Assembly (NCBI GenBank): GCA_946611235.1
Contig: CAMODE010000041.1
Coordinates: forward strand, 8,316 to 72,315
Length of the DNA: 64,000 bases
Source: an uncultured Bacillales bacterium
GTDB taxonomy: Bacteria; Bacillota_I; Bacilli_A; RF39; UBA660
Reading direction: 5' to 3'
The notes below the pieces were generated by a model. That model searched no databases and was not told where the DNA came from. It worked only from the letters and a program-made list of their open reading frames with translations. Position 1 is the stretch's first letter, and the number at the start of each line of letters is the position of its first letter. Shown here in pieces: positions 1-64,000 of the stretch. The position numbers were made by a program, and so were the translations under genes.

Positions 1-900
1 ACTAGATGGTTCTATTCCAGATGAAGATAAAACAATTGATGTAGTAGCACTATTTGTTAGGAACACCGCTCCTTCATTTTGTTTTATACATACATTATAT
101 GTCTTATCATTAGCAGTAGGATCAGTATCACTTGGAGCACCAATATTAAACGATGTTAAACTATTGCCCAAAGAATCCACTAATGAAAAGTTAGTATTAC
201 TAGAAGATAGTTCAAAATTTCGAGCATACTTATAAGTATTAATTACTTCGACATCAAAACAATCAATAGTATTATTACCTCTTAAATCAACAGAATTAGT
301 AACAAGTGTACCTGTTAAATCACCTGTATTATCAACCGTACCAGTAGCTCCGCCTCCTCCACCAACATTAATATTGGCATTTCCTCTTGAACCAACATTT
401 ATGGTAAGTACTATAGCCATACACCTCGTTTCATAGGCATAAATTGTCTCTCCAACATTAATATTATGATTCTTATTAGATGTTGCCACTGTAAAAGAAA
501 CATTAGCACCACTATTGGATTCATTACCACTAGTTACATGAACCTCAGGATTCATAGCAATTCCCGTAAAGGTAAAATCAAGTGGACTAGAATTTTCAAC
601 ATATATTAGATATGTTGCTTTATATGTTTTTTCTTCTTGTGAAACTCTAAAATTATAGTCAAGATCGACATTACCATCTTCATCAACAGTCATACTACCA
701 TAATTTTGAAGAGTATTACCACTAGCAGAAGTATCTAATTGAACTCCTGTTATTTTAACTTTACCAGTCTTATTTAAACTAACAACACCTTGAATACCTA
801 AATCCTTAAAAAAAACAGCATATCCTATCGTAAGTGTTGTTACAAACATAGTAATTGCTATGCTAAGTAATAAATCTTTATGTTTAAATATATTCTTCAT
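1..900 (-). CDS. Secreted/cell-surface protein, N-terminal 300 aa (partial, runs off window start); TasA/camelysin-like SipW-type signal anchor
   Basis: Not in ORF track. Hand translation from ATG (898-900) is open to position 1: MKNIFKHKDLLLSIAITMFVTTLTIGYAVFFKDLGIQGVVSLNKTGK... The TM + GYAVF motif resembles the TasA signal (GTWAAF). Starts 5 nt after the stop of 906-1952. Confidence 0.6.
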   Translation of the reverse strand, partial: MKNIFKHKDLLLSIAITMFVTTLTIGYAVFFKDLGIQGVVSLNKTGKVKITGVQLDTSASGNTLQNYGSMTVDEDGNVDLDYNFRVSQEEKTYKATYLIYVENSSPLDFTFTGIAMNPEVHVTSGNESNSGANVSFTVATSNKNHNINVGETIYAYETRCMAIVLTINVGSRGNANINVGGGGGATGTVDNTGDLTGTLVTNSVDLRGNNTIDCFDVEVINTYKYARNFELSSSNTNFSLVDSLGNSLTSFNIGAPSDTDPTANDKTYNVCIKQNEGAVFLTNSATTSIVLSSSGIEPSS

Positions 901-905
901 ATTCA

Positions 906-1952
906 TTACTCCCTTACAACACGATAGCGCCATGCCATTTTATCATTTATTAGAATAAAATCTGAATAATCATTTCCTTTAATAAAATTAATAGGTTGTC
1001 TAACTTCCGAATGAGCATCAATTAACTCACTAAATTTACTAACATCGACAACATTAAATTTATCTAGTTTTGGCATATTATTTAAATTAACAATAATACC
1101 ATCATATTCTTTTAAGATTTTCTTTATTGTCTTTAAATAAATACTTTGTCTTTCTCCTAATCTTACAAATATTAATGATAACCATATAAACAATCCAATA
1201 CCCAAAGCAAAACTAGATCCTCCACCAATTCTAAGAGCTAATACTGTGCTATCTTTAATAATTGTTTTTTTAGAAGTAATTGCCCCAATATTATTAGTAT
1301 CAGATGTAATACTAATTGGTACTTCAATTGTTGCTTTAGTAAGAGGAATTGATAAGATTGAATAAGACTCCTTCTTCTTATCATCTTTCCCATCTACTTT
1401 ATTTTCTACATATAAAACAACTTTTAAAGTACCATCTAATGATAAATTATATTCTTTCTTAAATTCTAGTAAGATATCATTATATTTTTGGTAATCTACT
1501 TTAATATTTTCGTTAAAATTAATTACTCTAGTGTTTTCATAATCTACTGTTTTTACTTCTGTTAAATTATATTCTTTTTCCCAGAAATTCTTAGTATTAT
1601 CATCAACTTTAGTAGCACTAGCTACTGCTTTTATATAGTAACTATAACTACCTGAAGCAGGTTTATCAAGTATTAAACTATTATTAAAATCTATATCTAA
1701 GTAATCAATTAAACTAGTAATATAAATATTATCTTTTCCTAAATAAGGTTCTTCAAAGAAATTATTTTCTTTTAAATATACTTTATAATCAATAGTATTA
1801 TTTTCTTTATAGTATATACTAGTATCTTCGGTATTAAATAGGCTCTTTTTAAATAGACGAATGCCTACGACTACTGTTATAATGCTAAGTACAAATAATA
1901 TAAAACATTTTAAAGGTAGTTTAACCCTATTAGTTTTATTCTTCTTAGGCAT
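906..1952 (-). CDS. Bitopic membrane protein (DUF5305-like, from memory), partner of SipW/TasA-type operons
   Basis: 348-aa ORF with an N-terminal TM (CFILFVLSIITVVVGI) and a second TM near residue 245. Sits between the SipW-type peptidase and a TasA-like substrate gene. Confidence 0.55.
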   Translation of the reverse strand: MPKKNKTNRVKLPLKCFILFVLSIITVVVGIRLFKKSLFNTEDTSIYYKENNTIDYKVYLKENNFFEEPYLGKDNIYITSLIDYLDIDFNNSLILDKPASGSYSYYIKAVASATKVDDNTKNFWEKEYNLTEVKTVDYENTRVINFNENIKVDYQKYNDILLEFKKEYNLSLDGTLKVVLYVENKVDGKDDKKKESYSILSIPLTKATIEVPISITSDTNNIGAITSKKTIIKDSTVLALRIGGGSSFALGIGLFIWLSLIFVRLGERQSIYLKTIKKILKEYDGIIVNLNNMPKLDKFNVVDVSKFSELIDAHSEVRQPINFIKGNDYSDFILINDKMAWRYRVVRE

Positions 1953-1963
1953 TCTAGCACCTC

Positions 1964-3088
1964 CTAGCTATTAAACCATACTGTTGGATAACCAATATAT
2001 TTAACAATGTATTTAACTGTCCCTAATACATCCTTCTCAGTTATCTTTATTTTATCTTCAGTATTGTTATTGTCCCCCTTAGTTCTAAATGTATAATGCC
2101 CATTATCGTTTACTTTACTTACCACTCTATGGGTTATTATAGAATTACCACTTTTAAAAACCAATATATCCCCTTCATTAATCTTTTCCACTCTTTCTTT
2201 ATAGTAGATAATAGCATCTCCTCTATAATAAACAGGATTCATTGAATCAGACATTATCGCTATCATATGATACTTAAAGATGCCTGATACCAATGCTGTT
2301 ATTATCAAAGTAAATATCAGTATAAAGGAAAATACAAAGTTTCTAAGATATTTTTTAGCATACATATTATATTTTTCTTTATATGTAATATTCTTACTTA
2401 CTTGCTTATAAACAAGATAAGGAAATACTACTCCAGTTACCGCTGTTATATAATTACCTAAATTAGGTAGTATTGGTATAACATAACCCCACAGATTTAA
2501 TGCAAGACTAATTAGAATCGTGGGAAGAGGGCTAACATTATAAGTAATATAACTATATAAAACCTCTCTAGCAATAATTGGAAGGATAATAACACTTGTA
2601 ACTAAAAATATCATTTCATGATTATTTAAAGTCATATTATTAATTGTCATTATCATATTTAAACTTATAATTAATACAGTAAATATAACAACTTGTATTT
2701 TATTTGGATTTTTTCTAAATATTAAGTATCTACATAATTCTACTAAATCAACATATAAGATTATTGGAACAATATTTCTAAGCATTCCAAATAATGAATG
2801 TGAATGTATTGATTTAGCAAATCCAGTAAATAATCCAAGTATATAAAGTACTAAAGTATATAATAGCAACATAATTACTACAGTTTTAGTAGTACTCTTT
2901 TTTAGATAATTCTTATCCTTTGGAAATCCTCCCATTATTATTAAACTAATAAAAAGAATTAACCAAAATCCTAAATTTATATACTCGTAATATTCAAAAT
3001 TATTATCCATAATTAAAAATTTAAATATGATAATAAAGATTAGTAATACTATTTCAATTATATATATCCTTTTTATATTCTTTTTCAT
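1964..3088 (-). CDS. SipW-type (ER/archaeal-type) signal peptidase I fused to a ~260-aa polytopic N-terminal membrane domain
   Basis: The C-terminal ~110 aa carries the SPase boxes SDSMNP (catalytic Ser), ITHRVV (His) and TKGDNN. The N-terminal part has about 8 hydrophobic segments by eye. Confidence 0.75.
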   Translation of the reverse strand: MKKNIKRIYIIEIVLLIFIIIFKFLIMDNNFEYYEYINLGFWLILFISLIIMGGFPKDKNYLKKSTTKTVVIMLLLYTLVLYILGLFTGFAKSIHSHSLFGMLRNIVPIILYVDLVELCRYLIFRKNPNKIQVVIFTVLIISLNMIMTINNMTLNNHEMIFLVTSVIILPIIAREVLYSYITYNVSPLPTILISLALNLWGYVIPILPNLGNYITAVTGVVFPYLVYKQVSKNITYKEKYNMYAKKYLRNFVFSFILIFTLIITALVSGIFKYHMIAIMSDSMNPVYYRGDAIIYYKERVEKINEGDILVFKSGNSIITHRVVSKVNDNGHYTFRTKGDNNNTEDKIKITEKDVLGTVKYIVKYIGYPTVWFNS

Positions 3089-3169
3089 ACTATCACCTTG
3101 TTAATGGGTGAGAGTTCTGTCAAAAGACAGAACACTCCCATTAAAACATCTAAGAATAATCATTCTTAA

Positions 3170-3757
3170 TTAAAATCCAGCATCAACATAACTTAAAGTA
3201 GCTGATAAATTTAGTGGCCCCAAATCATTTTTTAATAAGTCAGATTCACCAGCAGGAACTTTATACATAATCTTTACAGTAACATTAACAGTTCCATTCT
3301 TTTTAGCAAGGACAGGTCCATCACTAATTGAAGTGTTAGTGGAATTGTAAACAGTTGAACCATAAGTAAGCGTATAATCTACATATTTAGCATTTTCTTC
3401 AGATACTCCAGCTAATGTAACACCAGTTAATCTAGCATCGATAGTACCATCATTTACGACAGTTGTCGTAAATTCATAATAGTCACCAGGTTTAGCTAAA
3501 GTAACATTATAAGTACTTAATGTAGTGCCCGCTTCATCTACTGTTGGTGCAGCTGTAGGATCAACACTACCGTCAGCTTTTTTATAAGCACCTTCACCTG
3601 TTTTAACAAAGTGTACACTCCATTTAGCAGCAGTTAATGTAGCATTACCATTGATATTTAAATTTTGGTTGAATGCGGCGAAACCTACTGCCATAACTAA
3701 GATAGCTACTGCTAGCACTCCTATGATTGCTGTCTGAACATGTTTTTGTTTTTCCAT
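3170..3757 (-). CDS. TasA/camelysin-like secreted protein with SipW-dependent-type signal peptide
   Basis: AGGAGG RBS 9 nt before ATG at 3757 (the ORF track extends to 3793). N-terminus MEKQKHVQTAIIGVLAVAILVMAVGFAAFNQNLNINGNATL has an AAFN motif as in TasA. Beta-rich, Thr/Val-rich body. Confidence 0.65.
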   Translation of the reverse strand: MEKQKHVQTAIIGVLAVAILVMAVGFAAFNQNLNINGNATLTAAKWSVHFVKTGEGAYKKADGSVDPTAAPTVDEAGTTLSTYNVTLAKPGDYYEFTTTVVNDGTIDARLTGVTLAGVSEENAKYVDYTLTYGSTVYNSTNTSISDGPVLAKKNGTVNVTVKIMYKVPAGESDLLKNDLGPLNLSATLSYVDAGF

Positions 3758-3832
3758 TTTTTCATCTCCTCCTATCATATATAATGATATCACAAATAGA
3801 TAAAAGGTGTCAATTAGTATTAATCTTTTTTT

Positions 3833-4222
3833 TTACAATTTTTGTACTATATTGTAAATATCTTCTATATAAATTATTTCTTTATTTTCTAGTATTATTT
3901 TCTTATATATAAAATCTATCTTTTTTATCTTACCTATTATGTCTAAATATTCCCCCCCGTTTTTATATTTATCATGTTTAAAATATGTTATTAAGTAAGA
4001 ATTGTCTTTATCAATTTTATTTAATGTATAATTTATTTCTTCTATTTTGTCTCTACTTAATACTTTTTTAGTATCTACTAGTCTTCCTTCTTCTAAAATA
4101 GATTCATTATATCCAGTAAGCGCAGCAAATGGCATAAATTCTTTGGCTCTACTTTCGATTGGCATCTTGGGGTGATTAGATATTGGTCTAGATAAATTAA
4201 TTATATCTTCATATTTATTCAT
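3833..4222 (-). CDS. YolD-like protein (accessory to Y-family polymerase)
   Basis: 129-aa ORF overlapping the stop of the polymerase gene by 8 nt. Contains an FMPFAALTGY motif. The gene pair polymerase + YolD-like matches B. subtilis uvrX-yolD. Confidence 0.6.
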   Translation of the reverse strand: MNKYEDIINLSRPISNHPKMPIESRAKEFMPFAALTGYNESILEEGRLVDTKKVLSRDKIEEINYTLNKIDKDNSYLITYFKHDKYKNGGEYLDIIGKIKKIDFIYKKIILENKEIIYIEDIYNIVQKL

Positions 4223-5708
4223 GATGACCCCCTATTTGAGAATTCCTTTCGATAGCAGTAGCTCCTTCTTCCAAATCCATTGCTTTAATAATAGCATTCT
4301 TTCCAAATTTCTTCTTTATTTCTAGAATAGTTCTTTGGACTTTTCTATCTTCTATTTCTTTAGTATTATCTTGTTTATTAGTTATATTATTATTAAATAA
4401 ATCTAACTGATTATAATTTATTTTTTTCTTTGATTGTTCTTCAGTTAAAACATTTCCAAAAGTAATATTAATTCTTTTTACTGATAAGTTTTTATTTATA
4501 ATATTATCGTATAGTTTAATAATATTATCTCTTATTATCTTAGACGATGAAGTACATCTATCTAGTAATATACTACCATGACTTTCTTTAGGTATATATC
4601 TTCCATAATAATCTTTTTTAATTATTCCATTATATCCATTAGTTAAGTTTTCACTATCATACATTATTGTTAATATTATACTATTTGTTACTAAGTTTTT
4701 ATCTACTAAATCTAAAGATAATGAATCAGCCATTTCTTTAACAATAAGTTTAGTTTTAATATAATCATATGGACAAGATAATACTTGACCAGAAGATATA
4801 CTATTTGTTTTCGGTTTGTAGTTTTTAATATCCTTAATTGTGCATGGTTCTACTCCCCAAGCATGGTCTATTAATATTTCAGCATCTATTCCAAATAATT
4901 TATATAATAATTCTTCATTTTTAATATCATTTAAAGTTCCTAAAGAACATCTAGCAATATCTCCCATGGTATATATATGATTATCTTCAAGTTTCTTAGC
5001 ATATCCCTTTCCTACTCTCCAAAAATCCGTAAGAGGAGTATGACTCCATAATTTTTCCTTATATAATTGTTCATTTAAGTAAGCTATTCTTACTCCATCA
5101 GAATCTTCTTTAATATGTTTAGCCATGATATCCATAGCTACTTTAGCTAGATATAAATTAGTACCAATACCCCCAGTAGCGGTTATTCCAGTTTCTTTTA
5201 AAATATTTTTAATTATCTTATTAGTAAGTTCATAAGGAGTCATTTTATACATCTTTAAATAATTCGTAGCATCAATAAATACTTCATCTATCGAATAGAC
5301 ATGAATATCTTCTTTAGATATATATTTTAAATATATATTATATATTCTAGTACTATAGTCTATATATAATTTCATTCTAGGCCCCGCAATAATAAAATCT
5401 AATTCTAGATACGGATTATTTATTATTTCATTATTATTCGTACTTTTACCAGTAAAATATTTATAATTTATTTTTTTTCTTCTCTTTATATTTATTTCTT
5501 TTATTTTTTGTTCAACTTCAAATAATCTTGCTCTACCTGGAATACCATAGCTTTTTAAAGAAGGAGAAACCGCTAAACAGATGGTTTTAGAAGTACGAGA
5601 AGAGTCCGCTACTACTAGATTAGTAGTAAGAGGATCTAAATTTCTTTCTTTACATTCTACTGATGCATAAAATGATTTTAAATCTATTGCTATATATACT
5701 TTATCCAT
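4215..5708 (-). CDS. Y-family (DinB/UmuC/UvrX-like) translesion DNA polymerase
   Basis: Start MDKVYIAIDLKSFYASVEC (GGTGA RBS; the ORF track extends to 5753). Also has SIDEVFID and a little-finger region. Confidence 0.85.
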   Translation of the reverse strand: MDKVYIAIDLKSFYASVECKERNLDPLTTNLVVADSSRTSKTICLAVSPSLKSYGIPGRARLFEVEQKIKEINIKRRKKINYKYFTGKSTNNNEIINNPYLELDFIIAGPRMKLYIDYSTRIYNIYLKYISKEDIHVYSIDEVFIDATNYLKMYKMTPYELTNKIIKNILKETGITATGGIGTNLYLAKVAMDIMAKHIKEDSDGVRIAYLNEQLYKEKLWSHTPLTDFWRVGKGYAKKLEDNHIYTMGDIARCSLGTLNDIKNEELLYKLFGIDAEILIDHAWGVEPCTIKDIKNYKPKTNSISSGQVLSCPYDYIKTKLIVKEMADSLSLDLVDKNLVTNSIILTIMYDSENLTNGYNGIIKKDYYGRYIPKESHGSILLDRCTSSSKIIRDNIIKLYDNIINKNLSVKRINITFGNVLTEEQSKKKINYNQLDLFNNNITNKQDNTKEIEDRKVQRTILEIKKKFGKNAIIKAMDLEEGATAIERNSQIGGHHE

Positions 5709-5818
5709 ATCCATCACCATAATTATTATATAAAATATGTTTATCTTAGTCAATAATTTTATTATACATTTGTTTGCTAATATTTAGTAAATAAAAAGAT
5801 AAATGATTTTATATCTTT

Positions 5819-7159
5819 TTAACCATTTATCTCAATATCAATACCATCTATACAGAATACGGCGTATAAAGGAACTGATTTAATATTATTATTAAATCCA
5901 AAATTCTTTTGTGATACCCTTATCGCATAACTTGGTTTATACTCCTCTCTATATATATCTAGACTTTTTGATTTTGTTCCTGTATCAAATTTTACTTCTA
6001 CTGGAATCGGATTTAGTTCCTGTTGTATTACAAAGTCTACTTCTGCATTTCCTTTGTTTTTACCTTTTCTACTCCAATAATATAGTGAAATACCATTTTT
6101 TACTAATTCAGAAGCTACATAATTTTCTGCTATTACACCTTTATAAGAATAATCATCGTTTGAAAAAATCATTTTATATGGTGTTTCAGATAGAGACATT
6201 AAAAGTCCAGTATCATTTAGATATAATTTATAAGATTCCTTTTGAACATTAGTTTTTAGAGGAATTTTTGGTACTTCTAATGTTTTACACATCAGTATTA
6301 AACTACTACTTATTAGCCAATCAATTGGACTTATATAATCTTTTTTTCTGTTATCAAATTTATCTAACTTATTAAAAGTAAATTTTTGATTTTCCTTACT
6401 GAGTTGCACAGGTATATCATCATAAATTCTTTTAATTCTGACATAATCATTGGGATTTTCATTATATTTGGACATGTCCTCAAAATATTGTTCTGTTATT
6501 GTTTTAGGTATTTCTTTATCAATTAATAATAAGTCTTCTTTATTATCAATATAATCTTGAATTACATCAGGCATTCCACCTAAACATATATATCTTTTTA
6601 CTAAATCTAATAATACAATGTGAATACTCTCAGATATAGGTTCATTTGATATATAATGCTTTCTTATTACTTCTATAAAGCGTTCATTACCTGTAGCCCA
6701 AAGGAATTCTTCAAAGTCCATCGGATATAGTGTTTTTTCAATTACCTTTCTAACTGGAAAAGACGATTTCATTCTATTTAATGCAACACCCAAAAGTGAA
6801 CCAGCACAAATTATATTATATTCATTTTTACTTTCATAAAAATATTTCAATGCTTCGATAAACTTTTCAGATCTTTGTACCTCATCAATAAATAATATTG
6901 TATCTGGATCATTTAGTTTACATCCGCAAAGTAATTCTAAATCAGCAACTTTTAGTTCAAATGATTTATTCTCATTAAAAATATCAATAATTGAACTATC
7001 GTGTATCAAATCAAATTTTAATATATTTTTGTAATTGTCTCTACAAAACTTGTCTATGATATAAGTTTTACCTACTTGTCTAGCACCTTTAACCAACAAT
7101 GGTTTATGATTTTTAACATTTTTCCATTTTAATAACTCATCATAAAACTTTCTCTTCAT
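5819..7159 (-). CDS. AAA family ATPase (AAA_14 + DUF4143 type)
   Basis: Walker A GARQVGKT and Walker B LFIDEVQ. The C-terminal part resembles a DUF4143 restriction-endonuclease-like fold. Confidence 0.8.
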   Translation of the reverse strand: MKRKFYDELLKWKNVKNHKPLLVKGARQVGKTYIIDKFCRDNYKNILKFDLIHDSSIIDIFNENKSFELKVADLELLCGCKLNDPDTILFIDEVQRSEKFIEALKYFYESKNEYNIICAGSLLGVALNRMKSSFPVRKVIEKTLYPMDFEEFLWATGNERFIEVIRKHYISNEPISESIHIVLLDLVKRYICLGGMPDVIQDYIDNKEDLLLIDKEIPKTITEQYFEDMSKYNENPNDYVRIKRIYDDIPVQLSKENQKFTFNKLDKFDNRKKDYISPIDWLISSSLILMCKTLEVPKIPLKTNVQKESYKLYLNDTGLLMSLSETPYKMIFSNDDYSYKGVIAENYVASELVKNGISLYYWSRKGKNKGNAEVDFVIQQELNPIPVEVKFDTGTKSKSLDIYREEYKPSYAIRVSQKNFGFNNNIKSVPLYAVFCIDGIDIEING

Positions 7160-7225
7160 ATTTGCACCACCTCTATTACAAATATATCACATTTTTTGTA
7201 TAGTTTCAATATGTTTTTGCGAAAT

Positions 7226-7303
7226 TTCGAGGGAATAATATGCTAATTTTTGTTAAAATTCGAGGGAATAATATGCTAATTTTTGTTAAAATTCGAGGGA
7301 ATA
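7226..7303. repeat. 33-bp tandem repeat x ~2.4 (TTCGAGGGAATAATATGCTAATTTTTGTTAAAA)
   Basis: Two perfect copies at 7226-7258 and 7259-7291, plus a partial third. Intergenic, upstream of the AAA ATPase gene. Confidence 0.9.
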
Positions 7304-7309
7304 GCTGTT

Positions 7310-7741
7310 TTATTTAGATATATTTACTATAATACTATTATTATCTAAGTCTTCTAAATTATTGATATGACCTATCTTAGTATAACTATAAGAAGTAGTA
7401 AAAGTTTTATAAAAGATAACCAAACAGTTATTTCCATATAACATTACATCACCTTTATTTATTATTTCTGGTACCCTACTATTAGTAATAAACTTATTAT
7501 CTAAATAGATATATTTTTCATTACCATTTAATTCTTCCATAGTAATATTAAGTGGTAATATATTAAATAGCTCTCTAGTAGTTTGATTATCTTCTAACTC
7601 TAAGGTATATTCTTTATTATTAATTGTTATATTTACTTTATCCATAAAATCATCACTTTCTATTATATTATTTTCTTCTTTATTACTAGTACAACCTATT
7701 AGTAAAAGAAGTGAAAATATTATTATTAATATCTTCTTCAT
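7310..7741 (-). CDS. Cyclophilin-like fold lipoprotein
   Basis: Lipobox LLLIGC at the N-terminus. C-terminal GDVMLYGNNCLVIFYKTF is typical of cyclophilin-like (Cyclophil_like2) proteins. Confidence 0.6.
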   Translation of the reverse strand: MKKILIIIFSLLLLIGCTSNKEENNIIESDDFMDKVNITINNKEYTLELEDNQTTRELFNILPLNITMEELNGNEKYIYLDNKFITNSRVPEIINKGDVMLYGNNCLVIFYKTFTTSYSYTKIGHINNLEDLDNNSIIVNISK

Positions 7742-7743
7742 AA

Positions 7744-8652
7744 TTATTTTATATTATTTATATATTTTATTGCTTCAGTAGCAGCTACTGCTCCATCACT
7801 AGTAGCAGTAACTAATTGTCTTAAATCTTTAGTTCGAGCATCTCCTGCAGCAAAGATTCCCTTTTTATTCGTATGACAATTTTCTTTAGTAATAATATAT
7901 CCTTTTTCGTCTAATTTAATTATTTTAGCAAAGTTTTGATTTTCTGGTATTTGACCTACTGCGATAAAGATAGCTGATACTTCTAATTCTTTTTTATTAC
8001 CAGTATTATCTGTAACAATAATACTTTCTAATTTATCACTGGCATTTAACTTAGTTACATTACTATTATAGATAAATGTAATATTATTTTTTTCTTTTAA
8101 TTTATTTAAAGTAGATTCTTCTCCTTTAAAAGTATCTCTTCGATGAATTAGATATACTTTTTTACAAATATCTGTTAGATATAAAGCATCATCTAAGGCG
8201 GTATTTCCTCCTCCTACTACTGCTACTATCTTATCTTTATAAAAGGCTCCATCACAAGTAGCACAATAAGATACTCCTTTACCTATAAGACTATCTTCAT
8301 TAGATAATTCTAATTTTCTATTTTCACTTCCAGTAGCAAGTATTAAGGCTTTACATTTATATTTATTATTAGTAGTAATTACTTCTTTATAATTAGTTTT
8401 ATTTTTTACTTCTACGACTTTTTCAAATCTTATTTCTGCTCCTAATTCTTTTGCTTGTTCATACATTTTAGTAGCTAAATCAAAACCAGATATATGATTA
8501 TCCCCTGGATAGTTTTCAATATCTAGGGTATTTATTATTTGTCCACCATAAGACTTTGCTTCAAGAACTAAGACTTTTTTATTTGCCCGCCTAGCGTATA
8601 TCGCCGATGTTAGTCCTGCTGGCCCTGCTCCTACTATGATTATATCGTACAT
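7744..8652 (-). CDS. trxB: Thioredoxin-disulfide reductase
   Basis: FAD motif GAGPAGLT, redox centre CATCDG, NADPH motif GGGNTALD. Confidence 0.92.
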   Translation of the reverse strand: MYDIIIVGAGPAGLTSAIYARRANKKVLVLEAKSYGGQIINTLDIENYPGDNHISGFDLATKMYEQAKELGAEIRFEKVVEVKNKTNYKEVITTNNKYKCKALILATGSENRKLELSNEDSLIGKGVSYCATCDGAFYKDKIVAVVGGGNTALDDALYLTDICKKVYLIHRRDTFKGEESTLNKLKEKNNITFIYNSNVTKLNASDKLESIIVTDNTGNKKELEVSAIFIAVGQIPENQNFAKIIKLDEKGYIITKENCHTNKKGIFAAGDARTKDLRQLVTATSDGAVAATEAIKYINNIK

Positions 8653-9200
8653 TATTTTTCCTCCAATAACCTTAGTATTTCTTCTTCCATATCTTTAGGA
8701 TTAAATGTAGGATCATATCTTTTTATGACGTTTCCTTTTCTATCAACTAAAAACTTCGTAAAGTTCCAAACAATATCTCCTTCTTTTTGACAAGTATTAC
8801 TTATCTTTTTAATAGTTTTTATAGCAACTTTATTTTTAAGTCCATGTACTTCTTCATTAGGTATTTCTTCTTTTAAATATGTATATAAAGGTAGTTCATT
8901 ATCTCCATTTACTTCTATTTTAGAAAATTGTTCAAACTTAGTATCATACTTCATCGTACAAAACTCATGAATTTCATCATCTGTTCCAGGAGCCTGATGT
9001 CCAAATTGATCACAAGGAAAATCTAATATTTCTAATCCCTTATTATGATACTTTTCATATAACATTTCTAGTCCTTCATACTGAGGAGTAAAGCCACACC
9101 CAGTAGCAGTATTCACTATTAATAAGACTTTGTTTTTATACTTGCTTAATTTAACATTGCTTCCATCTCTATTCTTTACTTCATAATCATATATACTCAT
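8652..9200 (-). CDS. Glutathione peroxidase family (Cys-type)
   Basis: NTATGCGFTPQY active-site region, LEILDFPCDQFGHQAPG and WNFTKFLV motifs. The trxB start overlaps this gene's stop by 1 nt. Confidence 0.9.
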   Translation of the reverse strand: MSIYDYEVKNRDGSNVKLSKYKNKVLLIVNTATGCGFTPQYEGLEMLYEKYHNKGLEILDFPCDQFGHQAPGTDDEIHEFCTMKYDTKFEQFSKIEVNGDNELPLYTYLKEEIPNEEVHGLKNKVAIKTIKKISNTCQKEGDIVWNFTKFLVDRKGNVIKRYDPTFNPKDMEEEILRLLEEK

Positions 9201-9223
9201 AATATCTTCCTTTCTATAATTTA

Positions 9224-9252
9224 ATTTTATAATAATAACTATTATATGTCAA
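9224..9252 (-). promoter_or_regulatory. Sigma-A-type promoter for gpx-trxB operon
   Basis: Minus strand reads TTGACA - 17 nt - TAAAAT, about 25 nt upstream of the gpx RBS. Confidence 0.55.
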
Positions 9253-9297
9253 TTTATTTTTTCACCCATTAATAAAGGATATACCTAATACTAGTCC

Positions 9298-9320
9298 TCA
9301 AAGTAACACTGTTACTTTGA
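9298..9320. promoter_or_regulatory. Perfect 11-1-11 palindrome (TCAAAGTAACA C TGTTACTTTGA), candidate operator
   Basis: Perfect inverted repeat with no adjacent U-run, located about 45 bp upstream of the -35 of the gpx-trxB promoter. Confidence 0.4.
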
Positions 9321-9342
9321 TACGCCAAAGGCGGAAGAAATA

Positions 9343-9369
9343 GAAAAAAATTCTCCATATAGAGAATTC
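9343..9369 (-). terminator. Rho-independent terminator ending the mraZ-PBP operon
   Basis: Minus strand reads GAATTCTC-TATATG-GAGAATT followed by TTTTTTT. Confidence 0.7.
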
Positions 9370-9371
9370 TT

Positions 9372-9476
9372 CTATTTAATAAGAGTACTACCTAGATATA
9401 CGCCAAGTATAGCACATATTAACATAATAAGTATCATATATATAATTTTTGATCTTTCATTAGTATCTTCACTCAT
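9372..9476 (-). CDS. Possible 34-aa small membrane protein
   Basis: Not in ORF track. Encodes MSEDTNERSKIIYMILIMLICAILGVYLGSTLIK. The ATG lies 3 nt after the PBP stop and the ORF is followed directly by the terminator. Confidence 0.3.
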   Translation of the reverse strand: MSEDTNERSKIIYMILIMLICAILGVYLGSTLIK

Positions 9477-9478
9477 TA

Positions 9479-11638
9479 TTACCACCTCGATTTTAACTTA
9501 ATAACGACAGGAGCATCAATAATATTACCCTCTCCAATACTCTGTTCATATACATAGCCATTACCTTCTATCGAATACTCTATATCCATTAATTTAAGAA
9601 TATTATTAACTTCCTTATAAGATAATCCAATTAAATTAGGCATAATATTACTAGATTCATTACTTTTAAGTACTACTAAATCATCTTCATAAATAGTAGT
9701 TCCCCTACTAGGATATTGTTCTATTATCTTATCACCATTGCCAAGTACTAATACTCTAATATTATTACTTTCTAAATTATTCTTAATATCATTAATATTC
9801 TTATTATAGAAAGATTCTATTACTACTTCTTCTTTATCTTTAATCCTCTCCGTAATATTCAAATACTTTGTAATATTTTGTTCTACTTCTTTAATCATTG
9901 GAGCAATATAATTAGTTGTATCTTTAGGTCTTCTGATAGCAGCATATACTATTATTTCCGGATTTTCTCCTGGAAACATACCAGAAAACGAATAAATATA
10001 ATCAGAGTCCCCTGTCATATATTTACCTTTTTTATAATCATATATTTGCGCAGTACCAGTTTTACCAATAAGATCATATCCATCCATATAATAAGCATAA
10101 CCCGTCGAATTAGTATTATCTCCATTAATTACACTTCTCATTAATTCTTTCATTTTATTAATTGTATCAAGACTAGCAACATTACCTAGTTCTTCTTTTT
10201 CTCCGGTATAAATATTCTCTTTAGTATCAGCATCTACTATTTTTTCAATAACATAAGGTTTTAACATTTCTCCATTATTAGCAATAGCCGTAAGAGCTTC
10301 AATATGTTGAATAGGAGTCGTATTAATACCCTGACCATATCCCGCTGTTGCAGCCTCTACTTGATATTTAAAATCAATATTACCATCTTCTTCTCTAGCC
10401 AGAGTAAAACCAGTACTCTTACCAAAACCATACTTTTCGTAGCAGGCCCTTAGTTCATTCTTATTAATCGTTGTTTCTACGAGGTTAGCTACTGCTATAT
10501 TAGATGATAATGCAAATCCCTTATCATAACTAATTCTCCCCCATCCCTTTTTATTCCAGTCATTAATAGTAACCGTACTATCATCTATCTCTGAAGTATA
10601 CGTCTTACTACCAGATTCATACGTATCATCACCATTATATTTACCAGAATCAATAGCACACATATAACTAAATATCTTCATCGTCGAACCTGGTTCATAA
10701 GAATACCCTACTAAAGGATCAATATATGAAGTCATATTTCTAAGATTTGGATCAAAAGATGGTGTACTAGAATAACCTAATAACTTACCAGTTTTAGCAT
10801 CCGCCACTACTAAAAGTACCCATTCAGCTTCCGATTCTTCTTGTGCTTTCTTAACCGCATTCTCCGTAAACATCTCAATATTCGAATCAATAGTTAAATA
10901 AACGTCACTACCATTTTTTGCTGGTTCAACATATTCTCTACCATTAGCTATCTTATATCCATACTTATCTTTTTCATAAGTAACAAAACCAAGTTTACCA
11001 GATAATTCATCATTATAATACTCTTCTATTCCAAGTTCTCCAGTTATACGATTAATACCATCAATATCTTTATTTACCGTATAACCAAGTATATAAGAAC
11101 CAAAGTCTCCATTAGGATAATATCTTTTAATATCTTTAATAAAATCAATTCCTTGTAAATGAAGATTATCAATTTCTTCTTTTGTAATCTCTGTTATACC
11201 TTTACCAATACTACCAAATTCTACTTGATATTTATTATTTTCTTTACCATTTTGTAATATATCTTTAATACTACCCGCTTCTACTTTTAATACTTCTGCT
11301 AATTTAGCACTAGTATCATCGATATCTTCAACATAGTTTTTATTACCTTTAGCATCGACTCTTTTTTCTGATAAGTAAGCAAGAAGAGTATAACTAGATA
11401 CATCAGTAGCTAGCACTTCCCCATTACTATCATAAATAGTTCCCCTATTAGGGACAATAACTTCTTCTTCAGTATTTCGATTCTTAATAAACAAACTAAT
11501 TGTCGAATCTCCCACTTTATAGTCCGCTAAGCATATATAACATAATCTTCCAATTAGTACAATAAATAAAAAAAAGGTAACAAAAATAACAATATTACTT
11601 ACTCGAAATCTATCGTTACTTTTATTAACCTTTTTCAT
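9479..11638 (-). CDS. Class B penicillin-binding protein (PBP2B/SpoVD-like) with C-terminal PASTA domain
   Basis: STMK, SSN and KTGTA motifs, with PASTA-like MPNLIGLSYKEVNNIL at the C-terminus. AAGGTGA RBS before ATG at 11638. dcw cluster position after ftsL. Confidence 0.9.
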   Translation of the reverse strand: MKKVNKSNDRFRVSNIVIFVTFFLFIVLIGRLCYICLADYKVGDSTISLFIKNRNTEEEVIVPNRGTIYDSNGEVLATDVSSYTLLAYLSEKRVDAKGNKNYVEDIDDTSAKLAEVLKVEAGSIKDILQNGKENNKYQVEFGSIGKGITEITKEEIDNLHLQGIDFIKDIKRYYPNGDFGSYILGYTVNKDIDGINRITGELGIEEYYNDELSGKLGFVTYEKDKYGYKIANGREYVEPAKNGSDVYLTIDSNIEMFTENAVKKAQEESEAEWVLLVVADAKTGKLLGYSSTPSFDPNLRNMTSYIDPLVGYSYEPGSTMKIFSYMCAIDSGKYNGDDTYESGSKTYTSEIDDSTVTINDWNKKGWGRISYDKGFALSSNIAVANLVETTINKNELRACYEKYGFGKSTGFTLAREEDGNIDFKYQVEAATAGYGQGINTTPIQHIEALTAIANNGEMLKPYVIEKIVDADTKENIYTGEKEELGNVASLDTINKMKELMRSVINGDNTNSTGYAYYMDGYDLIGKTGTAQIYDYKKGKYMTGDSDYIYSFSGMFPGENPEIIVYAAIRRPKDTTNYIAPMIKEVEQNITKYLNITERIKDKEEVVIESFYNKNINDIKNNLESNNIRVLVLGNGDKIIEQYPSRGTTIYEDDLVVLKSNESSNIMPNLIGLSYKEVNNILKLMDIEYSIEGNGYVYEQSIGEGNIIDAPVVIKLKSRW

Positions 11639-11648
11639 AACAATCACC

Positions 11649-11936
11649 TTATTCTACTGTCAATATATTTTCATTATTATATGATAAACCTAAATTTCTA
11701 CTTACAATTTGTATATTCTCTAAAGAAGCCATTTCATTTATTTTCATAACTAAACTTTCATTAGTATTTTCTTGTACTTCAACCTTTTCATTCATCTTTT
11801 GAAGTTCAATATTCATCTTAGATACTGTTGCACTAGTAAAGACAATGCCTACAAGTAGCAGTATCATCATAAAAATACTACTCTTACATATAAATCTTTC
11901 TAATTTCGTAAGCCCCTTCTTTTTCTTTTTTTTCAT
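11649..11936 (-). CDS. ftsL: Cell division protein FtsL
   Basis: 95 aa with a basic N-terminus, a single TM and a coiled-coil. Located between rsmH and the PBP gene. Confidence 0.75.
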   Translation of the reverse strand: MKKKKKKGLTKLERFICKSSIFMMILLLVGIVFTSATVSKMNIELQKMNEKVEVQENTNESLVMKINEMASLENIQIVSRNLGLSYNNENILTVE

Positions 11937-11940
11937 ATTA

Positions 11941-12879
11941 TCATTCCTTTATTCTCTCAATAACTCTAAGTCTTGAAGACCTAGCCCTATTATTCTCTTC
12001 TAGTTCTTCTTTACTAGGAGTAATATTAGCAATAAGTTTATATTTAGGTTCCAATTCTTCTGGTATAAATGGTAATCTAGATAGACTACTATCTACCTTT
12101 GAGTACTTATTAAATATATCTTTTACGATTCTATCTTCTAACGAATGGAAAGTAATAACCGATATTCTTCCTCCTACTTTAAGCATTGATATAGCATCTT
12201 CTAATGCTATCTTAAGAACCTCAAGTTCATTATTAACTTCAATTCTAATAGCTTGAAAAGTCTTTCTTGCTGGATGACTCTCCTTCATAGCCTTAAATGG
12301 CATACTCATTTTTATTACTTCTACTAACTCTAAAGTAGTTTTAATAGGTTTAATACTTCTTTCTTTAATAATATTCTTTGCAATACTAGAAGCATATTTT
12401 TCTTCGCCATAGTCTCTTAATACTCTAACTAATTCTTCATAAGAATACTCATTAACAACATTATAAGCTGAAAAATCTTTACTCCTATCCATTCTCATAT
12501 CAAGAGGAGCATCATTATGATAACTAAAACCTCTTTCTGCTATATCTAGTTGTGGTGATGATACACCTAAATCAAAGACAATACCATCTATTTCACTAAT
12601 ATTTCTTTTATTAAGTTCTTCTTTTAGATTAGCAAAATTAGACTTAATTATTTCATAATTATCACTAATTTCACTTAGTTTCTTTTCACTATACTCAATT
12701 GCCATATCATCTTGATCAAAGGCGAAAAGAAAGCCCCTTTTTATTCTTTTCAAAATTAAACCACTATGTCCCCCAAAGCCAAGTGTAGCATCAACATATA
12801 TACCATCTATTTTAATATCAAGATTATCAATTGCTTCGTTTAAAAGTACTGTCTTATGCATCAATATCAAATCCTTCAA
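11941..12879 (-). CDS. rsmH: 16S rRNA (cytosine1402-N4)-methyltransferase
   Basis: HKTVLLNEAI, DATLGFGGHS, DLGVSSPQLD and FHSLEDRIVK motifs. Confidence 0.93.
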   Translation of the reverse strand: MKDLILMHKTVLLNEAIDNLDIKIDGIYVDATLGFGGHSGLILKRIKRGFLFAFDQDDMAIEYSEKKLSEISDNYEIIKSNFANLKEELNKRNISEIDGIVFDLGVSSPQLDIAERGFSYHNDAPLDMRMDRSKDFSAYNVVNEYSYEELVRVLRDYGEEKYASSIAKNIIKERSIKPIKTTLELVEVIKMSMPFKAMKESHPARKTFQAIRIEVNNELEVLKIALEDAISMLKVGGRISVITFHSLEDRIVKDIFNKYSKVDSSLSRLPFIPEELEPKYKLIANITPSKEELEENNRARSSRLRVIERIKE

Positions 12880-13294
12880 ACAAGTTTTCCGCTACCCCTT
12901 CAATAGCAGAAGTATTTTCTTCGATTAGTGCGTCAAACTTATCACTTGCCCACACCTCTAGGCGATCATTAACCCCAATAATCGTACATTCTTTTTGAAT
13001 ACTCGCATAGTTAATAAGATTTGATGGTATATTAATTCTACCTTGCTTATCAAATTCACATACAGTAGCGCTAGATAAAAAGAATCTATTAAAAGTTCGT
13101 GCATCTTTTTTAGTAAATGGAAGTGTTTGTAATTTAGAGACAATCTTTTCCCACTGCGATTTAGAATAGATAAATAAACATCCATCTAATCCACGAGTAA
13201 CAATAAACTCACTACCAATTTCATCTCTAAATTTAGAAGGTATAATTAATCTTCCCTTTTCATCAATATTATGATGATATTCTCCAATTAACAT
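12854..13294 (-). CDS. mraZ: Transcriptional regulator MraZ
   Basis: MLIGEYHHNIDEKGRLIIPSKFR plus a second DKQGRINIP half-domain. Start at the internal Met (the ORF track extends to 13306). Confidence 0.92.
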   Translation of the reverse strand: MLIGEYHHNIDEKGRLIIPSKFRDEIGSEFIVTRGLDGCLFIYSKSQWEKIVSKLQTLPFTKKDARTFNRFFLSSATVCEFDKQGRINIPSNLINYASIQKECTIIGVNDRLEVWASDKFDALIEENTSAIEGVAENLFEGFDIDA

Positions 13295-13300
13295 ACTATC

Positions 13301-13327
13301 CCCCACTTTCTCCCACTTAGTGCCACT
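13301..13327 (-). promoter_or_regulatory. MraZ operator: three AGTGG(G) direct repeats at 10-bp spacing
   Basis: Minus strand reads AGTGGcactaAGTGGGagaaAGTGGGG. CCACT occurs at 13303, 13313 and 13323 on the plus strand. A TATAAT box lies just upstream (13333-13338). Confidence 0.65.
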
Positions 13328-13413
13328 CTATGATTATATTCTACTATAAAAGATTTACTTTGTAAATATCTTTTCATTAATTTGACAAAATAAATGTCAA
13401 TAAAAAAAGAAGA

Positions 13414-13644
13414 TTAATTATTCTTCTTTCTATATACCAATTTTAAAGTATGACCATCTTTCTCATACTGTTCAGATACCTCTTTTCGTATCTCGGCACG
13501 TATATCTCTATATCCCATACTACGTAATGTTTGTCCAGATTTTCTTGAACAACCAACTACATCTGGTAACTCATCAAAATTGCAAAAATAACCTTCCCCT
13601 ATAAAATGATGGTCATAATTATCGTAATCATCCAAATATTTCAT
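13414..13644 (-). CDS. Hypothetical 76-aa protein
   Basis: ORF only; no motif recognised. Confidence 0.45.
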   Translation of the reverse strand: MKYLDDYDNYDHHFIGEGYFCNFDELPDVVGCSRKSGQTLRSMGYRDIRAEIRKEVSEQYEKDGHTLKLVYRKKNN

Positions 13645-13718
13645 ATATATCTTCCTCTCTCTTCTATATATATTTTATTATATAAATATTCTTTTGTAAA
13701 TAACATTATTCATTATAC

Positions 13719-14993
13719 TTATTCTTCTTTTCTTTTAATTTTAGTTTTATTCTTATTAATAATATTATCAAATAATCCAGTAATAAAATGATATTTACCA
13801 TAATTAAGATTATTCTTAATAGTCTCTATTACTCTTTCATCTTTAGTAAGTTCATAATAGGCTTCTATTAAGATCGATTTAATAGTATTTTCAAAGTCTT
13901 TATTGTCGTTTTTAGAAACTTCCATATCAGTATATTCAAGCACCTCATTTATAAAATAGAATACTATATCTTCAGCAAAAGAATAATCTTCATCTAGAGT
14001 ATCTTCTTTTATATTGCCACCCATAAATAAATAATCTGAAATACTTTCTTTACGATATAGTAAATCCATTACATACATAAGGCCATATTTTGCAACAGTA
14101 AGGCTATCATATATACTATCATATTCTTTTTTATTAACTTTTCTATCAATAATATCAATGACTCTTTTGTAATATCTTTGCTTTGATATTTCTTCTGTTT
14201 TATCTTTTTTTTCAATATTTGAAGATAAATATTTAGCAAAAGCAAGTTCTCTGTTAGTATCAACAATGAATAAAGCTCTAAGAAAAGGGTTGCTTTGTAA
14301 ATCATTATTTATTTTCCTACTCTTTATTTTAAGTTTTAATAATTTAAGAGCATCACAGCTAAGTGAATCTGCCTTATTCATAAAAAGATGACATAGGTCT
14401 TTATACTCGCGAATAGAGCAGTTTTCTTTTAAATAATAAGTAAGAAGATTTCTTTTAAAAATATTTATCTTTAAATTAGATAATATTTTTTCACTAGATA
14501 TATTCTCTTTTGAGAGTTCTTGTTTGGCAAGTTCCTCATAATCATCCTCAATATTTTCTTCTAAACTCATTATATTATCATATAATTCTTCATTAACATT
14601 AATTCCAATTATTTTAAAAATTGCTGTTTTTCTATTTTTAACAAATTCATTTACCTGTTCTATTATATATTCAAAGTATTGAATTACTTCACTATTAATC
14701 AAGTCATCCAATTTATCCATTTCAATATTAGGATTTAAAATAATAAAATTCTCAAACTGAAAAATATCATTAGAATATTTATTAATCATTGCATTTAATT
14801 CATAACTAAACGTTTCATAATCTCTATCTTCACTTAGATCTTTTCCTTCTAATAGTACCTCTTCTTGTTCTTCAGGTAATTCCGCTAGAAACTCACTAAT
14901 TACTTTTGATAATTGTTCTAACGATATTATAGTTTTCTTTTCTCTTTCTTTTAATAATTTCATTAATATTAATGTTATATATGATATAGGCAT
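13719..14993 (-). CDS. Hypothetical acidic 424-aa protein
   Basis: Long ORF, Glu/Asp/Lys-rich and probably helical; no motif recognised. Confidence 0.55.
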   Translation of the reverse strand: MPISYITLILMKLLKEREKKTIISLEQLSKVISEFLAELPEEQEEVLLEGKDLSEDRDYETFSYELNAMINKYSNDIFQFENFIILNPNIEMDKLDDLINSEVIQYFEYIIEQVNEFVKNRKTAIFKIIGINVNEELYDNIMSLEENIEDDYEELAKQELSKENISSEKILSNLKINIFKRNLLTYYLKENCSIREYKDLCHLFMNKADSLSCDALKLLKLKIKSRKINNDLQSNPFLRALFIVDTNRELAFAKYLSSNIEKKDKTEEISKQRYYKRVIDIIDRKVNKKEYDSIYDSLTVAKYGLMYVMDLLYRKESISDYLFMGGNIKEDTLDEDYSFAEDIVFYFINEVLEYTDMEVSKNDNKDFENTIKSILIEAYYELTKDERVIETIKNNLNYGKYHFITGLFDNIINKNKTKIKRKEE

Positions 14994-15063
14994 AATCCAT
15001 CTCCTCTAATGATATATATAATATCATAATTAAAACTCAATATCAAGAAAAAAACATATATTT

Positions 15064-17100
15064 CTATATGTCTTTCTCATAATCACAACTAGTACATTTA
15101 ATCTTATCTTTCTTTTTAGTAAGAATGCCATTGCAGTTAGGGCAAGATTCTTCTATTGGTTCATCCCAAGTAGCAAAGTCACATTTAGGATAATTACTAC
15201 ATCCATAAAAGATTTTACCCCTCTTTGTCTTTCTTTCAATTATTTTACCATCACATTTAGGACAAGGCATTATTTCTTTTACTTCTTTTTTCTCCGTAGG
15301 TTTAATATACTTACATTCTGGATAATTTGAGCAGGCAACAAACTTACCATATTTACTTTGTTTTACTACTAAAGGATTACCACAGTTAGGACAAGATTCT
15401 CCTGTCTCTTCTGGTGCTTTCTTTTCCATTTCACTAAAGGCTACTTTTACTTTAGGTTCAAAATCTTTATAGAATAGTTCAAGTAATTTATTCCATTCTA
15501 AATCACCATCTGCTATCTTGTCAAGATCATCTTCCATCTTCTTCGTATATTCAACATTAATAATATCTTTAAAGAACTCTTGTAATTTATCCGTCGTTTC
15601 TATTCCAATCTCTGTAGGTACAAATTTCTTCTCTACTAGTTTTACATAGGCTCTCTCTATTATCGTTTCAATCGTTTTAGCATATGTTGAAGGCCTTCCT
15701 ATTCCTAATTCTTCCATTTCTTTAATTAGTTTACTTTCTGTATATCTACTAGGAGGTTTAGTTGTATGCATAGTATAATCAATATTATTAGATACAATTA
15801 TATTACTTTTATAAGTAGAAAAATCAGGAAGAATTTTATCTTCAGAATCCTCATACATACTATATACTTTTAAGTATCCATCAAAGATAAGTATTTGACC
15901 AGTAGTCTTAAACTGATAATTATTATTATCTAGTATTACAGTTGTAGCTTCTACTTTAGCATCTTTCATTAATGATGCTAAAGCTCTATAATAAATAATT
16001 CGATATAATTTATATTCATCATTCGTTAAATACTCTTTAATTTTTTCCGGTTCTCTATTAATCGAAGTTGGTCTAATAGCTTCATGAGCATCTTGAACAT
16101 TTTCTGTTTTATTACTTGTTTTAACATAACCGACATACTCACTACCATAGTTTTCTTTAATATAACCATATGTACTTTTAATAAACTCATCAGAAAGTCT
16201 TACTGAGTCCGTTCTCATATATGATATAAGACCTACTGTCTCTGTACCAATATTAATACCTTCATATAACTTTTGAGCTATGCTCATTGTTTTCTTCGAA
16301 CTAAAGCCTAACTTACTAGAAGCTTCCTGCTGAAGAGTACTTGTTGTAAAAGGTGCTTTACTTTTCTTAGCTTTTTCTTTCTTATCAACACTTTCTATTT
16401 TAAAAGCATTAGATAGTTTACTAAGTATATCTTTAGCTTCATTTTCTTTTTTTATTTCTATTTTTTTATGATTATAAGTATCTAATTTAGCATCAAAGTC
16501 ATTAAAATGAGCATCTATTTCATAATACTCTTCTGGTATAAAAGCCTCTATTTCTCTTTCTCTATCGACAATTAGTTTTAAAGCAACACTTTGTACTCTA
16601 CCCGCAGACTTACCACCGGTTTTGGATTGCATAAGTTTACTAAGTCTAAAACCAATTATTCTATCAAGTATTCTTCTTGTTTCTTGCGACTTAACTAAAT
16701 TATCATCAATCATTCTTGCCTTATCAAAAGAATTAAGTACTGCATTTTTTGTTATTTCATTAAATACTATTCTTTTATAATTATTATCATTAAGTCCTAA
16801 TGTATCATATAAATGCCAACTAATAGCTTCTCCCTCCCTATCGGGGTCGGTAGCTAAATATACAAAACTAGCATTCTTAACATCATTTTTTAATTCTTTA
16901 ACTAATTTATTCTTACCTTTAATAATTTTATAATCAGGTTTAAATCCATTATCAATATCTACTCCAAAGCCAAATTTTCCCGAAGTAGATAAATCTCTTA
17001 TATGTCCAACCGAAGAAACTACTTTGTAGTCACTTCCTAAATATTTTTCAATTGTCTTACTTTTATGTGGTGACTCCACGATAACTAATTTTTTATTCAT
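15064..17100 (-). CDS. topA: DNA topoisomerase I
   Basis: TOPRIM VIVESPHKSKTI and DPDREGE, the active-site region YMRTDS, and C-terminal CxxC zinc ribbons. GAAAGGAAGG RBS before ATG at 17100. Confidence 0.95.
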   Translation of the reverse strand: MNKKLVIVESPHKSKTIEKYLGSDYKVVSSVGHIRDLSTSGKFGFGVDIDNGFKPDYKIIKGKNKLVKELKNDVKNASFVYLATDPDREGEAISWHLYDTLGLNDNNYKRIVFNEITKNAVLNSFDKARMIDDNLVKSQETRRILDRIIGFRLSKLMQSKTGGKSAGRVQSVALKLIVDREREIEAFIPEEYYEIDAHFNDFDAKLDTYNHKKIEIKKENEAKDILSKLSNAFKIESVDKKEKAKKSKAPFTTSTLQQEASSKLGFSSKKTMSIAQKLYEGINIGTETVGLISYMRTDSVRLSDEFIKSTYGYIKENYGSEYVGYVKTSNKTENVQDAHEAIRPTSINREPEKIKEYLTNDEYKLYRIIYYRALASLMKDAKVEATTVILDNNNYQFKTTGQILIFDGYLKVYSMYEDSEDKILPDFSTYKSNIIVSNNIDYTMHTTKPPSRYTESKLIKEMEELGIGRPSTYAKTIETIIERAYVKLVEKKFVPTEIGIETTDKLQEFFKDIINVEYTKKMEDDLDKIADGDLEWNKLLELFYKDFEPKVKVAFSEMEKKAPEETGESCPNCGNPLVVKQSKYGKFVACSNYPECKYIKPTEKKEVKEIMPCPKCDGKIIERKTKRGKIFYGCSNYPKCDFATWDEPIEESCPNCNGILTKKKDKIKCTSCDYEKDI

Positions 17101-17263
17101 AGAATCCTTCCTTTCTCTCTGTAACATTATATACTATATTTATTCTAAAATGCAAGCATTTTTTTAGGAAATTAAAAATAGCCCTCATAAAGAGAGCTAA
17201 ATATATATTAAACATAAGCATTAACTTATGACATTATATATTATGCAGGCAATCAATAAATGT

Positions 17264-17293
17264 TCCAAAAAAAGAAAGACTATCCAAGTCTTT
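17264..17293 (-). terminator. Rho-independent terminator after the yqeY-like gene
   Basis: Minus strand reads GAAAGACT-TGGAT-AGTCTTTC followed by TTTTTTT. The hairpin includes the stop codon. Confidence 0.7.
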
Positions 17294-17723
17294 CCTTAAT
17301 TAATTTACTAACTAGAGACATATCTGCTCTTCCTTTTACTAAAGGAGTAACGCTTTTCATAATAACTCCCATATCTTTCTGACTAGTCGGCTTTACTTCG
17401 TCAAATACTTTATCTAGTATCTTATTTAATTCTTCATCAGATAAAGCTTCAGGCATATAAGAAGATAATATTTCTACTTCCTTCTTATTCTGTTCTACTA
17501 AGTCTTCTCTACCAGCTTTTTCAAACTGTTCAATAGCCTCTTTACGCATTTTTATTTGCTTAGACAAAACATTAATAACATCATCATCGGTAAGTTCTTC
17601 TCTAGGACTTTTCTTAGCAAGTTGCATAGCACCTTTAACCATTCTAATTACTCCTAGTTTAAAAGCATCTTTATTTTTCATTGCTTCTTTTAAATCATTA
17701 TTAATTTTTTCTGATAATGTCAT
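17280..17723 (-). CDS. GatB/YqeY domain protein
   Basis: MTLSEKINNDLKEAMKNKD...GVIRMVKGA resembles YqeY. Conserved position next to rpsU. Confidence 0.85.
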   Translation of the reverse strand: MTLSEKINNDLKEAMKNKDAFKLGVIRMVKGAMQLAKKSPREELTDDDVINVLSKQIKMRKEAIEQFEKAGREDLVEQNKKEVEILSSYMPEALSDEELNKILDKVFDEVKPTSQKDMGVIMKSVTPLVKGRADMSLVSKLIKERLG

Positions 17724-17735
17724 AAAATCACCTTC

Positions 17736-17948
17736 TTAGTAATTATTTTTTCTAGCATTTCTTCTAGAATTAATAGTATTTTTTTTCTTTTCTTCTTTAA
17801 GTCTTACTCCTGGTTTCTTATAACCTTCAGCTCTTTCTTTAGCTTTAGAGAGATTCCCGTTACGTGCTACTTGATTTTTAAATTTTCTTAAAGCAAATTC
17901 AACATCATTATTTCTAACACTAACAGTTACTTTAGTTCCTGCAGACAT
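17736..17948 (-). CDS. rpsU: 30S ribosomal protein S21
   Basis: Contains VSVRNNDVEFALRKFKNQVARNG. GGAGGG RBS before the internal ATG at 17948 (the ORF track extends to 17999). Confidence 0.9.
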   Translation of the reverse strand: MSAGTKVTVSVRNNDVEFALRKFKNQVARNGNLSKAKERAEGYKKPGVRLKEEKKKNTINSRRNARKNNY

Positions 17949-18088
17949 TCTATCCCTCCTTCCGCTTTTTCCAACATCGATTATAACATTATTTGACATA
18001 TTTTACAATAAGTTTTTACCTATTTTATTTCATATTTTGTTAAAAAAGATGTTTTTCTTCCATTTTTTATTAAGAAAAAGAAGAAATC

Positions 18089-19219
18089 TTAACTTTCTTC
18101 TTTCATAGATTCTTCTATTTCTTTTATTTCTTCAATTGTTTTACATGAAACATTAGATATAACACTATAGTCAATATTTTGATTTAGCATATTCTTAATC
18201 ATTTCAACCTTTGAAGATTCTATTCCTGCTTCTTTTCCAAGTTCTATTCCTACTTCTTTTCCAAGTTCTATTCCTGCTTCTTTTCCAAGTTCTATTCCTG
18301 CTTCTTTTCCAACTTCTACTCCATCATTAAAACTAGTTTCCATATCCCCCTCATATTTAAGTCTTGCATTCTCTTCAAATATCCAGTTTTGAACAATAGT
18401 ATCATTATTATTAACATCTTCAAGTATTTTACTAAGTTTATTTTTTTCCTCCATCGTAATAGCATCTCCTAACATATCCATTATCCTAGATATTTTGTAT
18501 TCATCAGATATAGCACCTAATCTAGCTAATAATGGCGTTTCATTTATTTCATTATTATTATATAATAAATGCTTACATTTTTCAACATCCACTTGATAAA
18601 TCGTTACTAAATTACTAGCAACCATTGCTGTCTTAAGATTATAAAAAACATATTTATTTATACCATTATCATCTTCATCGATTATTATCTCATCTTTATT
18701 ACTTTTCTTTGATTTATTTAAATTTAATAATATTATTCGATAATGTTTTAATTCTTTATAAGACTCTCCTTTCTTAACTACTTGGCCACAAATTCTAAAT
18801 ATTTGGAGTAAATTTCTTTCTAATACTGAGTTATCACTATTACTATTCATTTCAATATTAATATAGTTCTTAGAATTAATCTTTACTAAAATATCACATC
18901 TATTATTCTTACCATCATATTTTCCAGATAAACTTTCATACCCAGCCATGATCATTGCATCTTTAGCTTCTTCTTTAATATCAAAAGCTTTGATTAAAAT
19001 CTTAGTAAAGATATCTGGTTCTGTTACAAAAAGATATTTAAAGATTACATCTCTTAATATTGGAATAGTATACCCCTTAGGAAGTTTATATTCATTAATA
19101 ATATCATTAGTAATATCCTTAATATTATTAATTTTTCTAGTTCTTAATCCTTTGATACTATTTTTAATACTACTTTCTACTAATATTTCTTCAATTGTCT
19201 TTTCTTCTAGTTTTCCCAT
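18089..19219 (-). CDS. PD-(D/E)XK nuclease family transposase-like protein (Rpn/YhgA-like, PDDEXK_2)
   Basis: RCDILVKINSKNYINIEMN core (D...E-x-N/Q). C-terminal GKEAGIEL x4 repeat and an HTH-like tail. GGAGG RBS before ATG at 19219. Confidence 0.6.
   Translation of the reverse strand: MGKLEEKTIEEILVESSIKNSIKGLRTRKINNIKDITNDIINEYKLPKGYTIPILRDVIFKYLFVTEPDIFTKILIKAFDIKEEAKDAMIMAGYESLSGKYDGKNNRCDILVKINSKNYINIEMNSNSDNSVLERNLLQIFRICGQVVKKGESYKELKHYRIILLNLNKSKKSNKDEIIIDEDDNGINKYVFYNLKTAMVASNLVTIYQVDVEKCKHLLYNNNEINETPLLARLGAISDEYKISRIMDMLGDAITMEEKNKLSKILEDVNNNDTIVQNWIFEENARLKYEGDMETSFNDGVEVGKEAGIELGKEAGIELGKEVGIELGKEAGIESSKVEMIKNMLNQNIDYSVISNVSCKTIEEIKEIEESMKEES
18218..18320. repeat. 24-bp tandem repeat x ~4.3 inside the Rpn-like gene (encodes GKEAGIEL repeats)
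   Basis: TTCTATTCCTGCTTCTTTTCCAAG units at 18218, 18242, 18266 and 18290, with 1-2 substitutions. Confidence 0.9.
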
Positions 19220-19242
19220 AATTATTGCTTCTCCTCCCAAGT

Positions 19243-19272
19243 AAATATATATAAGAGGGTTTCCCCTCTTAT
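19243..19272 (-). terminator. Hairpin terminator after the bacteriocin peptide genes
   Basis: Minus strand reads ATAAGAGGG-GAAA-CCCTCTTAT (9-bp stem) directly after the peptide stop. The trailing U-run is weak. Confidence 0.5.
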
Positions 19273-19273
19273 A

Positions 19274-19438
19274 CTATAAACTACAATTTTTTCCTTCAAT
19301 AACTCTTCTTATTGAACTACCAAGTGCATCTCCTAAATTATAGATTGTTTCGACAATTTTATAGATAGCTCCCAGCATAGCAGCAGTCATACTACCACCC
19401 TCAACTCTTTTCATTTCTTCTTTTTTTAATTCTCTCAT
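19274..19438 (-). CDS. Double-glycine leader peptide, class IIb-like bacteriocin subunit (54 aa)
   Basis: Not in ORF track. Encodes MRELKKEEMKRVEGG/SMTAAMLGAIYKIVETIYNLGDALGSSIRRVIEGKNCSL. AAAGGAAAAAAG RBS, GG cleavage motif, GxxxG (GDALG). Confidence 0.75.
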   Translation of the reverse strand: MRELKKEEMKRVEGGSMTAAMLGAIYKIVETIYNLGDALGSSIRRVIEGKNCSL

Positions 19439-19452
19439 ACTTTTTTCCTTTC

Positions 19453-19596
19453 TTAATTACGGCATGATTCCGGATTAGAGTAGCCGTGAAATACTCCAAT
19501 TAGGAAGGTTACAACCACTCCAATAATACTAGATACAGCTATTGCAGAAGCTCCTCCATCTATTTTTTTCATTTCTTCTTTTCTTAGTTCTTTCAT
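19453..19596 (-). CDS. Double-glycine leader peptide, class IIb-like bacteriocin subunit (47 aa)
   Basis: Not in ORF track. Encodes MKELRKEEMKKIDGG/ASAIAVSSIIGVVVTFLIGVFHGYSNPESCRN. GGAGGT RBS, GG motif, GxxxG (GVFHG). Confidence 0.75.
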   Translation of the reverse strand: MKELRKEEMKKIDGGASAIAVSSIIGVVVTFLIGVFHGYSNPESCRN

Positions 19597-19600
19597 TTTT

Positions 19601-20029
19601 TTACCTCCTAATTAAATAATCAATTACCCTTTTATCTTCTTTTAGAAATTGAAGATTTAAACTTAAATTATTAAACTTATACTTCAAAGGAAGATCTACT
19701 TTTATTAAAATAGCCTGATAGGTATTTGTATTGTCACTTATATACTCACTATCGATCATAACTACTTGAAACTTATATTTAACTTTATTAATTATAACTT
19801 CATTGTTACTTATTACATAATCTATATCATCTAGAGGCATATATACTCGTATATAATAGTCTGTATCTTTCTCTACTATTCCTTTTACCTTATAATAAGT
19901 TTTATAATGAAATAAAATCATAAATATAATTAAGGAAAGTGAAATAATTATTATTATCATTATATAAACATATATTAAAGGTTCTACTTTTTTAGCTAGT
20001 ATGATTTCACTATCTATATAATACTTCAT
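19601..20029 (-). CDS. Short membrane-anchored bacteriocin export accessory protein (truncated HlyD-like?)
   Basis: 142 aa with an N-terminal TM followed by a beta-rich domain. Its start overlaps the ABC transporter stop by 4 nt (ATGA coupling). Confidence 0.45.
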   Translation of the reverse strand: MKYYIDSEIILAKKVEPLIYVYIMIIIIISLSLIIFMILFHYKTYYKVKGIVEKDTDYYIRVYMPLDDIDYVISNNEVIINKVKYKFQVVMIDSEYISDNTNTYQAILIKVDLPLKYKFNNLSLNLQFLKEDKRVIDYLIRR

Positions 20030-22107
20030 ACAACACCTCTTTCATAATTTTTAAGTTTCCCATTATTTATTTCAATCAGTCTATTATATAAGTCCATATT
20101 ATCTTTTCGATGAGATATAATAATAAATGTCTTATCCTTATACTCATTAAAAATATTCGTAAGAATCTTCCTTTCTAAATTAATATCTATTTCATTTAAA
20201 CCTTCATCAATCATAACTATATTACTATTCTTAAGTAAACTTCTAGCAAGTATTATTCTTTGTCTTTGACCACCTGATAAATTAACACCATTCTCTTCAA
20301 GCATATAATCATATCCGAGTATATTGTTTTTTATTATTTCATCAGTATAAGTTAGTTTACATACTTTTAAAAAATCCTCATCAGATACACTTCTATCCAT
20401 AATAATATTATCTCTGATACTGGAAGTAAATAGTATTTCATTTTGTGATATATAAGTAATACTACTTCTTATATCACTTAAACTATAATCATTAATATCG
20501 TAATTATTAATATATATTTTGTCCCTATCGACACTATAAAACTTATAAAGTAATTTCATAATCGTCGATTTACCACTACCAGAACTACCTAGTATTAGTA
20601 CTCTATCTCTTTCATTAATATAAAAATTAATATTATTAAAGACATCGTTTTTATTATTGTATGAGTAACTAAGATTATTAAAAATAATTTTACCTTTTAC
20701 TTTTAGTCTTTTTTTATCATATACCCTTTCTTCTTGTACTTCTAATAAATTATTAGCTCTAATAATAGAATTATTAACATAATGGTATTCACTTATTACA
20801 TCAATAATTCCTTTAACAGGAGTAATAATATAGCTAGTTAATAATGTTATTGTCATATAATTACCTATTGATAATGTATTATTAATAATTAATCTAATAG
20901 TTAAGTAGCTAACAAATAGTAGACCAATATCCGATATCATTTCTTTCACGATTATTAAAATATTCTCAGTAGTCTGTTTCTTATAAGAAGAAGTAAGTAA
21001 CTTAGCGTATTTTTTAGAAAAAGTAAGAATAATATTATCTTCAATATTAAGACCCTTTATACTTTCAAAAGCACTCACAGATTCTACAATATAACTATTA
21101 ACATTAGATGTGTTTTTTTGAAGTTCTTTTGTATACTTTTTTATTGGGTAATTAAAAATAAGTATTACAATAATATACATAAAAGATATTATAAATAGTA
21201 TGAAAAGAATCTTTCTACTTATAAAATACATAATACATATTCCTCCAATAAAGATAACAGTATCTAAAAATATACTTAAAATTATTTTTGATACAAAGTT
21301 CTTTATTGCATATAAATCACTTATTCTTGATAACACCTCACCAGTAGTTTTATTCTTATAGTAATAGAAAGGAAGTAGAATTACTTTCGTAAATGCATTT
21401 ATTATAATACTAATATCTAATTTTTGATTTAAATAAATCAAAAGATAATTACGAATATAACTTGTAACTAATTTTATTATATACAAAACAGAGAACAAAA
21501 TTGTTACTATCGTTATATTACTAATAGTAGTATCAATAACTTTATCAAATACTATTTGCGAATAGAAAGAACATATACAAGTTAAAAAGGTAAATGTTAG
21601 GGATAATATTAATAAAAATATAATCGTACTCTTATTTCTTAATATTACGCTTATTATTGCGTCATTTATTGGTTTATCTTCTCTATATATGGGAAGACTT
21701 TTGATTTTTTCAAATAACATAATATTACCAGTCCATATATTAGTAAAATCGAACAAATCAATTATTCTTTTACCAATTGATGGATCCATAATAAGTGCTT
21801 TGGTATCATATATTTTATATACTACTATAAAATGCATATAATTTTTATTATTTATTTGGGCAACAAAAGGAGTATTAATCTTATCTAATTTAATATCACC
21901 ATCTACTTTATAGGACTTTGCCCTAAGTCCCACTTCATTAGACGCTTCACTTAAATTATAAAAGTTAGTTCCTTCTTTATCTGTCTTTGTTAAATTTATT
22001 AGTCTTTCTAACGATACATCACCTCCATAATATCTAATAATTGATAATAGACAGGCCGCTCCACAATCCTTATTACCTTCCTGTAAAACAATTAAATTTT
22101 TTCTCAT
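20026..22107 (-). CDS. Peptidase C39 domain-containing bacteriocin ABC transporter (ATP-binding/permease)
   Basis: N-terminal C39 QEGNKDCGAACLLSIIRYYGG (catalytic Cys), a 6-TM region, Walker A GSSGSGKST, signature LSGGQRQR, Walker B VMIDEG. Confidence 0.92.
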   Translation of the reverse strand: MRKNLIVLQEGNKDCGAACLLSIIRYYGGDVSLERLINLTKTDKEGTNFYNLSEASNEVGLRAKSYKVDGDIKLDKINTPFVAQINNKNYMHFIVVYKIYDTKALIMDPSIGKRIIDLFDFTNIWTGNIMLFEKIKSLPIYREDKPINDAIISVILRNKSTIIFLLILSLTFTFLTCICSFYSQIVFDKVIDTTISNITIVTILFSVLYIIKLVTSYIRNYLLIYLNQKLDISIIINAFTKVILLPFYYYKNKTTGEVLSRISDLYAIKNFVSKIILSIFLDTVIFIGGICIMYFISRKILFILFIISFMYIIVILIFNYPIKKYTKELQKNTSNVNSYIVESVSAFESIKGLNIEDNIILTFSKKYAKLLTSSYKKQTTENILIIVKEMISDIGLLFVSYLTIRLIINNTLSIGNYMTITLLTSYIITPVKGIIDVISEYHYVNNSIIRANNLLEVQEERVYDKKRLKVKGKIIFNNLSYSYNNKNDVFNNINFYINERDRVLILGSSGSGKSTIMKLLYKFYSVDRDKIYINNYDINDYSLSDIRSSITYISQNEILFTSSIRDNIIMDRSVSDEDFLKVCKLTYTDEIIKNNILGYDYMLEENGVNLSGGQRQRIILARSLLKNSNIVMIDEGLNEIDINLERKILTNIFNEYKDKTFIIISHRKDNMDLYNRLIEINNGKLKNYERGVV

Positions 22108-22226
22108 TCTACCTCCTCATAGTAATATCAGTCAAAAGGTACCCATTTCTGTAAAAATTTGATAAATTTCTTTAAAAAAATGCAAAATTTGACACTTTTT
22201 TGTGTAAAGCAAACAATAAAAGCAAA

Positions 22227-22256
22227 CAAAAAAATACTCTATCATAAGATAAAGTA
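22227..22256 (-). terminator. Rho-independent terminator after the TasA-like gene
   Basis: Minus strand reads TACTTTATC-TTAT-GATAGAGTA (1 mismatch) followed by TTTTTTT. Confidence 0.55.
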
Positions 22257-22283
22257 TTATAATAAATTACAAATAGTAGCAGA

Positions 22284-22889
22284 TTACGATCCTAAATTAG
22301 TTTTATCAGAAGCTTCTCCAGTGATATCACATACTAAACTAAACTGATAAGTTTGATCGGTCATATCAGTAGGATTTCTTCCCATAGTACCATCTATCCA
22401 TAAATATAAGGTAAACGCATAATCAGTATCATAAGCTAAATTTTCCATATTATTACTAAAAGTAATAGTATCTCCTGCATCTTTTCCTTCAAAGTTACCG
22501 CTGCCATATCTTACACCAGTAGTAGTATTTACAAGTTCATATTTAAATGATTGATGTTTCAACCCGGTTGTAACTGTTTCCTGAGTATTAATACTATCAA
22601 TAGTTAATGTCCAAACAATATATGCATACTCAGATAATGTTTGTTTAGCATCAATATTTACGATCCTACCATTATTTCTATTTGATACTGGCCATAATAA
22701 TTTTTGATTATCGGCAGTTTTATCACACTGACCTAATCCATTAACTGAAGATACTTCAATCGTAGCATCTTTATTTTCAGAAGTACTACTCCAGGCAAAA
22801 TAAGCATATGTACCCAGTACAGTTAATACTCCCAGTAATAATACCCCAAGTATTATAAATAAAGTTTTTCTTAATTCTTTCTTTTCCAT
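22284..22889 (-). CDS. TasA/camelysin-like secreted protein with SipW-dependent-type signal peptide
   Basis: MEKKELRKTLFIILGVLLLGVLTVLGTYAYFAWSSTSENKDATIEV. The GTYAYF motif is typical of TasA-family signals. Confidence 0.65.
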   Translation of the reverse strand: MEKKELRKTLFIILGVLLLGVLTVLGTYAYFAWSSTSENKDATIEVSSVNGLGQCDKTADNQKLLWPVSNRNNGRIVNIDAKQTLSEYAYIVWTLTIDSINTQETVTTGLKHQSFKYELVNTTTGVRYGSGNFEGKDAGDTITFSNNMENLAYDTDYAFTLYLWIDGTMGRNPTDMTDQTYQFSLVCDITGEASDKTNLGS

Positions 22890-22929
22890 TTATTAGTCAC
22901 CTACTAAATAGATTATAAACTAAATATTA

Positions 22930-22956
22930 AAATAAAACAAGTAGTTTATACTTGTT
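22930..22956 (-). terminator. Hairpin terminator after spoVAE (possibly bidirectional)
   Basis: ACAAGTA-GTTTA-TACTTGT stem-loop flanked by A/T runs on both sides. Confidence 0.55.
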
Positions 22957-22958
22957 TT

Positions 22959-23309
22959 TTAGTGTTTTGGTTTAAATATTATTGCCAATATAAACGATAA
23001 TACTAGGGCAACGGAAATACCCGCACTAGTTAAATTAAAAATACCAAAAGCAAGACCAAGAGGTCCAATATCATGGGCCATATCCATAGCACCATGAATG
23101 AGTAGATGACCAAAGGAAGTAATTGGAAGAAGTGCTCCTGCTCCTGCATATAAAACAAATTTATCATAAATGCCAAAGACATCTAGAGCTGCTCCTATTA
23201 CTACAAATAAACTAGTAACATGTCCCGGGGTAAGTTTCGTATTATCTAGTATAATTTGGGCTATTAAGCAAATAAAACCGCAAAAAAGAAAAGCATATAC
23301 ATAAGTCAT
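22959..23309 (-). CDS. spoVAE: Stage V sporulation protein AE (SpoVAEB-type)
   Basis: 116-aa polytopic membrane protein in conserved spoVAC-AD-AE order. Ends in [19 protein letters not shown]. Confidence 0.85.
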
Positions 23310-24301
23310 TATTCAGCCTCCAAACTAATAGCGTTCGCTATTCCTGGTATCGATTCTTTTTGAAAAGTAAATGTCGGAGAAAAGATAGCTCCTGTAGGTA
23401 CAAGAAGTACTCTTTTATATTTACCTTTAAGCATCTCTTTATATATATAACCAAATCCAACTAAAGCCGAACATACTGGTCCTGAAGCCCCTGCAAAAAC
23501 AGGTTGTTTATCCAAATCATATAGCATTGTACCACAGTCATTATAATTATTTCCTAATTCAATATTATATTTCATCATCATATATTCTTTTAATATTTTT
23601 TTACCATATACACCTAAGTCACCAGTTAATATCAAATCATAATAAGAAGGATCCCTATTTGTATCTTTTAAATGATTATAGATTACGTCTCCCGCTGCAG
23701 GAGCCATTACTGCTCCCATATGATTAACATCTGTAATTCCCATATCAATTACTTTACCAATAGTAGTACTTTCTATCTTCACCTTACTTTTTTTATTAGT
23801 AAGTAAGATACTAGCACTCCCAGTTGAAGTAAAAGTAGTAGTCCTCTTTTTAGGAGCTCCATATTCCGTCGGATTTCTAAATTGTTTTTCTGCTGACATA
23901 TTATGGCTAGAAGTACTAACAAGCACCTTTTTAGCAAATCTTCCTTCTATAAAAGTACTTGCTAGTAATATTCCTTCACCGATAGTAGAGCATGCTTCAA
24001 ATATTCCCATAAAAGGAATATTAAAATCTCTTGCCATATAATCAGAAGCTGCAATCTGATTTTGTAAGTCCCCTGATACTAATAAATCGATATCTTCTTC
24101 TTTTAATTTGTTCTTTTTTAAAATATTACTATTTGCTTCTTTTAAAAGTTTAACTTCGGCTTTTTCCCAACTCTTCTCTCCAAAATATAATTCTTTCTCA
24201 TGCCTCTTATCAAAGTAATTAGATAAAGGCCCATCATTTTCATAAGGTCCACATACCGTATAAGTATCCATAATATAAACATTTTTATAATTAGTAGTCA
24301 T
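23309..24301 (-). CDS. spoVAD: Stage V sporulation protein AD
   Basis: 330 aa with a thiolase/KAS-like fold ([21 protein letters not shown]). Operon context supports the call. Confidence 0.88.
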
Positions 24302-24302
24302 A

Positions 24303-24743
24303 TTATCCTCCCATCACCAAAAGTCTAACTAAGCCAAATATATATACTGATACAACACCATATAAAATAACAGTACCAGCAAGTTTAAATACATTAGAAC
24401 CAATTCCTAATACTAATCCTTCATGCTTATATTCTAAAGCAGCACTAGTCATTGAATGAGCAAATCCTGTAATTGGTATAATTAAAGCAGCCTTAACTTT
24501 TGATACTAATACATCAAATATGCCAAGGGCTGTAAGTACTGAAGCTATTGTTACAAAAGTAAGAGTAACAAGTACTCCAGACTCCTTTCTTGGCAAATTA
24601 AGCCATATCATATAACATCTAAGTAGTAGTTCTCCTGCTGCACCTAAAAGGCCTCCTACCAAAAAAGCTATTATGCTATTCTTAAAGCATTCTTCTTTGG
24701 GAGTATTATTATCAACAATTTCTTTATATCTATTTTTATCCAT
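24303..24743 (-). CDS. spoVAC: Stage V sporulation protein AC
   Basis: About 146-aa membrane protein containing PKEECFKNSIIAFLVGGLLGAAGE. GGTGA RBS before ATG at 24743. Confidence 0.88.
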   Translation of the reverse strand: MDKNRYKEIVDNNTPKEECFKNSIIAFLVGGLLGAAGELLLRCYMIWLNLPRKESGVLVTLTFVTIASVLTALGIFDVLVSKVKAALIIPITGFAHSMTSAALEYKHEGLVLGIGSNVFKLAGTVILYGVVSVYIFGLVRLLVMGG

Positions 24744-24818
24744 ATTATTCACCACTAATAGTATTAATAAATATATTTTTTTTATACTTTTTAATTACTA
24801 TAAAACATATATTTTATT

Positions 24819-26108
24819 ATGAAAAATAATAAATTTGTAAAATCAACTCTTATTTTAATAATTGGTGGATTTATTACTAAAATACTTGGTATGATCATAA
24901 AAATAGCCTTAACTAGAAGTATTGGTACCGATGGAATAAGTTTATATATGTTAGTACTTCCTACTTTTAATTTATTTATAACATTATGTAATTTAGGAGT
25001 ACCAGTAGCTATAACTAAATTAGTATCTGAAAAGAAAAAAAGTAGTAAAAAAATAATCATACCTACTACTTATTTAATACTTGTTTATAATTTATTTTTA
25101 ATCTTAATAATAATTATTATATCACCATATTTAGCAAATAACTTACTACATAATTCAAATACCTACTACCCATTAATAGCTATAGGTGCTACCCTTCCTT
25201 TTATAGCTATATCATCTATTATAAAGGGATACTTTTTTGGTAAAGAAAATGTTTTTCCTTGTACTCTATCAAATATTACTGAACAAATAGTACGATTACT
25301 TTTAACTATAATACTCGTATCGCATATGATAAAGTATTCATTAGTAGTAGTAGTAACAACTGTCGTATTAATAAATATAATAAGTGAAGGTTCTTCTATT
25401 ATAATATTATTACTCTTTTTACCAAAAGAAAAAATAAAAAAGGAAGACCTAAAAAAAGATAATATCTTACTAAAAGAAATACTAGGTATTAGTCTTCCCA
25501 CTACTGGATCAAGATTAATTGGCTCTATTACCTATTTCTTAGAGCCAATACTACTTACAAATATATTAAAATATACTGGTTATACAGCAGACTATATAAC
25601 TCTAGAGTATGGTATTATTAACGGATATGTTTATCCCTTATTACTCCTTCCTTCTTTTTTTACCCTAGCTATTTCATCAGCAATACTTCCAGTAATATCA
25701 AATAGTTATAGTAATAATAATATACCTTATGCAAAAAAGAAATTAAAACAAGCAATTATCTTTTCACTACTTATTGGTATTCCATGTACGATATTATTTA
25801 TACTAGTTCCAAACAAGTTATTAAACTTGGTATATAATACTAATCTAGGTGTTAACTATATAAGAATAACTGCCCCTTTTTTTCTCCTCCACTATATTCA
25901 AGCACCACTTACAAGTACTTTAACAGGTATGGGACTATCTAAGGAAGCAATGAAAGGAACTTTATATGGAGGAATAATAAAAATCCTATCTCTAATATTA
26001 TTTAGTTTATTAAAGATAGGACTATATAGTCTAATTATTTCTTCAATTCTCAATATAATGGTAGTAACAATGCATCATATCTATCATGTTAAGAAAAAAT
26101 TATTTTAA
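24819..26108 (+). CDS. MOP-superfamily flippase, SpoVB-like (polysaccharide biosynthesis protein family)
   Basis: N-terminus KSTLILIIGGFITKILGMIIKIALTRSIGTDGISLYMLVLP is typical of SpoVB/MurJ-like proteins. About 12 TM segments. Confidence 0.75.
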   Translation: MKNNKFVKSTLILIIGGFITKILGMIIKIALTRSIGTDGISLYMLVLPTFNLFITLCNLGVPVAITKLVSEKKKSSKKIIIPTTYLILVYNLFLILIIIIISPYLANNLLHNSNTYYPLIAIGATLPFIAISSIIKGYFFGKENVFPCTLSNITEQIVRLLLTIILVSHMIKYSLVVVVTTVVLINIISEGSSIIILLLFLPKEKIKKEDLKKDNILLKEILGISLPTTGSRLIGSITYFLEPILLTNILKYTGYTADYITLEYGIINGYVYPLLLLPSFFTLAISSAILPVISNSYSNNNIPYAKKKLKQAIIFSLLIGIPCTILFILVPNKLLNLVYNTNLGVNYIRITAPFFLLHYIQAPLTSTLTGMGLSKEAMKGTLYGGIIKILSLILFSLLKIGLYSLIISSILNIMVVTMHHIYHVKKKLF

Positions 26109-26486
26109 ATCATCACTACCAAAAGGATATGGACATAAATCTCTCACTGCATATATTTCACGATCATAATCATTACTATATAAGATAATTTCATCATCTG
26201 GAGAAAAAAATTCACTTATCACTTGTCTGCATAGAAAACATGAAGTTGATATTCTAGGGCTATCACACATTACATATAGCTTACTAAAATCACCTTTTTT
26301 ATATCCACTTGCAACAGCATTATTAATTGCCACTCTCTCAGCACATATCGTAGCGCCGAAGGAAGCATTCTCAACATTAACTCCTCCGAAGCTTTTACCA
26401 TCTTTCATTAATACAATCGAAGCAACCTTAAAACCAGAATAAGGACTATAACTATTTTTTAATAATCTTTTTAAACTTTCTTCCAT
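26100..26486 (-). CDS. cdd: Cytidine deaminase
   Basis: CAERVAI zinc motif and a second CFLCRQVISEF motif. 128 aa, homotetrameric type. Confidence 0.88.
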   Translation of the reverse strand: MEESLKRLLKNSYSPYSGFKVASIVLMKDGKSFGGVNVENASFGATICAERVAINNAVASGYKKGDFSKLYVMCDSPRISTSCFLCRQVISEFFSPDDEIILYSNDYDREIYAVRDLCPYPFGSDDLK

Positions 26487-26499
26487 TTTACCCTCCTGT

Positions 26500-26940
26500 T
26501 TATCTTACTATATTGTACTCTTGTAATAATTCTTCTTGAAGAGAAAACATTTCTTTTTCTTCTTTTTCAGTCATATGATCATATCCTAGTAAATGAAGTA
26601 TTCCATGAGTAGCTAAAAAACATACTTCCCTTTCTCTCGAATGATTATACTCAATTGCTTGATCATATGCCACATTAATAGCTATATAAATATCTCCTAG
26701 TAACCTAAAATCTTCATAAACAATATCTTTATTATCTTCTAAAGCAAATGATATAACATCAGTTACTCTATCAGTATTCCTATATTCTCTATTAATATTA
26801 TGAATTTCTTCATTACTTACAAATATAATATTAAATATTGCATTTTCAATATTTAATTTTTTTATAACAAACTTTAAATACTCATCTAATTTATTAATTT
26901 CCACTATTTCTTTATCGGTATTATTAATTATATCAAACAT
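26500..26940 (-). CDS. ybeY: rRNA maturation RNase YbeY
   Basis: HGILHLLGYDH metal-binding motif. Confidence 0.92.
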   Translation of the reverse strand: MFDIINNTDKEIVEINKLDEYLKFVIKKLNIENAIFNIIFVSNEEIHNINREYRNTDRVTDVISFALEDNKDIVYEDFRLLGDIYIAINVAYDQAIEYNHSREREVCFLATHGILHLLGYDHMTEKEEKEMFSLQEELLQEYNIVR

Positions 26941-26944
26941 CTTA

Positions 26945-27562
26945 TTACCCCCATATCATACCAAATATATTTATATTAAATGAATACATTATAACTAGTA
27001 ATAAAATTAAAATTACTAATATATCAATTACTGTATCATTTTTTAATATTCTAACTTTACTCCTAATGGCATCTATGCCAATAAATAATAATCCTCCAAT
27101 TATTCCACCTAAGACATTAAGAATAATATCATCAATATCAAATACTCTACCTATATGATATTGAACTACTTCTATCGTTATAGAAACAATTAAACATAAT
27201 ATAAAAGTCACACTTATTTTTCTATTTTTTAGCAAATAAGAAGATAAAAAGCCATATGGAATGAATAACATTATATTTCCCAAAATATTTTTAATAAATT
27301 TTTTAGATCCAATACTATATCTAAATATCTCTTTAAAGGGTACATAATTAGATATACCGTAATTAGAATCTTGAAATGTCACTACATAAAACAAACATAA
27401 TATATATGTTATGGCAATTAAATATATTAATTCCTTATGCAATAAGAATTTCTTATGTTTAGTTATTAAATATGCTATTCTAAGACTAGATACTATAACT
27501 AGTATAATAACAATCATTGGCCAAATATTAGGAAGTGATTCCATAAAAACATCTTTTATCAT
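26945..27562 (-). CDS. VanZ family membrane protein
   Basis: Contains VFDIDDIILNVLGGIIGGLLF. AAAGGAGG RBS before ATG at 27562 (the ORF track extends to 27583). Confidence 0.75.
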   Translation of the reverse strand: MIKDVFMESLPNIWPMIVIILVIVSSLRIAYLITKHKKFLLHKELIYLIAITYILCLFYVVTFQDSNYGISNYVPFKEIFRYSIGSKKFIKNILGNIMLFIPYGFLSSYLLKNRKISVTFILCLIVSITIEVVQYHIGRVFDIDDIILNVLGGIIGGLLFIGIDAIRSKVRILKNDTVIDILVILILLLVIMYSFNINIFGMIWG

Positions 27563-27619
27563 ATATCCTCCTTTTATTCTCATAATAAAGGTACCAAGGC
27601 AGAAACCTTGATACTACAA

Positions 27620-28051
27620 TTAATCTAAATCATATTTATCTAATTCATCTGCTAATTCAAGTTGGGCTTTAATTATATTTTTAATTCTATTTTTATAAAC
27701 AATAATATTTTTTCTAAGTAGTGATGCCTCATTTTCGGTCTTTTGAGCATTAACTAAAGCTTCATGAACAATCGAATTAGCATTATTTCTAGCTTCATCC
27801 ACAATAACTCTAGCTTCCTCTCTTGCCAAAGATTTAATCTTTTCGGAAGTACTTTGTGCAGCCATAATAGCCTCAGCCATTTTAGCCTCATTTATTTTTT
27901 CCTTCTTTAATTCTTCTTCAAGCGAAGAGATTTTCATCTGTAATAAAGAATTCTCATTATTTAATTTTTCTAATCTTTTAATTACAACATCAATAAACCT
28001 ATTTACTTCATCAACATTATAACCATTATTAGTTATCGTAAATCTCTTCAT
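27620..28051 (-). CDS. DivIVA domain-containing protein
   Basis: N-terminus FTITNNGYNVDEVNRFIDVVIKRLEKL followed by a coiled-coil. Confidence 0.8.
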   Translation of the reverse strand: MKRFTITNNGYNVDEVNRFIDVVIKRLEKLNNENSLLQMKISSLEEELKKEKINEAKMAEAIMAAQSTSEKIKSLAREEARVIVDEARNNANSIVHEALVNAQKTENEASLLRKNIIVYKNRIKNIIKAQLELADELDKYDLD

Positions 28052-28071
28052 AAGTCACCACTCTTATCTTT

Positions 28072-28461
28072 TTACCATTCTAAATCAATATCATTTTTCT
28101 TTTTGTTTTTTTCATCTTCTTCGGAAATTGTACCTTCTACATTAACATTTTTAGGAGTGCATAAAAATATGCCTCCTCCTATTTTTTGAAGATCTCCTCC
28201 TATTGCATATACTGTACCAGATAGAAAGTCAACAATTCTTTTAGCTTGATCAGGAGTTACCCTTTTCATATTAACTACAACAGTATTTCTTTTTTTTAGA
28301 TGATCTGCTATCTGCTGACTCTCAGAATAAGCACGGGGTTCTAATAAAATCATCTTACCATTACCTATTCCAGCTACTTTCTCAGCATCATAGTATTCAT
28401 CTTCATTAGCTTCATCCATTACTTCTTCTGTTACAAATTTTTTAAGTTTACTAAGTGCCAT
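28072..28461 (-). CDS. sepF: Cell division protein SepF
   Basis: Core region [30 protein letters not shown]...[15 protein letters not shown]. Confidence 0.88.
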
Positions 28462-28523
28462 ATATATCTCTCCTATTCTTCTTTAATTTTAGCATAATTT
28501 TTATTTAAATACAATAGTTTTTC

Positions 28524-28922
28524 TTAACTTTTACAGTCTACAATATTTTCATTTTCATAATTATAACTAAATTCTTTAGTAGAACAATTATATGTTACTT
28601 CAAGTTCTGGAAATCTACTATCGATATTCTTATCAGATAAATTACCAAACTGTCTTAATATCTCTAATGATATTTCACTTTCATCAATTTTAACTACCGG
28701 AAAACCACTTACGTTACTATTACAATCAATATTTAGATTATATTTATTTTCTGCTACAAACATTTTAGCAGTACTAAGAATACTATCTTTAGTACTGAGA
28801 CATGATTTTTCTTTATTTTTATTTATTATTGTAATCACACTTGGTATTAAGGTAAGTAAAAGTACCCCAATTATTGCTATAACTAAAAGTGCTTCAACTA
28901 ATGTAAATCCTTTTTTACTCAT
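28524..28922 (-). CDS. Type IV pilin / pseudopilin (prepilin-type N-terminal cleavage/methylation domain)
   Basis: MSKKG/FTLVEALLVIAIIGVLLL has the class III signal with Glu5. Confidence 0.85.
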   Translation of the reverse strand: MSKKGFTLVEALLVIAIIGVLLLTLIPSVITIINKNKEKSCLSTKDSILSTAKMFVAENKYNLNIDCNSNVSGFPVVKIDESEISLEILRQFGNLSDKNIDSRFPELEVTYNCSTKEFSYNYENENIVDCKS

Positions 28923-28934
28923 TTATTCACCCTC

Positions 28935-29375
28935 TTAATCGAAATAAACATCACAAATAGAATCTGTAATAATATTTTCAAAAATTAAATCAACATTTCC
29001 CGAATGATTTTGATAATAATTCCCTCTTCCAGTATCAACTTCTATTGAAGGATTACAAGACATATGATTAAAATCTCTATTAATAGAAGATAACGTTATT
29101 TTTTCTGAATTACTTCCATCTAAAACATCAATACTTGATTCATTAACAAATGTCCCATCTTCATATTTTCGAATAATAACTGTATGCATATTCAAGGTAT
29201 CAGAAGAAAAATTCTTTTTTTCAAAATACTCATCTTCAATATCTTTAACCATATTATCTACTCTATTCTTTCTTGCAGATAAAACAAGTAAATAGGAACT
29301 AACAAGTACAACAAATAATATGAGGAGGCCATATAGTACAGCCGTTATAGCAAAACCTTTTTTATTTAGTTTCAT
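28935..29375 (-). CDS. Pilin-like protein lacking Glu5 (minor pseudopilin candidate)
   Basis: MKLNKKG/FAITAVLYGLLILFVVLV. Adjacent to and co-oriented with the pilin gene. Confidence 0.55.
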   Translation of the reverse strand: MKLNKKGFAITAVLYGLLILFVVLVSSYLLVLSARKNRVDNMVKDIEDEYFEKKNFSSDTLNMHTVIIRKYEDGTFVNESSIDVLDGSNSEKITLSSINRDFNHMSCNPSIEVDTGRGNYYQNHSGNVDLIFENIITDSICDVYFD

Positions 29376-29383
29376 ATTTCCTC

Positions 29384-30622
29384 CTAGTAAGTAATAACTT
29401 TTTTATCAGTACTATTTAATCTTTCACTATCAGACTCTTTAATAACAATTGTATCAATATTACCATCAGATATATACTTATTTTTCTCTAAATTTTTGAA
29501 AACCATTTCAATGTCAAATTCTTTACCATTATTATCATAAGCTCTACATCTTTTTAAAAATGTCATATCAAATTCTTTGTCAAATGGAGAAACTTCAGGT
29601 TCCCATCCTACTCTTAAAGCAGCCTTAGTATCATATGTCTTACCATTATAATTACTTTCTAGGACATATTTATAATTTTCGTGAGTTTTAACATAAGGGC
29701 TACCAAAAGGAAGTGCAATAATATTTACATACTCTCCTGGAATGATTTTCTCTAGTTCATCATATACATAAGCAATTTCCTTCTGAACCCGATCCCCGCT
29801 AGACTTCTTTATATCCAAATGAGTTTGGGTATGGTTGCCAACATCATATCCATTATCTATAAGAAAATGTAATATTTTTTCATTGTATTCAGTTTGATTA
29901 AAAATACCACCATTAACAAAAAATGTAGCAGTCGCTTTACTATCAGGATGTTTCTTTTTAAAAGATTCTAATATACCAACAGCACTATTTTCATCTATAA
30001 TAATATTACCATTATCATCTAACCCTGTTACTCTGATATTATCTTCATTACCATCATCAAAAGTAAGAATTATTGGACTTTTTCCATAATCAACATCAAC
30101 TATCCCATTAATATAATCATCTAATCTTATCATCTGATAACCCTTTTCATAATAGAACTCCAAGTCTTCTCTAAAAGCATCGGGAGTTCTATTATAGCCA
30201 TCTTTATCAACATTACCCCCAATAGTACCAGTACTACTACTAGTTCTTTCTCTAATACCATGATACATCATAATTGGAACTTTACCAAGTTCATTAATAT
30301 TATCACTAGCAAGTTTATCTTTATCAAGTTTTCCCAAAGAAACAATAATATCTAAAGTTAATCCATCAGTAATCTCTTCACCTTCCTTAATGCTTTGAGA
30401 AATAATTCCATCTTTTCCAATTTCATCATGATATTCATATTTAGTATTAATAGTCATTTTATATTTCTCTTTTAATATATTAGCTTCTTCGATAGTTCCT
30501 AGTTTAGGCATATATACTTTCTTATCAAAATCTATATTATTTAAAATAATAATAAAAATAATAATCGCAGGTACCAATAAAAATAATAAACATATCTTTC
30601 TATTAATATTTTTCTTACTCAT
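29384..30622 (-). CDS. Polysaccharide deacetylase (NodB homology) with N-terminal TM and PASTA-like domain
   Basis: Deacetylase motifs ILTFDDGNEDN and NHTQTH. N-terminal MPKLGTIEEANILK...GIISQSIKEGEEITDGLTLDIIVSLG resembles PASTA. Confidence 0.8.
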   Translation of the reverse strand: MSKKNINRKICLLFLLVPAIIIFIIILNNIDFDKKVYMPKLGTIEEANILKEKYKMTINTKYEYHDEIGKDGIISQSIKEGEEITDGLTLDIIVSLGKLDKDKLASDNINELGKVPIMMYHGIRERTSSSTGTIGGNVDKDGYNRTPDAFREDLEFYYEKGYQMIRLDDYINGIVDVDYGKSPIILTFDDGNEDNIRVTGLDDNGNIIIDENSAVGILESFKKKHPDSKATATFFVNGGIFNQTEYNEKILHFLIDNGYDVGNHTQTHLDIKKSSGDRVQKEIAYVYDELEKIIPGEYVNIIALPFGSPYVKTHENYKYVLESNYNGKTYDTKAALRVGWEPEVSPFDKEFDMTFLKRCRAYDNNGKEFDIEMVFKNLEKNKYISDGNIDTIVIKESDSERLNSTDKKVITY

Positions 30623-30705
30623 ATTTTACTCTCCTATCAAAATAATTATAAATAAGATATAATAAAAAATCAAGATTAACCTTGATTTTTTTTTAAAGAA
30701 AATAC

Positions 30706-30912
30706 TTATAAAGAAATCTCTCCAAGTCTAATAAGCTCCACAACAGCAGATGCTCTACCCTTAACCCCAAGTTTTTGCATTGTATTAGAAATATGATTTC
30801 TAACTGTTTTTTCACTAATACCAAGAACTTTTGCTATATCTTTTGTCGACTTATTATTTACTAAGAGATCAAATACTTCTTTTTCTCTTTTTGTTAAAAT
30901 CCCACTATTCAT
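30706..30912 (-). CDS. gerE: Sporulation transcription factor GerE (LuxR-type HTH)
   Basis: LTKREKEVFDLLVNNKSTKDIAKVLGISEKTVRNHISNTMQKLGVKGRASAVVELIRLGE is near-colinear with B. subtilis GerE (from memory). Confidence 0.88.
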   Translation of the reverse strand: MNSGILTKREKEVFDLLVNNKSTKDIAKVLGISEKTVRNHISNTMQKLGVKGRASAVVELIRLGEISL

Positions 30913-30996
30913 AAATACCTCACTTCCCTACTGGGTGAATTACGTTTTCATAATATTGTATTCGTTTTTCCACATTAAGTGAGGTTTTTTTAACCA

Positions 30997-31479
30997 TTAT
31001 TTGTTAAATTTAACTGAAATATACATTTTATTATCAAATTCATTTTGGACAAGTCTCATAATATTATTAGCAGTACTAGTGTTAGAATCTTCAGAATCAA
31101 GAACCACTCTGACATTGTCACCATCAATTTTTACAAAATTTTCGCAATTGCATAATTCTTTAATTTTATTTTCTAATGTTTCTTCTTTTGAAGAGGTCTT
31201 ATTTATCAATTTAAGTTCATCAAAAAGGTTATTCTTTTCATCAGAAGAAATATCTTTGCGTGTTAATTTGCTCTTTAAATCATCAATTTCTTTCATAACA
31301 TTAGCATCATCTTCAAGTTTCATGCTTGCTATTAGACTGACATCATCAATGACAATGTTATCCTCTTTTGCAACAGTACTAGAATCAAATACATCGCTTG
31401 GCATAGTAACATAATAAATAGATAATACAAGCACTAAACTAAATAAAGTTAAAAACCATAAATTTTTCTTGTTAATCAT
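30997..31479 (-). CDS. SpoIIIAH-like family protein
   Basis: N-terminus KKNLWFLTLFSLVLVLSIYYVTMP resembles SpoIIIAH (WLLTMLSLVVVLSVYY). 160 aa. Confidence 0.6.
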   Translation of the reverse strand: MINKKNLWFLTLFSLVLVLSIYYVTMPSDVFDSSTVAKEDNIVIDDVSLIASMKLEDDANVMKEIDDLKSKLTRKDISSDEKNNLFDELKLINKTSSKEETLENKIKELCNCENFVKIDGDNVRVVLDSEDSNTSTANNIMRLVQNEFDNKMYISVKFNK

Positions 31480-31534
31480 ATATATTCCTCTTTTCTAATT
31501 AAATATATTAAAAAAAAAAGAAAATAGAACAAAT

Positions 31535-31960
31535 CTATTCTCTTTCGAAATGAATTAGTGAATATAATTCATTACCATCTAAATTATATTTCATCGTTAG
31601 CCTATTCTCTTCTAAAATAATTTCTTCTTCTCCAGAAAGGTATAAATCATTATCTTCTATTACCATATTATTATTAGCAATAGAATATTTAACTTTTTTA
31701 CATATATCTTTATTATCCACTATATAACATATTTTTATTTGAGACTTAGAAATAACAACATATTTATCTTCAATAATTTCAACATATGAAGTAATAAGAC
31801 CATTATCAAAAACTTCTGAAGACTTGGCAACCCATTTTCCATAAATATAATTGTCACCATTACTATCTTTTCCAATTAATACAACTACAGCAACAAAAAT
31901 AATCAAAACTATTAAGGTAGCTACAATAGTAAATAATATTATTTTCTTTTTCTTATTCAT
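31535..31960 (-). CDS. Hypothetical membrane-anchored protein
   Basis: MNKKKKIILFTIVATLIVLIIFVAVVVLIG signal anchor. GGAG RBS before ATG at 31960. Immediately downstream of the giant pilin gene. Confidence 0.5.
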   Translation of the reverse strand: MNKKKKIILFTIVATLIVLIIFVAVVVLIGKDSNGDNYIYGKWVAKSSEVFDNGLITSYVEIIEDKYVVISKSQIKICYIVDNKDICKKVKYSIANNNMVIEDNDLYLSGEEEIILEENRLTMKYNLDGNELYSLIHFERE

Positions 31961-31977
31961 ATATAGCATCTCCAAAA

Positions 31978-34900
31978 TCAATTACACATTTCCCAATCGG
32001 AATTATTTTCACTCTTTTTATATTGACATTGTCCATTATAACATCTTCCTTGCTTATTACCAAAAACACATTGATTATCATTACTACATGCTCCACACTG
32101 ACCAACAGGTGAAGTACCTCCAGAACTAGAAGAGCAATTTGGTTTTGAAGAAACTAAATAGTCTCCACTTACATAACAGTTAGAACTAGCATTATAATAC
32201 CAATTTCCTGTATAAGACTTTACTAAGCCAGGCAAATAGGTTCCACATCCAAAATATGAAATAGTTGAATGACTGGTTGAAGGACCACTTCGACATTTTA
32301 TGCCACTAACAGCATTAACATAGCTTCCTACAGCAGTATTTGCGTAATATTTAAAATACTTTATATCATCAGCGCAATTACCAACATTATCACATATCGT
32401 GGCTTTATATTTTCGATATCCACCATTATCGACTAGATTATCAAAAACATAATTGTTTCCGCTAGAAACGCCACTCAAAGCATATCCGCCAGCAGTAGGA
32501 AATGCTTCATTTAAAGATTCAGAACTATGATTATTAAAAAAGTATCTACCAGTAGAATTTATTCCACTAAATTGATCTGAAGCAATCCATCTAAGTGTTG
32601 GTTTAAAAGTAAACCATTTCAAATCATCACTTGGAGCCGAACTATAATAAGTACTGCTAGCAACTGTATTTCCATTTAGCAATTGAAAACTAACGCTTGG
32701 AGGTACTTTATCTATTTTAAAGAACACTTCACTATCAGTACAATTTCCTACATTATCACATATATTAAATTTAACATAACGATATCCACTAGATGACATC
32801 TTAACACTAAATTTTCCATTTGAATCACCAGTTTTTGATGCTGTAGAATTAATATCGGTAGATAATGTGCTTAAACCCGTTTTATTATATGAAATATTAT
32901 CTTTTAAATTTATATTAATTCCACTTAAAGAGTCAATAGTATCCCATTCAAGATAAAGAGAATTATTAATCCACTTTAAATCATCTGATGAACTAAGTCC
33001 ATAGATATTACTATTTAAATTAACAATTTCACCATCCGATCCGTTTTTCCTAACATTAACAGTGAATGTTGGTTTGATAAAATCGAGCCTCAAAAACACA
33101 TTACTTTCCGCACAATTTCCAGCTTCATCACAAGTTTCAAACTTAACATGTCTATATCCACTTGAACTAACATCAATAGCAAATGGTTCTTTAATTTGAT
33201 CACCATTGTAAACAATTCGAGTTAATGGATTAGAATTTAAAGAATTTAAATTAATTTTATTGTAAGAAAAGGCCTGTTCTTTAATTCCACTTCCATTTTC
33301 CACCGAAGTCCATTCGAGTTTAGGGACATAATTAATCCATTTTGGTACCGAAGCTTGCATCAAACTATATTCATTGCTTGAAGGGGATACTACATTATTG
33401 TTATGCTTCATGCCAAATGAAATAGTAGGTTTTGTTTTATCTATTCTAATATATGTAGAACTTTCTTCCGAACAATTACCAGCATTATCACATGCTCTCA
33501 CATAAACTGGCTCATTTCTTTCCGCAGAAAAAGGAGTTGTTACAAAATCTTCAACAGAAGAATTAGCATATGTATGCCATGAATGGCCTTTGTAACGATA
33601 TTGATAATATGCAATTCCTGATAAATTATCTGCACTATGTAAAGTTAGGGAAAAACTATAATTAACCCACTCTTCATTAGAAGGATTATCAATAATTGGA
33701 GCACTAGGAGGAGTCGAATCTAATTTAGATATATATTGCGTTTCTCCACAATAAGTTGACCCAATTTTAGTTCTAGCAGTATAAGTATGTATTCCTTCAG
33801 CTGGAAAAATAGGATTACTATAAGTTTGATAGTCACCATCATCTATCTTATATTCATAACTTGGATTTCCAACATTTTCACTAGTTATTGTTAAAGTATG
33901 CCCACTATTATGCCATTTTTCAGAAGCAATTCCATCACTCGGAGTAATAATTGGTGATAAACAGCTACTACTTTCCCAATTAACAGAAAGCACCACAGTA
34001 CAATTATCCTCTTTAGCATTACAGAAAGAATCCGAATTATAATTATCTACCTGATTATATGTTTTACCAAGACATTCCCCAGAAATACATTTCCATACAC
34101 TTCCAGTAGAAACAGTAAACCCAGGATTAGTAATTTTCATATATTCCCCATTGTTATATTTAGGCAAATCTTTTTCTTCATTATATAAAATGCTAAAGAA
34201 ACTATCTGTATATGTGTTACCATTGTCTTTTGATCTAGAAATTATTCCATTACTAGAATTAATTTCCCATAAATACTTAGTTCCATCATCCGAAATTGTT
34301 GAACTTTTAATCGAAGCCCCTTCCCCAGCATTAAACTTAATAATAACCTTATATTTAGCCTTCCACATAGCATATAAAGTCACACTATCTGATGATGTTA
34401 AGTTATATACAGTATCTTTATTTTTATACGTTTTTCCAGATAAATCACTCTTAGTATTCCAACCTATAAACTTATAACCATCTTTACTAAATCCATTTTC
34501 ACTTAAAGTACAATTTTTACCTCTAACACATGTCGTACTAGGAGTGCTACCATCTACTCCATTTGTATTAGCATTATAATCAATTGTATAATTATCTACT
34601 TGCCACTGAGCATAAAGAGTAATTGTATCTTCACTATAAGAATTAATAGCGTCTCCTGCCAAATAATTCATACCACTCCCATCTGGTTCTGTATTCCAAG
34701 AAACAAAGCGATATCCTACTCTTTTAGGCTTCAAAGGGCTAACATATGTTACCATACAATTTTCTTCAGTACATATTTCAGCCATCTGATCAATTGGAAC
34801 ATTTTGATTATCACCATCTGAATTATATTCATAATGAATAGTAAAAAACTTAATATCACATAAATCTTTCAATTCAGTAGCATCATCTTCCAAAAAATCA

Positions 34901-35253
34901 ATACTATTAATTGTATATTTAGTTGCATCCCTAACAACAGTTATGATTAAAGAATCACCATATTTTTCACTAGTAGCTTCTTTTTTTAATAACCCAACAT
35001 TCTTAAGTCTTTGAATAGTAGTACAAAAATATTGACTATTATTAAGTTCTTTCCAATCATAACTATTAGCTTCACTAGAATATATTCTAGCAGCTTCCAT
35101 TATACTTGTTTCATTTAAAACAACCGTTTTTTCTTTGGCACTCTTATATGCATTAATAATACCATATCCAGATAATCCTAAAACTAAAGAAGTAACCACT
35201 ATTACTGCAAGTAATTCAACTAATGTAAAACCTTTCCTATTTAATTTCTTCAT
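31978..35253 (-). CDS. Giant modular type IV pilin-like surface protein (1091 aa)
   Basis: MKKLNRKG/FTLVELLAVIVV class III signal. Then 2 Listeria-Bacteroides (Flg_new) repeats (GYRFVSWNT...TLYAQW, GYKFIGWNT...TLYAMW) and 4-5 Ig-like modules ending CDxxGNC / IDKxxP. Ends with an SH3b-like segment and a 6-Cys tail. Confidence 0.85.
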   Translation of the reverse strand: MKKLNRKGFTLVELLAVIVVTSLVLGLSGYGIINAYKSAKEKTVVLNETSIMEAARIYSSEANSYDWKELNNSQYFCTTIQRLKNVGLLKKEATSEKYGDSLIITVVRDATKYTINSIDFLEDDATELKDLCDIKFFTIHYEYNSDGDNQNVPIDQMAEICTEENCMVTYVSPLKPKRVGYRFVSWNTEPDGSGMNYLAGDAINSYSEDTITLYAQWQVDNYTIDYNANTNGVDGSTPSTTCVRGKNCTLSENGFSKDGYKFIGWNTKSDLSGKTYKNKDTVYNLTSSDSVTLYAMWKAKYKVIIKFNAGEGASIKSSTISDDGTKYLWEINSSNGIISRSKDNGNTYTDSFFSILYNEEKDLPKYNNGEYMKITNPGFTVSTGSVWKCISGECLGKTYNQVDNYNSDSFCNAKEDNCTVVLSVNWESSSCLSPIITPSDGIASEKWHNSGHTLTITSENVGNPSYEYKIDDGDYQTYSNPIFPAEGIHTYTARTKIGSTYCGETQYISKLDSTPPSAPIIDNPSNEEWVNYSFSLTLHSADNLSGIAYYQYRYKGHSWHTYANSSVEDFVTTPFSAERNEPVYVRACDNAGNCSEESSTYIRIDKTKPTISFGMKHNNNVVSPSSNEYSLMQASVPKWINYVPKLEWTSVENGSGIKEQAFSYNKINLNSLNSNPLTRIVYNGDQIKEPFAIDVSSSGYRHVKFETCDEAGNCAESNVFLRLDFIKPTFTVNVRKNGSDGEIVNLNSNIYGLSSSDDLKWINNSLYLEWDTIDSLSGININLKDNISYNKTGLSTLSTDINSTASKTGDSNGKFSVKMSSSGYRYVKFNICDNVGNCTDSEVFFKIDKVPPSVSFQLLNGNTVASSTYYSSAPSDDLKWFTFKPTLRWIASDQFSGINSTGRYFFNNHSSESLNEAFPTAGGYALSGVSSGNNYVFDNLVDNGGYRKYKATICDNVGNCADDIKYFKYYANTAVGSYVNAVSGIKCRSGPSTSHSTISYFGCGTYLPGLVKSYTGNWYYNASSNCYVSGDYLVSSKPNCSSSSGGTSPVGQCGACSNDNQCVFGNKQGRCYNGQCQYKKSENNSDWEMCN

Positions 35254-35313
35254 CTTATCACCATCACTATTCTAATGAAATTATACAATAAAAAAAGAAA
35301 TAAAACAATAGTT

Positions 35314-37494
35314 TTATAACTTAATTGGATTAAAATCAAGTTCAACATTTATCTTATTATCTTTTTTATACATATCATCAATAAATCTAAGAGATTTAAG
35401 CAAATTATCATCTTTTCGATATTTAATAATAATTTGATAATGAAAAATATTATTAACTCTAAACATACTAGCCATCGATGGACCTAGTATTATTGTTTCA
35501 CTACTTAAATTATTATTTAAATAATTAGCAATCTTATTCGATTCTTTAAATCCTAAGTCATAATCTTTAGAAGAAATAGAAACCACTACCATATAATAAT
35601 ACGGACTATATTTAAGAAGTTTTCTCATTTTCATTTCTTCTTTATAAAACGATAAATAATCATGATTTTTCGATAAAGTAATACAATAATGATCAGGATT
35701 ATATGTCTGAATAATAACTTCTCCTTTTGATTCGCTTCTACCAGCTCTTCCTGATACTTGTGAAAGTAATTGAAAAGTATTTTCACTCGCTCTAAAATCC
35801 GGAGTACTTAAAGTACTATCTGCACTTACTACCCCAACTAAAGTAACATTTGGAAAATCAAGTCCTTTAGCAATCATCTGTGTTCCAATTAAAATATCAT
35901 ATTCATGATTCCCAAAAGCATCAATAATTCTTTCATGTTCTCCCTTCTTACTAGTAGTATCAATATCCATTCTAACTATTCTAGCCTTATATAATTTATT
36001 TAGTTCTTCTTCTAATTTTTCTGTTCCTAGTCCATAATCTTTAATATTCGTGCCACCACAATTACTACATTTTTCCACTAAAGGTTTAGAAGTACCACAG
36101 TAGTGACATTTCAAATTATTACTAGTCTTATGATAAGTATAAGAAATATCACATTTAGGGCACTTCTCCGTATGACCACAATCTTTACAAGTAATAATAT
36201 TAGAATACCCTCTTCGATTAAGTAATAATATTATTTGTTCTCCCTTATCTAACTTTTCTTTAATCTTATTTTTTAAAATACTAGATAAAATAAAATTTCC
36301 CTTCTTAATTTCTTCTTTCATATCTACTATTTGCACATCAGGAAGAGTACTACTACCAGGTCTTTTATTTAAAGTAAGCAAAGTATACACTTTATTACCA
36401 GCTCTTGCAAAAGATTCTAAACTAGGAGTAGCACTACCAAGTACTACTGGACATTTATGATAATTACTTCTCCAAATAGCAATATCCTTAGCATTATATC
36501 TCGGATGACTCTCTTGTTTATAAGAAGAAGTATGCTCTTCATCAATTATAATTACTCCAATATTATTAAAAGGTACAAAGATAGCACTACGAGTTCCAAT
36601 TACAATCTTTGATTTATCTTCTGTAATCTTTCGATATTCATCATATCTCTCACTATCCGATAATCTCGAATGAAGTACCGATATAACATCTCCAAATCTC
36701 GATATAAACTTACCTACTATCTGAGGAGTCAAACTAATCTCTGGTACTAACATAATAGCCTCTTTGCCATTTTTTATAGCCTCCTCTATAACACTCATAT
36801 ATACTTCTGTTTTACCACTACCTGTTACTCCATATAAGAGAAAGGTTTCACTCTTACCAAAAGAAGATATAATTCTATTTCTAACATTTTCTTGTTCACC
36901 AGTTAAAATAACCCTTTTATAATTAGATAGTCCCATATAATTGTACCTTTTTTCTTCTATCTCTACTACTACTCCAAGTCCATGTTTAATAATCGTATTA
37001 ATCGTACTAGACATCTTACTAATTAATATATCTCCTTCTTTTAACTTACAAAGTAAATTAATCTGTCCCTCATACTTACAATTCTTAATATAATTATCAA
37101 TCTCTTCAATACTTTTATTTCTTCTTAAATACTTATTATATTTAATCTTAATATCAGTACCAGCTTTAGCCTTTAAAGCTTTAGGAAGCATTACCTGATA
37201 AGCACTAACTTTAGAACACAGCAAATTATCACTCATATATTTACCAAGTTCTAACATTTCTTTATTAATAACAGGTTCATTATCAATAACAGAAGTTATA
37301 TCTTTAATCTTATCTTTATCATAATTAGTATTATTCTTAATATTAATAACAAACCCCTCTAAACTCATCTTGCCAAAAGGAATACTAACTCTTATACCTA
37401 TTTTAATATTACCTTCTAATTCTTTAGGAACTCTATACTCAAATACATTATCTACTGCTTTAGCACCAATTTCACAAAGTACATCTATATACAT
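35314..37494 (-). CDS. priA: Primosomal protein N' (replication restart helicase PriA)
   Basis: GVTGSGKTEVY Walker A, DEEH box, a Cys4-Cys4 zinc region (CKDCGHTEKCPKCD...CHYCG...CSNCG), and GTQMIAKGLDFPNVTLVGV. Confidence 0.95.
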   Translation of the reverse strand: MYIDVLCEIGAKAVDNVFEYRVPKELEGNIKIGIRVSIPFGKMSLEGFVINIKNNTNYDKDKIKDITSVIDNEPVINKEMLELGKYMSDNLLCSKVSAYQVMLPKALKAKAGTDIKIKYNKYLRRNKSIEEIDNYIKNCKYEGQINLLCKLKEGDILISKMSSTINTIIKHGLGVVVEIEEKRYNYMGLSNYKRVILTGEQENVRNRIISSFGKSETFLLYGVTGSGKTEVYMSVIEEAIKNGKEAIMLVPEISLTPQIVGKFISRFGDVISVLHSRLSDSERYDEYRKITEDKSKIVIGTRSAIFVPFNNIGVIIIDEEHTSSYKQESHPRYNAKDIAIWRSNYHKCPVVLGSATPSLESFARAGNKVYTLLTLNKRPGSSTLPDVQIVDMKEEIKKGNFILSSILKNKIKEKLDKGEQIILLLNRRGYSNIITCKDCGHTEKCPKCDISYTYHKTSNNLKCHYCGTSKPLVEKCSNCGGTNIKDYGLGTEKLEEELNKLYKARIVRMDIDTTSKKGEHERIIDAFGNHEYDILIGTQMIAKGLDFPNVTLVGVVSADSTLSTPDFRASENTFQLLSQVSGRAGRSESKGEVIIQTYNPDHYCITLSKNHDYLSFYKEEMKMRKLLKYSPYYYMVVVSISSKDYDLGFKESNKIANYLNNNLSSETIILGPSMASMFRVNNIFHYQIIIKYRKDDNLLKSLRFIDDMYKKDNKINVELDFNPIKL

Positions 37495-37506
37495 ACAATC
37501 ACCACT

Positions 37507-37983
37507 TTATACTAAAATACTATTTTCTTCTTCCATTATCTCTTTAATTCTATCAATATCTGTAAAAAACAAATCTAAGCCATTTTCTTTTAGTGATAAC
37601 ATATATTTAAAATTATCAATTATTTCTTTTTCAACAGGAGTAGAAACTCTTATCTGTTTACCTTCAATCGTATGGATATTTTTTATATATTTTTTTAATG
37701 TAGGAAATGCATTCTGAATTAAAATAACTTCTTCAAGTCCTGAAATATTTCTTATTAATATGGTTCTGCAATTACCATATTTATTTATTTTATGTTTAAT
37801 AATTTTTTTATATTTATCTATTTTAGAACTAAGTGGTATAAACCATAAAATATCTCTATCATTAATAGCTAAATAAGAAGGTCTCGACTTACCGTTATCA
37901 TGATTAATCATAATACTTTTCTCATTTATTTTTTCAAAAAACTCATCTTTAATATGATATAAATAACCAGTTTTAACTTCCAT
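37507..37983 (-). CDS. Type III toxin-antitoxin system toxin, ToxN/AbiQ/CptN-like endoribonuclease
   Basis: Contains MEVKTGYLYHIKDEFFEKIN...GKSRPSYLAI...WFIPLSSKIDKYKK, resembling the ToxN/AbiQ family core. GGTGA RBS before ATG at 37983 (the ORF track extends to 38004). Preceded by an RNA repeat array and a terminator. Confidence 0.7.
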   Translation of the reverse strand: MEVKTGYLYHIKDEFFEKINEKSIMINHDNGKSRPSYLAINDRDILWFIPLSSKIDKYKKIIKHKINKYGNCRTILIRNISGLEEVILIQNAFPTLKKYIKNIHTIEGKQIRVSTPVEKEIIDNFKYMLSLKENGLDLFFTDIDRIKEIMEEENSILV

Positions 37984-38087
37984 TTTCTTATCACCAATCC
38001 TCATTTAATATTTATTATATATAATCGAAAGAATAAAGTCAAGAAATATTTTACCATTTATAAACAAATGTTTGCTATATTTTTGCA

Positions 38088-38119
38088 AAAAGAAAAAAGT
38101 TCTTATAAAATAAGAACTT
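38088..38119 (-). terminator. Rho-independent terminator between antitoxin repeats and toxin gene
   Basis: Minus strand reads AAGTTCTTA-TTTTA-TAAGAACTT (9-bp stem) followed by TTTTTCTTTTT. Confidence 0.8.
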
Positions 38120-38120
38120 T

Positions 38121-38237
38121 AAGGCATTTACAACCAGGATCATTTATTGCTCGCACCACCTGGAAGCGATTAACATTTCACGACCGGGATCATTTATTGC
38201 TCGCACCACCCGAAAGCGATTAACATTTAATGCCTTG
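38121..38237 (-). ncRNA. Type III antitoxin RNA repeat array (2 full 50-nt repeats + partial copies)
   Basis: 38131-38180 and 38181-38230 share an identical GGATCATTTATTGCTCGCACCACC core and GCGATTAACATTT. Locally GC-rich. Compensatory stem change between copies (CCAGG/CCTGG vs UCGGG/CCCGG). Confidence 0.75.
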
Positions 38238-38256
38238 TCTTAATAAAGACACCTAT

Positions 38257-38285
38257 AATATACACCATAATTTATTAAAAGTCAA
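38257..38285 (-). promoter_or_regulatory. Promoter driving antitoxin repeats and toxin
   Basis: Minus strand reads TTGACT - 17 nt - TATATT, about 20 nt upstream of the first repeat. Confidence 0.55.
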
Positions 38286-38287
38286 TA

Positions 38288-38644
38288 CTATATCCATTTA
38301 CTTACCACAATATTTCTAACCCTCTCATTCTCATAATTATCATCATATCTAATAATCTTTCTAATTAATTTATTCGTCTTTTTATAACTATTTAAATCAA
38401 TATCACGAATATTAATAATACTCTTTAATCCCTTCCTATAATTATAATCACTAACATACTTATACATACAACTATCAACTAACATAATCTTATCTTCATC
38501 CTTATAACTAAAAACATAATCTTTATAAAAATCAATTAATTCAAAAGATATAATATCATCATCTTCATAATTAATAATATCATCATAATACCTACAAATA
38601 CTAAGTACTTTCCTTACATTATCCATATCAATAGTATGTATCAT
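38288..38644 (-). CDS. Hypothetical 118-aa protein
   Basis: ORF only, Asp/Tyr/Ile-rich; no motif recognised. Confidence 0.45.
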   Translation of the reverse strand: MIHTIDMDNVRKVLSICRYYDDIINYEDDDIISFELIDFYKDYVFSYKDEDKIMLVDSCMYKYVSDYNYRKGLKSIINIRDIDLNSYKKTNKLIRKIIRYDDNYENERVRNIVVSKWI

Positions 38645-38719
38645 AATCTCTCCTTTATATTAATTAAATTATAAATAAAAGAAAAAAGTCTGTAAAGGCT
38701 TTCGACAAAACTAGATATA

Positions 38720-39672
38720 TTATTTAAATACTAATTCATTATTATTTAAAAGATTATCTATTATATTATTATATAATTCTTTATCATTAATCTCATTAAT
38801 TGAAGTAATCCTACTACCAGAATCTTTAGAAGAACTACCACAGTGAAATATCTTTTCACTTTTCATACCATAATCAAGTATTATATATCTATCATGTATA
38901 ATATTATTCGTTACTTTAAAAATAATATTAATATTTGGATAATCCTTAATAAAATCTTCATATTCTAATCTATGTAATTTATTATTTACATTATCACTAA
39001 AGATCGTTACTTTTATTTTACTATCTATATCTTTTAATAATACTAAAGTTTTTAAATTAATATAATCATCAATAATATAAATACTCTTCTTAGCCATACT
39101 ATATATTTCACTATAAATATTATCCGACTCTACTCTTCTTCCATTTAATATTAATATTTCTTTAAGCTTATTACTACTATTAAATTTATCATTAATTATT
39201 TTCATTTCTTTTCTTATTTCTTTTATATCCTTAGTATTCTCATTAGTTTGAAGAGATAATTTAAGAATATCATCATAGCTTACTAAATTATTATTATTCT
39301 CTATAATATAATCTTTCATTTTCTTAAATATTCTAATTAATGCCTTACTCTGTATAGTAGCCTTTTCACCTTTTAATACAGTCATTAACATATATATACC
39401 TTGCTCGGTAAAAACGTAAGGAAGTTTTCTTCTTCCCCCCAACTTGATGTGGATTTTTTGAACATCAAGTTTTTAAATTCTTCTTCAGTTAACTGAAACA
39501 TAAAATCACTATCAAATTTATTCATATTATTCTTTACTTGCTTGTTAAAATCTCTAGTCGCATATCCATATATTTCAGCAAGGTCGCTATCTATCATAAC
39601 CTCTTTACCACGTATAATATATATTTTATTCCTAATACTTTTCTCATCTATTAATGCTATATCATTTTTCAT
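38720..39672 (-). pseudogene. ORF6N (KilA-N-like) DNA-binding domain protein with PLD-like C-terminal domain, split by a -1 frameshift in a G6 tract
   Basis: ORF 39385-39672 ends ..KKSTSSWGEEENF. ORF 38720-39442 begins GGRRKLPYVFTEQG. The joined SSWGGRRKLPYVFTEQG is the conserved ORF6N core. Poly-C at 39435-39440 on the plus strand. Confidence 0.7.
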
Positions 39673-39804
39673 ATTCTACTCCTTTCATATTTTATTTTTT
39701 TAAAAAGATTTTTGCGGTGAATTTTTTGCGCCTCAAACATATCCTCTTTTTATTGTTGTAATCTCTATACTATCACAAATAAGAAATAAATCAAGTAATA
39801 TTAT

Positions 39805-39840
39805 GCAAAAAAAATAAGTTTACATTTACATAAACTTATT
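39805..39840 (-). terminator. Rho-independent terminator after yneF
   Basis: Minus strand reads AATAAGTTTA-TGTAAATG-TAAACTTATT followed by TTTTTTTT. Confidence 0.75.
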
Positions 39841-40035
39841 CATTTGTTTCATCATTTGATTAACTTGTTTCTGTGAAGGAGTTCTTCCCATCTGACTCAT
39901 CATTGTCTTTATCATTTGTTCATTAATAGGAGGATTCTTCTTAAGTTCTTTCTTCATTAACTTTCTCGCAATAAAGAAACCAAGAACTAATCCAACGATT
40001 AAACCAATTACAACATATAATATATCCCAAAGCAT
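39826..40035 (-). CDS. yneF: UPF0154 membrane protein YneF
   Basis: 69 aa with an N-terminal TM, then [43 protein letters not shown]. Confidence 0.85.
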
Positions 40036-40057
40036 ATTTTATTTCCTCCTTGTAATA

Positions 40058-40495
40058 TTATTTTACTATGGAATACTCTTTTTGTAAAGAATTTAATTTT
40101 GATAACCAAAAATAATCCTTATTCTCAAAATCACATACAAATAAATTAGTATTATAACTTTTAATATCATCAAAAAAGATACTATAATTACTATCTGTTT
40201 CTATCTTAATATTATAATTATTAATTCTAAGAGTAGTCTTCTCATCAGTATTAAGTATATGAATATTATCTCTTCTTTTATATCCATATTTTAATTTATA
40301 CTCATAATAAATATATTCATTAAGCATTATTTTATTAAAAGGAAGTGCTACTTCTTCCATAACTCTAAATGTTTTAATATTATCATAATCTTTTGAATAA
40401 TATATTTCTTCAAAAATCTTATACATTTTAAAAGGATTATTTTTATACATATACTTATAATATTTATTAACATTAAAAATGTAGTATGTTCTCAT
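40058..40495 (-). CDS. SirA-like (YneE family) sporulation inhibitor of replication
   Basis: 145 aa, adjacent to yneF as in B. subtilis. C-terminal LFVCDFENKDYFWLSKL resembles SirA CFLAMDFNSKRYGWLNP (from memory). Confidence 0.5.
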   Translation of the reverse strand: MRTYYIFNVNKYYKYMYKNNPFKMYKIFEEIYYSKDYDNIKTFRVMEEVALPFNKIMLNEYIYYEYKLKYGYKRRDNIHILNTDEKTTLRINNYNIKIETDSNYSIFFDDIKSYNTNLFVCDFENKDYFWLSKLNSLQKEYSIVK

Positions 40496-40549
40496 ATTAT
40501 TTAGTCACCTAAATAACAATACCATACTACATCTAAAAAAATTGTCGAA

Positions 40550-41443
40550 TTATCTACTAAAAGTTATATTAGGGTTTCTAAGTACCTTCTTTTGATATCC
40601 AAGTCTATCTATACCTTCATGATTTAATTGACTATCTTCTCCATTAATAAATCTTATATAATCATATGGAGTATAATTAGTCGTAAAACTAAAGTCTAAA
40701 GTATCTTCATAATAAGTTGCATTCCTATATGAAAGAGCAAATCCATCAAAATAATTCTTTACATTCTCATCAGTCATTTCAATATAACCATTTTTAAGTA
40801 GCTCTAAAGCTGTTTTTTTCCTAGAATCGTCTAAAGTCATAAATTTACCAGGCATAGTATTAAATAGAGTGCAGACTCCGATTCTTTCTAAAGAAGATTT
40901 ATCCTTTAAAAAGAATTGTCTATAAGTTAAATCAACAATATATTTCTTATCACTCACAGTAACTATATTAAATGCATGATATCCACTACCAAAATGTAAT
41001 AGACTATGTTCTTTCGTAAAGCCTGGATATATAATTACTCTTCTTGAATCAATATCAGACTGGCTAGCATATCTAGATACTAGATTACTACTATAAGAAC
41101 ACTTATCGGTAAGAGGATCATTAAGATTATTACCTAATAGTTTACTTCTTACATTATAAGTAATATTCTTTAATTTATCATCAGAATCAAAATCATTACT
41201 AAATATAGGATAAGAATCTATAATAAATTCTTTAGGAATATCTTCTTCTGCTTTCTTTACATATCCAGCTATATAATTAAAATCATTGCTAAGATTACCA
41301 TCAATAAAATAATCATTTTGTATACTTCTAGCAAATCTATATAATTCTTCTAAATTACTAAACTGGCTTTTCATTTCACCAAATTTAACCACAATATATT
41401 TTCTAATAACGTCTGTTTCGTATGTATCATATTTACTTATCAT
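40550..41443 (-). CDS. Hypothetical protein with a possible papain/transglutaminase-like Cys-His-Asp arrangement
   Basis: DKCSYSSNLVSRY ... GYHAFNIVTVSDKKYIVDLTYRQF shows C..H..D spacing typical of the transglutaminase-like fold. Weak call made by eye. Confidence 0.4.
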   Translation of the reverse strand: MISKYDTYETDVIRKYIVVKFGEMKSQFSNLEELYRFARSIQNDYFIDGNLSNDFNYIAGYVKKAEEDIPKEFIIDSYPIFSNDFDSDDKLKNITYNVRSKLLGNNLNDPLTDKCSYSSNLVSRYASQSDIDSRRVIIYPGFTKEHSLLHFGSGYHAFNIVTVSDKKYIVDLTYRQFFLKDKSSLERIGVCTLFNTMPGKFMTLDDSRKKTALELLKNGYIEMTDENVKNYFDGFALSYRNATYYEDTLDFSFTTNYTPYDYIRFINGEDSQLNHEGIDRLGYQKKVLRNPNITFSR

Positions 41444-41554
41444 TTACTTCACAACCTTCTATTTCATTATAAAATTCTATTTGTTTGAAGTCAATAAACT
41501 TTACATTTTACTTTACATTTATTATAATTATAAAGAAAGGAGTTTCTAATATAT

Positions 41555-42430
41555 GTGAAAAATCACATAATTAGATTATACGAGATAATTATGAAATTAA
41601 TTGTAAATAAAGAAGATACTCTATATAACTATTTAAGAAACAACCTAGAAGGTAAATCAAAGAATAATATTAAGTCACTACTCAAAAGAGAACTTATAAG
41701 TGTTAATGATAAAGTAGTAACAAAGTACGACTATAACCTTCTTATAGGAGACACTATTACTATAAGTAATGGTTATAATTATAATGAGGAAACCATAAAA
41801 ATAATCTATGAAGATGATAATATCATTGTAGTAAATAAACCCACTAAAATATTAACAATAAGTAATAAAAACGAAAAAGAAAATACTTTATACCGAAAAG
41901 TATCTGACTATTTAAAAAAAGAAAAGAAAAAAGTATTTGTAATACATAGGTTAGACTTTGATACATCCGGAGTTATTATGTTTGCTAAGAATCAAAAAGT
42001 CCAAAAATTATACCAAGATAATTGGAATAATTTAGCTAAAAAAAGAGAATATATTGCCATTGTCGAAGGAGTAACTCCTCCTAAAGGGCATATCGAGTCA
42101 TACTTAAAAGAATCTAAAATCCTAGAAGTATACTCCTCTAAAAATAAAGATGGACTATTTTCAATAACTGACTATGAAACTATTAAACAAAGTAATAAAT
42201 ACTCGATGGTAAAGGTATTAATATCTACTGGTCGAAGAAATCAAATAAGATGTCATATGTCTGATATTAATCATCCAATAGTTGGAGACTCTCGTTATAA
42301 AAGTAAAGCAAATCCCTTAGGTAGACTTGCCCTTCATGCCCACATACTAGAAATTGAAGATCCACTCACTCACAAGTTATTTACTTTTACTAGTATAATA
42401 CCTGAAGAATTTAATAATATAATAAAATAG
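41555..42430 (+). CDS. RluA-family pseudouridine synthase with S4-like N-terminal domain
   Basis: HRLDFDTSGVIMFAKN catalytic motif and GRRNQIRCH. GTG start after an AGGAG RBS. Confidence 0.88.
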   Translation: MKNHIIRLYEIIMKLIVNKEDTLYNYLRNNLEGKSKNNIKSLLKRELISVNDKVVTKYDYNLLIGDTITISNGYNYNEETIKIIYEDDNIIVVNKPTKILTISNKNEKENTLYRKVSDYLKKEKKKVFVIHRLDFDTSGVIMFAKNQKVQKLYQDNWNNLAKKREYIAIVEGVTPPKGHIESYLKESKILEVYSSKNKDGLFSITDYETIKQSNKYSMVKVLISTGRRNQIRCHMSDINHPIVGDSRYKSKANPLGRLALHAHILEIEDPLTHKLFTFTSIIPEEFNNIIK

Positions 42431-42462
42431 GATATCAAATCGATACCTTATTTTTTATTTAT
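42368..42462. repeat. Direct repeat copy 1 (rluA-family 3' end + terminator)
   Basis: About 90% identical to 43972-44064. Both encode ..THKLFTFTSIIPEEFNNIIK-stop. Confidence 0.9.
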
Positions 42463-43783
42463 TGTATTCTACACTTTTTACTACCCATTCACCCTTTTTA
42501 GTAGCACCAGTTCTTTCAATCAATCCCATATCTACAAGTATTTTAATATTTCTTTGTATTGTTCTAATATTAACATCTAATATTCTTGATAAAGCATTCT
42601 GTGTAATAGTTGGAGAATCAAGCATTAACCCTAAAATAGAATTTTGTATTTCTGTTAATTCATCTTTCTTAATATTTTCTTGCTTTCTCATTTTAAATTT
42701 ATTTTCATTAAATGGAAATGTAACTCTAATAAAGTTTGGAAAAAATTCAAACGATTTTTTATCGTAAGTTTGAAGAATTCTAATTATACCAGTACCCATT
42801 TGCTCAACCAAATCTAAATCATTAAAAACTTTCATTAGTTCTTTATTTTTAGGTAACGAATATCCTTCTAGAAATTCTTCTTTTGTAGTAGCAGGCTGAA
42901 TACCACCATTTGATGATATTACTAATCTATCAATAAACATTTCAAACTTAGGAGCATACTCATTAGACCAATCATTATGAACAATGGCATTAACCACTGC
43001 TTCTCTTACTGCTGCAAAATCATACATTTTTATTTCCTTTCTTTCAGGGTATTCAATTTTAGTAAATATCTTGTTTTCAATCTCTATCTTATTTAAAATA
43101 TTCTTTGTTGCTTTAACAATAGAGCAATTACCAAAATCTTCATTTTCAATTAATTGAGCAACATTTGTCCCTTCGTATTTACCAAATCTAATAGATATTG
43201 TATTATTATCAGCAAGCAAATAAGCATTATAGTTATATTTACCATCATCAGTATATAAGTCTAATTGCTTTAAAAAATTATTATTAATAATAAATCCTTT
43301 TTCTTCGTAATATATTTTTAATTGACTAAAAGTTAAATCTTGCTTAGGTGATACTATATTTCTTAACGAAGTTCTTGTTCTTTTATTAACTCTATTATTA
43401 ATCATATCATGAGGCATACTTTGTATTGAACTACCAACTCTAATGAAGCAACTATCAGGTGTCATTCCCATACCTTTAATATAGTACGGGTCATCACTAC
43501 CACGGGCAATAATCACTTTAATATATTTTTTATTGTTTTCCTCTAATATTACAACATCATATAGTCCTAATGTGGATGGCATAATATTATCTTTTATTCT
43601 ATCTTTAATAGTCCTTTGTAATAAATCAATATTACCATTCACACCAACAATGTCCCCGTTATCATTAACACCAATATAGATATTGCCTCCATTGGTATTC
43701 AAAAATGAAATAACTTCTTCTTCGAACTTATCCGTTAGTTTAACTTTAAATTCATTTCTTACATCTTCAATTGCATTTATCAT
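42455..43783 (-). CDS. AlbA_2 (Schlafen-like) domain protein with HATPase_c_4-like region and C-terminal wHTH
   Basis: N-terminal EEEVISFLNTNGGNIYIGVNDNGDIVGV (AlbA_2), central REAVVNAIVHNDW, and C-terminal ILDVNIRTIQRNIKILVDMGLIERTG. Confidence 0.8.
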   Translation of the reverse strand: MINAIEDVRNEFKVKLTDKFEEEVISFLNTNGGNIYIGVNDNGDIVGVNGNIDLLQRTIKDRIKDNIMPSTLGLYDVVILEENNKKYIKVIIARGSDDPYYIKGMGMTPDSCFIRVGSSIQSMPHDMINNRVNKRTRTSLRNIVSPKQDLTFSQLKIYYEEKGFIINNNFLKQLDLYTDDGKYNYNAYLLADNNTISIRFGKYEGTNVAQLIENEDFGNCSIVKATKNILNKIEIENKIFTKIEYPERKEIKMYDFAAVREAVVNAIVHNDWSNEYAPKFEMFIDRLVISSNGGIQPATTKEEFLEGYSLPKNKELMKVFNDLDLVEQMGTGIIRILQTYDKKSFEFFPNFIRVTFPFNENKFKMRKQENIKKDELTEIQNSILGLMLDSPTITQNALSRILDVNIRTIQRNIKILVDMGLIERTGATKKGEWVVKSVEYNK

Positions 43784-43809
43784 TCTAACCTCCTGATTCT
43801 TGTAATCTA

Positions 43810-43867
43810 ATTATACCATGTCGTAAGAAATGTCGCAAGAAATGTCATAAGAAATGTCGTAAGAAAT
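43810..43867 (-). promoter_or_regulatory. Promoter embedded in a 12-bp tandem repeat array (TTCTTACGACAT x ~4.3)
   Basis: Plus-strand units ATGTCGTAAGAA / ATGTCGCAAGAA / ATGTCATAAGAA / ATGTCGTAAGAA at 43818-43865. On the minus strand TTGCGA - 17 nt - TATAAT (43810-43815), then AGGAGG and the ATG. Confidence 0.55.
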
Positions 43868-43971
43868 AACAAAATAATTAAATTAATTTATATTTCTATA
43901 TATTTTTTGTTTTTGTAAACTTTAGATATCTATACCTTAAACTAGTAATAAAGAAAGTAATGGTTAGAATT

Positions 43972-44064
43972 ACTCATAAACTATTTACTTTTACCAGTAT
44001 AATACCTGAAGAATTTAATAATATAATAAAATAAGATATCATTGATACCTTATTTTTTATTTAT
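43972..44064. repeat. Direct repeat copy 2 (orphan rluA-family 3' end + terminator)
   Basis: Encodes ITHKLFTFTSIIPEEFNNIIK-stop with synonymous differences from copy 1. No upstream gene body. Confidence 0.9.
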
Positions 44065-44310
44065 CATATTCATCATATCTTTAACTACAAGCATTGCTTC
44101 ATTAAAGACACTCTTATCTTCAATCTCTTCTAGATAATCATAACCATCTTTATCTTTATTAATATAAGCAATATTAAGAGAATCATCATCTCTATCAAAA
44201 GCATTAATCGTAAATACAGCAATTTCTCTATCACTATTATCTAGTTTAAATATTGATAAAATATTACCTAACTTAAATTCATTCTTTTCATTAACAATAT
44301 CAAATTCCAT
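44050..44310 (-). CDS. DUF1292 (UPF0473/YrzB-like) protein
   Basis: 86 aa, acidic, with an EIAVFTI...DDSLNIAYINKDKDGYDYLEEIEDKSVFNEA pattern. Confidence 0.65.
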   Translation of the reverse strand: MEFDIVNEKNEFKLGNILSIFKLDNSDREIAVFTINAFDRDDDSLNIAYINKDKDGYDYLEEIEDKSVFNEAMLVVKDMMNMINKK

Positions 44311-44319
44311 AATAAACTC

Positions 44320-44676
44320 CTAATGAAGAATACCTTTTATAATAAGAAACGTGATAAAGGAAAAACAAACTATACCAAGAGTAATAATAATAGAAATCAA
44401 AGTAAAACCAGCATTAGCTTTCATATCTTCTAATCTTTTTACTCTAGCAAGTTCTATTTTTCTCTCTCTAATAATATTAAGAACATTACTAACTACTCTT
44501 TCAAAATCTAACTTATCAGAAACAGTTTTAAGTCTTTCTCTAAGAAGAGAAAATACCTCTAATAAGTTTTTATTTATATCTTTAGAAATACTAGCAACAT
44601 TAGTTTTCTCTTCATTAATTCTTTGTATATGATTAGGTCTAAACTTTGTCTTTCTATTAATAATAGTATAGTTCAT
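44320..44676 (-). CDS. Hypothetical tail-anchored membrane protein
   Basis: 118 aa: a helical N-terminal part, then NAGFTLISIIITLGIVCFSFITFLIIKGILH at the C-terminus. Confidence 0.5.
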   Translation of the reverse strand: MNYTIINRKTKFRPNHIQRINEEKTNVASISKDINKNLLEVFSLLRERLKTVSDKLDFERVVSNVLNIIRERKIELARVKRLEDMKANAGFTLISIIITLGIVCFSFITFLIIKGILH

Positions 44677-44681
44677 TTAAA

Positions 44682-46730
44682 TCACCTCCACTTAATAATT
44701 ACAATTCCAAGTATAACACTAAATATCATTATTGCAATAACAAATAATATAATATATATAATACTTATAAAGCCTCTCCTTTTATTTGTTTTAGTAAAAA
44801 TATCAAATATTTTAGAGACATTTGACGTATTTAATGATTCCAATTCTTCTCGCCCTTGTAATTCTTTAATTTCCTCTAGAGTATGATAGTTAGATTTATA
44901 AAAAATTTCTTTGCACTCCTTTGGTAATGTTACTCCTTTTAGAGTTTTTAGCTTCCCTAAATATAAAGTTTCTCCTATGATTTCGGGTAATATTAAACCA
45001 TAAGCTGTTCTTAACCCATTTAAAGCTAAATCCTTTCCTATTTTATGAGGTAATATCAAGCCTTCGGCCGTTGTTAATCCATTTAAGTATAAAAATTCTA
45101 TATTTGGAGGTAAGATTAAGCCTTCGGCTGTTGTTAATCCATTTAAGTATAAAATTTTTATATTTGGAGGTAAGATTAAGCCTTCGGCCGTTGTTAATCC
45201 ATTTAAATATAAAATTTTTATATTTGAAGGTAAGTTAAGTTCGTTTGCCTGTTTGAGATTTTCTAGACTTACAGTACCATATATAATTTCAGGAAATTTT
45301 AAGCCATTTAATTTAGTTATTTTTAGTGATAAGTCTCCTCTTAACCATTTCGATGGAAGTTTCCAATTACCAATATGCTTTAATTTTGAATCATCAATAT
45401 CTCCAATATAGTAAATCAAATCTCTTTTTAAATCTTCTTCAGTTATTCCTAATTCTTCTTCATTTATATTATATATTTTTGCTAAATCTTCTTTAATATT
45501 TCTTTTATCAAGTATTTCTTTTATTCTCGGATCTTTTTGATATCCAAAACCTATTATATTTTCATCTATTTCATATAAAAATCTTAGTTCTTCAATAGTT
45601 AACTCTCTATCTTTATAATTATCATATATTTCCGTAAGTTTTTTCATATCACTTACTTTCTTTTTATATAAAGATGCATCTGGAAATTCTTTCAATTTTT
45701 CTTCAAGTACTTTTTCCATATTAGATTCGATATTTTGACTTTGAGCCACTCCTCTTATTTCTCCAATTGAATTCTTATTCATTCTAATTGCTATTCTAGG
45801 AATTTTATATTCACCATCTTCATTCTTTGTATAAAAGACATAAAAATCTCCACCTTTATATGATTTACCTCCACATATTTGACTTTTAGCGGTTTCTCTA
45901 CTACCAGCAGTACACCATCCTGTATTATAACCTTGTAAATCATTATATAATTTTAAATATTCTGGTTCCTTGCCATCTTTTAATTTTCTTTCAGCTTCTT
46001 CTTCAGTTTCATAATTATACTTAACCCATATACCGTTATTGCTTACTACTCTTATCGTTTTTTTATTAGCTAGTAATGTTCCGTATAATTTTGGGAAACT
46101 ACCAGATGAAACCAATTTTTTTATTTCATCATCAGTAATGTCTTCCTTATTAAATACTTCTTGTATGTATTCTACGCATTTACCTAATAACTCTGAATCT
46201 AAACTTACAAAAGGATTAACATTAGATTCACTTCTTCTCCCATAGCCATCTTTAGCTTTATTTAAATTACCTATACTAAGCATTCCTTGAAAGGCCCATA
46301 CTTTTGCCCACATAGGAAGATAATCAGAGTCTCTACTTAGAAAATAATCAAGCCATGAATCTAAACTATCTTTTTGTTCTCTAATTATTGTATTAATATG
46401 TTCTTCTTTGGTTTTTTTATCTTTATCACTAGTAGGATTGACTAAATTATGATGTCCATGTCCTTCATCAAGATACTGCTTAGACAATGTTTCAAAATAA
46501 CTATCAGGTATATTTTCTTTTTTAATAATATATCTATCATAATATAGTTCTTTTAATCTTCTAATATTTTCTTCTTTAGATAATACTTTATTTTGTACTC
46601 TATCTAATTTATCTAGATATTTATTAAGTCTTTCTTTTTTAGTTTTTAAATCAGGTTTATCATCAAAGCTAATAATTTCAGAATCAATTAATATATCATA
46701 TAATTTACTTAAAAACTTATCCTCACTCAT
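44682..46730 (-). CDS. Tail-anchored protein with leucine-rich repeats (20-aa period)
   Basis: LNGLTTAEGLILPPNIKILY x3 plus degenerate flanking copies. C-terminal TM RRGFISIIYIILFVIAIMIFSVILGIVIIKWR. GGTGGA RBS before ATG at 46730. Confidence 0.7.
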   Translation of the reverse strand: MSEDKFLSKLYDILIDSEIISFDDKPDLKTKKERLNKYLDKLDRVQNKVLSKEENIRRLKELYYDRYIIKKENIPDSYFETLSKQYLDEGHGHHNLVNPTSDKDKKTKEEHINTIIREQKDSLDSWLDYFLSRDSDYLPMWAKVWAFQGMLSIGNLNKAKDGYGRRSESNVNPFVSLDSELLGKCVEYIQEVFNKEDITDDEIKKLVSSGSFPKLYGTLLANKKTIRVVSNNGIWVKYNYETEEEAERKLKDGKEPEYLKLYNDLQGYNTGWCTAGSRETAKSQICGGKSYKGGDFYVFYTKNEDGEYKIPRIAIRMNKNSIGEIRGVAQSQNIESNMEKVLEEKLKEFPDASLYKKKVSDMKKLTEIYDNYKDRELTIEELRFLYEIDENIIGFGYQKDPRIKEILDKRNIKEDLAKIYNINEEELGITEEDLKRDLIYYIGDIDDSKLKHIGNWKLPSKWLRGDLSLKITKLNGLKFPEIIYGTVSLENLKQANELNLPSNIKILYLNGLTTAEGLILPPNIKILYLNGLTTAEGLILPPNIEFLYLNGLTTAEGLILPHKIGKDLALNGLRTAYGLILPEIIGETLYLGKLKTLKGVTLPKECKEIFYKSNYHTLEEIKELQGREELESLNTSNVSKIFDIFTKTNKRRGFISIIYIILFVIAIMIFSVILGIVIIKWR
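45058..45237. repeat. 60-bp tandem repeat x3 (near-identical) encoding the LRR units
   Basis: CCTTCGGC(C/T)GTTGTTAATCCATTTAA recurs at 45061, 45121 and 45181, with only a few substitutions per unit. Confidence 0.9.
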
Positions 46731-46738
46731 ATATCCAC

Positions 46739-49072
46739 CTACTTCCATTTAAAGTTTCTTATTTCTTCCGTATCAATACCATATTCTTTAATATATTCTT
46801 CATGATATTTTAATTTATCTTTCATAAGTTTAATTATTTTTTTACCTTCTTCTTTTTCTGCTATATCCAAATGTTTAATAATATCAATAACAATATGATA
46901 TCTATCTATTTCATTTTTAACTCGCATATCAAAAGGTGTTGTAATTGTACCCTCTTCCATATATCCATGAACTGAAATATTTTTATTAAATCTCTCATAA
47001 GTAAATTCATGAATAAGTGTTGGATAACCATGATAATTAAATATTATAGGTTTATCCTTGGTAAACAAATTATTATATTCCATATTAGTAAGTCCATGAG
47101 GATGTCTTGTACTAGGCTCAAGTTTCATCAAATCAACAATATTAATAAATCTAACTCTTACACTAGGAAGATATTCTCTAAGTAGTTGTACCGCTGCCAT
47201 ATTCTCGAGTGTTGGTGCTTCACCAATAGACACTAGTACTACATCTACTCCCTTTTCATCATTAGATGCAAACTCCCATTTACTAATACCTTTAGCACAG
47301 TGCTCTTTTGCCTCTTCAATTGTAAGCCACTGTGGTCTCATATGTTTAGAGGCTACGATTACATTAATATAATTCTTTGTCTTAATAACATGATCAAAAC
47401 ATGATAAAAGACAGTTACTATCTGGTGGTAAATATACTCTTACAATATCAGCTTTCTTATTAGCTAAATGATCAATAAAACCAGGATCTTGATGTGTATA
47501 TCCATTATGATCTTGTTGCCATACATTCGAAGTAAGGACATAATTGAGTGATGCAATATCTTTTCTCCAATTAATTTCATTACACATTTTAAGCCATTTA
47601 GCATGCTGACTAGCCATTGAATCCACTATTCGAATAAAAGCCTCATAACTAGCAAAGAATCCATGTCTACCAGTTAATAAGTATCCTTCGAGCCATCCTT
47701 CACAAGTATGTTCACTAAGGTATGAATCCATTATTCTACCATCACAAGATAAATATTCATCAGTACTCTTTTTATTTAAATACCAACTCCTATTATCTAT
47801 ATCAAAAACATGATTAAGTCTATTACTCATTGTTTCATCAGGACCAAATACTCTAAAATTATCTGGGTTATTCTTAATAATATCCCTAATAAATTCTCCT
47901 AGTACTCTCATATCTTCTTTCTCGATCATACCCTTTTCTTTAACATCGACAGCATATTTATCAATACTAGGTACTTTAAGTTCTTTAAGAAGAACACCTC
48001 CATTAGCATTCGGATTATCTCCCATAGTACTATAAGGAACTAACTTTTTAATATATTCTTTAATCTTACCATTATCATCAAATAATTCTTCAGGTTTATA
48101 ACTCTTAAGCCATCTTTCTAATAATTTTAAATCATCTTCTGTATTCAAATTAAATGGTACTTGATGACTTCTAAAAGTACCTTCTATTTTCTTATTATCA
48201 TATTCCTTAGGACCGGTCCATCCTTTCGGAGTTCTAAGTATAATCATCGGATAAAAAACTCTCTTAACTATACCCTTAACTCTAGCATCATACCATATCT
48301 TTTTAATATCACTAACTACTTTATCTAAAGTACTAGCCATCTTCTTATGCATTTCTATCGGATCAGAACCCTCTAGATAATATACCTTATAGCCAAGTCC
48401 ATAGAATAAAGAACCTAGTTCTTCTTTACTAATTCTCGATAATACTGTAGGATTACTAATCTTATAACCATTTAAATGAAGAATAGGAAGAACAATTCCA
48501 TCTCTTTTAGGATTAATAAATTTATTCGAATTTAAACTTGTAAGAAGTGGCCCCGTCTCAGCTTCCCCATCTCCTATTACAGTAGCAGCTATTAAAGTAG
48601 GATTATCCAGTATAGCTCCATAAGCATGACTTACACTATAACCAAGTTCTCCCCCCTCATTAATACTACCAGGAGTCTCTGGAGCAGCATGCGAAGGTAT
48701 TCCCCCAGGAAAAGAAAACTGTTTAAATAATTTTTTAAGTCCATCTATATCTTCTGTTACTTCAGGATAATACTTTGTATAAGTACCCTCAATATAAGTA
48801 TTAGCAACAACTGAATTACCACCATGACCAGGTCCAGATATATAAATCATATTAAGATCATTATTCTTAATAATTCTATTTAAATGCGTATATATAAAAT
48901 TCTGACCAGGTACGGTACCCCAATGACCCACTATTTTCTTCTTAACATGTTCCCATTTTAAAGGTTCTTTTAAAAGAGGATTATCAAGTAAATATAACTG
49001 CCCAACAGATAAATAATTAGCCAGTCTAAAATAAGCATCTAATTCCTTAATCTCTTTATTACTAATCTTCAT
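46739..49072 (-). CDS. xfp: Phosphoketolase (xylulose-5-P/fructose-6-P)
   Basis: [33 protein letters not shown] and EGGELGY motifs. 777 aa. Confidence 0.93.
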
Positions 49073-49181
49073 TTATATCCCTCTATTCCTATCATAATAA
49101 GTATAACATAATTATTTCAAAAATAATAGTTTTTTTACATCTTTTATGCTATAATATTCCATATAGAAAGAAGGAGTTCAA

Positions 49182-50423
49182 ATGAAAATAATTGAGTTAA
49201 CCGAAGTACAATATAAAAACTATTCCAAATTACATAGTGCTAGAAATTATATGCAATCAGTAGAATTTGCTAATTTAAAAAAAGAGTATCAAAGATACTA
49301 TTTAGGTTTTTTTAACGAAAGTGATAATACCCTAATGGCTGCTACCCTTCTTTTAGAAAAAAATATTGGTCCATTAAAAATAGGCTATGTACCAGGTAGT
49401 TTTCTAGTAGATTATGATAATGAAACATTATTTAAAGATTTTATAAATACACTAAAAGAATATCTAAAACAAAAAAAATATGTATATTTAACTACAGATA
49501 ACCAAGTAACATATAAAATACTAAATAAATCTGGAGAAGTATTATATTTTGATACTAACTTAATAAAAATATTAGATGAATTATCTTTTGTTAAGAAAAG
49601 AAAAAAATCTAATTTAAAAGTAGTTTTAGAAACGGAAAAAACTCCTAATGAAACTTTTAAATTATTTAATTCCAATACTCGAAGAAATATTAATCTATCA
49701 TTAGAAAGAGCCATATATATCTTTAAAGATGATAGCAATAATCCCGAACTACTTCTTAATCTTACTAATAATTTCAATGCTGATAAAGTAAAGAATATCT
49801 TAAATAATTTTAAAGGTGATAATAAAGCTGAAATATATTTTGCTAAAATAGATCCAGAAAAATATATCAATAATTATAGGTTTTTATTAAAAGAAGAAGA
49901 AGAAAATAATGATAAATTAAATCAAATTATGCAAGATATTACTATTGTTAAAACAAATGAATTCATTAATAAAAAAATGAATTCTGATAGATTAATAACA
50001 AGATATAATAATGAAATAATAAGAGCTACTAATCTATATACTAAATATCCAAAAGGAGTAGTCGCAGGAGCTATCCTCATCATTAAAAATAATAGAGAAA
50101 TCTATTTTCTAGATGAAGGAAGAAATAAAGACTTTGATGACTTCTATTCATCACATCTACTTAAATGGGAAATAATTAAAAAATATTTAAATGAAGGATA
50201 TAAAATATTTAATCTAGGTTCCATTAAATCTATGGATAAAACAGATAATAAGTATAACTTTAAAATTGGTTTTGGTGGTAAAGTATATGAAACCGTTGGT
50301 ACTTATGACTTAGTAATAAATAAATGGTTATACCCTATTGTCAAAATATTATATCTAATTACTACTAAACTAAAAAACATACATATTCCAAAACTAAATA
50401 TTAAAAAGAGTAAGAAAAAATAA
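49182..50423 (+). CDS. FemAB-family peptidoglycan interpeptide bridge aminoacyltransferase
   Basis: 413 aa. N-terminal YMQSVEFANLKKE.., a central coiled-coil insert and a C-terminal GNAT-like half, as in FemX/FemA. Confidence 0.7.
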   Translation: MKIIELTEVQYKNYSKLHSARNYMQSVEFANLKKEYQRYYLGFFNESDNTLMAATLLLEKNIGPLKIGYVPGSFLVDYDNETLFKDFINTLKEYLKQKKYVYLTTDNQVTYKILNKSGEVLYFDTNLIKILDELSFVKKRKKSNLKVVLETEKTPNETFKLFNSNTRRNINLSLERAIYIFKDDSNNPELLLNLTNNFNADKVKNILNNFKGDNKAEIYFAKIDPEKYINNYRFLLKEEEENNDKLNQIMQDITIVKTNEFINKKMNSDRLITRYNNEIIRATNLYTKYPKGVVAGAILIIKNNREIYFLDEGRNKDFDDFYSSHLLKWEIIKKYLNEGYKIFNLGSIKSMDKTDNKYNFKIGFGGKVYETVGTYDLVINKWLYPIVKILYLITTKLKNIHIPKLNIKKSKKK

Positions 50424-50441
50424 CTATCTTACTCTTTTAAT

Positions 50442-52343
50442 TTATCTTACCAGTTTTCTTAATTTGTTTTTATTTACATTCTGTAACATTACTCTATCAC
50501 ATTCTCCGTTATTAATAAGATTAGAAATAATCGTATCCATAGTATAGTGAAAATCTTCAGGATAAAATGGTGTTCTATTTTTATATATCAATCTAATGGT
50601 ATCTTGCTCTTTTATTGCTAAACTCATATTACAACAATAATAATATGCCTGTCGTGACTTCGTAAGTTCTTTACTAATATAAGGCATAAGTAATTCTGAT
50701 AATTTATATCTACTTTTTAATATCCACGAATTTTCATAATCATCAAATATAATTATATCATTAGTTTTATTCGAACTCAGTAACCTTAATTTGTCATAAT
50801 TTTCTATTTTTCTAAGCGAACCAGGAAGAATCAAAGCCTTATCTTTTAGAATTCTTCTAAGTTTGCTCATATTAAAAATATTATTATTAAATTGTAATTC
50901 TTCAATTCCGTCAGGTAATATATATTCCTTATTTAATCCCAACTTTTCTTCTCTATCTCTCATAATTTTGTATAATCTATATTGAGGATTATAACCTTTT
51001 ACAAGACCAAAACCTAAATATGTCAATTCATATATTGTCTTTAATGAAACATAAGTACTAAGTTTTAAAAGAGATTCATTATTCATAACATGAGGGTCAT
51101 TAGACATATTAATAAAATAATTACTTTTAACCCTTGCATTAGAGAGCATTTCACTAAATCCGTTTTCTCTATCAAAAGCAAGTATTAACTTTAGTCTTTC
51201 ATTTTCATACCAATCACACTCTATCATAACATTAGGTATTTTCTTAAAATTAGTTATTGCTTCATTCTTTTCTCCAAAAATATTATTAAATATCTCATTA
51301 TTACCATTTATGATATCATTATATTTTCTCTCTACTATTTGCTTATAATATTCATATCCCCTATCACTCTCGTTAATAAGAGTTTCTTCTAAACTACCAA
51401 TATCACAAGTAAGTATCTTAAATTTAGTTTCATATAAGTCATTAAACGTTTCTTTGGTAATAATATTTCTTCCATATTTATAGTAGAAATAGTATTTAGT
51501 CTCTATTGACTCTATTTGTTTAAGTAAACCGTCTTTATTTTTTTTATTATAATCAAATTGTTTAATATCATCTAATTCTTTAATAATTAAATTTACATCA
51601 TCTTTATGATTAAATACATATTTTTCCAATTCTATTTCTAAATAAGCAATTATTCCTATATCCTCCATTGTACTATCTGATACATCATCTAGTACTTCAG
51701 GTATATATATTCTAGCATCATTAAATACTTCTTTCTTATTCTTTTGTATTGTTATATTAATCATATATTCATCACAAATACTATTATTTAATATATTATT
51801 AAATCTAGTCATACATAGTTTAGTTCTCATTGAAGCAGAATACAATGAAGTTCTATTAACTACTATACTACTAATAAAAGAATCCATTTCATTAGATATT
51901 AATCTCTTTTTTTTTGGTAATAATAATTTTTCTTTTCTTATCTCATTTAAGGCAATTAATCTTAATACCATTTCATCATATATATCACTTATCTTAGTAT
52001 ATAGTATATACATCTTTAACATTTCTATTTTTAAATTATAATATAAATCATTATTATCTATTTTATTAATAGTAGAATTCCTAAGTAAATGATTTAATAG
52101 TAACTGCTGATAAATAATATAATCACCAAATAATTCTTTTTTAGATATATCAAGTAAATATTTATTACTCTTAAGTTTACTTAAATACTCTTCCTTATAA
52201 CTATTTAATAATTCTATCTTATCTTCAGACAAATTATTTCTATTAGGAATTTCATAGTATGAGACTACTTCTTTATTCTTATTATTCCTTTTAAATATTT
52301 TATTAATAAAATTAGATATAAATTTAGGCATCCTTATATTCAT
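50442..52343 (-). CDS. Hypothetical 633-aa protein
   Basis: Long ORF with no motif recognised. Part of an accessory segment between the FemAB-family gene and smc. Confidence 0.55.
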   Translation of the reverse strand: MNIRMPKFISNFINKIFKRNNKNKEVVSYYEIPNRNNLSEDKIELLNSYKEEYLSKLKSNKYLLDISKKELFGDYIIYQQLLLNHLLRNSTINKIDNNDLYYNLKIEMLKMYILYTKISDIYDEMVLRLIALNEIRKEKLLLPKKKRLISNEMDSFISSIVVNRTSLYSASMRTKLCMTRFNNILNNSICDEYMINITIQKNKKEVFNDARIYIPEVLDDVSDSTMEDIGIIAYLEIELEKYVFNHKDDVNLIIKELDDIKQFDYNKKNKDGLLKQIESIETKYYFYYKYGRNIITKETFNDLYETKFKILTCDIGSLEETLINESDRGYEYYKQIVERKYNDIINGNNEIFNNIFGEKNEAITNFKKIPNVMIECDWYENERLKLILAFDRENGFSEMLSNARVKSNYFINMSNDPHVMNNESLLKLSTYVSLKTIYELTYLGFGLVKGYNPQYRLYKIMRDREEKLGLNKEYILPDGIEELQFNNNIFNMSKLRRILKDKALILPGSLRKIENYDKLRLLSSNKTNDIIIFDDYENSWILKSRYKLSELLMPYISKELTKSRQAYYYCCNMSLAIKEQDTIRLIYKNRTPFYPEDFHYTMDTIISNLINNGECDRVMLQNVNKNKLRKLVR

Positions 52344-52421
52344 TATATCCCCCTCATGTGCCTAATATCATACAATAGTTTCATTATTTAGTCAAGAAAA
52401 AATAATTAGTATGTTGACTAA

Positions 52422-52982
52422 TTATTTTTTTATTCTTCTTTTTACTAATTCATATGTTTCTTCTTTAGTACTAAATACATTATTATCTCTATCATAATAC
52501 TTATTTAGCATAATATTAGTTATACTATCTAGATACCCTTTTAAATACCTATCATTATCTATTCTTTTAAGAAAATCTAATACTTCACTGTAACTATAAT
52601 AATCTAATCTAGTATCAAAAGAAACTCTATAATATATAAATGAATTACTCATAATATGATGAAGATCAGAGTCTTCTTTTGATATAAAAGCATCTATTCT
52701 TTTAATATTATTCTCTCTATATATTCTCCATATATCAAAATTTATATTAGTAATATATTCATTAAGACTTTTATTAAATAAATAATTATTTATTCTAATA
52801 ATAATTCTTTGGTATTCTTCTGGTACATTAAATCTATTAAATACTTCAGAAGAGACTATATTCTCTTTCCAATATGCCTCTACCCAGTTATCATTAAAAC
52901 CAGATTCTTTTTCTTTTACATATAATGCTTGTATAACTGTATTTGACGGTACTAATAAATATTTTGCTTTCCCTTCTTTCAT
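52422..52982 (-). CDS. Hypothetical ~186-aa protein
   Basis: AGGAGG RBS 10 nt before ATG at 52982 (the ORF track extends to 53036). Lies 19 nt after the RhuM-family stop. Confidence 0.5.
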   Translation of the reverse strand: MKEGKAKYLLVPSNTVIQALYVKEKESGFNDNWVEAYWKENIVSSEVFNRFNVPEEYQRIIIRINNYLFNKSLNEYITNINFDIWRIYRENNIKRIDAFISKEDSDLHHIMSNSFIYYRVSFDTRLDYYSYSEVLDFLKRIDNDRYLKGYLDSITNIMLNKYYDRDNNVFSTKEETYELVKRRIKK

Positions 52983-53001
52983 TATAACCATTCCTCCTAT
53001 T

Positions 53002-54015
53002 TTAATTACTTGATTCTTGATTTTTTGTAAATTCAATTAACTCATCAAAGTCAGATAAATAATTTTGATCTTGTTTTATTCTATATTTTTCATATTCTGA
53101 TAGCGCTAAAGAATCTGCAATTTCTCTTTTAATTTTTCCATTATCTTGTAAAATGTTGTACTCATTTAATTTTAGAAATAATTCTAATTTTTCTTTCCAT
53201 TCTTTCATTGAAATTATATGGCCTAATTTAACTTGTCTTTCAGCATAATCTAAATACATTGATACTAAATTATTTAATTCAGTTATTTCTTCTTTATCTA
53301 GGTAATTTTTAGCTACAACTACATCGCTTTCTAATATTTTACCTTTAGGAGCATTTTTCCAAGTTTGTAACCCCATATTATACTTATTAGAATCTACTCT
53401 ATTATAAATTATTTCTGATGCAGTCATTCCTGTTATAGCAAAGTGGAGCTTATTCTGAACATTTTTATAAAATTCAATAGTTGTTTCACTATTTTTATCA
53501 TAATCATAACTACATTCTTTATATATGTCGGTAATTTTTTGATAGAATCTTCTTTCGCTTGCTCTAATTTCTTTTATTTTTAATAATAATTCATCAAAAT
53601 AATCTTTGCCAAATTTATGGCCATTTTTAAGTAATTCTGTATTTACAACAAACCCTTTTTTTATATATTCTTTAAGGGTATTAGTAGCCCATTTTCTAAA
53701 TTGTGTAGCTTCAAAGCTGTTAACTCTATAGCCAACTGCTATTATAGCATCTAAACTATAAAAACTAGTATTGTACTTTTTTCCATCGCTAGCAGTTATT
53801 CGAATTTTTCGAATAACTGAATCCTCTTCAAGTTCGCCACTATCAAATATCTCTTTCAAATGATAGTTTATGGTATTAACCTTAACCGAAAACAATTCAG
53901 CCATAGTCTTTTGTGTTAACCAAAAATCTTCACTATCATACAATACTTCTACTATTTTATTACCATTTTCATTTTGGTATAAAACAATATTATTTAAATT
54001 AGCAACTGTATTCAT
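53002..54015 (-). CDS. RhuM family virulence/DNA-binding protein
   Basis: Contains VLYQNENGNKIVEVLYDSEDFWLTQKTMAELF...TINYHLKEIF...YSLDAIIAVGYRVNSFEATQFRKWAT, the typical RhuM N-terminus. Confidence 0.8.
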   Translation of the reverse strand: MNTVANLNNIVLYQNENGNKIVEVLYDSEDFWLTQKTMAELFSVKVNTINYHLKEIFDSGELEEDSVIRKIRITASDGKKYNTSFYSLDAIIAVGYRVNSFEATQFRKWATNTLKEYIKKGFVVNTELLKNGHKFGKDYFDELLLKIKEIRASERRFYQKITDIYKECSYDYDKNSETTIEFYKNVQNKLHFAITGMTASEIIYNRVDSNKYNMGLQTWKNAPKGKILESDVVVAKNYLDKEEITELNNLVSMYLDYAERQVKLGHIISMKEWKEKLELFLKLNEYNILQDNGKIKREIADSLALSEYEKYRIKQDQNYLSDFDELIEFTKNQESSN

Positions 54016-54041
54016 ACCTTAACTCCCTCTCTTTTTCTTAA

Positions 54042-56981
54042 TTACTTATTATTAATATCTTCTAACTTAACCGATACAATCTTACTAACACCAGACTCCT
54101 GCATTGTAATACCATATAAAATATTGGCATACTCCATTGTCTTCTTTTTATGAGTAATAATAATAAACTGCGTATCTTTATATTTTTCTAAGTATTTACC
54201 AAATGCTTCAACATTAGCATCATCTAAAGCTGCCTCTACTTCATCAAATAAACAAAATGGTACTGGTCTAATATTTAATATAGCAAATAATAAACTAATT
54301 GCTGTAAAAGTTTTTTCTCCACCAGATAAAAGACTAATACTTTGAAGTTTTTTACCAGGGGGCTCTGCCTTTATCTCAATACCTGTCTCTAATATATTAC
54401 TAGGGTCTGTTAGAGAGAGTTCTGCTCTTCCACCTCTAAATAATTCCCTATATACTTTTTTAAATTCTTCTCTTACCTTTTCAAAAGTAGTAAGAAGTTT
54501 TTCCTTCATAATACTATCCATTTCATTAATAATATCATATAAAGTATTCTCAGCATTAATAAGGTCTTCCTTCTGATTAGTTAGAAAATCAAATCTTTCT
54601 TTAGCTTTATCATATTCTTCTGGTGCATCTAAATTAACATTACCAATATATTCAATTTCTTTCTTAAGTCTTACTACTTCATCTCTAGCGATATTTGTTT
54701 CCATATCTAAAGAATAATTATCTTTAGCAAAATCATAAGTCATATTATAATTTTCATTAAGATTATTAAGTAAATTATCAAGAGATACATCTGCTCTATT
54801 AATTTTAATATTTAAATTACTTAATTCTTTTTCTTTCTTATTAATATAACTATTACTACTTCTAGAAGTCTCTTCTAATTCATTAATAGTATTATTAATA
54901 TTATCTTCTTCTACTTTAAGGATTGATATTTCTTTATTAATATTTGAAATATCTTCTCTTACTTTGGATAATTTAGAGAAAGATTCATCTTCTAGAGACT
55001 CGTTATTCGTAATACTATCTAAATCTTTTAATTCATTCTCTTTTTCTATCTTATTCTTAATATTAATATTAATAGTTTCATCTATTGAATTAATCTTCGT
55101 CTCTATATTTGTTTTTTCATTTTGACTACTATATAATTCACTATTTTTAATATTTATATCTTTATCAATACTATTAATATCACTAAGTAAATTCTTATTC
55201 TTTTCTTCTAGTAATTTTTTCTTCTTTTGTACTTCTTCTAATTCATACTTCAATGATAAAACATTTTGAGATTTAGTAATAGAACCTCCTGTTAAAGATC
55301 CACCTACATTTACTACTTGTCCATCTAATGTTACTATCTTATATCTTTTATTTATCTTATCACTAATTATATTAGCATTATCTATATTATCACAGATAAT
55401 TACATTACCTAGTACATTAGATATAATATTCGTATATATACTATCATAAGTAGTAAGAGAACTTGCTATGCCAATATAACCTTCCATATTATTTAAAATA
55501 CTAAGTACATCATCAGTAATATATTTACCAGTAATTTTATCTATTGGATAAAAAGTAGCTCTACCTAAATTATTATTCTTTAAATAATAAATAAGTTCTT
55601 TAGCAGTACTAGAAGTATCTACGACTAAGTATGAAGATGCTCCTCCTAGAGCAATATTAATCGCCGTATTATACCTACTATCAGTATCAATAAGCGAGGC
55701 AATAACATTATGTACTCCTGTAAATTTAGGATTATCTAAGATACTTTTAATTTGTTTAGGAATAGTACTATTATTAGATATAGCATTATCTAAGTATTCT
55801 TCTCTATATTTAAAGCTATCTATCTCTCTATTATTTTTAATAATCTGATTATTAAGATTACTTTTCTTAGTACTAAGTTCATTTACCTTATCAGTAATAC
55901 TCTTAACACTAGAAGTTATTACTTCTAATTTTTTATTATATACTTCTTTCTCATTATTTAAATTATTAATAATAGTATCAATATTAATAATATCCTCTTT
56001 TAAAGAAATAATATTATTACTAATCTTACCTATTTCATCTTTATATTTATTTCTTTCTTCATATAACTTAATATCTGAAGTAATTTCTTGTTCCTTCTTA
56101 GAAAGTTCTAGTAATAATTCCTGCTTACTATTAATATCATCTCTTACTTTTTTTACTTTATCTTTATATTTAAGTATATCGACATCATAAGAACTGTTAT
56201 TAGAAGACAGTACTGCTAGTTCATCTTCAAGGGCTTTTACTTTATTCTTATCTTCCTGATAAATAAAATTTAAATCCGTAATCATTTTAACAAGTAAAGC
56301 TATTTCAATATTAGATAATCTAGTTTTAATCTCTGCATACTTCTTAGCTTTATTAGAAGCTTCTTCTAGTGGAATAATATTATTATTTAGTTCATTAATA
56401 ATATCACTTACTCTATTTAAATTTTGATTAGTTTTTTCTAATTTTCTTAAAGCTTCTTCTTTTCTTCTTTTATATTTTAATACCCCAGCAGCTTCTTCAA
56501 ATATTACTCTTCTATCTTCTGGTTTATTAGATAGTATTTCATCTATTTTACCTTGACTTATAATATTAAAACTTTCTTTAGCCGTACCAGAGTCTGCAAG
56601 TAACTCGGTAATATCTTTTAGTCTTACTCTTTCATTATTTAAATAATATTCATTTTCACCACTACGATAGGCTACTCTCTTAATAGATACTTCACTAAAA
56701 TCTATAGGAAGTGTTTTATCCTCATTATCAAAGACTAAAGTAACAGAAGCTGAATTAAGAGCTTTTCTACTTTCACTACCAGAAAATATTACGTCAGTAG
56801 TAGTATCACCTCTTAAAGACTTCATTGATTGTTCTCCTAGTACCCATCTAACAGCATCTACGATATTAGACTTACCAGATCCATTAGGTCCTACTACGCC
56901 ATTTATATTTTTACCAAAACTAATTGTTACTTTATCTGCAAAAGATTTAAATCCATATGCTCTTATTTCTTTTAAGTACAT
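54042..56981 (-). CDS. smc: Chromosome segregation protein SMC
   Basis: Walker A GPNGSGKSNI, a hinge (GVHNVIASLID...), signature LSGGEKT and Walker B LFDEVEAALD. 979 aa. Confidence 0.93.
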   Translation of the reverse strand: MYLKEIRAYGFKSFADKVTISFGKNINGVVGPNGSGKSNIVDAVRWVLGEQSMKSLRGDTTTDVIFSGSESRKALNSASVTLVFDNEDKTLPIDFSEVSIKRVAYRSGENEYYLNNERVRLKDITELLADSGTAKESFNIISQGKIDEILSNKPEDRRVIFEEAAGVLKYKRRKEEALRKLEKTNQNLNRVSDIINELNNNIIPLEEASNKAKKYAEIKTRLSNIEIALLVKMITDLNFIYQEDKNKVKALEDELAVLSSNNSSYDVDILKYKDKVKKVRDDINSKQELLLELSKKEQEITSDIKLYEERNKYKDEIGKISNNIISLKEDIINIDTIINNLNNEKEVYNKKLEVITSSVKSITDKVNELSTKKSNLNNQIIKNNREIDSFKYREEYLDNAISNNSTIPKQIKSILDNPKFTGVHNVIASLIDTDSRYNTAINIALGGASSYLVVDTSSTAKELIYYLKNNNLGRATFYPIDKITGKYITDDVLSILNNMEGYIGIASSLTTYDSIYTNIISNVLGNVIICDNIDNANIISDKINKRYKIVTLDGQVVNVGGSLTGGSITKSQNVLSLKYELEEVQKKKKLLEEKNKNLLSDINSIDKDINIKNSELYSSQNEKTNIETKINSIDETININIKNKIEKENELKDLDSITNNESLEDESFSKLSKVREDISNINKEISILKVEEDNINNTINELEETSRSSNSYINKKEKELSNLNIKINRADVSLDNLLNNLNENYNMTYDFAKDNYSLDMETNIARDEVVRLKKEIEYIGNVNLDAPEEYDKAKERFDFLTNQKEDLINAENTLYDIINEMDSIMKEKLLTTFEKVREEFKKVYRELFRGGRAELSLTDPSNILETGIEIKAEPPGKKLQSISLLSGGEKTFTAISLLFAILNIRPVPFCLFDEVEAALDDANVEAFGKYLEKYKDTQFIIITHKKKTMEYANILYGITMQESGVSKIVSVKLEDINNK

Positions 56982-57137
56982 CTTTGTTTCACATCCTACT
57001 AGTTAATTTTACTATATTTTTTCAGTAATATCAAGTATTTTTATATCTGCGCCTAGCGGCTAACAGTTTATTTGCTTCACAAATAAACAACCATATATTC
57101 AGTAAATTCCATTATATATTATAAAAAGAAGAAATAA

Positions 57138-57437
57138 TTATTTTTCTTCTTTCATAGATTCTTCTATTTCTTTTATTTCATCAATTGTCTTACCTGAAGC
57201 GTTAGATATAACAATGTAGTCAATATTCTGTTTCAATAAATTCTTAATTATCTCGATAGTTTTAGTTCCTTGTTCGATTCCTAGTTCTTGTCCTCTTTTC
57301 TCTGCTAATTCTATTAAGTTATTTTGAACCATCTTTTCTTTCTCCCATTCATGTAAGATAAATCCATCGTTTACCATATCAATTACACCTTCCATTAATT
57401 TATTTAATCTATCACTAATATTATATACTTTAGTATC
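57138..57437 (-). pseudogene. Remnant (C-terminal ~85-100 codons) of an Rpn/PDDEXK_2-like paralogue
   Basis: Tail IKNLLKQNIDYIVISNASGKTIDEIKEIEESMKEEK matches the tail of the 18089-19219 protein. The DNA is also similar (TTCTTCTTTCATAGATTCTTCTATTTCTTTTATTTC shared). The frame closes with a stop at 57438. Confidence 0.55.
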
Positions 57438-57547
57438 TTATATATTTCTACATAACTTTTACTATATAAAGCTGCCATAAAGTAATCTATATAGGTCATT
57501 TCTTTATCTTTATTGTAACTTTTTCCATAATTACTTTTAGTTCTTTT

Positions 57548-58525
57548 TTACTTAGTTAAGTAGTCTAATACTTCGTCAAAAGTATCTACTTTAACTATAT
57601 CCATCTTGTAATGATATTTTTCCTTAGTTTTAATTGCATCTTCATAATTAGGACTAGGTACAAACACAATATCAATATTGTCACTAGCGGCTCCCATTAT
57701 TTTATATTTAATTCCATCTATCTCTCCCACTGTGCCATCATATGATATTGTACCAGTACCAGCAATATTTCTTCCTTTTATGATATCATCCTTTACTAGT
57801 GCATTATAAATAGTAAGAGTAAGCATAAGACCACCGGAGGAACCAGATTCACTATTTCTAAATTTTAAATCAAGCTTTGGTTCAATATCATAATCATAAT
57901 CAGTAATAATTACTACTCCAACTACTTTTTGATTATCATCCAAATATATCTTACTCTTAACATTTTTTTCTTTATCATCTCTAATTACTTTAAAAGTAAC
58001 ATAATCATTTTCTTTCTTACTATTTATTATCTTTTTTACTTCAGAAACATCATCTACTTTATTATTATCTACTTCTAGAATGATATCTCCTACCTTAAGA
58101 TTATTATCACTTGTTGTAGCAATAACAATATTCTTCTTACTCTTAACATCAATATATTTACCAGCCTTTTTATAAGCTACCATCAAAGCAATATCTAAAG
58201 AATTATCTCTCATAATCTTATTTCTATTTTCTACTTCTTTAATGCTTTCATTAGATATTTTTCTATCTTCATTTTTATTGATATCATAATCCATTATCCA
58301 AGAGTATAAGCATATACTAGGAGTAGCTTTATATTCACTAACATAGAGCATATTAATAGAACCTTTATCTATATTATATCCATCTAACTCTACTCTGTCT
58401 GTTATATTAATTGCCCCACCAGGAGCCATAATATAATATGGTAGTTTTAAATAAAAAAACAAAATAAGTAGTATTATTACTATAATAAATTTATAATTAT
58501 CTTTAATTATTTTTTTAATAAACAT
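57548..58525 (-). CDS. YlbL/SepM-like membrane serine protease (PDZ + Lon-type S16 domain)
   Basis: N-terminal TM, PDZ LKVGDIILEVDNNKV, and Lon-like ESGSSGGLMLTLTIYNAL plus GTGTISYDGTVGEIDGIKYKI. Confidence 0.8.
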   Translation of the reverse strand: MFIKKIIKDNYKFIIVIILLILFFYLKLPYYIMAPGGAINITDRVELDGYNIDKGSINMLYVSEYKATPSICLYSWIMDYDINKNEDRKISNESIKEVENRNKIMRDNSLDIALMVAYKKAGKYIDVKSKKNIVIATTSDNNLKVGDIILEVDNNKVDDVSEVKKIINSKKENDYVTFKVIRDDKEKNVKSKIYLDDNQKVVGVVIITDYDYDIEPKLDLKFRNSESGSSGGLMLTLTIYNALVKDDIIKGRNIAGTGTISYDGTVGEIDGIKYKIMGAASDNIDIVFVPSPNYEDAIKTKEKYHYKMDIVKVDTFDEVLDYLTK

Positions 58526-58572
58526 AATATCATTCCATTTCTTTTTTACTCTGTTATATCATATATTAAATT

Positions 58573-59493
58573 ATGAAAAAATATTCTAATCAAATAATTG
58601 TTGTTTTAACTTTTATTACCCTAATTTTAGTACTACTAAATAAAAACCTCGTATCAGATTCCATCCTATCTTCCCTTTATATTTGGTATAATACCTTAGT
58701 ACCATCAATGTTTCCTATGATAATATTATCCGATATATTAATAACATATAATACCAACATCTTACCAAATTTCATAACCAAATATATATCAAAAATATTC
58801 AATATAAGTAATAATGCTGTCATAATATTTATCTTATCCTTAATATCCGGATTTCCTACCAATGCTATCATAATTAAAAAAGCATTAAGTACCTCTACTA
58901 TAACTAAAGAAGAAGCAAATCATTTATTACTCTTCTGTAATTTTGCGAGTCCTCTATTTATTCTTCAAACCCTAGGTGTCTTTTATCTAAAAAATACTAC
59001 TCTTTCTATTATCATATTAATAAGTCATATTCTAAGTAATATTATCATTGGAATAATATATCGAAATAACAATCATCCTAATAACAATTATATAATAGAG
59101 CCTACTAAAAGTCAAAGCTTTGGAGATGTTTTATCATCTTCTATTTATAAAAGTGTAAACTCTCTTTTAGTAATTGCAGGAACCGTTACTCTTTTTCTAA
59201 TACTTACTACTCTAATAACTCATATTTTTAATCTAAATACCTATCTATCCCTTTTTATCAGAAGCCTATTAGAAATGACTATGTCTTTATCATACTTATC
59301 GAATTTAAATATAAATGATACCTTAAAAGTAGTATTATCATCCATCATTATATCCTTTAGTGGTCTATCTATTCATCTCCAAGTAATATCATCCTTTGAA
59401 GATATCAAATATAAATATTATCTAAAAGGAAGATTATTATCTTCTATAACATCTGGAATAATATCTTTTATTCTAATAAAATTAACAATATAA
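58573..59493 (+). CDS. ylbJ: Sporulation integral membrane protein YlbJ-like (nucleoside-recognition/Gate domain)
   Basis: Polytopic, with WYNTLVPSMFPMIILSDIL. Divergent from the ylbL-like gene as in Bacillus. Shorter than B. subtilis YlbJ. Confidence 0.65.
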   Translation: MKKYSNQIIVVLTFITLILVLLNKNLVSDSILSSLYIWYNTLVPSMFPMIILSDILITYNTNILPNFITKYISKIFNISNNAVIIFILSLISGFPTNAIIIKKALSTSTITKEEANHLLLFCNFASPLFILQTLGVFYLKNTTLSIIILISHILSNIIIGIIYRNNNHPNNNYIIEPTKSQSFGDVLSSSIYKSVNSLLVIAGTVTLFLILTTLITHIFNLNTYLSLFIRSLLEMTMSLSYLSNLNINDTLKVVLSSIIISFSGLSIHLQVISSFEDIKYKYYLKGRLLSSITSGIISFILIKLTI

Positions 59494-59613
59494 AAAGTGA
59501 GCAGTTTTTTACTCACTTAAACCATATAGGTCCTAAATATAAGGAGATAATAGTATTACCCTAAATCGTAGTCTGTGATTACTTAAATATAAGTAATACT
59601 ATCATAAATATTA

Positions 59614-60414
59614 TTATCTATTTTCTTCTTTATTATACTTTCTCGTATTAATAACAATACCAAGAATAAGAATATAGCTTAAGAAATATATCCATATTAA
59701 TAATACCGTAATACTGGATAGTCCTCCATATAAAACATCATACTTTGTAAAATAAGTAAGATAATAACTAAATAAAAGTGTAAATATACTCCATAACACT
59801 GTCGTAGTAAAAGCTCCTACCATAACATCTTTTACCTTTAATTTAACTGATGGAGATATCATATATATAAGTATAACATTAATAAATATAACCCAAAAAG
59901 TAATAGGCCATTTAAGTATATGATATATATTTGTAATATTACTAGTAACAATATTATATTTACTTAAAAAATCTAATAACTTACTACCAAGTACAGGAAT
60001 AAGAATTAATATTAATAATGAAAAAACAAGTAAAAGTAATATAATAATCGATTTCAATCGATCCGTAGTAATATTTCTTTTATCTACTTTATATAAACTA
60101 TTCGAAGCCTCTACGACAGCATACATACCCTTCGATGAAGCATATAAAGTTACTATATTTAATACTCCAATAGATAAAGTATAATTCTTACTAGATATAA
60201 CACTAATAATAACATTACCAATATAACTAGGAATCGTATCATCTATTAAATTAATAACTGAATCAATTGATATTGAGAATAAACTAGCAATTAATAATAT
60301 AACTGTAAATGTAGGAATAATTGCTAAGACAAAATTATAAGACAAATATGAAGGTAAAATTCTAAGTTCATTTAAACTTAGAATTTTTACTACTCTCTTA
60401 AAATATTTCTTCAA
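59614..60414 (-). CDS. YihY/BrkB family membrane protein
   Basis: LSYNFVLAIIPTFTVILLIASLF, 6 TM segments, typical YihY layout. Confidence 0.75.
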   Translation of the reverse strand: MKKYFKRVVKILSLNELRILPSYLSYNFVLAIIPTFTVILLIASLFSISIDSVINLIDDTIPSYIGNVIISVISSKNYTLSIGVLNIVTLYASSKGMYAVVEASNSLYKVDKRNITTDRLKSIIILLLLVFSLLILILIPVLGSKLLDFLSKYNIVTSNITNIYHILKWPITFWVIFINVILIYMISPSVKLKVKDVMVGAFTTTVLWSIFTLLFSYYLTYFTKYDVLYGGLSSITVLLIWIYFLSYILILGIVINTRKYNKEENR

Positions 60415-62450
60415 TTATTTTTTCCTTGCATAGCTTCTTTTTTATTTCTCATATCAATTGTAGCTTCATTAATAGCATCATCTACTGTCTTAACATCATC
60501 AAGTATCATACTATAACCAATACTAGCACCAAATCCATAAGGAAGTTCTTTAAGTTCCTTATATATCTTTCTCGCATAATTAACAACATCTTTTTCATCA
60601 TAACCAACCATATATATTAAAAACTCATTACCATCAGTTCGAACAATATCTGTATTAGCTTCTTGATTAACTATTAAAGTGCTCGCAGCTTTCTTAATAA
60701 CCATATCTCCTTCTTCATGACCATGATTGTCATTAATATATTTAATATTATTAAGATCCACTACTACAAATCCTTGAGGATAAATAGTATTGTCATCCCA
60801 TTCTTTCATCTTTAAATTCAAATAATTTCTATTCTTTAAAGATGTCATTGCATCAATATATTTAAGTTTATCATTATTAGTTATAATAGTATCATTCCTT
60901 TTTTTCTTTTTAAAGAAAATAAATAATCCTACTAATAATAGTATAACAAGAAGGGTAATAATAAATGCAAGTAAACTACCAGAACTATAATTATTCATAC
61001 TAGTATTATAATTATATTTAATACTATTATAATTAACAGTCTCTACATAATAAGAAAACATATCAGCAAAATTAGTATTTTTATTAACATCTCTAATATA
61101 GAAAGAATATTCATTAGGTAATACTCCTCTATATAATTCTTTATAATCACCAAATTTCTTAATTTTATAATAATCATAAGTATCTTTATCGATCATTATA
61201 ATAGAATTACTAGATACCTTTCTAAGAAGTTCATCAGTATTATCATATGCTTTAGCAGTTATCCCACTATTAGAAGCTAAATTATTAATAAATGTACCAT
61301 TTACCAATAATACTTCTTTACCAGATAAACTTCTAGGAGAAGTAACATCATAAAAATCATTAGATAATATAACATACTCTTCTTTAAATAAAGAACTAGT
61401 TTTAATAACATCAATATTAAGTCCATCAGTATTAAAATTGCCAAAGACAATATCAAGTTCTCCATTAGAAAAATCTTTCTTTAACTTTTCAATATTATCA
61501 TAATAAATAAAATTAAAATCAACATCATAAATATTTTCAAAATCATTAAAATAATTAGCTAAAGTACCAATAACATTTTTATTATCAATACCTTCAAATG
61601 GCATATAAGTCATATATCCAACATTATAAGGATTACTATTATAACCCATTCTATCAGCTTCACTTATCTCTTTATCATAAAAATATTCATCTAAAAAATT
61701 ATTTTTATAAGAAGAATTCTGATTATCTCTTTTAAATCCAGTATAATATTTTTTCATAATATTATATAAAGTTTTATTTTCAATAGTTAAAACATTTTTT
61801 TTAACAACATCAGATAAATGAAAGACAATATGAAAATCATTCTTTAAAATAAAATCAATATTCATATTATAAGGAACAATAGCATAACTTACTTCCTCAC
61901 TATTAAAAGCCGTTTCTATTTCATTAATACTTTCTTTAGAAACATAACTAATCATATTATTATCCGCTAGAGCACTAGATACAGGACCAACATCTGATGA
62001 TAATACTGCAACCTTAATATCTCCCATATCTCTAATACTATCAAAATGAATATTATCCTTACTAACCAAAACATAATGATCTTCATAAACAAGTAAATCA
62101 TTATTTGATAAATCCGTATTATCATTAACAATTCTAAAAGCATTTCCTTTTAAAGAAACACTACTATTAGAAGTAAGATAAGATACCTTATTAAAATTAA
62201 TGCCATGTTTAGATGTAAAATCATCTAAGAAATCAAATATAACTCCCTTACCATTTTTACCATATACAGGTACATCATTAAATACACTAATATCAACAAC
62301 ATTGCGCTTATTGTCATTAATCCATTTCTTTTCTAATATTGAAAAAGAAGCATCATCTTTACTATAATTCAATATAAAAATACCAAGTAAAGTAACAAAA
62401 ACAATACCAATTAAAGTTAATATAAGTGCTTTATTATTTCTCTTCTTCAT
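60411..62450 (-). CDS. Membrane sensor protein with extracytoplasmic solute-binding-like domains and a degenerate GGDEF domain
   Basis: C-terminal DAMTSLKNRNYL ... VVVDLNNIKYINDNHGHEEGD ... RTDGNEF (in place of GGDEF) ... ASIGYS. Confidence 0.8.
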   Translation of the reverse strand: MKKRNNKALILTLIGIVFVTLLGIFILNYSKDDASFSILEKKWINDNKRNVVDISVFNDVPVYGKNGKGVIFDFLDDFTSKHGINFNKVSYLTSNSSVSLKGNAFRIVNDNTDLSNNDLLVYEDHYVLVSKDNIHFDSIRDMGDIKVAVLSSDVGPVSSALADNNMISYVSKESINEIETAFNSEEVSYAIVPYNMNIDFILKNDFHIVFHLSDVVKKNVLTIENKTLYNIMKKYYTGFKRDNQNSSYKNNFLDEYFYDKEISEADRMGYNSNPYNVGYMTYMPFEGIDNKNVIGTLANYFNDFENIYDVDFNFIYYDNIEKLKKDFSNGELDIVFGNFNTDGLNIDVIKTSSLFKEEYVILSNDFYDVTSPRSLSGKEVLLVNGTFINNLASNSGITAKAYDNTDELLRKVSSNSIIMIDKDTYDYYKIKKFGDYKELYRGVLPNEYSFYIRDVNKNTNFADMFSYYVETVNYNSIKYNYNTSMNNYSSGSLLAFIITLLVILLLVGLFIFFKKKKRNDTIITNNDKLKYIDAMTSLKNRNYLNLKMKEWDDNTIYPQGFVVVDLNNIKYINDNHGHEEGDMVIKKAASTLIVNQEANTDIVRTDGNEFLIYMVGYDEKDVVNYARKIYKELKELPYGFGASIGYSMILDDVKTVDDAINEATIDMRNKKEAMQGKNN

Positions 62451-62459
62451 TATAATCTC

Positions 62460-62924
62460 CTAACTCTTTATCCAAGTAATACTATCCATATTATTATGTT
62501 TATTACCAGTAATAACCTTATCCCCTTCGTCAGTAGTCCATTTAAGAAAGAAAGAAAAATCATAATATGCAAGTTCTTCTTCACTATAATTGTCTAAAGT
62601 ATTACTAGCAATTTCCTTAGCCTTATCTACACTAGTATCACTCTTCAAAGTAATAGTAGTATATACTATCTTACCTTGTAATCTTGTAGTAACTTCTTCT
62701 ACTACTTCCGTAGCCATTACTTCATCTTTAACACCATCATATACTTCTTTGGCTATTTCTACATCTTTAATACCATCCAATCTATTACCATATTTATTTG
62801 AAGAATTACTCTTAAGTAAACTAATAAATATAATAACAAGAATAATAACTAATACTAAAGCAAGTAGTATAATAACACTAAAACCCTTATTATTTTTAAT
62901 CCAATTCTTAATCTTTTCGAACAT
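62460..62924 (-). CDS. Hypothetical membrane-anchored protein
   Basis: N-terminal TM (FSVIILLALVLVIILVIIFISLL) with an extracytoplasmic ~110-aa domain. Confidence 0.5.
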   Translation of the reverse strand: MFEKIKNWIKNNKGFSVIILLALVLVIILVIIFISLLKSNSSNKYGNRLDGIKDVEIAKEVYDGVKDEVMATEVVEEVTTRLQGKIVYTTITLKSDTSVDKAKEIASNTLDNYSEEELAYYDFSFFLKWTTDEGDKVITGNKHNNMDSITWIKS

Positions 62925-63001
62925 ATTTCCTCCTTATTAATCTATTAATATTATACTATAACAATAAATAATTATCAATACCAAAAAAAGCACTAAAAGT
63001 G

Positions 63002-63682
63002 CTATAATCTAATAATACTAGATAATTTCTTAATAACTTTCTTCTCTATTCTTGATATATAAGATTGTGATATGCCAAGAAGATTAGCTACTTCCTTTTG
63101 CGTCATTTCTTTTTTACCATTAAGACCATATCTAAGTTCAATAATTTCTTTATCTCTTTTACCAAGTTTATTGACTTCTTTATACATAAGATACTTATCT
63201 GTTTCATCTTCTATTGGTTTTGTTACTATATCATTATCCGTACCTAATACATCTTCTAAATGTAGTTCATTACCTTCTGAATCAAAACTAAGACTATCTT
63301 CAAAAGATACTTCTGTTCTTTTCTTCTTTGTTTTTCTTAAATACATTAATATCTCATTATCAATACATCTAGATGCATAAGTAGCTAGTTTAATATTCTT
63401 ATCATTTTGATAAGTATTAACTCCCTTTATTAAACCAATAGTACCAATAGAAACTAAATCTTCTAAGTCTATTTTAGTATTCTCATACTTCTTAGCAAGA
63501 AAGACTACTAGTCTTAGATTATGTTCAATAAGTTTATCTCTTGCCTTCATATCTCCATTTAAAAACATCTTAACATACTTCTCTTCTTCTTCCTTAGATA
63601 ATGGTTCAGGAAGTATATCTGTACTACCAACATAAAATAAATAATTAAGTTTACTAAAAATTCTTTTTAATAATTTAAACAT
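63002..63682 (-). CDS. sigE: Sporulation sigma factor SigE (pro-sigma-E)
   Basis: Pro-sequence + YVGSTDILPEPLSKEEE, LIEHNLRLVVFLAKKYENT, SIGTIGLIKGVNT, KLATYASRCIDNEILMYLRK. Lies directly downstream of spoIIGA. Confidence 0.9.
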   Translation of the reverse strand: MFKLLKRIFSKLNYLFYVGSTDILPEPLSKEEEEKYVKMFLNGDMKARDKLIEHNLRLVVFLAKKYENTKIDLEDLVSIGTIGLIKGVNTYQNDKNIKLATYASRCIDNEILMYLRKTKKKRTEVSFEDSLSFDSEGNELHLEDVLGTDNDIVTKPIEDETDKYLMYKEVNKLGKRDKEIIELRYGLNGKKEMTQKEVANLLGISQSYISRIEKKVIKKLSSIIRL

Positions 63683-63683
63683 A

Positions 63684-64000
63684 TTATTCCCCTTTCATAA
63701 CATCTTTATGTAGTATTACATCTACTCCATCTATTAACTTAATATTATCAGAATATGCTATTAATACATTATTAACTATCTTACCATCTATACTAATATA
63801 TTTAGGTTTAATACATCTAAGAAGTCCTTCTCCTGAAGCAGTATTATATGGTACTATTATATATTTATCATCCCTTTCATACTTCTTATTAACAAGTATT
63901 ATCGGTCTTTTCTTATATGGATCATATAAATTATTACCCGTATCAACAAATCCAATTAAAGATAAAATATCTTTATCAAAGTATATGTCTACTTTATAAT
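63684..64000 (-). CDS. spoIIGA: Sigma-E processing peptidase SpoIIGA, C-terminal part (partial, runs off window end)
   Basis: Not in ORF track. Hand translation gives ..LIGFVDTGNNLYDPYKKRPIILVN...LIDGVDVILHKDVMKGE-stop. DTGN aspartic protease motif. Upstream of sigE. Confidence 0.75.
   Translation of the reverse strand, partial: YKVDIYFDKDILSLIGFVDTGNNLYDPYKKRPIILVNKKYERDDKYIIVPYNTASGEGLLRCIKPKYISIDGKIVNNVLIAYSDNIKLIDGVDVILHKDVMKGE

Follow-up and report, generated by a model that had tools for sequence, protein, structure and literature searches.

Four genes on the minus strand of the window, the whole 64,000-nucleotide stretch of DNA analyzed here, probably encode a surface-fiber system of the TasA superfamily, in which a dedicated SEC11-type signal peptidase is fused to a putative, non-enzymatic dock of eight transmembrane (TM) helices, the subunits would assemble through donor strands, and a protein with a Hint domain would act as a minor subunit. 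This reading draws on sequence profiles, structural models, and analogy with known fiber systems. The four open reading frames (ORFs) form one block at positions 1-3793 of the ORF list, and the host is an uncultured, small-genome bacterium of the rumen or gut. A preliminary description of the same DNA had proposed a TasA-like fiber operon at this place, and its outline holds: ORFs, profiles, and an AF2 model put the gene order, the signal peptidase (SPase) boxes, about eight helices, and the DUF5305 protein where that description had them, and the combination of a dedicated SipW/ER-type peptidase, a DUF5305 protein, and two substrates with related signals supports an operon of the TasA-superfamily type. 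The fourth gene is, as had been stated, cut by the window edge; its full product comprises 836 aa.

Organization and distribution of the operon

The genes encode, in order, a small secreted subunit, the fused peptidase, the DUF5305 protein, and a large secreted subunit (Table 1). The block is bounded by one strong promoter and one terminator, and the genes lie close together or overlap and have good ribosome-binding sites (RBSs). Downstream of the promoter-like site, the ATG at 3757 has an AGGAGG RBS 8 nt upstream of it, and the DUF5305 gene begins close behind the peptidase gene, with its own AGGAGG 11 nt past the stop codon of the latter. On these sequence features the four genes look co-transcribed, a point on which, according to the preliminary description, its proposal might fail. 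Genes for an ATPase or for energy coupling were not found in the operon, nor were a regulator or an anchor of the LPXTG or SLH type.

Table 1. Features of the operon in transcriptional order, with positions in the window or, where a contig is named, on its continuation.
Feature	Position	Strand or location	Basis or detail
Promoter-like site, TTGACA-18 nt-TATCAT with TG (extended -10)	3784..3813	-	best minus-strand match in region, 11/12 positions
Small secreted fiber-subunit (pilin-like) gene, 195 aa	3170..3757	-	ORF; ATG start with AGGAGG RBS
Signal peptide, residues 1-27 (MEKQKHVQTAIIGVLAVAILVMAVGFA)	3677..3757	-	predicted cleavage after invariant Ala27
Candidate N-terminal donor strand, residues 28-46 (AFNQNLNINGNATLTAAKW)	3620..3676	-	alternating conserved positions
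Intergenic region with stable hairpins, pilin-peptidase gap	3089..3169	-	main stem 3106-3139; MFE -27.7 kcal/mol, z = -5.1
Fused signal peptidase gene, 374 aa	1964..3088	-	ORF, TIGR02228, AF2, Foldseek
8-TM domain, residues 1-248, N-terminus predicted cytoplasmic	2345..3088	-	AF2 helices; positive-inside rule (50 sequences)
Invariant E117	2738-2740	-	N-domain, near cytoplasmic end of TM4
Invariant R120	2729-2731	-	N-domain, near cytoplasmic end of TM4
Anchor helix and SEC11/archaeal-type S26B catalytic domain, residues 249-374	1967..2344	-	S282, H320, D339, D345 invariant
DUF5305 accessory protein, 348 aa	906..1952	-	PF17231 at 3.4e-13
Large-subunit gene, first 311 codons of 836 aa	1..933	-	ORF; 28 nt overlap with DUF5305 stop
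Rest of large-subunit gene	G000:C41:6738-8315	outside window	contig continuation
Terminator hairpin after large-subunit gene	C41:6721-6739	outside window	

Of 80 genomes, all species-level representatives of uncultured gut and rumen Bacilli, about 70 carry these four genes on a single strand and in the order seen here, and the arrangement is thus not due to chance; in one subgroup, the first three genes are retained as a core. A survey of how often the peptidase co-occurs with DUF5305 had been suggested in the preliminary description, and the two genes proved to be adjacent in 78 of the 80 loci. A hairpin similar to that in the gap between the pilin and peptidase genes (Table 1), with a different sequence, is present in 37 of 78 related loci; situated 3' of the pilin gene, it probably holds the subunit in excess over the machinery.

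The small secreted subunit

The pilin-like protein has 46 homologues of ~185-200 aa, and the subunits are acidic (pI 4.1-4.8). The ORF list also gives an alternative start for this gene, a GTG at 3793 that would yield 207 aa. At the predicted cleavage site, conservation among the homologues is 100% for A27, 100% for F/Y26, and 90% for G25, and the mean pairwise identity is 49% in the h-region of the signal vs 36% in the globular part. The signals of both secreted proteins of the operon are of the classical n-h-c Sec type, with a small-x-Ala cleavage site and without a twin arginine, and neither substrate carries a sorting motif. Across the genome, the signal-plus-motif signature is confined to these two proteins.

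Behind the invariant Ala at position -1, 85% of the members have an aromatic residue at mature +2, and conserved positions alternate along the candidate donor strand (Y/F29 85%, L33 97%, I35 85%, G37 95%); at position 31, equivalent to mature +4, 60% of the members have Gln and the others Thr or Ala. The family thus combines a signal of the SipW type, aromatic at P2', with an amphipathic strand at the N-terminus. In the AF2 monomer model (overall pLDDT 83), residues 28-46 are unstructured and unpaired, with low pLDDT. The best PDB matches of this model are the TasA fiber 8aur (E 2.5e-4, prob 1.0), CfaB, and the Sulfolobus 0406 thread 7pnb, and all of these top three are donor-strand filament subunits; given that the TM-scores against fiber subunits are just 0.32-0.43, the fiber fold class is suggestive, not proven. 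The protein has no match to Pfam TasA/camelysin (Peptidase_M73), a search of PDB sequences with the pilin profile returned nothing significant, sequence comparison at this level links the pilin neither to TasA or AbpX nor to any protein of solved structure, and PDB entries 9SJ2 and 9RHP were not among the structural or sequence-profile matches. The label "TasA-like" given in the preliminary description has suggestive backing from the modeled structure, whose best match is the TasA fiber, but none from Pfam.

By sequence, the secreted proteins match only DUF11/CARDB-like and FN3-like motifs, and these weakly; together with the low TM-scores, this would suit surface proteins or adhesins of an ordinary Ig/CARDB-like kind, monomeric and forming no fibers, that simply need a SipW-type peptidase. 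We consider this unlikely, as donor-strand subunits occupy the top three structural ranks, the amphipathic N-terminal strand is conserved and lacks a partner in the monomer model, hairpins like the one that follows the first gene are typically seen with genes for major subunits, and the gene set agrees with that of the Tafi and AbpX loci, whose fibers have been shown by experiment.

The large subunit and its Hint/BIL module

A second, larger secreted protein with a related signal had been claimed for the truncated gene, and the complete product confirms it: the N-terminus combines a related signal peptide with a putative donor strand (…TIGYA, then VFFKDLGIQG after the predicted cleavage point), and the pilin HMM aligns with residues 18-163. 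Conservation within the protein is highest in a Hint/BIL module at about residues 540-695. Among 27 sequences, neither Cys540 (Hint Cys-1) nor the block-B His varies, and across 56 sequences conservation of the Cys is 90% or higher; the Hint profile matches 6y75/6tmm, a solved BIL domain, over the whole domain (E 3e-7), and sub-threshold matches among the 27 members were obtained with Hom_end_hint (24), Intein_splicing (19), and Hint (17). The C-terminal His-Asn and the downstream nucleophile needed for splicing are absent, the domain ending in …ANDxLTTDG, so N-terminal cleavage or thioester chemistry without splicing is expected. The module would then cleave the large subunit, or form a thioester, between Trp539 and Cys540. 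No recognizable anchor, either LPXTG or a C-terminal TM helix, was detected in this protein, which is probably a minor subunit serving as nucleator, tip, or base of the fiber.

The fused signal peptidase and the DUF5305 protein

The C-terminal 120 residues (252-371) of the 374-aa protein pass the TIGR02228 family model with 89.7 bits (1.8e-25; cut-off 51.85), and the SPase boxes are SDSMNP (280-285), ITHRVV (318-323), and TKGDNN (336-341). S282, H320, D339, and D345 are invariant among 50 diverse members, with the codons checked in the window DNA; this peptidase family has Ser-His(-Asp) residues in place of the bacterial Ser-Lys dyad. The best sequence match of the peptidase profile is human SEC11C/A (1.7e-23), and Foldseek matches the catalytic domain to the SEC11A/C complexes 7p2q and 7p2p. 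With the SipW equivalog model NF046067, the score was below threshold (63.5 bits vs a cut-off of 190); judged by these profiles, the enzyme is of the same class as SipW, without orthology to it. Because the host genome encodes a separate, LepB-type housekeeping signal peptidase, the fused enzyme appears to be dedicated, and the assignment of a SipW/ER-type peptidase devoted to the fiber operon is supported by the TIGR02228 match, the catalytic residues, and the two related substrate signals.

The PF17231 match bears out the DUF5305 likeness that had been noticed in the 348-aa protein. Hydropathy and conservation indicate a first TM helix at ~13-34, an outside domain, a second TM helix at ~245-266, and a cytoplasmic domain.

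The eight-helix domain

The AF2 model of the fused protein (pLDDT 87.5) shows eight TM helices and, behind them, the anchor helix that belongs to the peptidase; from the positive-inside rule (50 sequences), the N-terminus and the 229-249 helix are predicted to be inside and the peptidase domain, after the anchor helix, outside. The preliminary description had entertained a second catalytic, sortase-like module here and had pointed to exosortase and CPBP as folds to look for in residues 1-260. Among 50 diverse members, E117 and R120, in ExxR spacing, are the only invariant residues in this N-domain, and no Cys, His, Ser, Thr, or Lys is conserved (His at most 16% and Cys at most 34% per column). 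The domain has no Pfam match, and an hhalign comparison with an alignment of 10 canonical CPBP proteins gave a probability of 2%. Given these results and the lack of a conserved His, Cys, or Ser, a second catalytic module is unsupported, and the domain is most likely no enzyme.

Invariance of one Glu and one Arg, together with a Foldseek alignment of ~270 columns to Rce1 (4cad; prob 0.98-0.99), nevertheless raises the case of an active CPBP/Rce1-type intramembrane glutamic protease making a second cut, in signal-peptide breakdown or subunit trimming. The match is borderline (TM 0.51, rmsd 7 Å, E 0.08), and the resemblance is weak and of fold only, an 8-TM helical bundle being shared without profile similarity. 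Rce1 catalysis requires a Glu, two His, and an Asn (PMC5874806), whereas His is rare throughout the N-domain, and the CPBP motifs EExxxR, FxxxH, and HxxxN are not present in it; PF02517 (CPBP) matches 0 of 50 members even at E ≤ 10 but readily finds three canonical CPBP genes in the same genome. Moreover, E117 is near the end of TM4, whereas Glu140 of Rce1 is near the start, and both termini of MmRce1 are described as luminal, whereas the N-domain is predicted to start inside. A protease of this type is thus quite unlikely.

An exosortase- or sortase-like polymerase or transpeptidase, covalently linking or anchoring subunits, would make sense of a polytopic domain that is always fused to the peptidase in an operon without a recognizable anchor gene. 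It seems exceedingly unlikely in view of the missing Cys, Ser, Thr, or Lys nucleophile and His: the Cys-Arg-His triad of exosortases and archaeosortases finds no conserved Cys or His, no NCBIfam model of these families matches at E ≤ 0.1, the genome has four ordinary sortases elsewhere, and the substrates lack a sorting motif. Very improbable, too, is a Sec-independent channel or export platform for the subunits, a role for which a transporter-sized helical bundle fused to an enzyme acting on exported substrates might seem suited, considering the classical Sec signals, the small-x-Ala site, the lack of an ATPase or energy-coupling gene in the operon, and a fold match to a protease family, not a transporter. 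We propose instead that the eight-helix domain is a non-catalytic docking or scaffold module that would act with the DUF5305 protein.

Relation to known systems

AbpX-associated SPase I enzymes of bacteria and archaea, with ten TM helices, a DUF5305 accessory, minor subunits, and tip proteins, were reported in a January 2026 preprint (bioRxiv 10.64898/2026.01.04.697558), so the fusion is known at the descriptive level. The "uncharacterised variant" of the preliminary description accordingly applies to the function of the fusion, not to its layout. The AbpX loci, named after AbpX of Pyrodictium abyssi and including its bacterial and archaeal homologues, share with the window a small acidic subunit with an aromatic residue at mature +2, a TIGR02228-type SPase with many TM helices (ten described there, nine predicted here, eight plus the anchor), DUF5305, and a larger tip or minor subunit. 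They differ in an acidic, calcium-binding residue at +4, where the window pilins have Gln, Thr, or Ala; in addition, the large subunit in the window has a Hint/BIL module, and its operon lacks an LPXTG/SLH anchor and a regulator. Three features appear to be new: the conserved and putatively self-cleaving Hint/BIL module, pilins without the acidic +4 residue of AbpX, and the recurrent hairpin behind the pilin gene.

In the haloarchaeal Tat-fimbriae (Tafi), as in the window, a peptidase gene and a DUF5305 gene stand beside donor-strand pilins (TafA/E). Deletion of TafD abolishes processing and fibers in Haloarcula (PMC11821415), and the DUF5305 protein TafG has been proposed as a peptidase helper (PMC12337348). 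Taf pilins have Tat signals, whereas the window substrates have Sec-type ones, and TafD begins with the peptidase domain, has 4 TM helices, and carries an additional C-terminal domain on the outside, in contrast to the eight helices that precede the peptidase here.

The TasA-SipW-TapA system of Bacillus subtilis likewise uses a dedicated archaeal-type peptidase (PMC9674648, PMC10151520, PMC10269814), and the aromatic P2' residue of TasA calls for SipW (PMC10269814). The cleavage context is Ala/Ala-Phe-Asn-Asp in TasA and Ala/Ala-Phe-Asn in the window pilin (slash, cleavage). TasA assembles by donor-strand exchange, and TapA, which is larger and has a related N-terminus, donates a strand and nucleates the fiber. 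SipW, however, has ~190 aa and no polytopic domain, compared with 374 aa and the 8-TM fusion here, the tapA operon lacks DUF5305, and the window subunit lacks a Pfam TasA/camelysin match.

For the catalytic domain, the closest relative in sequence and fold is the eukaryotic signal peptidase complex (SEC11A/C, SPC22/23, SPC25, SPC12; 7p2p, 7p2q), and the accessory membrane parts in the window, with outside and cytoplasmic modules, recall the accessory subunits of that complex, a parallel that the preprint draws as well. By sequence these parts are unrelated to the eukaryotic ones, and in the window one of them is fused to the enzyme within a presumed complex.

Proposed mechanism and implications

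In the proposed scheme, the operon would be self-contained and would correspond, in bacteria, to the Taf and AbpX loci of archaea. Sec would export both subunits (195 and 836 aa) by means of their unusually conserved signal peptides, and the eight-helix module would hold the conserved signal-anchor helix beside the tethered catalytic domain. The peptidase, acting with the DUF5305 protein, would cut the subunits after Gly-Phe-Ala through SEC11/archaeal-type Ser-His-Asp catalysis, exposing an N-terminus whose second residue is aromatic and which continues as an amphipathic strand. This strand most likely inserts into the groove of the neighboring subunit that follows (donor-strand complementation). 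The eight-helix domain, peptidase, and DUF5305 protein may together correspond, as a prokaryotic analogue, to the multi-subunit signal peptidase complex of eukaryotes.

A bolder version, which we offer as a long shot, is that this holoenzyme passes each new N-terminal strand straight to the groove of the elongating fiber and that the fiber base is anchored in a Hedgehog-like manner through a thioester at Cys540. If so, the thioester would join the base covalently to a nucleophile of the cell envelope, and the holoenzyme would be the missing assembly platform, equivalent to an usher, for the chaperone-free fibers of the TasA superfamily.

Operon organization

The window opens within a minus-strand operon, and the ORF list confirms the four genes of the preliminary description: a small secreted subunit (the pilin), a signal peptidase fused to a membrane domain, a 348-aa protein and a large secreted subunit whose gene runs off the window edge. 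The 348-aa protein, called DUF5305-like there, was indeed matched by PF17231 in a family scan. The source assembly (GCA_946611235.1, hereafter G000) spans 1.27 Mb and is 92% complete; the window covers G000:C41:8316-72315.

Features of the fibre operon and its flanks (window positions, unless the contig CAMODE010000041.1, C41, is named)
Feature	Position	Strand	Basis
Small secreted protein (pilin)	3170-3757, or 3793 with the longer start	minus	ORF list, 195/207 aa
Fused peptidase	1964-3088	minus	ORF list, 374 aa
DUF5305 protein	906-1952	minus	ORF list, 348 aa; PF17231, 3.4e-13
Large subunit, 5' part	1-933, crosses the window edge	minus	ORF list; 836 aa with neighbouring contig sequence
Promoter-like site, TTGACA, 18 nt, extended −10 (TG-n-TATCAT)	3813-3784	minus	Best minus-strand candidate
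Hairpin between pilin and peptidase genes	3089-3169, main stem 3106-3139	minus	−27.7 kcal/mol, z = −5.1
Hint/BIL module of the large subunit, residues ~540-700	G000:C41:7149-7630 (L002, the stretch of C41 just outside the window start)		Profile match, invariant Cys540
Terminator-like hairpin	C41:6721-6739		Abuts the stop of the large-subunit gene

Downstream of the promoter-like site, an AGGAGG ribosome-binding site lies 8 nt ahead of the ATG at 3757, so that the true pilin product is the 195-aa form, matching its homologues. The DUF5305 gene starts 11 nt past the peptidase stop, with a ribosome-binding site in the gap, and overlaps the large-subunit gene by 28 nt. The hairpin that follows the pilin gene lacks a U-run, and 37 of 78 related loci have hairpins there too, unrelated to it in sequence; this recurrence suggests attenuation or mRNA stabilisation favouring the subunit, whereby the hairpin would set the ratio of subunit to machinery.

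The operon is flanked upstream by genes for a YolD-like protein and a Y-family polymerase and downstream by two YibE/F genes, all of them outside the unit. The former pair was rejected as operon members because the promoter intervenes and the genes are not conserved neighbours. In that pair (window 3833-5753, minus strand), the gene of the YolD-like protein (129 aa, sub-threshold PF08863) comes immediately after that of a 512-aa Y-family DNA polymerase and overlaps it; the two are also found paired in SOS mutagenesis cassettes of Bacillus. Two small overlapping genes, for products of 84 and 83 aa (L002 4265-4764, minus strand), lie between the YibE/F genes and the gene of a PP-loop ATPase and may be a Phd/YefM-YoeB/Txe toxin-antitoxin pair.

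Conservation and distribution of the cassette

Relatives of the fused peptidase number more than 1000, and the best 120 are without exception full-length, at about 375 aa. When residues 1-250 alone served as the query in an exhaustive search, 572 cluster representatives were recovered, nearly all of 370-390 aa, and the membrane domain is thus essentially always fused. One representative, P0219 (812 aa), was considered as a triple fusion with DUF5305 and rejected, as the N-terminal domain and the start of the peptidase are joined there to a calcineurin-like phosphoesterase and a 5'-nucleotidase domain; it is probably an assembly or gene-call chimera, not a real architecture.

A scan of species-representative genomes yielded 80 loci, every one from an uncultured gut or rumen MAG, with record labels of Bacilli, Erysipelotrichaceae, Tenericutes/Mycoplasmatota, Clostridia or Saccharibacteria. 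In about 70 of them, the small subunit, fused peptidase, DUF5305 protein and a protein of ~780-850 aa follow one another in this order on one strand, and a few loci carry two to four small subunits. A higher-GC subgroup (loci L063, L065, L070, L075, L076, L078 and L080), from MAGs deposited under the label Candidatus Saccharibacteria, has a three-gene core without the large subunit. Across an even phylum sample of 399 genomes, the membrane domain occurs in 11, 10 of which belong to the window's own family and have genomes of 0.8-1.3 Mb; the same cassette is also present in a distant spore-former.

A dedicated archaeal/ER-type signal peptidase

The SipW/ER-type boxes described in the last ~110 aa of the fused protein correspond to a match to TIGR02228, the archaeal/ER-type signal peptidase I, at residues 252-371 (89.7 bits; cut-off 51.85), and the Bacillus SipW equivalog cut-off is missed by far (63.5 vs 190). 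S282, H320, D339 and D345 are invariant across 50 diverse members (codons checked in the window), and the family profile hits human SEC11C (1.7e-23) and SEC11A (7.6e-23), which are also the best PDB matches of the AF2 model (pLDDT 87.5, pTM 0.77). Elsewhere, the genome encodes one LepB-type housekeeping peptidase (contig C34) and two further archaeal-type enzymes, which argues that the enzyme in the window is a dedicated one.

The first of these archaeal-type enzymes is a second fused copy (G000:C55:8839-11467, minus strand) of 376 aa with 30% identity and the ExxR kept in the same helix, adjoining a 471-aa DUF5305 homologue (7.5e-53) with a long Lys/Glu-rich tail. This locus is cut upstream by the contig end (at 11696), beyond which any upstream subunit gene would fall. 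The other is a short SipW-like protein of 223 aa (G000:C5:18392-21816, plus strand). Its gene is followed by those for a membrane-anchored protein of 438 aa and a secreted one of 471 aa (…SSTSALFTHKD…); together they may form a different, third system for a fibre or an adhesin in this genome of 1.27 Mb.

The membrane domain lacks catalytic motifs

The ~8 hydrophobic helices noticed in the first ~260 aa appear in the AF2 model as eight TM helices; the long helix that comes next ends in the anchor of the peptidase. Basic residues are concentrated at the N-terminus, in loops 54-64 and 124-130 and in helix 229-249, and are almost missing from the alternate loops, a distribution that predicts a cytoplasmic N-terminus (N-in) and an external catalytic domain.

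The preliminary description proposed that this domain might be a second catalytic (sortase-like) module. Its sole invariant polar residues are E117 and R120, with Y82, Y180 and Y213 conserved in at least 80% of members, and no column among 50 diverse members exceeds 16% His or 34% Cys. An exosortase, rhomboid or other catalytic module was therefore rejected, there being no model match and no conserved nucleophile or His. The suggested Foldseek comparison gave only a borderline fold match, to the Rce1 CAAX protease (PDB 4cad; ~270 columns, probability 0.98-0.99, TM 0.51, rmsd 7 Å, E 0.08). Membership in the CPBP/Rce1 family was in turn rejected on three negative tests: PF02517 matches none of the 50 members, even at E<=10; a search of PDB sequences with the family profile brings up no membrane protease; and hhalign gives a probability of 2% against ten aligned canonical CPBP proteins, drawn from the genome of the window, which encodes three, and from its relatives. 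What is left is a hint of fold, and the Rce1-like eight-TM resemblance of the model is best regarded as a weak structural analogy. Catalysis by Rce1 requires Glu140, His173, His227 and Asn231 (PMC5874806); its His/Asn positions have no counterpart in the domain, which, together with the lack of an exosortase match, speaks against a second catalytic module. An equation of E117/R120 with the EExxxR motif of Rce1 was dropped, since the positions along TM4 do not correspond. As the cavity of Rce1 opens sideways into the bilayer (PMC5874806), it is plausible that the domain binds a membrane-embedded helix.

Signals and predicted fold of the small subunit

A genome-wide pattern search found the signal-plus-motif signature in the two secreted operon proteins only. 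Among 93 small subunits, mean pairwise identity is 49% in the signal h-region and 46% in the segment of cleavage site and N-terminal strand, compared with 36% in the globular part. The predicted cleavage site is nearly fixed (Gly25 90%, Phe/Tyr26 100%, Ala27 100%) and is followed by alternating conserved positions (Tyr/Phe29 85%, Leu33 97%, Ile35 85%, Gly37 95%). The predicted cut after Ala27 yields Ala-Phe-Asn-Gln…, close to the Ala-Phe-Asn-Asp… of TasA, in which the aromatic P2' residue makes processing depend on SipW instead of the LepB-type enzyme (PMC10269814).

In the AF2 model of the small subunit (pLDDT 83), a beta core is predicted with confidence from residue 48 onward, and residues 24-47 stay unpaired. 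The model is matched best in the PDB by the TasA fibre 8aur (E 2.5e-4), CfaB from CFA/I pili and 7pnb, the Sulfolobus 0406 thread (TM 0.41-0.43), all three of them filament subunits that assemble by donor-strand complementation. A profile search against PDB sequences gave no sequence-level link to any solved protein, so that, with the low TM-scores, a fibre-subunit fold is suggested rather than proven. The TasA-like label is suggested by the best structural match and finds no counterpart among family models: neither secreted protein matches the Pfam TasA/camelysin family, and assignment of the pilins to TasA/camelysin or to a SipW-cognate-signal family was rejected for want of a model match. 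The small subunits are acidic (pI 4.1-4.8), with no acidic residue at mature position 4.

Two more secreted proteins, encoded about 5-8 kb beyond the window start (L002 658-1863 and 1-447; G000:C41, minus strand), have signal peptides and TasA-like N-termini (…GGTLAWLEWGSEINALVNG…; …TLALTLRFGPTNIDITTANV…) and no family match; they could be further substrates of SipW-type enzymes.

A Hint module in the large subunit

The large subunit has a related signal peptide and strand at its start (…TIGYA|VFFKDLGIQG), is matched by the pilin HMM at residues 18-163, and has neither a C-terminal TM helix nor an LPXTG motif. Across 55 homologues its most conserved part is a Hint region (49% identity vs 26-36% elsewhere) that begins at the invariant Cys540 (CLxEGTxIxLAxG…) and retains an invariant block-B His. 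The profile of this region aligns over the whole domain with the solved chains 6y75/6tmm (E 3e-7), which we take to be a bacterial-intein-like (BIL) Hint domain deposited under the molecule name ADP-ribosyltransferase, and in most members the Hint, Hom_end_hint and Intein_splicing families are hit consistently, though below threshold. The C-terminal His-Asn is absent, the domain ending …ANDxLTTDG; judged from these motifs, its chemistry could be an N-S acyl shift with N-terminal cleavage or thioester transfer, not splicing.

A polymorphic-toxin reading, in which a pretoxin Hint domain would free a C-terminal toxin, was rejected because the C-terminal 140 residues are not hypervariable: at 35% identity they are like the rest of the protein, and they resemble the Listeria-Bacteroides repeat. 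No immunity-like gene lies downstream of the large subunit. A limited literature search turned up nothing that ties Hint or BIL domains to fibres of the TasA or donor-strand type, which is weak evidence of novelty.

Relation to known systems and proposed assembly

Fibres of the TasA superfamily are coming to be seen as a system for matrix and adhesion that bacteria and archaea share. In Haloarcula, deletion of the TafD peptidase abolishes TafA processing and fibres, and TafG, a DUF5305 protein, has been proposed to assist TafD (PMC11821415, PMC12337348); that system differs in that its pilins carry Tat signals and in that TafD, with four TM helices, starts with the peptidase domain. A recent preprint on AbpX gives ten TM helices for the dedicated SPase I encoded in AbpX loci "in bacteria and archaea" and ties an acidic mature position 4 to calcium-mediated assembly (bioRxiv 10.64898/2026.01.04.697558). 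The subunits here differ at that position, which is not acidic, and the membrane domain is a possible homologue of that in the ten-TM enzymes. A SipW-type/polytopic fusion with DUF5305 in a TasA-like operon is thus already on record descriptively, and the earlier claim of an uncharacterised variant applies to the function of the membrane domain, not to the fusion as such. The earlier interpretation is accordingly partly supported, as a fibre system and not as a second catalytic module.

In the assembly that we propose, the fused peptidase would cut after Ala27, and the released strand would polymerise the subunit through donor-strand complementation. The eight-TM domain, the DUF5305 protein and the catalytic domain may form a complex that docks the conserved signal anchor, and the large protein may nucleate, cap or base the fibre and be self-cleaved at Trp539|Cys540.

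The operon represents a minimal case, with three core genes and one accessory gene and without regulator or anchor genes. To the known systems it adds a lineage-specific minimal cassette, the Hint-bearing large subunit and a tractable setting for the roles of the polytopic domain and DUF5305; its size permits transfer to a laboratory host and direct tests of the polytopic domain, DUF5305 and Hint in fibre maturation and anchoring. Two or three such systems are retained even in these genomes of 0.8-1.3 Mb, which points to an important part in how uncultured Bacilli colonise the gut and rumen.

Follow-up and report, generated by a model that had tools for sequence, protein, structure and literature searches.

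The Streptococcus sanguinis pilins PilB and PilC, about 50 kDa in size, join a small pilin module with its class III signal to one globular module foreign to the pilus (vWA and lectin, respectively), and display at the pilus tip of this monoderm host has been proposed. More than 1,200 modular pilins have been catalogued, among them an 860-aa protein called the most extreme (Raynaud et al. 2021, PMC8179133). Fibrillar adhesins of the Firmicutes carry a putative binding region opposite a wall anchor at the C-terminus (LPXTG or another type), at the far end of a long repeat stalk; they evolve fast, and Flg_new is one of their recognised stalk domains (Monzon et al. 2022, PMC9210967).

Here, we describe a surface protein of 1,091 residues from an uncultured sheep-rumen bacterium which resembles the S. 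sanguinis pilins in signal, pilin module, monoderm host and proposed tip display, but is far larger and carries a multi-domain stalk in place of the single globular module. Its combination of N_methyl with two Flg_new repeats, an OmpL47-type barrel domain and an SH3b domain falls under the modular pilins as defined by Raynaud et al. (2021). The initial annotation regarded known modular pilins as far smaller. The protein does exceed the 860-aa example, but that example is itself large, and the architecture of N_methyl plus two Listeria-Bacteroides repeats is already known: nine proteins in Dataset S1 of Raynaud et al. (2021, PMC8179133) show the same succession, IPR012902-IPR013378-IPR013378. 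Unlike catalogued modular pilins, this protein is encoded by an orphan gene beside priA, outside a pil operon, and it ends in a polymorphic cassette shared with a putatively cognate partner gene, which is undescribed for modular pilins. What is new is the coexistence of a pilin module under strong purifying selection with a hypervariable tip, the exchange of tip and partner as one cassette, and the one-to-one mapping of their types.

The gene family and its domain organisation

The open reading frame (31978-35253, minus strand) is genuine and runs from ATG to stop. Positions refer to the window, i.e., the whole 64-kb stretch of DNA that was analysed. Relatives were found in uncultured low-GC spore-forming Bacilli of the rumen and the human gut; they range from 558 to 1,683 aa among the loci studied here, and the largest library representative reaches 2,043 aa. 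The prepilin motif is present in 61 complete family ORFs of at least 500 aa from the loci retrieved; a few family ORFs lack it. In the family, the gene usually lies directly 3' of priA, here after a gap of 60 nt. PriA orthologues are 75-92% identical, and the pilins of the same comparison 41-59%. At one locus (L040) the gene is not located beside priA, yet pilin and partner genes are still together. From N- to C-terminus, the protein consists of the class III signal, a pilin module of about 130 aa, two Flg_new repeats, a 4-Cys module, five beta modules, the SH3b domain and a 6-Cys tail (Table 1). The evidence thus supports a modular protein with a class III (pilin-type) signal, an adhesin-type stalk and a genuine SH3b domain.

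Table 1. Features of the giant pilin gene and its neighbours; coordinates refer to the 64-kb window.
Feature	Residues	Coordinates	Strand	Basis or remark
Class III (prepilin) leader, MKKLNRKG	1-8	35230..35253	-	N_methyl and TIGR02532 above cut-offs; predicted cleavage after Gly8
Pilin module	9-137	34843..35229	-	hydrophobic alpha1N with Glu5, alpha1C, small beta-sheet domain
Two Flg_new (Listeria-Bacteroides / InlB B-repeat) stalk repeats	138-299	34357..34842	-	PF09479 E = 2.6e-15; TIGR02543 also matches
4-Cys module	300-431	33961..34356	-	family-specific, not in Pfam; discrete domain in relatives
Five tandem related beta modules	432-975	32329..33960	-	alignment and pairwise BLAST; OmpL47-type match
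SH3b-type cell-wall-binding domain, 4 Cys	976-1041	32131..32328	-	PDB profile search and Foldseek; ends in conserved KPNCSS junction
Gly/Ser linker and hypervariable 6-Cys knot	1042-1052 and 1053-1091	31981..32130	-	5' half of exchanged cassette
Partner gene, 141 aa	1-141	31535..31960	-	N-terminal TM anchor and ~100-aa lipocalin-like ectodomain; 3' half of cassette
Pilin-like protein, 146 aa, MKLNKKG/FAITAVLYG	1-146	28935..29375	-	class III-like leader, no Glu5; no Pfam family
Small canonical pilin, 132 aa, MSKKG/FTLVEALL	1-132	28524..28922	-	N_methyl 27 bits; Pro22; ComGC-like

The pilin-type N-terminus

The N-terminus, MKKLNRKG/FTLVELLAVIVV, is the canonical prepilin signal with Gly-1 and Glu5 that the initial annotation had recognised. 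A short basic leader ending in Gly precedes a hydrophobic stretch of about 21 residues that has Glu at +5 (MKKLNRKG/FTLVELLAVIVVTSLVLGLSGYG), and both Pfam N_methyl (25.3 bits; curated cut-off 21.2) and TIGR02532 (20.2 bits; curated cut-off 16.3) match. When all six frames of the 64 kb were scanned, the motif turned up only twice, both times at an ORF start. Seven positions (K7, G8, T10, L11, E13, which is Glu5, L14 and L15) do not vary among 19 homologues, which go down to 34% identity; further invariant residues of the module are Cys77 and Cys132. The alignment by hhalign with a Metabacillus pilus-operon pilin (probability 97.6%, E = 4e-12, residues 6-63) spans the whole alpha1 helix of about 55 residues and thus extends beyond the hydrophobic motif. 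The giant pilin is not recognised as a ComG protein: ComGC, ComGD and ComGF score 15.7, 13.9 and 13.2 bits against NCBIfam equivalog cut-offs of 70-80, and the N-terminal helix alone aligns.

With regard to a pilin fold behind this helix, the outcome is divided. The AF2 model of the module (pLDDT 78) has helices at 11-41 and 48-60, which interrupts alpha1 at residues 42-47, followed by four strands, and this predicted topology is pilin-like; a Foldseek search of the model against the PDB found no pilin fold, with a best E of 0.14 and nothing below 0.1. At omega = 0.04, the module is under strong purifying selection and is the most conserved part of the protein; it is 100% identical between strains whose tips share 31% identity.

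These observations bear on a different reading, namely that the protein is a membrane-anchored rod and not a filament subunit, with the class III signal serving as a signal-anchor only, cleaved or not. The protein would then remain in the cytoplasmic membrane, the stalk would span the wall, the SH3b domain would bind the cell's own peptidoglycan, and the partner protein may hold the knot at the membrane. We consider this unlikely, albeit worth keeping in sight: a plain anchor would hardly account for the invariance of Gly-1 and of the membrane-embedded Glu5, or for the conservation of the entire alpha1 plus globular head at omega = 0.04.

Stalk, SH3b domain and 6-Cys tail

The two Flg_new repeats named in the initial annotation were recovered, at residues 137-218 and 220-299. 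The Cys-containing segment behind them, which had been left unassigned, turned out to be a discrete module of about 130 aa with four Cys. It occurs in one to four copies per protein in relatives and has 549 representatives in a library of 1.84 billion; hhalign relates it to Flg_new with a probability of only 9.7%. Proteins whose signal is of the ordinary Sec or TasA type contain the 4-Cys module, too. Stalk modules therefore need no pilus, which is in agreement with a membrane-anchored rod, as is an estimated reach of nine or ten beta modules that would approximate the thickness of a Gram-positive wall.

The following region was described initially as four to five tandem Ig-like modules, each with a CDxxGNC motif. 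Five related modules are indeed present (A 432-517, B 518-613, C1 614-733, C2 734-857, C3 858-975), but the motif, a hairpin, occurs in four of the five, and the term Ig-like is not backed by any PDB sequence match. C1 to C3 match each other in pairwise BLAST with E = 1e-10 to 1e-24, and module B exceeds the cut-off of the NCBIfam OmpL47-type barrel domain (46.5 versus 40 bits).

The SH3b-like segment noted earlier is well supported. A profile search against the PDB hits SH3-like cell-wall-binding domains (8b2f, 8b2h, 8b2s and 8b2g; E = 8e-5 to 1e-3), and the top Foldseek matches are all SH3b (2kt8, 8b2g, 4krt, 2krs and 9ovi; probability ~1.0, rmsd 2.2-3.1 A) for a model with pLDDT 85-93. Pfam SH3_3 is matched in relatives only, with E = 2.7e-5, which is under the gathering score. 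It is common for SH3b domains to bind the wall type of the cell that produces them, a further point for the membrane-anchored rod.

The tail with its six Cys (C-x2-C-x5-C-x8-C-x4-C-x13-C) is present as annotated, and its Cys framework is conserved throughout the family. The suggested resemblance to a knottin or EGF-like minidomain found no support: the Cys pattern was matched to no family, Pfam and NCBIfam gave no match for the tail, and neither a knottin nor an EGF fold was found for the predicted beta-hairpins (AF2, pLDDT 65-78) in a fold search dominated by SH3b.

Taken as a fibrillar adhesin, the protein consists of a stalk (two Flg_new, one 4-Cys and five beta modules) and a distal SH3b-knot region with a putative binding role. 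It shares with the Firmicutes adhesins the long repeat stalk including Flg_new, the fast evolution and a putative binding region opposite the anchor (Monzon et al. 2022, PMC9210967). Unlike in those proteins, the anchor is an N-terminal pilin module, and therefore the polarity is reversed and the binding end is C-terminal. Such an anchor is non-canonical for fibrillar adhesins.

A tip cassette exchanged together with the downstream gene

Sequence identity declines gradually from the N- to the C-terminus, as is expected if the C-terminus is the exposed distal tip. The knot shares 31% identity with its counterpart in P0002, versus 88% for the whole protein. For linker and knot, we obtained dN = 0.85 and dS = 0.60, i.e., an omega of about 1.4 that derives from 49 codons only and an elevated dS. 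Such hypervariability favours exposure to the outside over burial at the cell's own membrane and thus speaks against the membrane-anchored rod; the membrane anchor of the partner protein itself counts in its favour.

The partner gene is the conserved downstream neighbour of the giant pilin gene, including L040 where the locus differs. Its ectodomain has two invariant Cys, and three out of 11 members match Lipocalin_4. Between strains with flanking genes that are 96-98% identical, the partner is 55% identical with a dS of 1.4, compared with 0.10-0.54 for the housekeeping genes (PriA, SpoIIIAH, GerE, deacetylase, SepF). Nucleotide identity is 82-100% in the stalk, falls to 35-53% from ~32160 through knot and partner, and returns to 98% from ~31515. 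Between these two breakpoints lies a cassette of about 630 bp, made up of the tip and the downstream partner gene. The knot is polymorphic and is swapped by recombination as one cassette with this gene. The initial annotation mentions neither exchange nor polymorphism of the tip, which we judge the most interesting property of the protein.

We compared tails and partners over 128 locus pairs whose pilin modules are at least 90% identical. Tails of the same type come with partners of the same type in 74 out of 74 pairs, and different tails with different partners in 51 out of 54. These counts are not independent events, because many of the loci are near-duplicates; about four to five independent swaps are evident. 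Tail clusters and partner clusters map one-to-one, and one such pair of types follows pilins of four separate clusters. Tails and partners of an independent human-gut lineage conform to this pattern as well. The junctions are conserved, reading KPNCSS-Gly/Ser here and GTVDRDTLRxC in the gut lineage, and polymorphism in other lineages extends to the entire C-terminal domain. Judged by this co-variation, we infer that tip and partner form a cognate, physically interacting pair.

A variable C-terminal domain exchanged with an adjacent, downstream cognate gene is the arrangement of polymorphic toxins, and the locus shows it. Like CdiA-CT/CdiI, Rhs and LXG, the family has a conserved N-terminal region and junction, a recombining C-terminus, a co-varying downstream gene and tandem pairs, the latter as pilin-partner pairs with differing tails in several gut genomes. 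This could mean that the protein is one half of a pilin-anchored toxin/immunity system, in which the SH3b domain targets the peptidoglycan of neighbours, the C-terminal domain is an envelope effector and the partner confers immunity. The effector would be the 6-Cys knot here and an EHTHVW-type domain in gut relatives. Besides the conserved trafficking and stalk region with its swappable end, two facts suit this reading: SH3b is a typical targeting domain in bacteriolysins and endolysins, and a membrane-anchored partner outside the cytoplasm is what immunity to an effector outside the membrane would call for, with TelC/TipC of Streptococcus intermedius as precedent. Nevertheless, we regard it as rather improbable. 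Unlike in the known systems, no toxin or immunity domain is recognisable: Pfam found no toxin family in five tail types (NCBIfam neither in tail type 0), and Pfam and NCBIfam found no immunity family in partners of five types at E<=1 or in any of the 11 alignment members at E<=0.1. The variable part goes down to 39 aa, which is very small for a toxin, and there is no releasing peptidase domain. The partner is a membrane-anchored ectodomain, and most partner types are homologous to each other, unlike the usually unrelated immunity families. Some members (P0010, the 847-aa group) have no partner gene, an absence that would kill the producer of a real toxin. We know of no polymorphic toxin with a prepilin export signal, and a literature search found none.

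A second analogue is VARTIG of the Thermococcales, a large secreted multi-Ig-type protein with a recombining hypervariable C-terminal domain and small, mostly transmembrane proteins encoded downstream, for which a role in conflict or self/non-self recognition was proposed (Makarova et al. 2021, PMC8416519). VARTIG differs in being archaeal and unrelated in sequence, in having no pilin-type N-terminus and in its more complex downstream gene sets. By analogy, the polymorphic tip cassette resembles polymorphic toxin/immunity or self-recognition modules.

Neighbouring pilins, assembly machinery and sporulation genes

Two additional pilin-like genes, overlooked in the initial annotation, are located 2.6-3.4 kb downstream of the giant pilin gene. 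The 132-aa pilin has ComGC as its best NCBIfam match (E = 1e-9, under the equivalog cut-off), aligns with the giant pilin's module in hhalign (96.7%) and is encoded in synteny in L003, L042 and L126. It is a candidate for the major subunit of the presenting filament. The 146-aa gene is conserved beside it; as a subunit without Glu5 caps tip complexes according to a review, its product may, by analogy, be a tip or capping subunit. Resemblance to the Com pilus of monoderms (ComGC-ComGG) lies in the ComGC-like 132-aa pilin, in the adjoining gene without Glu5 and in the occurrence of ComEA and ComEC in the lineage. Unlike in the Com system, ComG matches are far below equivalog cut-offs and comGA and comGB are not found nearby. 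No Com minor pilin with grafted stalk modules is known to us.

In agreement with the initial annotation, inspection of all ORFs and BLAST found no PilB, PilC or PilD in the window. BLAST references were the Metabacillus pilus operon and PilB of candidate phyla (Patescibacteria/CPR). The search for a prepilin peptidase and assembly proteins remained negative over a wider range: no peptidase, assembly ATPase or platform protein is encoded in the 10 kb past the right edge of the window, homologues of PilB, PilC, PilD and PilT were absent from the 10 kb around each of some 85 family loci, and Metabacillus PilD had no match in the window, in L046 or in the 10 kb around these loci. Filament assembly is therefore something we only infer. 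The absence of machinery close to any of the loci fits a membrane-anchored rod as well; on the other hand, at least two further pilin genes are kept which have no evident use without peptidase and machinery.

As the host is a spore-former and the gene has gerE and a SpoIIIAH-like gene for neighbours, a sporulation-associated structure comes to mind, i.e., a part of the mother-cell or forespore surface or of an appendage, on which the GspE/GspF-like proteins SpoIIIAA/AB might act. Several loci share the gene order pilin, partner, SpoIIIAH-like, GerE, the window contains spoVAC/AD/AE-like genes, and SpoIIGA lies immediately upstream of a sigma-factor gene at its right edge. Still, we consider this very improbable. 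In L040 and L038, neither SpoIIIAH nor GerE accompanies the pilin-partner pair. Both proteins remain 96-97% conserved at loci with a swapped cassette, and are hence outside the variable unit. Moreover, the gene follows the housekeeping gene priA, with a plausible vegetative extended -10 promoter, at consensus level only, in the gap.

Proposed mechanism and biological meaning

We propose that a prepilin peptidase, whose gene would lie at another site of the genome, cuts the giant pilin after Gly8, and that the conserved alpha1/pilin module would enter or cap a short type 4 filament, probably made of the 132-aa ComGC-like pilin whose gene is located some 3 kb downstream. A bulky subunit of 1,091 aa cannot pack in the filament body and is therefore restricted to tip, base or membrane. 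The filament would push about 950 residues of stalk through the cell wall, whose far end would bear the peptidoglycan-binding SH3b domain and the 39-aa disulfide knot. There, the tip-partner pair may mediate a strain-specific envelope interaction, either cell-cell recognition and adhesion or delivery of an envelope effector with protection from it.

With slightly more belief than doubt, we take the gene product to be a giant modular type IV pilin acting in this way, a fibrillar surface protein anchored by its pilin module and not by sortase/LPXTG. The initial reading as an extreme modular pilin that presents an adhesin or wall-binding array stands in its modular class III-signal protein, stalk modules and SH3b domain; the Foldseek search for a pilin fold and the loci, which are free of assembly genes within 10 kb, do not back it.

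From a biological point of view, the locus may encode a pilus-anchored device by which cells recognise or antagonise each other in a strain-specific manner. A tentative extension, which we doubt more than we believe, is that the family constitutes a contact-dependent, strain-specific system which Bacilli of gut and rumen display on their type 4 filaments, with the recombining C-terminus (SH3b-targeted knot or another domain) as its allele and the cognate, membrane-anchored lipocalin-like partner as immunity protein against an envelope effector or as allele-specific receptor in kin recognition. If true, it would set a precedent: a polymorphic toxin-like or greenbeard-like module with a prepilin signal for export.

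Architecture of the probable giant pilin

The ORF of 1,091 aa runs from ATG to stop, and its class III N-terminus, as proposed in the initial annotation, was confirmed: the sequence MKKLNRKG/FTLVELLAVIVV scores above the curated cut-offs for both Pfam N_methyl and TIGR02532. Read in all six frames, the window contains this motif only twice, each time at the start of an ORF. A chance occurrence or a misannotation was rejected in view of the conservation of the motif in homologues and in the family ORFs.

The order of the domains is given in the table of features. The tandem modules formerly labelled Ig-like turned out to be five related beta modules, four of which carry CDxxGNC; a search against PDB sequences returned no match to back the label itself, and module B lies above the cut-off of an NCBIfam OmpL47-type barrel. 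The SH3b-like segment, on the other hand, was borne out in two ways. The family profile matches solved SH3-like cell-wall-binding domains (E = 8e-5 to 1e-3), and the top Foldseek matches of the AF2 model (pLDDT 85-93 in this part) are all bacterial or phage SH3b domains. For the tail region, the top Foldseek matches are SH3b domains only, with none of knottin or EGF-like type. Two domains had no annotation before: the 4-Cys module of the stalk and the C-terminal knot, the latter with a KPNCSS junction. Reading the 4-Cys module as a divergent Flg_new repeat is unsupported (hhalign probability 9.7%, first strand only).

The giant pilin contains 30 cysteines, nearly all in local pairs within domains (such as the CDxxGNC hairpins, four in SH3b, six in the knot). 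The pattern implies that disulfides form extensively outside the cytoplasm of a presumed strict anaerobe.

Features of the giant pilin, its surroundings and the adjoining extension L046 (nucleotide positions refer to the window unless stated otherwise)
Feature	Position	Strand	Remarks
Giant pilin	31978-35253	minus	1,091 aa
Leader	aa 1-8		
Pilin module	aa 9-137		invariant Cys77 and Cys132
Flg_new repeats, two	aa 138-218, 219-299		
4-Cys module	aa 300-431		family-specific
Beta modules, five	aa 432-975		tandem, mutually related
SH3b-like domain	aa 976-1041		
Gly/Ser linker, then tail	C-terminal to SH3b-like domain		tail of 39 aa with 6 Cys
Partner gene	31535-31960	minus	141 aa
SpoIIIAH-like gene, then gerE	30706-31479		SpoIIIAH-like protein 160 aa
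Canonical pilin	28524-28922		132 aa; best family match ComGC
Pilin-like protein	28935-29375		146 aa; without Glu5
DUF5305 protein	906-1952	minus	
S26/S24-type signal peptidase	1964-3088	minus	SipW-like; fused to multi-TM N-terminal domain
TasA/camelysin-type signal protein	3170-3793	minus	207 aa; N-terminal signal; weak DUF11 match
TM protein	19601-20029		142 aa
Bacteriocin-type ABC exporter	20026-22107	minus	N-terminal C39 peptidase domain
TasA-type signal protein	22284-22889		201 aa
ORF6N/Rha-type fragments	38720-39672		
Repeat protein	44682-46748	minus	688 aa; tandem ~20-aa leucine-rich-type repeats (LNGLTTAEGLILPPNIKILY...); C-terminal TM helix
ORF adjoining smc	53002-54015		337 aa; Virulence_RhuM by precomputed Pfam matches in L046
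Small ORF with weak Flp_Fap match	L046 9002-9217		71 aa; Tad-type pilin family

Pilin identity and assembly

Gly-1 and Glu5 are invariant among homologues down to 34% identity. Residues 6-63 match a pilin from a complete Metabacillus pilus operon (L006) in a profile-profile comparison (probability 97.6%, E = 4e-12), and this match spans the whole alpha1 helix, beyond the hydrophobic motif. Over residues 7-73, the module is also similar to the small pilin encoded nearby. The AF2 prediction shows a long helix and then four strands, and in the codon analysis no other part of the protein is as constrained as the pilin module (omega 0.04). A Foldseek search of the PDB with the N-terminal model gave no pilin match; small pilin heads with a long helix match poorly. 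The earlier reading as a modular pilin thus stands strongly on sequence, while no solved pilin was matched by structure. At the motif level, the protein can be assigned to the pilin class, and the modular-pilin interpretation is partly supported.

ORF inspection and BLAST with reference proteins confirmed that PilB, PilC and PilD homologues are absent from the 64-kb window, as the initial annotation had stated. Neither the 10 kb past its right edge (L046) contains machinery, nor do the 10 kb around about 85 family loci contain peptidase or assembly genes. The Metabacillus operon, which served as reference set, came from a contig profile scan with the pilin-module alignment that mostly retrieved unrelated pilins via the generic N_methyl pattern. 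Walker-A and BLAST scans for PilB, PilT, PilC, PilD and PilM gave no match in any family locus; matches are confined to six unrelated loci (L006, L007, L012, L019, L022 and L029, among L006-L037). ComEA and ComEC are present in the lineage, which is only indirect evidence. Two pilin-type genes, encoding the proteins of 132 and 146 aa, had escaped the initial annotation. A plain membrane anchor is the less likely explanation beside the conserved cleavage motif and the constrained pilin module.

As a putative mechanism, a prepilin peptidase encoded elsewhere would cleave the giant pilin, and the pilin module would insert into a short type 4 filament, either at its tip or at its base. The ComGC-like pilin of 132 aa is a plausible building block of this filament, and the 146-aa protein lacking Glu5 a possible cap. 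The stalk would project through the wall.

Dispersed pilin genes were also seen in two other low-GC Bacilli MAGs (L008 and L011), where orphan and modular pilins lie scattered between housekeeping genes and no machinery is close by. Among them are a protein of 458 aa whose C-terminal region is Gly-rich, another of 323 aa, and a pilin of 131 aa that is preceded by a TM protein of 142 aa. Such dispersal therefore seems typical of these lineages. About 1 kb past the right edge of the window, upstream of spoIIGA and a sigma-factor gene, lies the 71-aa ORF with a weak Flp_Fap match, which may be only a small hydrophobic protein.

A variable tip exchanged together with its partner gene

PriA orthologues are 75-92% identical, whereas the pilins reach 41-59%, so the giant pilin evolves much faster than its housekeeping neighbour. 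Identity to the giant pilin of the closest relative (P0002 in locus L126; PriA 96%) declines from the N- to the C-terminus, with 100% in the pilin module, 83-99% in the stalk, 74% in SH3b and 31% in the knot, where all Cys are kept. The omega of linker and knot comes from 49 codons at a raised dS, which speaks mainly for allele exchange.

Codon analysis of the giant pilin and adjacent genes
Region	dS	dN	omega	aa identity
Pilin module	0.08	0.003	0.04	100%
SH3b	0.76	0.14	0.18	74%
Linker and knot	0.60	0.85	about 1.4	34%
Partner gene	1.40	0.37	0.26	55%
SpoIIIAH, GerE, deacetylase	0.10-0.54	0.009-0.022	0.04-0.09	96-98%

Nucleotide identity is 82-100% along the stalk, drops to 35-53% at about 32160, which is the conserved KPNCSS-Gly/Ser junction, remains low across the knot and the partner gene directly downstream, and is back to 98% at about 31515, just past the partner stop codon. 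Knot and partner are an exchanged cassette of ~630 bp.

From all fetched loci, we compared 128 locus pairs with pilin modules at least 90% identical. Tails of the same type came with partners of the same type in all 74 cases, and different tails with different partners in 51 out of 54. Clustering assigned tail types to partner types one-to-one, with 12 real types; one tail-partner pair is found behind four different pilin clusters, and within a single pilin cluster three different pairs occur. Because many loci are near-duplicates, the evident independent swaps number about 4-5 and not dozens. A human-gut lineage shows the same behaviour at the junction ...GTVDRDTLRxC, and one of its tail types is a non-knot domain of ~110 aa with its own non-homologous partner. 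The partner gene is missing beside some family members.

The partners are single-pass membrane proteins with an ectodomain of ~100 aa that carries an invariant Trp, two Cys and a Tyr. Pfam and NCBIfam contain no toxin or immunity family that matches tails or partners. The sole signal is a weak Lipocalin_4 match in three of 11 partner members (best 22.9 bits, cut-off 22.4), and a PDB profile search with the partner gave no match. Since no toxin or immunity family is detectable, recognition or adhesion and antagonism or immunity both remain alternatives for what would be a physical, allele-specific interaction of C-terminal tip and partner ectodomain.

In many relatives, an orphan SpoIIIAH-like gene and gerE lie directly downstream of the pilin-partner pair; in the window and in L002-L005, L042 and L126, no spoIIIA operon surrounds them. 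The two genes are located outside the variable cassette and are 96-97% identical where the cassette is swapped. In L040, the pilin-partner pair is kept together away from priA and SpoIIIAH. A sporulation role of the giant pilin, as the neighbouring genes might suggest, is less likely.

Host, distribution and other loci

The window is part of a 98-kb scaffold from a sheep-rumen metagenome (AUXO01, the data set of Shi et al. 2014). The host belongs to an uncultured Bacilli lineage with ~26% GC and is probably a spore-former, as judged from its spoVAC/AD/AE-, SpoIIIAH- and GerE-like genes. Homologues sharing the N_methyl and Flg_new design are numerous. A metagenome scan with the 4-Cys module yielded 78 loci, many from the human gut, and the fetched loci contain 61 complete ORFs of at least 500 aa starting with [KR]G[FY]TL[IV]ELL, besides a few family ORFs without the motif. 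Complete family ORFs range from 558 to 1,683 aa, with two in tandem in several gut genomes. In six human-gut relatives (L091, L093, L095, L102, L103 and L105), the tandem arrays lie downstream of priA in the order giant pilin (tail type 2), partner type 1, second pilin of 558-1,083 aa (tail type 0) and partner type 0, that is, two complete pilin-partner units per locus.

Clustered at 50% identity, a library of 1.84 billion proteins contains 549 representatives of the 4-Cys module. Among the top representatives, about half of the carriers have a class III signal and the others a Sec-type or TasA/SipW-type signal, which indicates shuffled surface-protein modules. Some carriers have a TasA/camelysin-type signal in place of the pilin signal.

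Within the window, a three-gene cluster (906-3793, minus strand) combines the DUF5305 protein, the signal peptidase and a protein with a TasA/camelysin-type signal; similar signals recur in the 201-aa protein and in L011. The ABC exporter gene lies just downstream of this 201-aa protein, and the gene of the 142-aa TM protein overlaps the 3' end of the exporter gene by 4 nt; the exporter region (20026-22889) may be a peptide-export or immunity unit. The 688-aa repeat protein has no Pfam match, and its gene overlaps the 3' end of the phosphoketolase gene. Amid housekeeping genes, 37507-39672 and 53002-54015 hold mobile-element or defence-like remnants, and the syntenic relatives L003, L042 and L126 differ from one another in the remnant region.

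Relation to known systems and biological meaning

Modular pilins are a recently recognised means of adding functions to type 4 filaments. To our knowledge, those studied are single-module examples only. Raynaud et al. 2021 (PMC8179133) introduced the definition of modular pilins and listed over 1,200 of them in 264 architectures, the most extreme example having 860 residues. Their list includes IPR012902-IPR013378-IPR013378 (9 proteins), i.e., N_methyl with two Listeria-Bacteroides repeats, and the giant pilin is thus a larger example of a design already known. Among fibrillar adhesins, Flg_new is known as a stalk domain (PMC9210967). New here are the polymorphic cassette of tip and partner, the orphan locus linked to priA and the two domains without annotation.

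The organisation of the cassette parallels that of the archaeal VARTIG module (PMC8416519) and of polymorphic toxin systems, although for the latter no toxin or immunity counterpart was detected here. The tip is exchanged along with a cognate membrane protein and in this respect resembles the variable end of polymorphic toxin or self-recognition systems.

Members of the family are common in metagenomes of the human gut and the rumen, within a lineage that has no cultured representative, and they show that a complete fibrillar-adhesin stalk exceeding 1,000 residues can be mounted on a pilin module. If tip and partner are indeed a cognate pair, the 39-aa knot and the ~100-aa ectodomain would be a compact, testable pair, and type 4 filaments of Gram-positive gut bacteria would be tied to strain-level recognition or antagonism.

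Follow-up and report, generated by a model that had tools for sequence, protein, structure and literature searches.

A predicted type III toxin-antitoxin module of the CptIN family, on a small mobile chromosomal cassette of an uncultured member of the gut Bacilli

The type III toxin-antitoxin family CptIN was defined by Blower et al. in 2012 (PMC3401426), and its prototype is the system of Eubacterium rectale, represented by structure 4RMO (Rao et al. 2015, PMC4627078). In the 33 cptIN loci surveyed in 2012 the antitoxin unit is 40-48 nt long (PMC3401426), and the cptI repeats have been described as "nearly identical" (PMC12283969). CptN toxins have a Ser-Ser/Thr-Arg triad, with, in the E. rectale enzyme, Tyr104 stacked on the scissile adenine and Asp81 and Ser85 nearby, and E. 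rectale CptI is cleaved at GA^AAG (PMC4627078). The two other families described are ToxIN, to which AbiQ is related, and TenpIN. The ToxI prototype of Pectobacterium consists of 5.5 copies of 36 nt, while toxIN arrays have on average 2.8 copies of a 38-nt unit (31-62 nt) (PMC3401426), and the ToxIN complex is heterohexameric while that of CptIN is heterotetrameric (PMC4627078). TenpIN of Photorhabdus luminescens has repeats of 39-57 nt (mean 50.9) in about two copies, and non-identical repeats have been reported for it (PMC3401426, PMC12283969).

The biological roles documented for these families differ. Abortive infection has been established for ToxIN, AbiQ and TenpIN. Toxin-antitoxin activity was shown for the CptIN systems of E. 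rectale and R. torques, and plasmid stabilisation for that of E. rectale (PMC3401426, PMC4627078), but neither system aborted infection when six coliphages were tried in E. coli (PMC3401426, PMC4627078); this activity is demonstrated for ToxIN and AbiQ and not for CptIN.

A locus of comparable organisation was found on the minus strand of the window, that is, the whole 64,000-nt stretch of DNA from an uncultured Bacillales bacterium analysed here. Read along this strand, it comprises a promoter, a leader hairpin, two repeat units, an AAAUG motif, a terminator hairpin, a spacer, a ribosome-binding site and the toxin ORF (Table 1). The arrangement is that of E. rectale, where a pair of tandem RNA units also precedes the toxin gene on the same strand, with a truncated copy and an intrinsic terminator after them; both loci are chromosomal, and both hosts are gut Firmicutes. 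Our conclusion is that it is very probably a type III toxin-antitoxin module of the CptIN family, borne by a small mobile cassette that lies in the chromosome of an uncultured member of the gut Bacilli. An earlier note on this DNA had already proposed a type III toxin-antitoxin locus, and that proposal is now backed by toxin homology, by the array being kept beside the homologues of the toxin gene, and by covariation in the RNA.

Table 1. Features of the predicted cptIN locus, with positions counted from the first nucleotide of the window.
Feature	Position	Strand	Details
cptN toxin gene, 158 aa	37507..37983	-	NCBIfam NF047359 and PDB 4RMO matches
Ribosome-binding site	37991..37995	-	GGUGA, 7 nt upstream of ATG 37983
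Toxin-proximal promoter-like site	38014..38042	-	TTGACT 38042-38037, 17-nt spacer, TATAAT 38019-38014; 11/12 match
Extended -10-like site	38056-38048	-	TGGTAAAAU
Intrinsic terminator	38087..38120	-	11-bp stem 38120-38110 with 38106-38096, loop UUU, then UUUCUUUUU
AAAUG boundary motif	38125..38129	-	begins truncated third copy after unit 2
Array, two 50-nt direct repeats	unit 1 38228-38179, unit 2 38178-38129	-	RNA register
CptI antitoxin unit 2, 50 nt	38129..38178	-	AAAUGUUAAUCGCUUCCAGGUGGUGCGAGCAAUAAAUGAUCCUGGUUGUA
Predicted helices of unit 2	S1 38169-38166 with 38154-38151; S2 38163-38159 with 38138-38134	-	
CptI antitoxin unit 1, 50 nt	38179..38228	-	AAAUGUUAAUCGCUUUCGGGUGGUGCGAGCAAUAAAUGAUCCCGGUCGUG
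Predicted helices of unit 1	S1 38219-38216 with 38204-38201; S2 38213-38209 with 38188-38184	-	
Leader hairpin, 6 bp	38236..38251	-	UGUCUU-UAUU-AAGACA, between predicted TSS and unit 1; predicted fold
Array (antitoxin) promoter	38257..38285	-	-35 TTGACT 38285-38280, 17-nt spacer, -10 TATATT 38262-38257

The toxin matched the NCBIfam equivalog model NF047359 ("CptIN family toxin") over positions 1-150 of 150, with an E value of 5.7e-44 and 149.6 bits against a cutoff of 90. It also matched the E. rectale CptN chain of 4RMO, both with the single sequence (E 5.6e-19) and with a profile of its clade (E 2.3e-22). The BLASTP identity between the window toxin and 4RMO was 35%, which is the low end of the range of 35-44% mutual identity found among the three experimentally validated CptNs (PMC4627078). 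No toxin match other than CptIN was obtained in NCBIfam and PDB, and no model of PADLOC-DB v2 matched the toxin at E≤1. The ORF itself extends to 38004, which would give 165 aa, and its Met8 corresponds to the ATG at 37983. The 158-aa product was taken because Met8 is invariant in the homologues, most of which begin there, and because only that ATG has a Shine-Dalgarno sequence; the two lengths of 158 and 165 aa given at first are in this way narrowed to the likely start at 37983, and the start at 38004 is not retained.

The same searches bear on the resemblance to ToxN/AbiQ that had been read into the ORF. The locus layout is identical to that of a ToxIN/AbiQ-family system, which would have a ToxN_toxin (PF13958) protein, a ToxI-like pseudoknot and a triangular 3:3 complex. 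ToxIN of Pectobacterium atrosepticum and Bacillus thuringiensis and AbiQ-antiQ of Lactococcus share with the present locus the series of promoter, tandem repeats, terminator and endoRNase and, according to the literature, a toxin that processes its own antitoxin, a pseudoknot antitoxin and the same toxin fold, CptN and ToxN having a common fold and active-site logic (PMC4627078). However, there is no detectable sequence similarity to the window toxin. Pfam, including PF13958 and related models, gave nothing at E≤1 except a spurious LRR match. Among all PDB chains, the clade profile found the CptN of 4RMO alone, with none from ToxN, AbiQ or TenpN up to E≤10, and the single toxin sequence likewise brought up neither ToxN nor AbiQ at that threshold. 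NCBIfam assigns the protein to CptIN, and the array of two 50-nt copies stands against the 5.5 copies of 36 nt of the ToxI prototype. We regard a ToxIN/AbiQ system as very improbable here, and this identity was refuted at the level of sequence families. The profile search proposed in the earlier note thus had a divided outcome, without a match for PF13958 and with a match for the CptIN model, and the family that it mentioned only in passing ("CptIN-like") is the right one according to NF047359 and 4RMO.

The array has a repeat length and copy number near those of TenpIN, but TenpIN has another type of toxin, and the window toxin matches only CptIN in NCBIfam and PDB. The unit length of 50 nt had also been taken as a hint of a distinct subfamily. 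This idea was abandoned, as NF047359 was matched well above its cutoff and the unit exceeds by just 2 nt the 40-48 nt recorded for the surveyed cptIN loci, a range that is descriptive and not defining. By its sequence, the locus falls within the CptIN family as previously described, and is neither a ToxN/AbiQ system nor a new family.

Inspection of the active site showed that the segment PLSS(K/R)IDKYKK is conserved in the toxin homologues. In the alignment with 4RMO, Ser51-Ser52-Arg53 of E. rectale correspond to Ser59-Ser60-Lys61 of the window toxin and Tyr104 corresponds to His111, so that Arg and Tyr in E. rectale face Lys and His in the window; both Lys61 and His111 are invariant across the clade. 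Asp81 of E. rectale is a one-residue insertion missing from the window toxin, and Ser85 aligns to Val93. The catalytic core of the window CptN is recognisable, and the protein is plausibly still catalytic. Since Arg53 and Tyr104, whose importance in E. rectale CptN has been described (PMC4627078), are replaced by Lys61 and His111, and Asp81 and Ser85 are without equivalents, its cleavage specificity, and hence the processing site, may differ from that of E. rectale. By analogy with the E. rectale protein, CptN is here a predicted endoribonuclease of the ToxN fold. An AlphaFold2 model of the toxin, built with 22 close homologues, had a pLDDT of 45.7 and was too poor for a fold search.

The antitoxin array is a local GC peak, with values of 0.37-0.44 across 38100-38249 and about 0.2 in the flanks, as expected from the GC-rich patch seen at first reading. 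TRF reported a repeat at 38125-38229 (period 50, 2.1 copies, 89% matches), and a separate repeat search found two 50-nt copies with 90% identity; in RNA register, the two units lie within 2-3 nt of the coordinates originally given for them. Unit 1 gave an nhmmer match with an E value of 6.9e-17. Partial copies had been described at both ends of the array: at the 3' end there is indeed a truncated copy starting with AAAUG, but the supposed 5' copy is the leader with its small hairpin (38251-38236). A 51-aa ORF on the plus strand across the array (38068-38223) was dismissed as a by-product of the repeats. In Rfam, at E≤10 across 36500-39500, no relevant match was obtained and only two chance ones appeared, which means that the RNA half of the module is without a curated model, consistent with the prediction that RNA annotation would miss the array.

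The two units of the window differ at five positions, three of them inside the stem formed by UCGGG/CCCGG in unit 1 and CCAGG/CCUGG in unit 2. Between unit 2 and unit 1, the A18-U43 pair changes to G18-C43, which is the compensatory difference reported earlier, and C16-G45 of unit 2 becomes U16·G45 in unit 1. For a comparative analysis of the structure, 123 distinct units were aligned by MAFFT without fitting to any structure; the pseudoknot pairs, deduced from the sequence with the published 45-nt E. rectale CptI as a guide, were then counted. In the resulting model, a 4-bp helix S1 pairs unit positions 10-13 with 25-28 (U10-C13 with G25-A28), and a 5-bp helix S2 joins positions 16-20 to 41-45. 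The helices are separated by an A-rich loop, AAUAAAU, and the knot has single-stranded 5' and 3' tails on either side.

Standard pairs occupy 96.7% of the cells of these helices in the 123 units. Shuffling the columns gave 83.8±0.5, and controls in which the partners were shifted by 1-3 columns gave 27-53%. Cells changed on both sides of a pair numbered 202, against 67±14 in the shuffles, and none of 500 shuffles reached 202, so that the covariation across homologous repeats, which the earlier note had listed as a check, was found by this column-shuffle test. All five S2 pairs and two S1 pairs change on both sides. In S2, pair 20:41 is A-U in 63 units and G-C in 58, and pair 17:44 is C-G in 76 and U-A in 44; in S1, pair 10:28 is U-A in 85 and C-G in 37, with one exception. 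S2 was also returned independently by RNAalifold, which cannot predict pseudoknots, and natural variants of E. rectale CptI have compensatory changes at the pairs deduced here. A fifth S1 pair, 9:29, was rejected, being unpaired in 97 of the 123 units. The minimum free energy fold of the whole precursor was likewise set aside: it is a structure mispaired between units (z -2.6), without covariation support, and such folds cannot represent pseudoknots.

These data support an H-type pseudoknot as the fold of the antitoxin unit. The 5-bp stem first proposed as the repeat structure is S2, but it is not a simple hairpin, since it makes up half of a pseudoknot in which S1 crosses it. Among the unpaired nucleotides, the 5' tail AAAUGUU, the junction UGG, the loop adenines and G48 are near-invariant; in the structure from E. 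rectale, positions of this kind touch the protein or engage in A-minor interactions (PMC4627078). The likeness to E. rectale CptI extends to H-type units with an S1 of 4-5 bp and an S2 of 5 bp, to an A-rich loop in which AUAAAUG immediately precedes the 3' strand of S2, and to single-stranded tails that are A-rich on the 5' side and G-containing on the 3' side. The unit is longer in the window than in E. rectale (50 against 45 nt) because the 5' tail, the L2 loop and the junction (UGGU, where E. rectale has AU) are all longer.

Direct repeats adjacent to a promoter can also bind proteins, and the array could in principle act as DNA, as an operator, iteron or set of recombination sites, or be a decaying remnant, with the ORF regulated by a protein and not by RNA. 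We give this reading next to no probability. Compensatory substitutions preserve two crossing helices, G·U pairs occur only in the sense of the toxin strand and would be sensible only in the transcribed sense, the array lies between a conserved promoter and a conserved terminator, its homology to a crystallised antitoxin RNA is clear, and the ORF is intact with its core residues conserved.

The antitoxin-RNA reading is also borne out by the distribution of the array. A protein search returned 2295 relatives of the toxin, and a scan of one genome per species gave at least 385 toxin-encoding stretches, from which 80 loci were taken for array analysis. Nearly all hosts of the homologous loci are MAGs of gut "Bacilli" or "Tenericutes", and the closest homologous locus is from Bacillales bacterium UBA3620 (97%). 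An iterated nhmmer search seeded with the two units of the window detected the repeat upstream of the toxin gene in 79/80 loci, the sole exception being a locus without upstream DNA; repeats missing beside homologues of the ORF had been named as an observation that would speak against a type III system. Exactly two units are present in 85 of the 97 arrays, with a period of 49-51. Positions 1 to 7 of the unit show at least 90% conservation, and AAAUG(UU) comes after the final unit in nearly every array.

Expression signals around the array are conserved as well. The array promoter matches the consensus at 10 of 12 positions. In the AT-rich window such matches are no commoner than in shuffled sequence (15 versus 13.4±3.7), but of 83 distinct upstream regions from homologous loci, 80 contain a TTGACw-17-TATATT match (shuffles 27.9±4.6), with the -10 element mostly ending 25-35 nt upstream of unit 1, and the promoter is identical in homologous locus L001. 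This conservation identifies the promoter reported upstream of the repeats, whose position is kept in the homologues, as the array promoter of the family, even though its match is non-significant in the window alone. For comparison, metagenomic sequences containing the published CptI without a mismatch were used as a set of E. rectale-type loci. In these the units are 45 nt long and the array promoter abuts unit 1, whereas in the window it lies about 30 nt upstream with a leader hairpin. By eye, homologous loci have a different short inverted repeat at the leader position, e.g. UGCAU...AUGCA.

On the other side of the array, the arms of the terminator are 100% complementary in the repeat search, and folding confirmed the hairpin. 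The consensus terminator scan missed this hairpin because its stem has only 2 G-C pairs and the scan requires at least 3. Nearly all of the 84 homologous arrays with a downstream toxin gene have a hairpin with a U-run after their truncated third copy; the stem sequences differ and the position is kept. The hairpin and U-run reported between the repeats and the ORF were therefore correctly recognised, with the correction that the stem has 11 bp and not 9.

The spacer between array and ATG measures 145 nt in the window, with a mode of 74 nt in the clade, and 48-64 nt in E. rectale-type loci, where it is filled by the terminator and the ribosome-binding site; unlike these, the window spacer holds a promoter-like element. 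This toxin-proximal site, TTGACT-17-TATAAT, is kept in L001. Between terminator and ribosome-binding site, TGnTAnWWT, often in the form TRTGnTATAAT, was found in 51 of 75 distinct homologous spacers (shuffles 11.1±3.0), and in the window and L001 the near-consensus TTGACT-17-TATAAT stands in place of this element. The intergenic regions of the window and L001 are 98% identical, and the neighbouring PriA proteins only 91%, which points to constraint on the intergenic sequence. The elements in the spacer suggest a dedicated toxin promoter downstream of the antitoxin terminator. ToxIN is drawn with a single promoter and a leaky terminator (PMC3401426, Fig. 1A), and with a promoter-like site between terminator and toxin gene this model may not apply exactly. 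The ToxIN-like layout proposed earlier is thus upheld for the order of promoter, array, terminator and toxin, while the single promoter is uncertain.

From these elements and from the structure and genetics of the E. rectale system, a working mechanism can be outlined. Transcription from the sigma-A-type promoter (38285-38257) would run through the leader, the two units and the truncated third copy and stop at the terminator (38120-38087). CptN would then cut the precursor in the conserved G-N-N-A-A-A-U-G linker between the units, where the putative cleavage site is bracketed by the invariant G48 and AAAUG; the AAAUG after unit 2 is presumed to be the 3' processing site for that unit. CptN would keep hold of the freed pseudoknots in a closed protein-RNA ring that blocks the active site and, with a falling antitoxin supply, free CptN would cleave cellular RNA and cause growth arrest. 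For the present locus, processing, inhibition and toxicity are predictions from this analogy, as would be any role in phage defence or locus stabilisation.

The genomic surroundings point to a mobile cassette. It sits between housekeeping genes: priA, in the same orientation, starts 13 nt past the stop codon of the toxin gene, and the upstream genes encode a SirA-like protein, UPF0154, a pseudouridine synthase and a phosphoketolase. Adjoining it are a 118-aa ORF without known family and a frameshifted ORF6N/PDC-S05 gene, which is a PADLOC candidate defence gene (E 1.9e-67). This context is common to the window and L001 only and differs at the other 79 of the 80 loci, indicating that the module moves as a cassette. 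Looking for carriage on mobile elements yielded little: six distant relatives of the toxin, all annotated as hypothetical proteins, were found on plasmids, and no relative was found in GenBank phages. One IMG/VR contig (L081) carries the full module; its neighbouring genes had no PHROG matches, and hence give no sign of phage carriage.

Several of these observations would also fit a functional CptIN module whose role is not abortive infection, but addiction or stabilisation of the small variable islet around it or of mobile DNA, or stress-induced growth arrest. The CptIN system of E. rectale confers plasmid stability without aborting infection by coliphages (PMC4627078; PMC3401426, Table 3), the context of the cassette differs in 79 of 80 loci, distant relatives occur on six plasmids, and GenBank phages gave no match. 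On the other hand, a candidate defence gene adjoins the module, albeit frameshifted, the other two type III families abort phage infection, and the negative phage tests of CptIN were done in a heterologous host with only six coliphages. We put the chances of a role in stabilisation or growth arrest somewhat short of even. The phage-defence role assumed at first reading is established in the literature for ToxIN, AbiQ and TenpIN, but not for the two CptIN loci assayed in E. coli, and given these negative assays it is for the present locus a conjecture.

With CptIN as the preferred identity, the locus adds a well-supported example, and a large clade of uncultured gut Bacilli, to that one of the three classical type III families which has received least study, leaving the general picture of type III systems unchanged. 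New here are the pseudoknot model of a large CptI clade, the architecture of promoter, leader and terminator, and the lead on a toxin-proximal promoter. A covariation-supported consensus of the CptI pseudoknot has hitherto been lacking, and could serve as the basis for an Rfam-type model and for automatic annotation of the RNA. The putative toxin-proximal promoter, the unit-specific S2 and the His/Lys substitutions in the active site provide leads on the toxin:antitoxin ratio and on the evolution of cleavage specificity.

A more far-reaching reading, which we offer tentatively and think rather unlikely, is that the clade may have rewired the type III paradigm, with an independent toxin promoter and two non-equivalent antitoxin units. 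The toxin would have its own sigma-A promoter, of the form TRTGnTAtAAT in most loci and TTGACT-17-TATAAT in the window; toxin and antitoxin would then be transcribed independently, in a ratio not set by terminator read-through. The units, in turn, would be held non-identical specifically in S2 while their loops stay concordant. If so, the S2 non-identity could prevent mis-pairing between neighbouring units, or could give two non-equivalent antitoxin RNAs in one 2:2 complex.

Comparison of the units within arrays showed that S2 differs between the two units in 56 of 57 distinct two-unit arrays, and that in 55 of these both sides of at least one S2 pair have changed. Within an array the variable loop positions agree, with a mismatch of 0.02-0.30 compared with about 0.5 between arrays, whereas at S2 positions the difference within arrays is as large as between random arrays (0.44 vs 0.38). 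Pair 17:44, which differs within 86-88% of arrays, is specific to the unit. In E. rectale-type arrays, identical units were present in only 8 of 40 distinct arrays and many had compensatory differences between units, so that the description of cptI repeats as nearly identical is too simple, and the unit-to-unit difference in S2 is not unique to the clade of the window.

The two units of a CptIN antitoxin array agree in their loops, while helix S2 of the unit pseudoknot systematically differs between them, both in the arrays of the 80 homologous loci fetched from other genomes (L001-L080) and in the window. Compensatory differences between units were found in 55 of the 57 distinct arrays compared; the S2 base pair 17:44 (numbered by unit position) is unit-specific in the homologous loci. 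Units of the E. rectale-type arrays, the type of the CptIN prototype, likewise often differ, by compensatory changes in S1 and S2. The second unit is effectively 49 nt long and is followed by AAAUGUU.

Downstream of the array promoter, the leader that precedes unit 1 is predicted to form a short hairpin in the window and at the equivalent place in L003-L080. Judged by eye, its structure is kept while its sequences vary, with GUCUU/AAGAC in the window and UGCAU/AUGCA in many relatives. Where unit 1 starts with ACAUG, an AAAUG is found about 10 nt upstream, within the leader.

Downstream of the antitoxin terminator and ahead of the toxin RBS, the spacer carries a conserved extended -10-like element (TRTGnTAtAAT), present in 51 of 75 distinct loci, versus 11±3 in shuffles. 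In contrast, the E. rectale-type loci lack this element, and their terminator abuts the RBS. At the other end of the toxin gene, the start codon of priA, which encodes the essential primosome helicase, lies 13 nt downstream of the cptN stop codon; given this short gap, the shared strand and the absence of a terminator between the stop and start codons, cptN and priA may be co-transcribed. This arrangement is common only to the window and L001, the sole locus sharing its gene context.

In some genomes at least two cptIN modules, or extra arrays, were observed a few hundred bases apart (L020, L023, L028-L033, L046, L054, L058 and L059). In two of these loci, L058 and L059, the array comprises four units of a 49-nt variant, which begin alternately with AAAUG and CAAUG. 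Distant CptN relatives (28-38% identity), all annotated as hypothetical proteins, are encoded on six plasmids (NZ_CP048628.1, NC_019558.1, NZ_CP075965.1 and three others); a 2012 survey had found cptIN on chromosomes only (PMC3401426).

The window also contains an ORF6N-domain gene that matches PDC-S05, a candidate defence family in PADLOC, with E 1.9e-67. A frameshift at a run of six G divides this gene into two overlapping ORFs of 95 and 240 aa; the gene may have decayed into a pseudogene, the sequence may contain an error, or the G run may be phase-variable. The N-terminal part of the gene's L001 counterpart is 100% identical, and in the C-terminal part only 72 residues align.

Features of the window, in window positions
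Feature	Position	Strand	Remarks
cptN-priA junction	37494-37507	-	
Promoter-like region	38014-38056	-	terminator-to-toxin-ATG spacer; counterpart of the element in L001-L080
51-aa ORF	38068-38223	+	opposite strand to array; spans terminator and repeat array
Two-unit array	38129-38228	-	
Leader hairpin	38236-38251	-	
ORF6N/PDC-S05 gene	38720-39672	-	
Run of six G	39440-39435		
442-aa protein	42455-43783	-	Schlafen AlbA_2, HATPase_c_4 and winged-helix domains
1091-aa protein	31978-35253 and 26100-29375, given together	-	type IV pilin-like N-terminus; Listeria-Bacteroides repeat domain

The 51-aa ORF is most likely spurious. A few kb separate the gene of the Schlafen AlbA_2 protein from the cptIN islet. 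The pilin-like N-terminus of the 1091-aa protein reads KGFTLVELLAVIVV, and a run of small ORFs follows this protein on the same strand.
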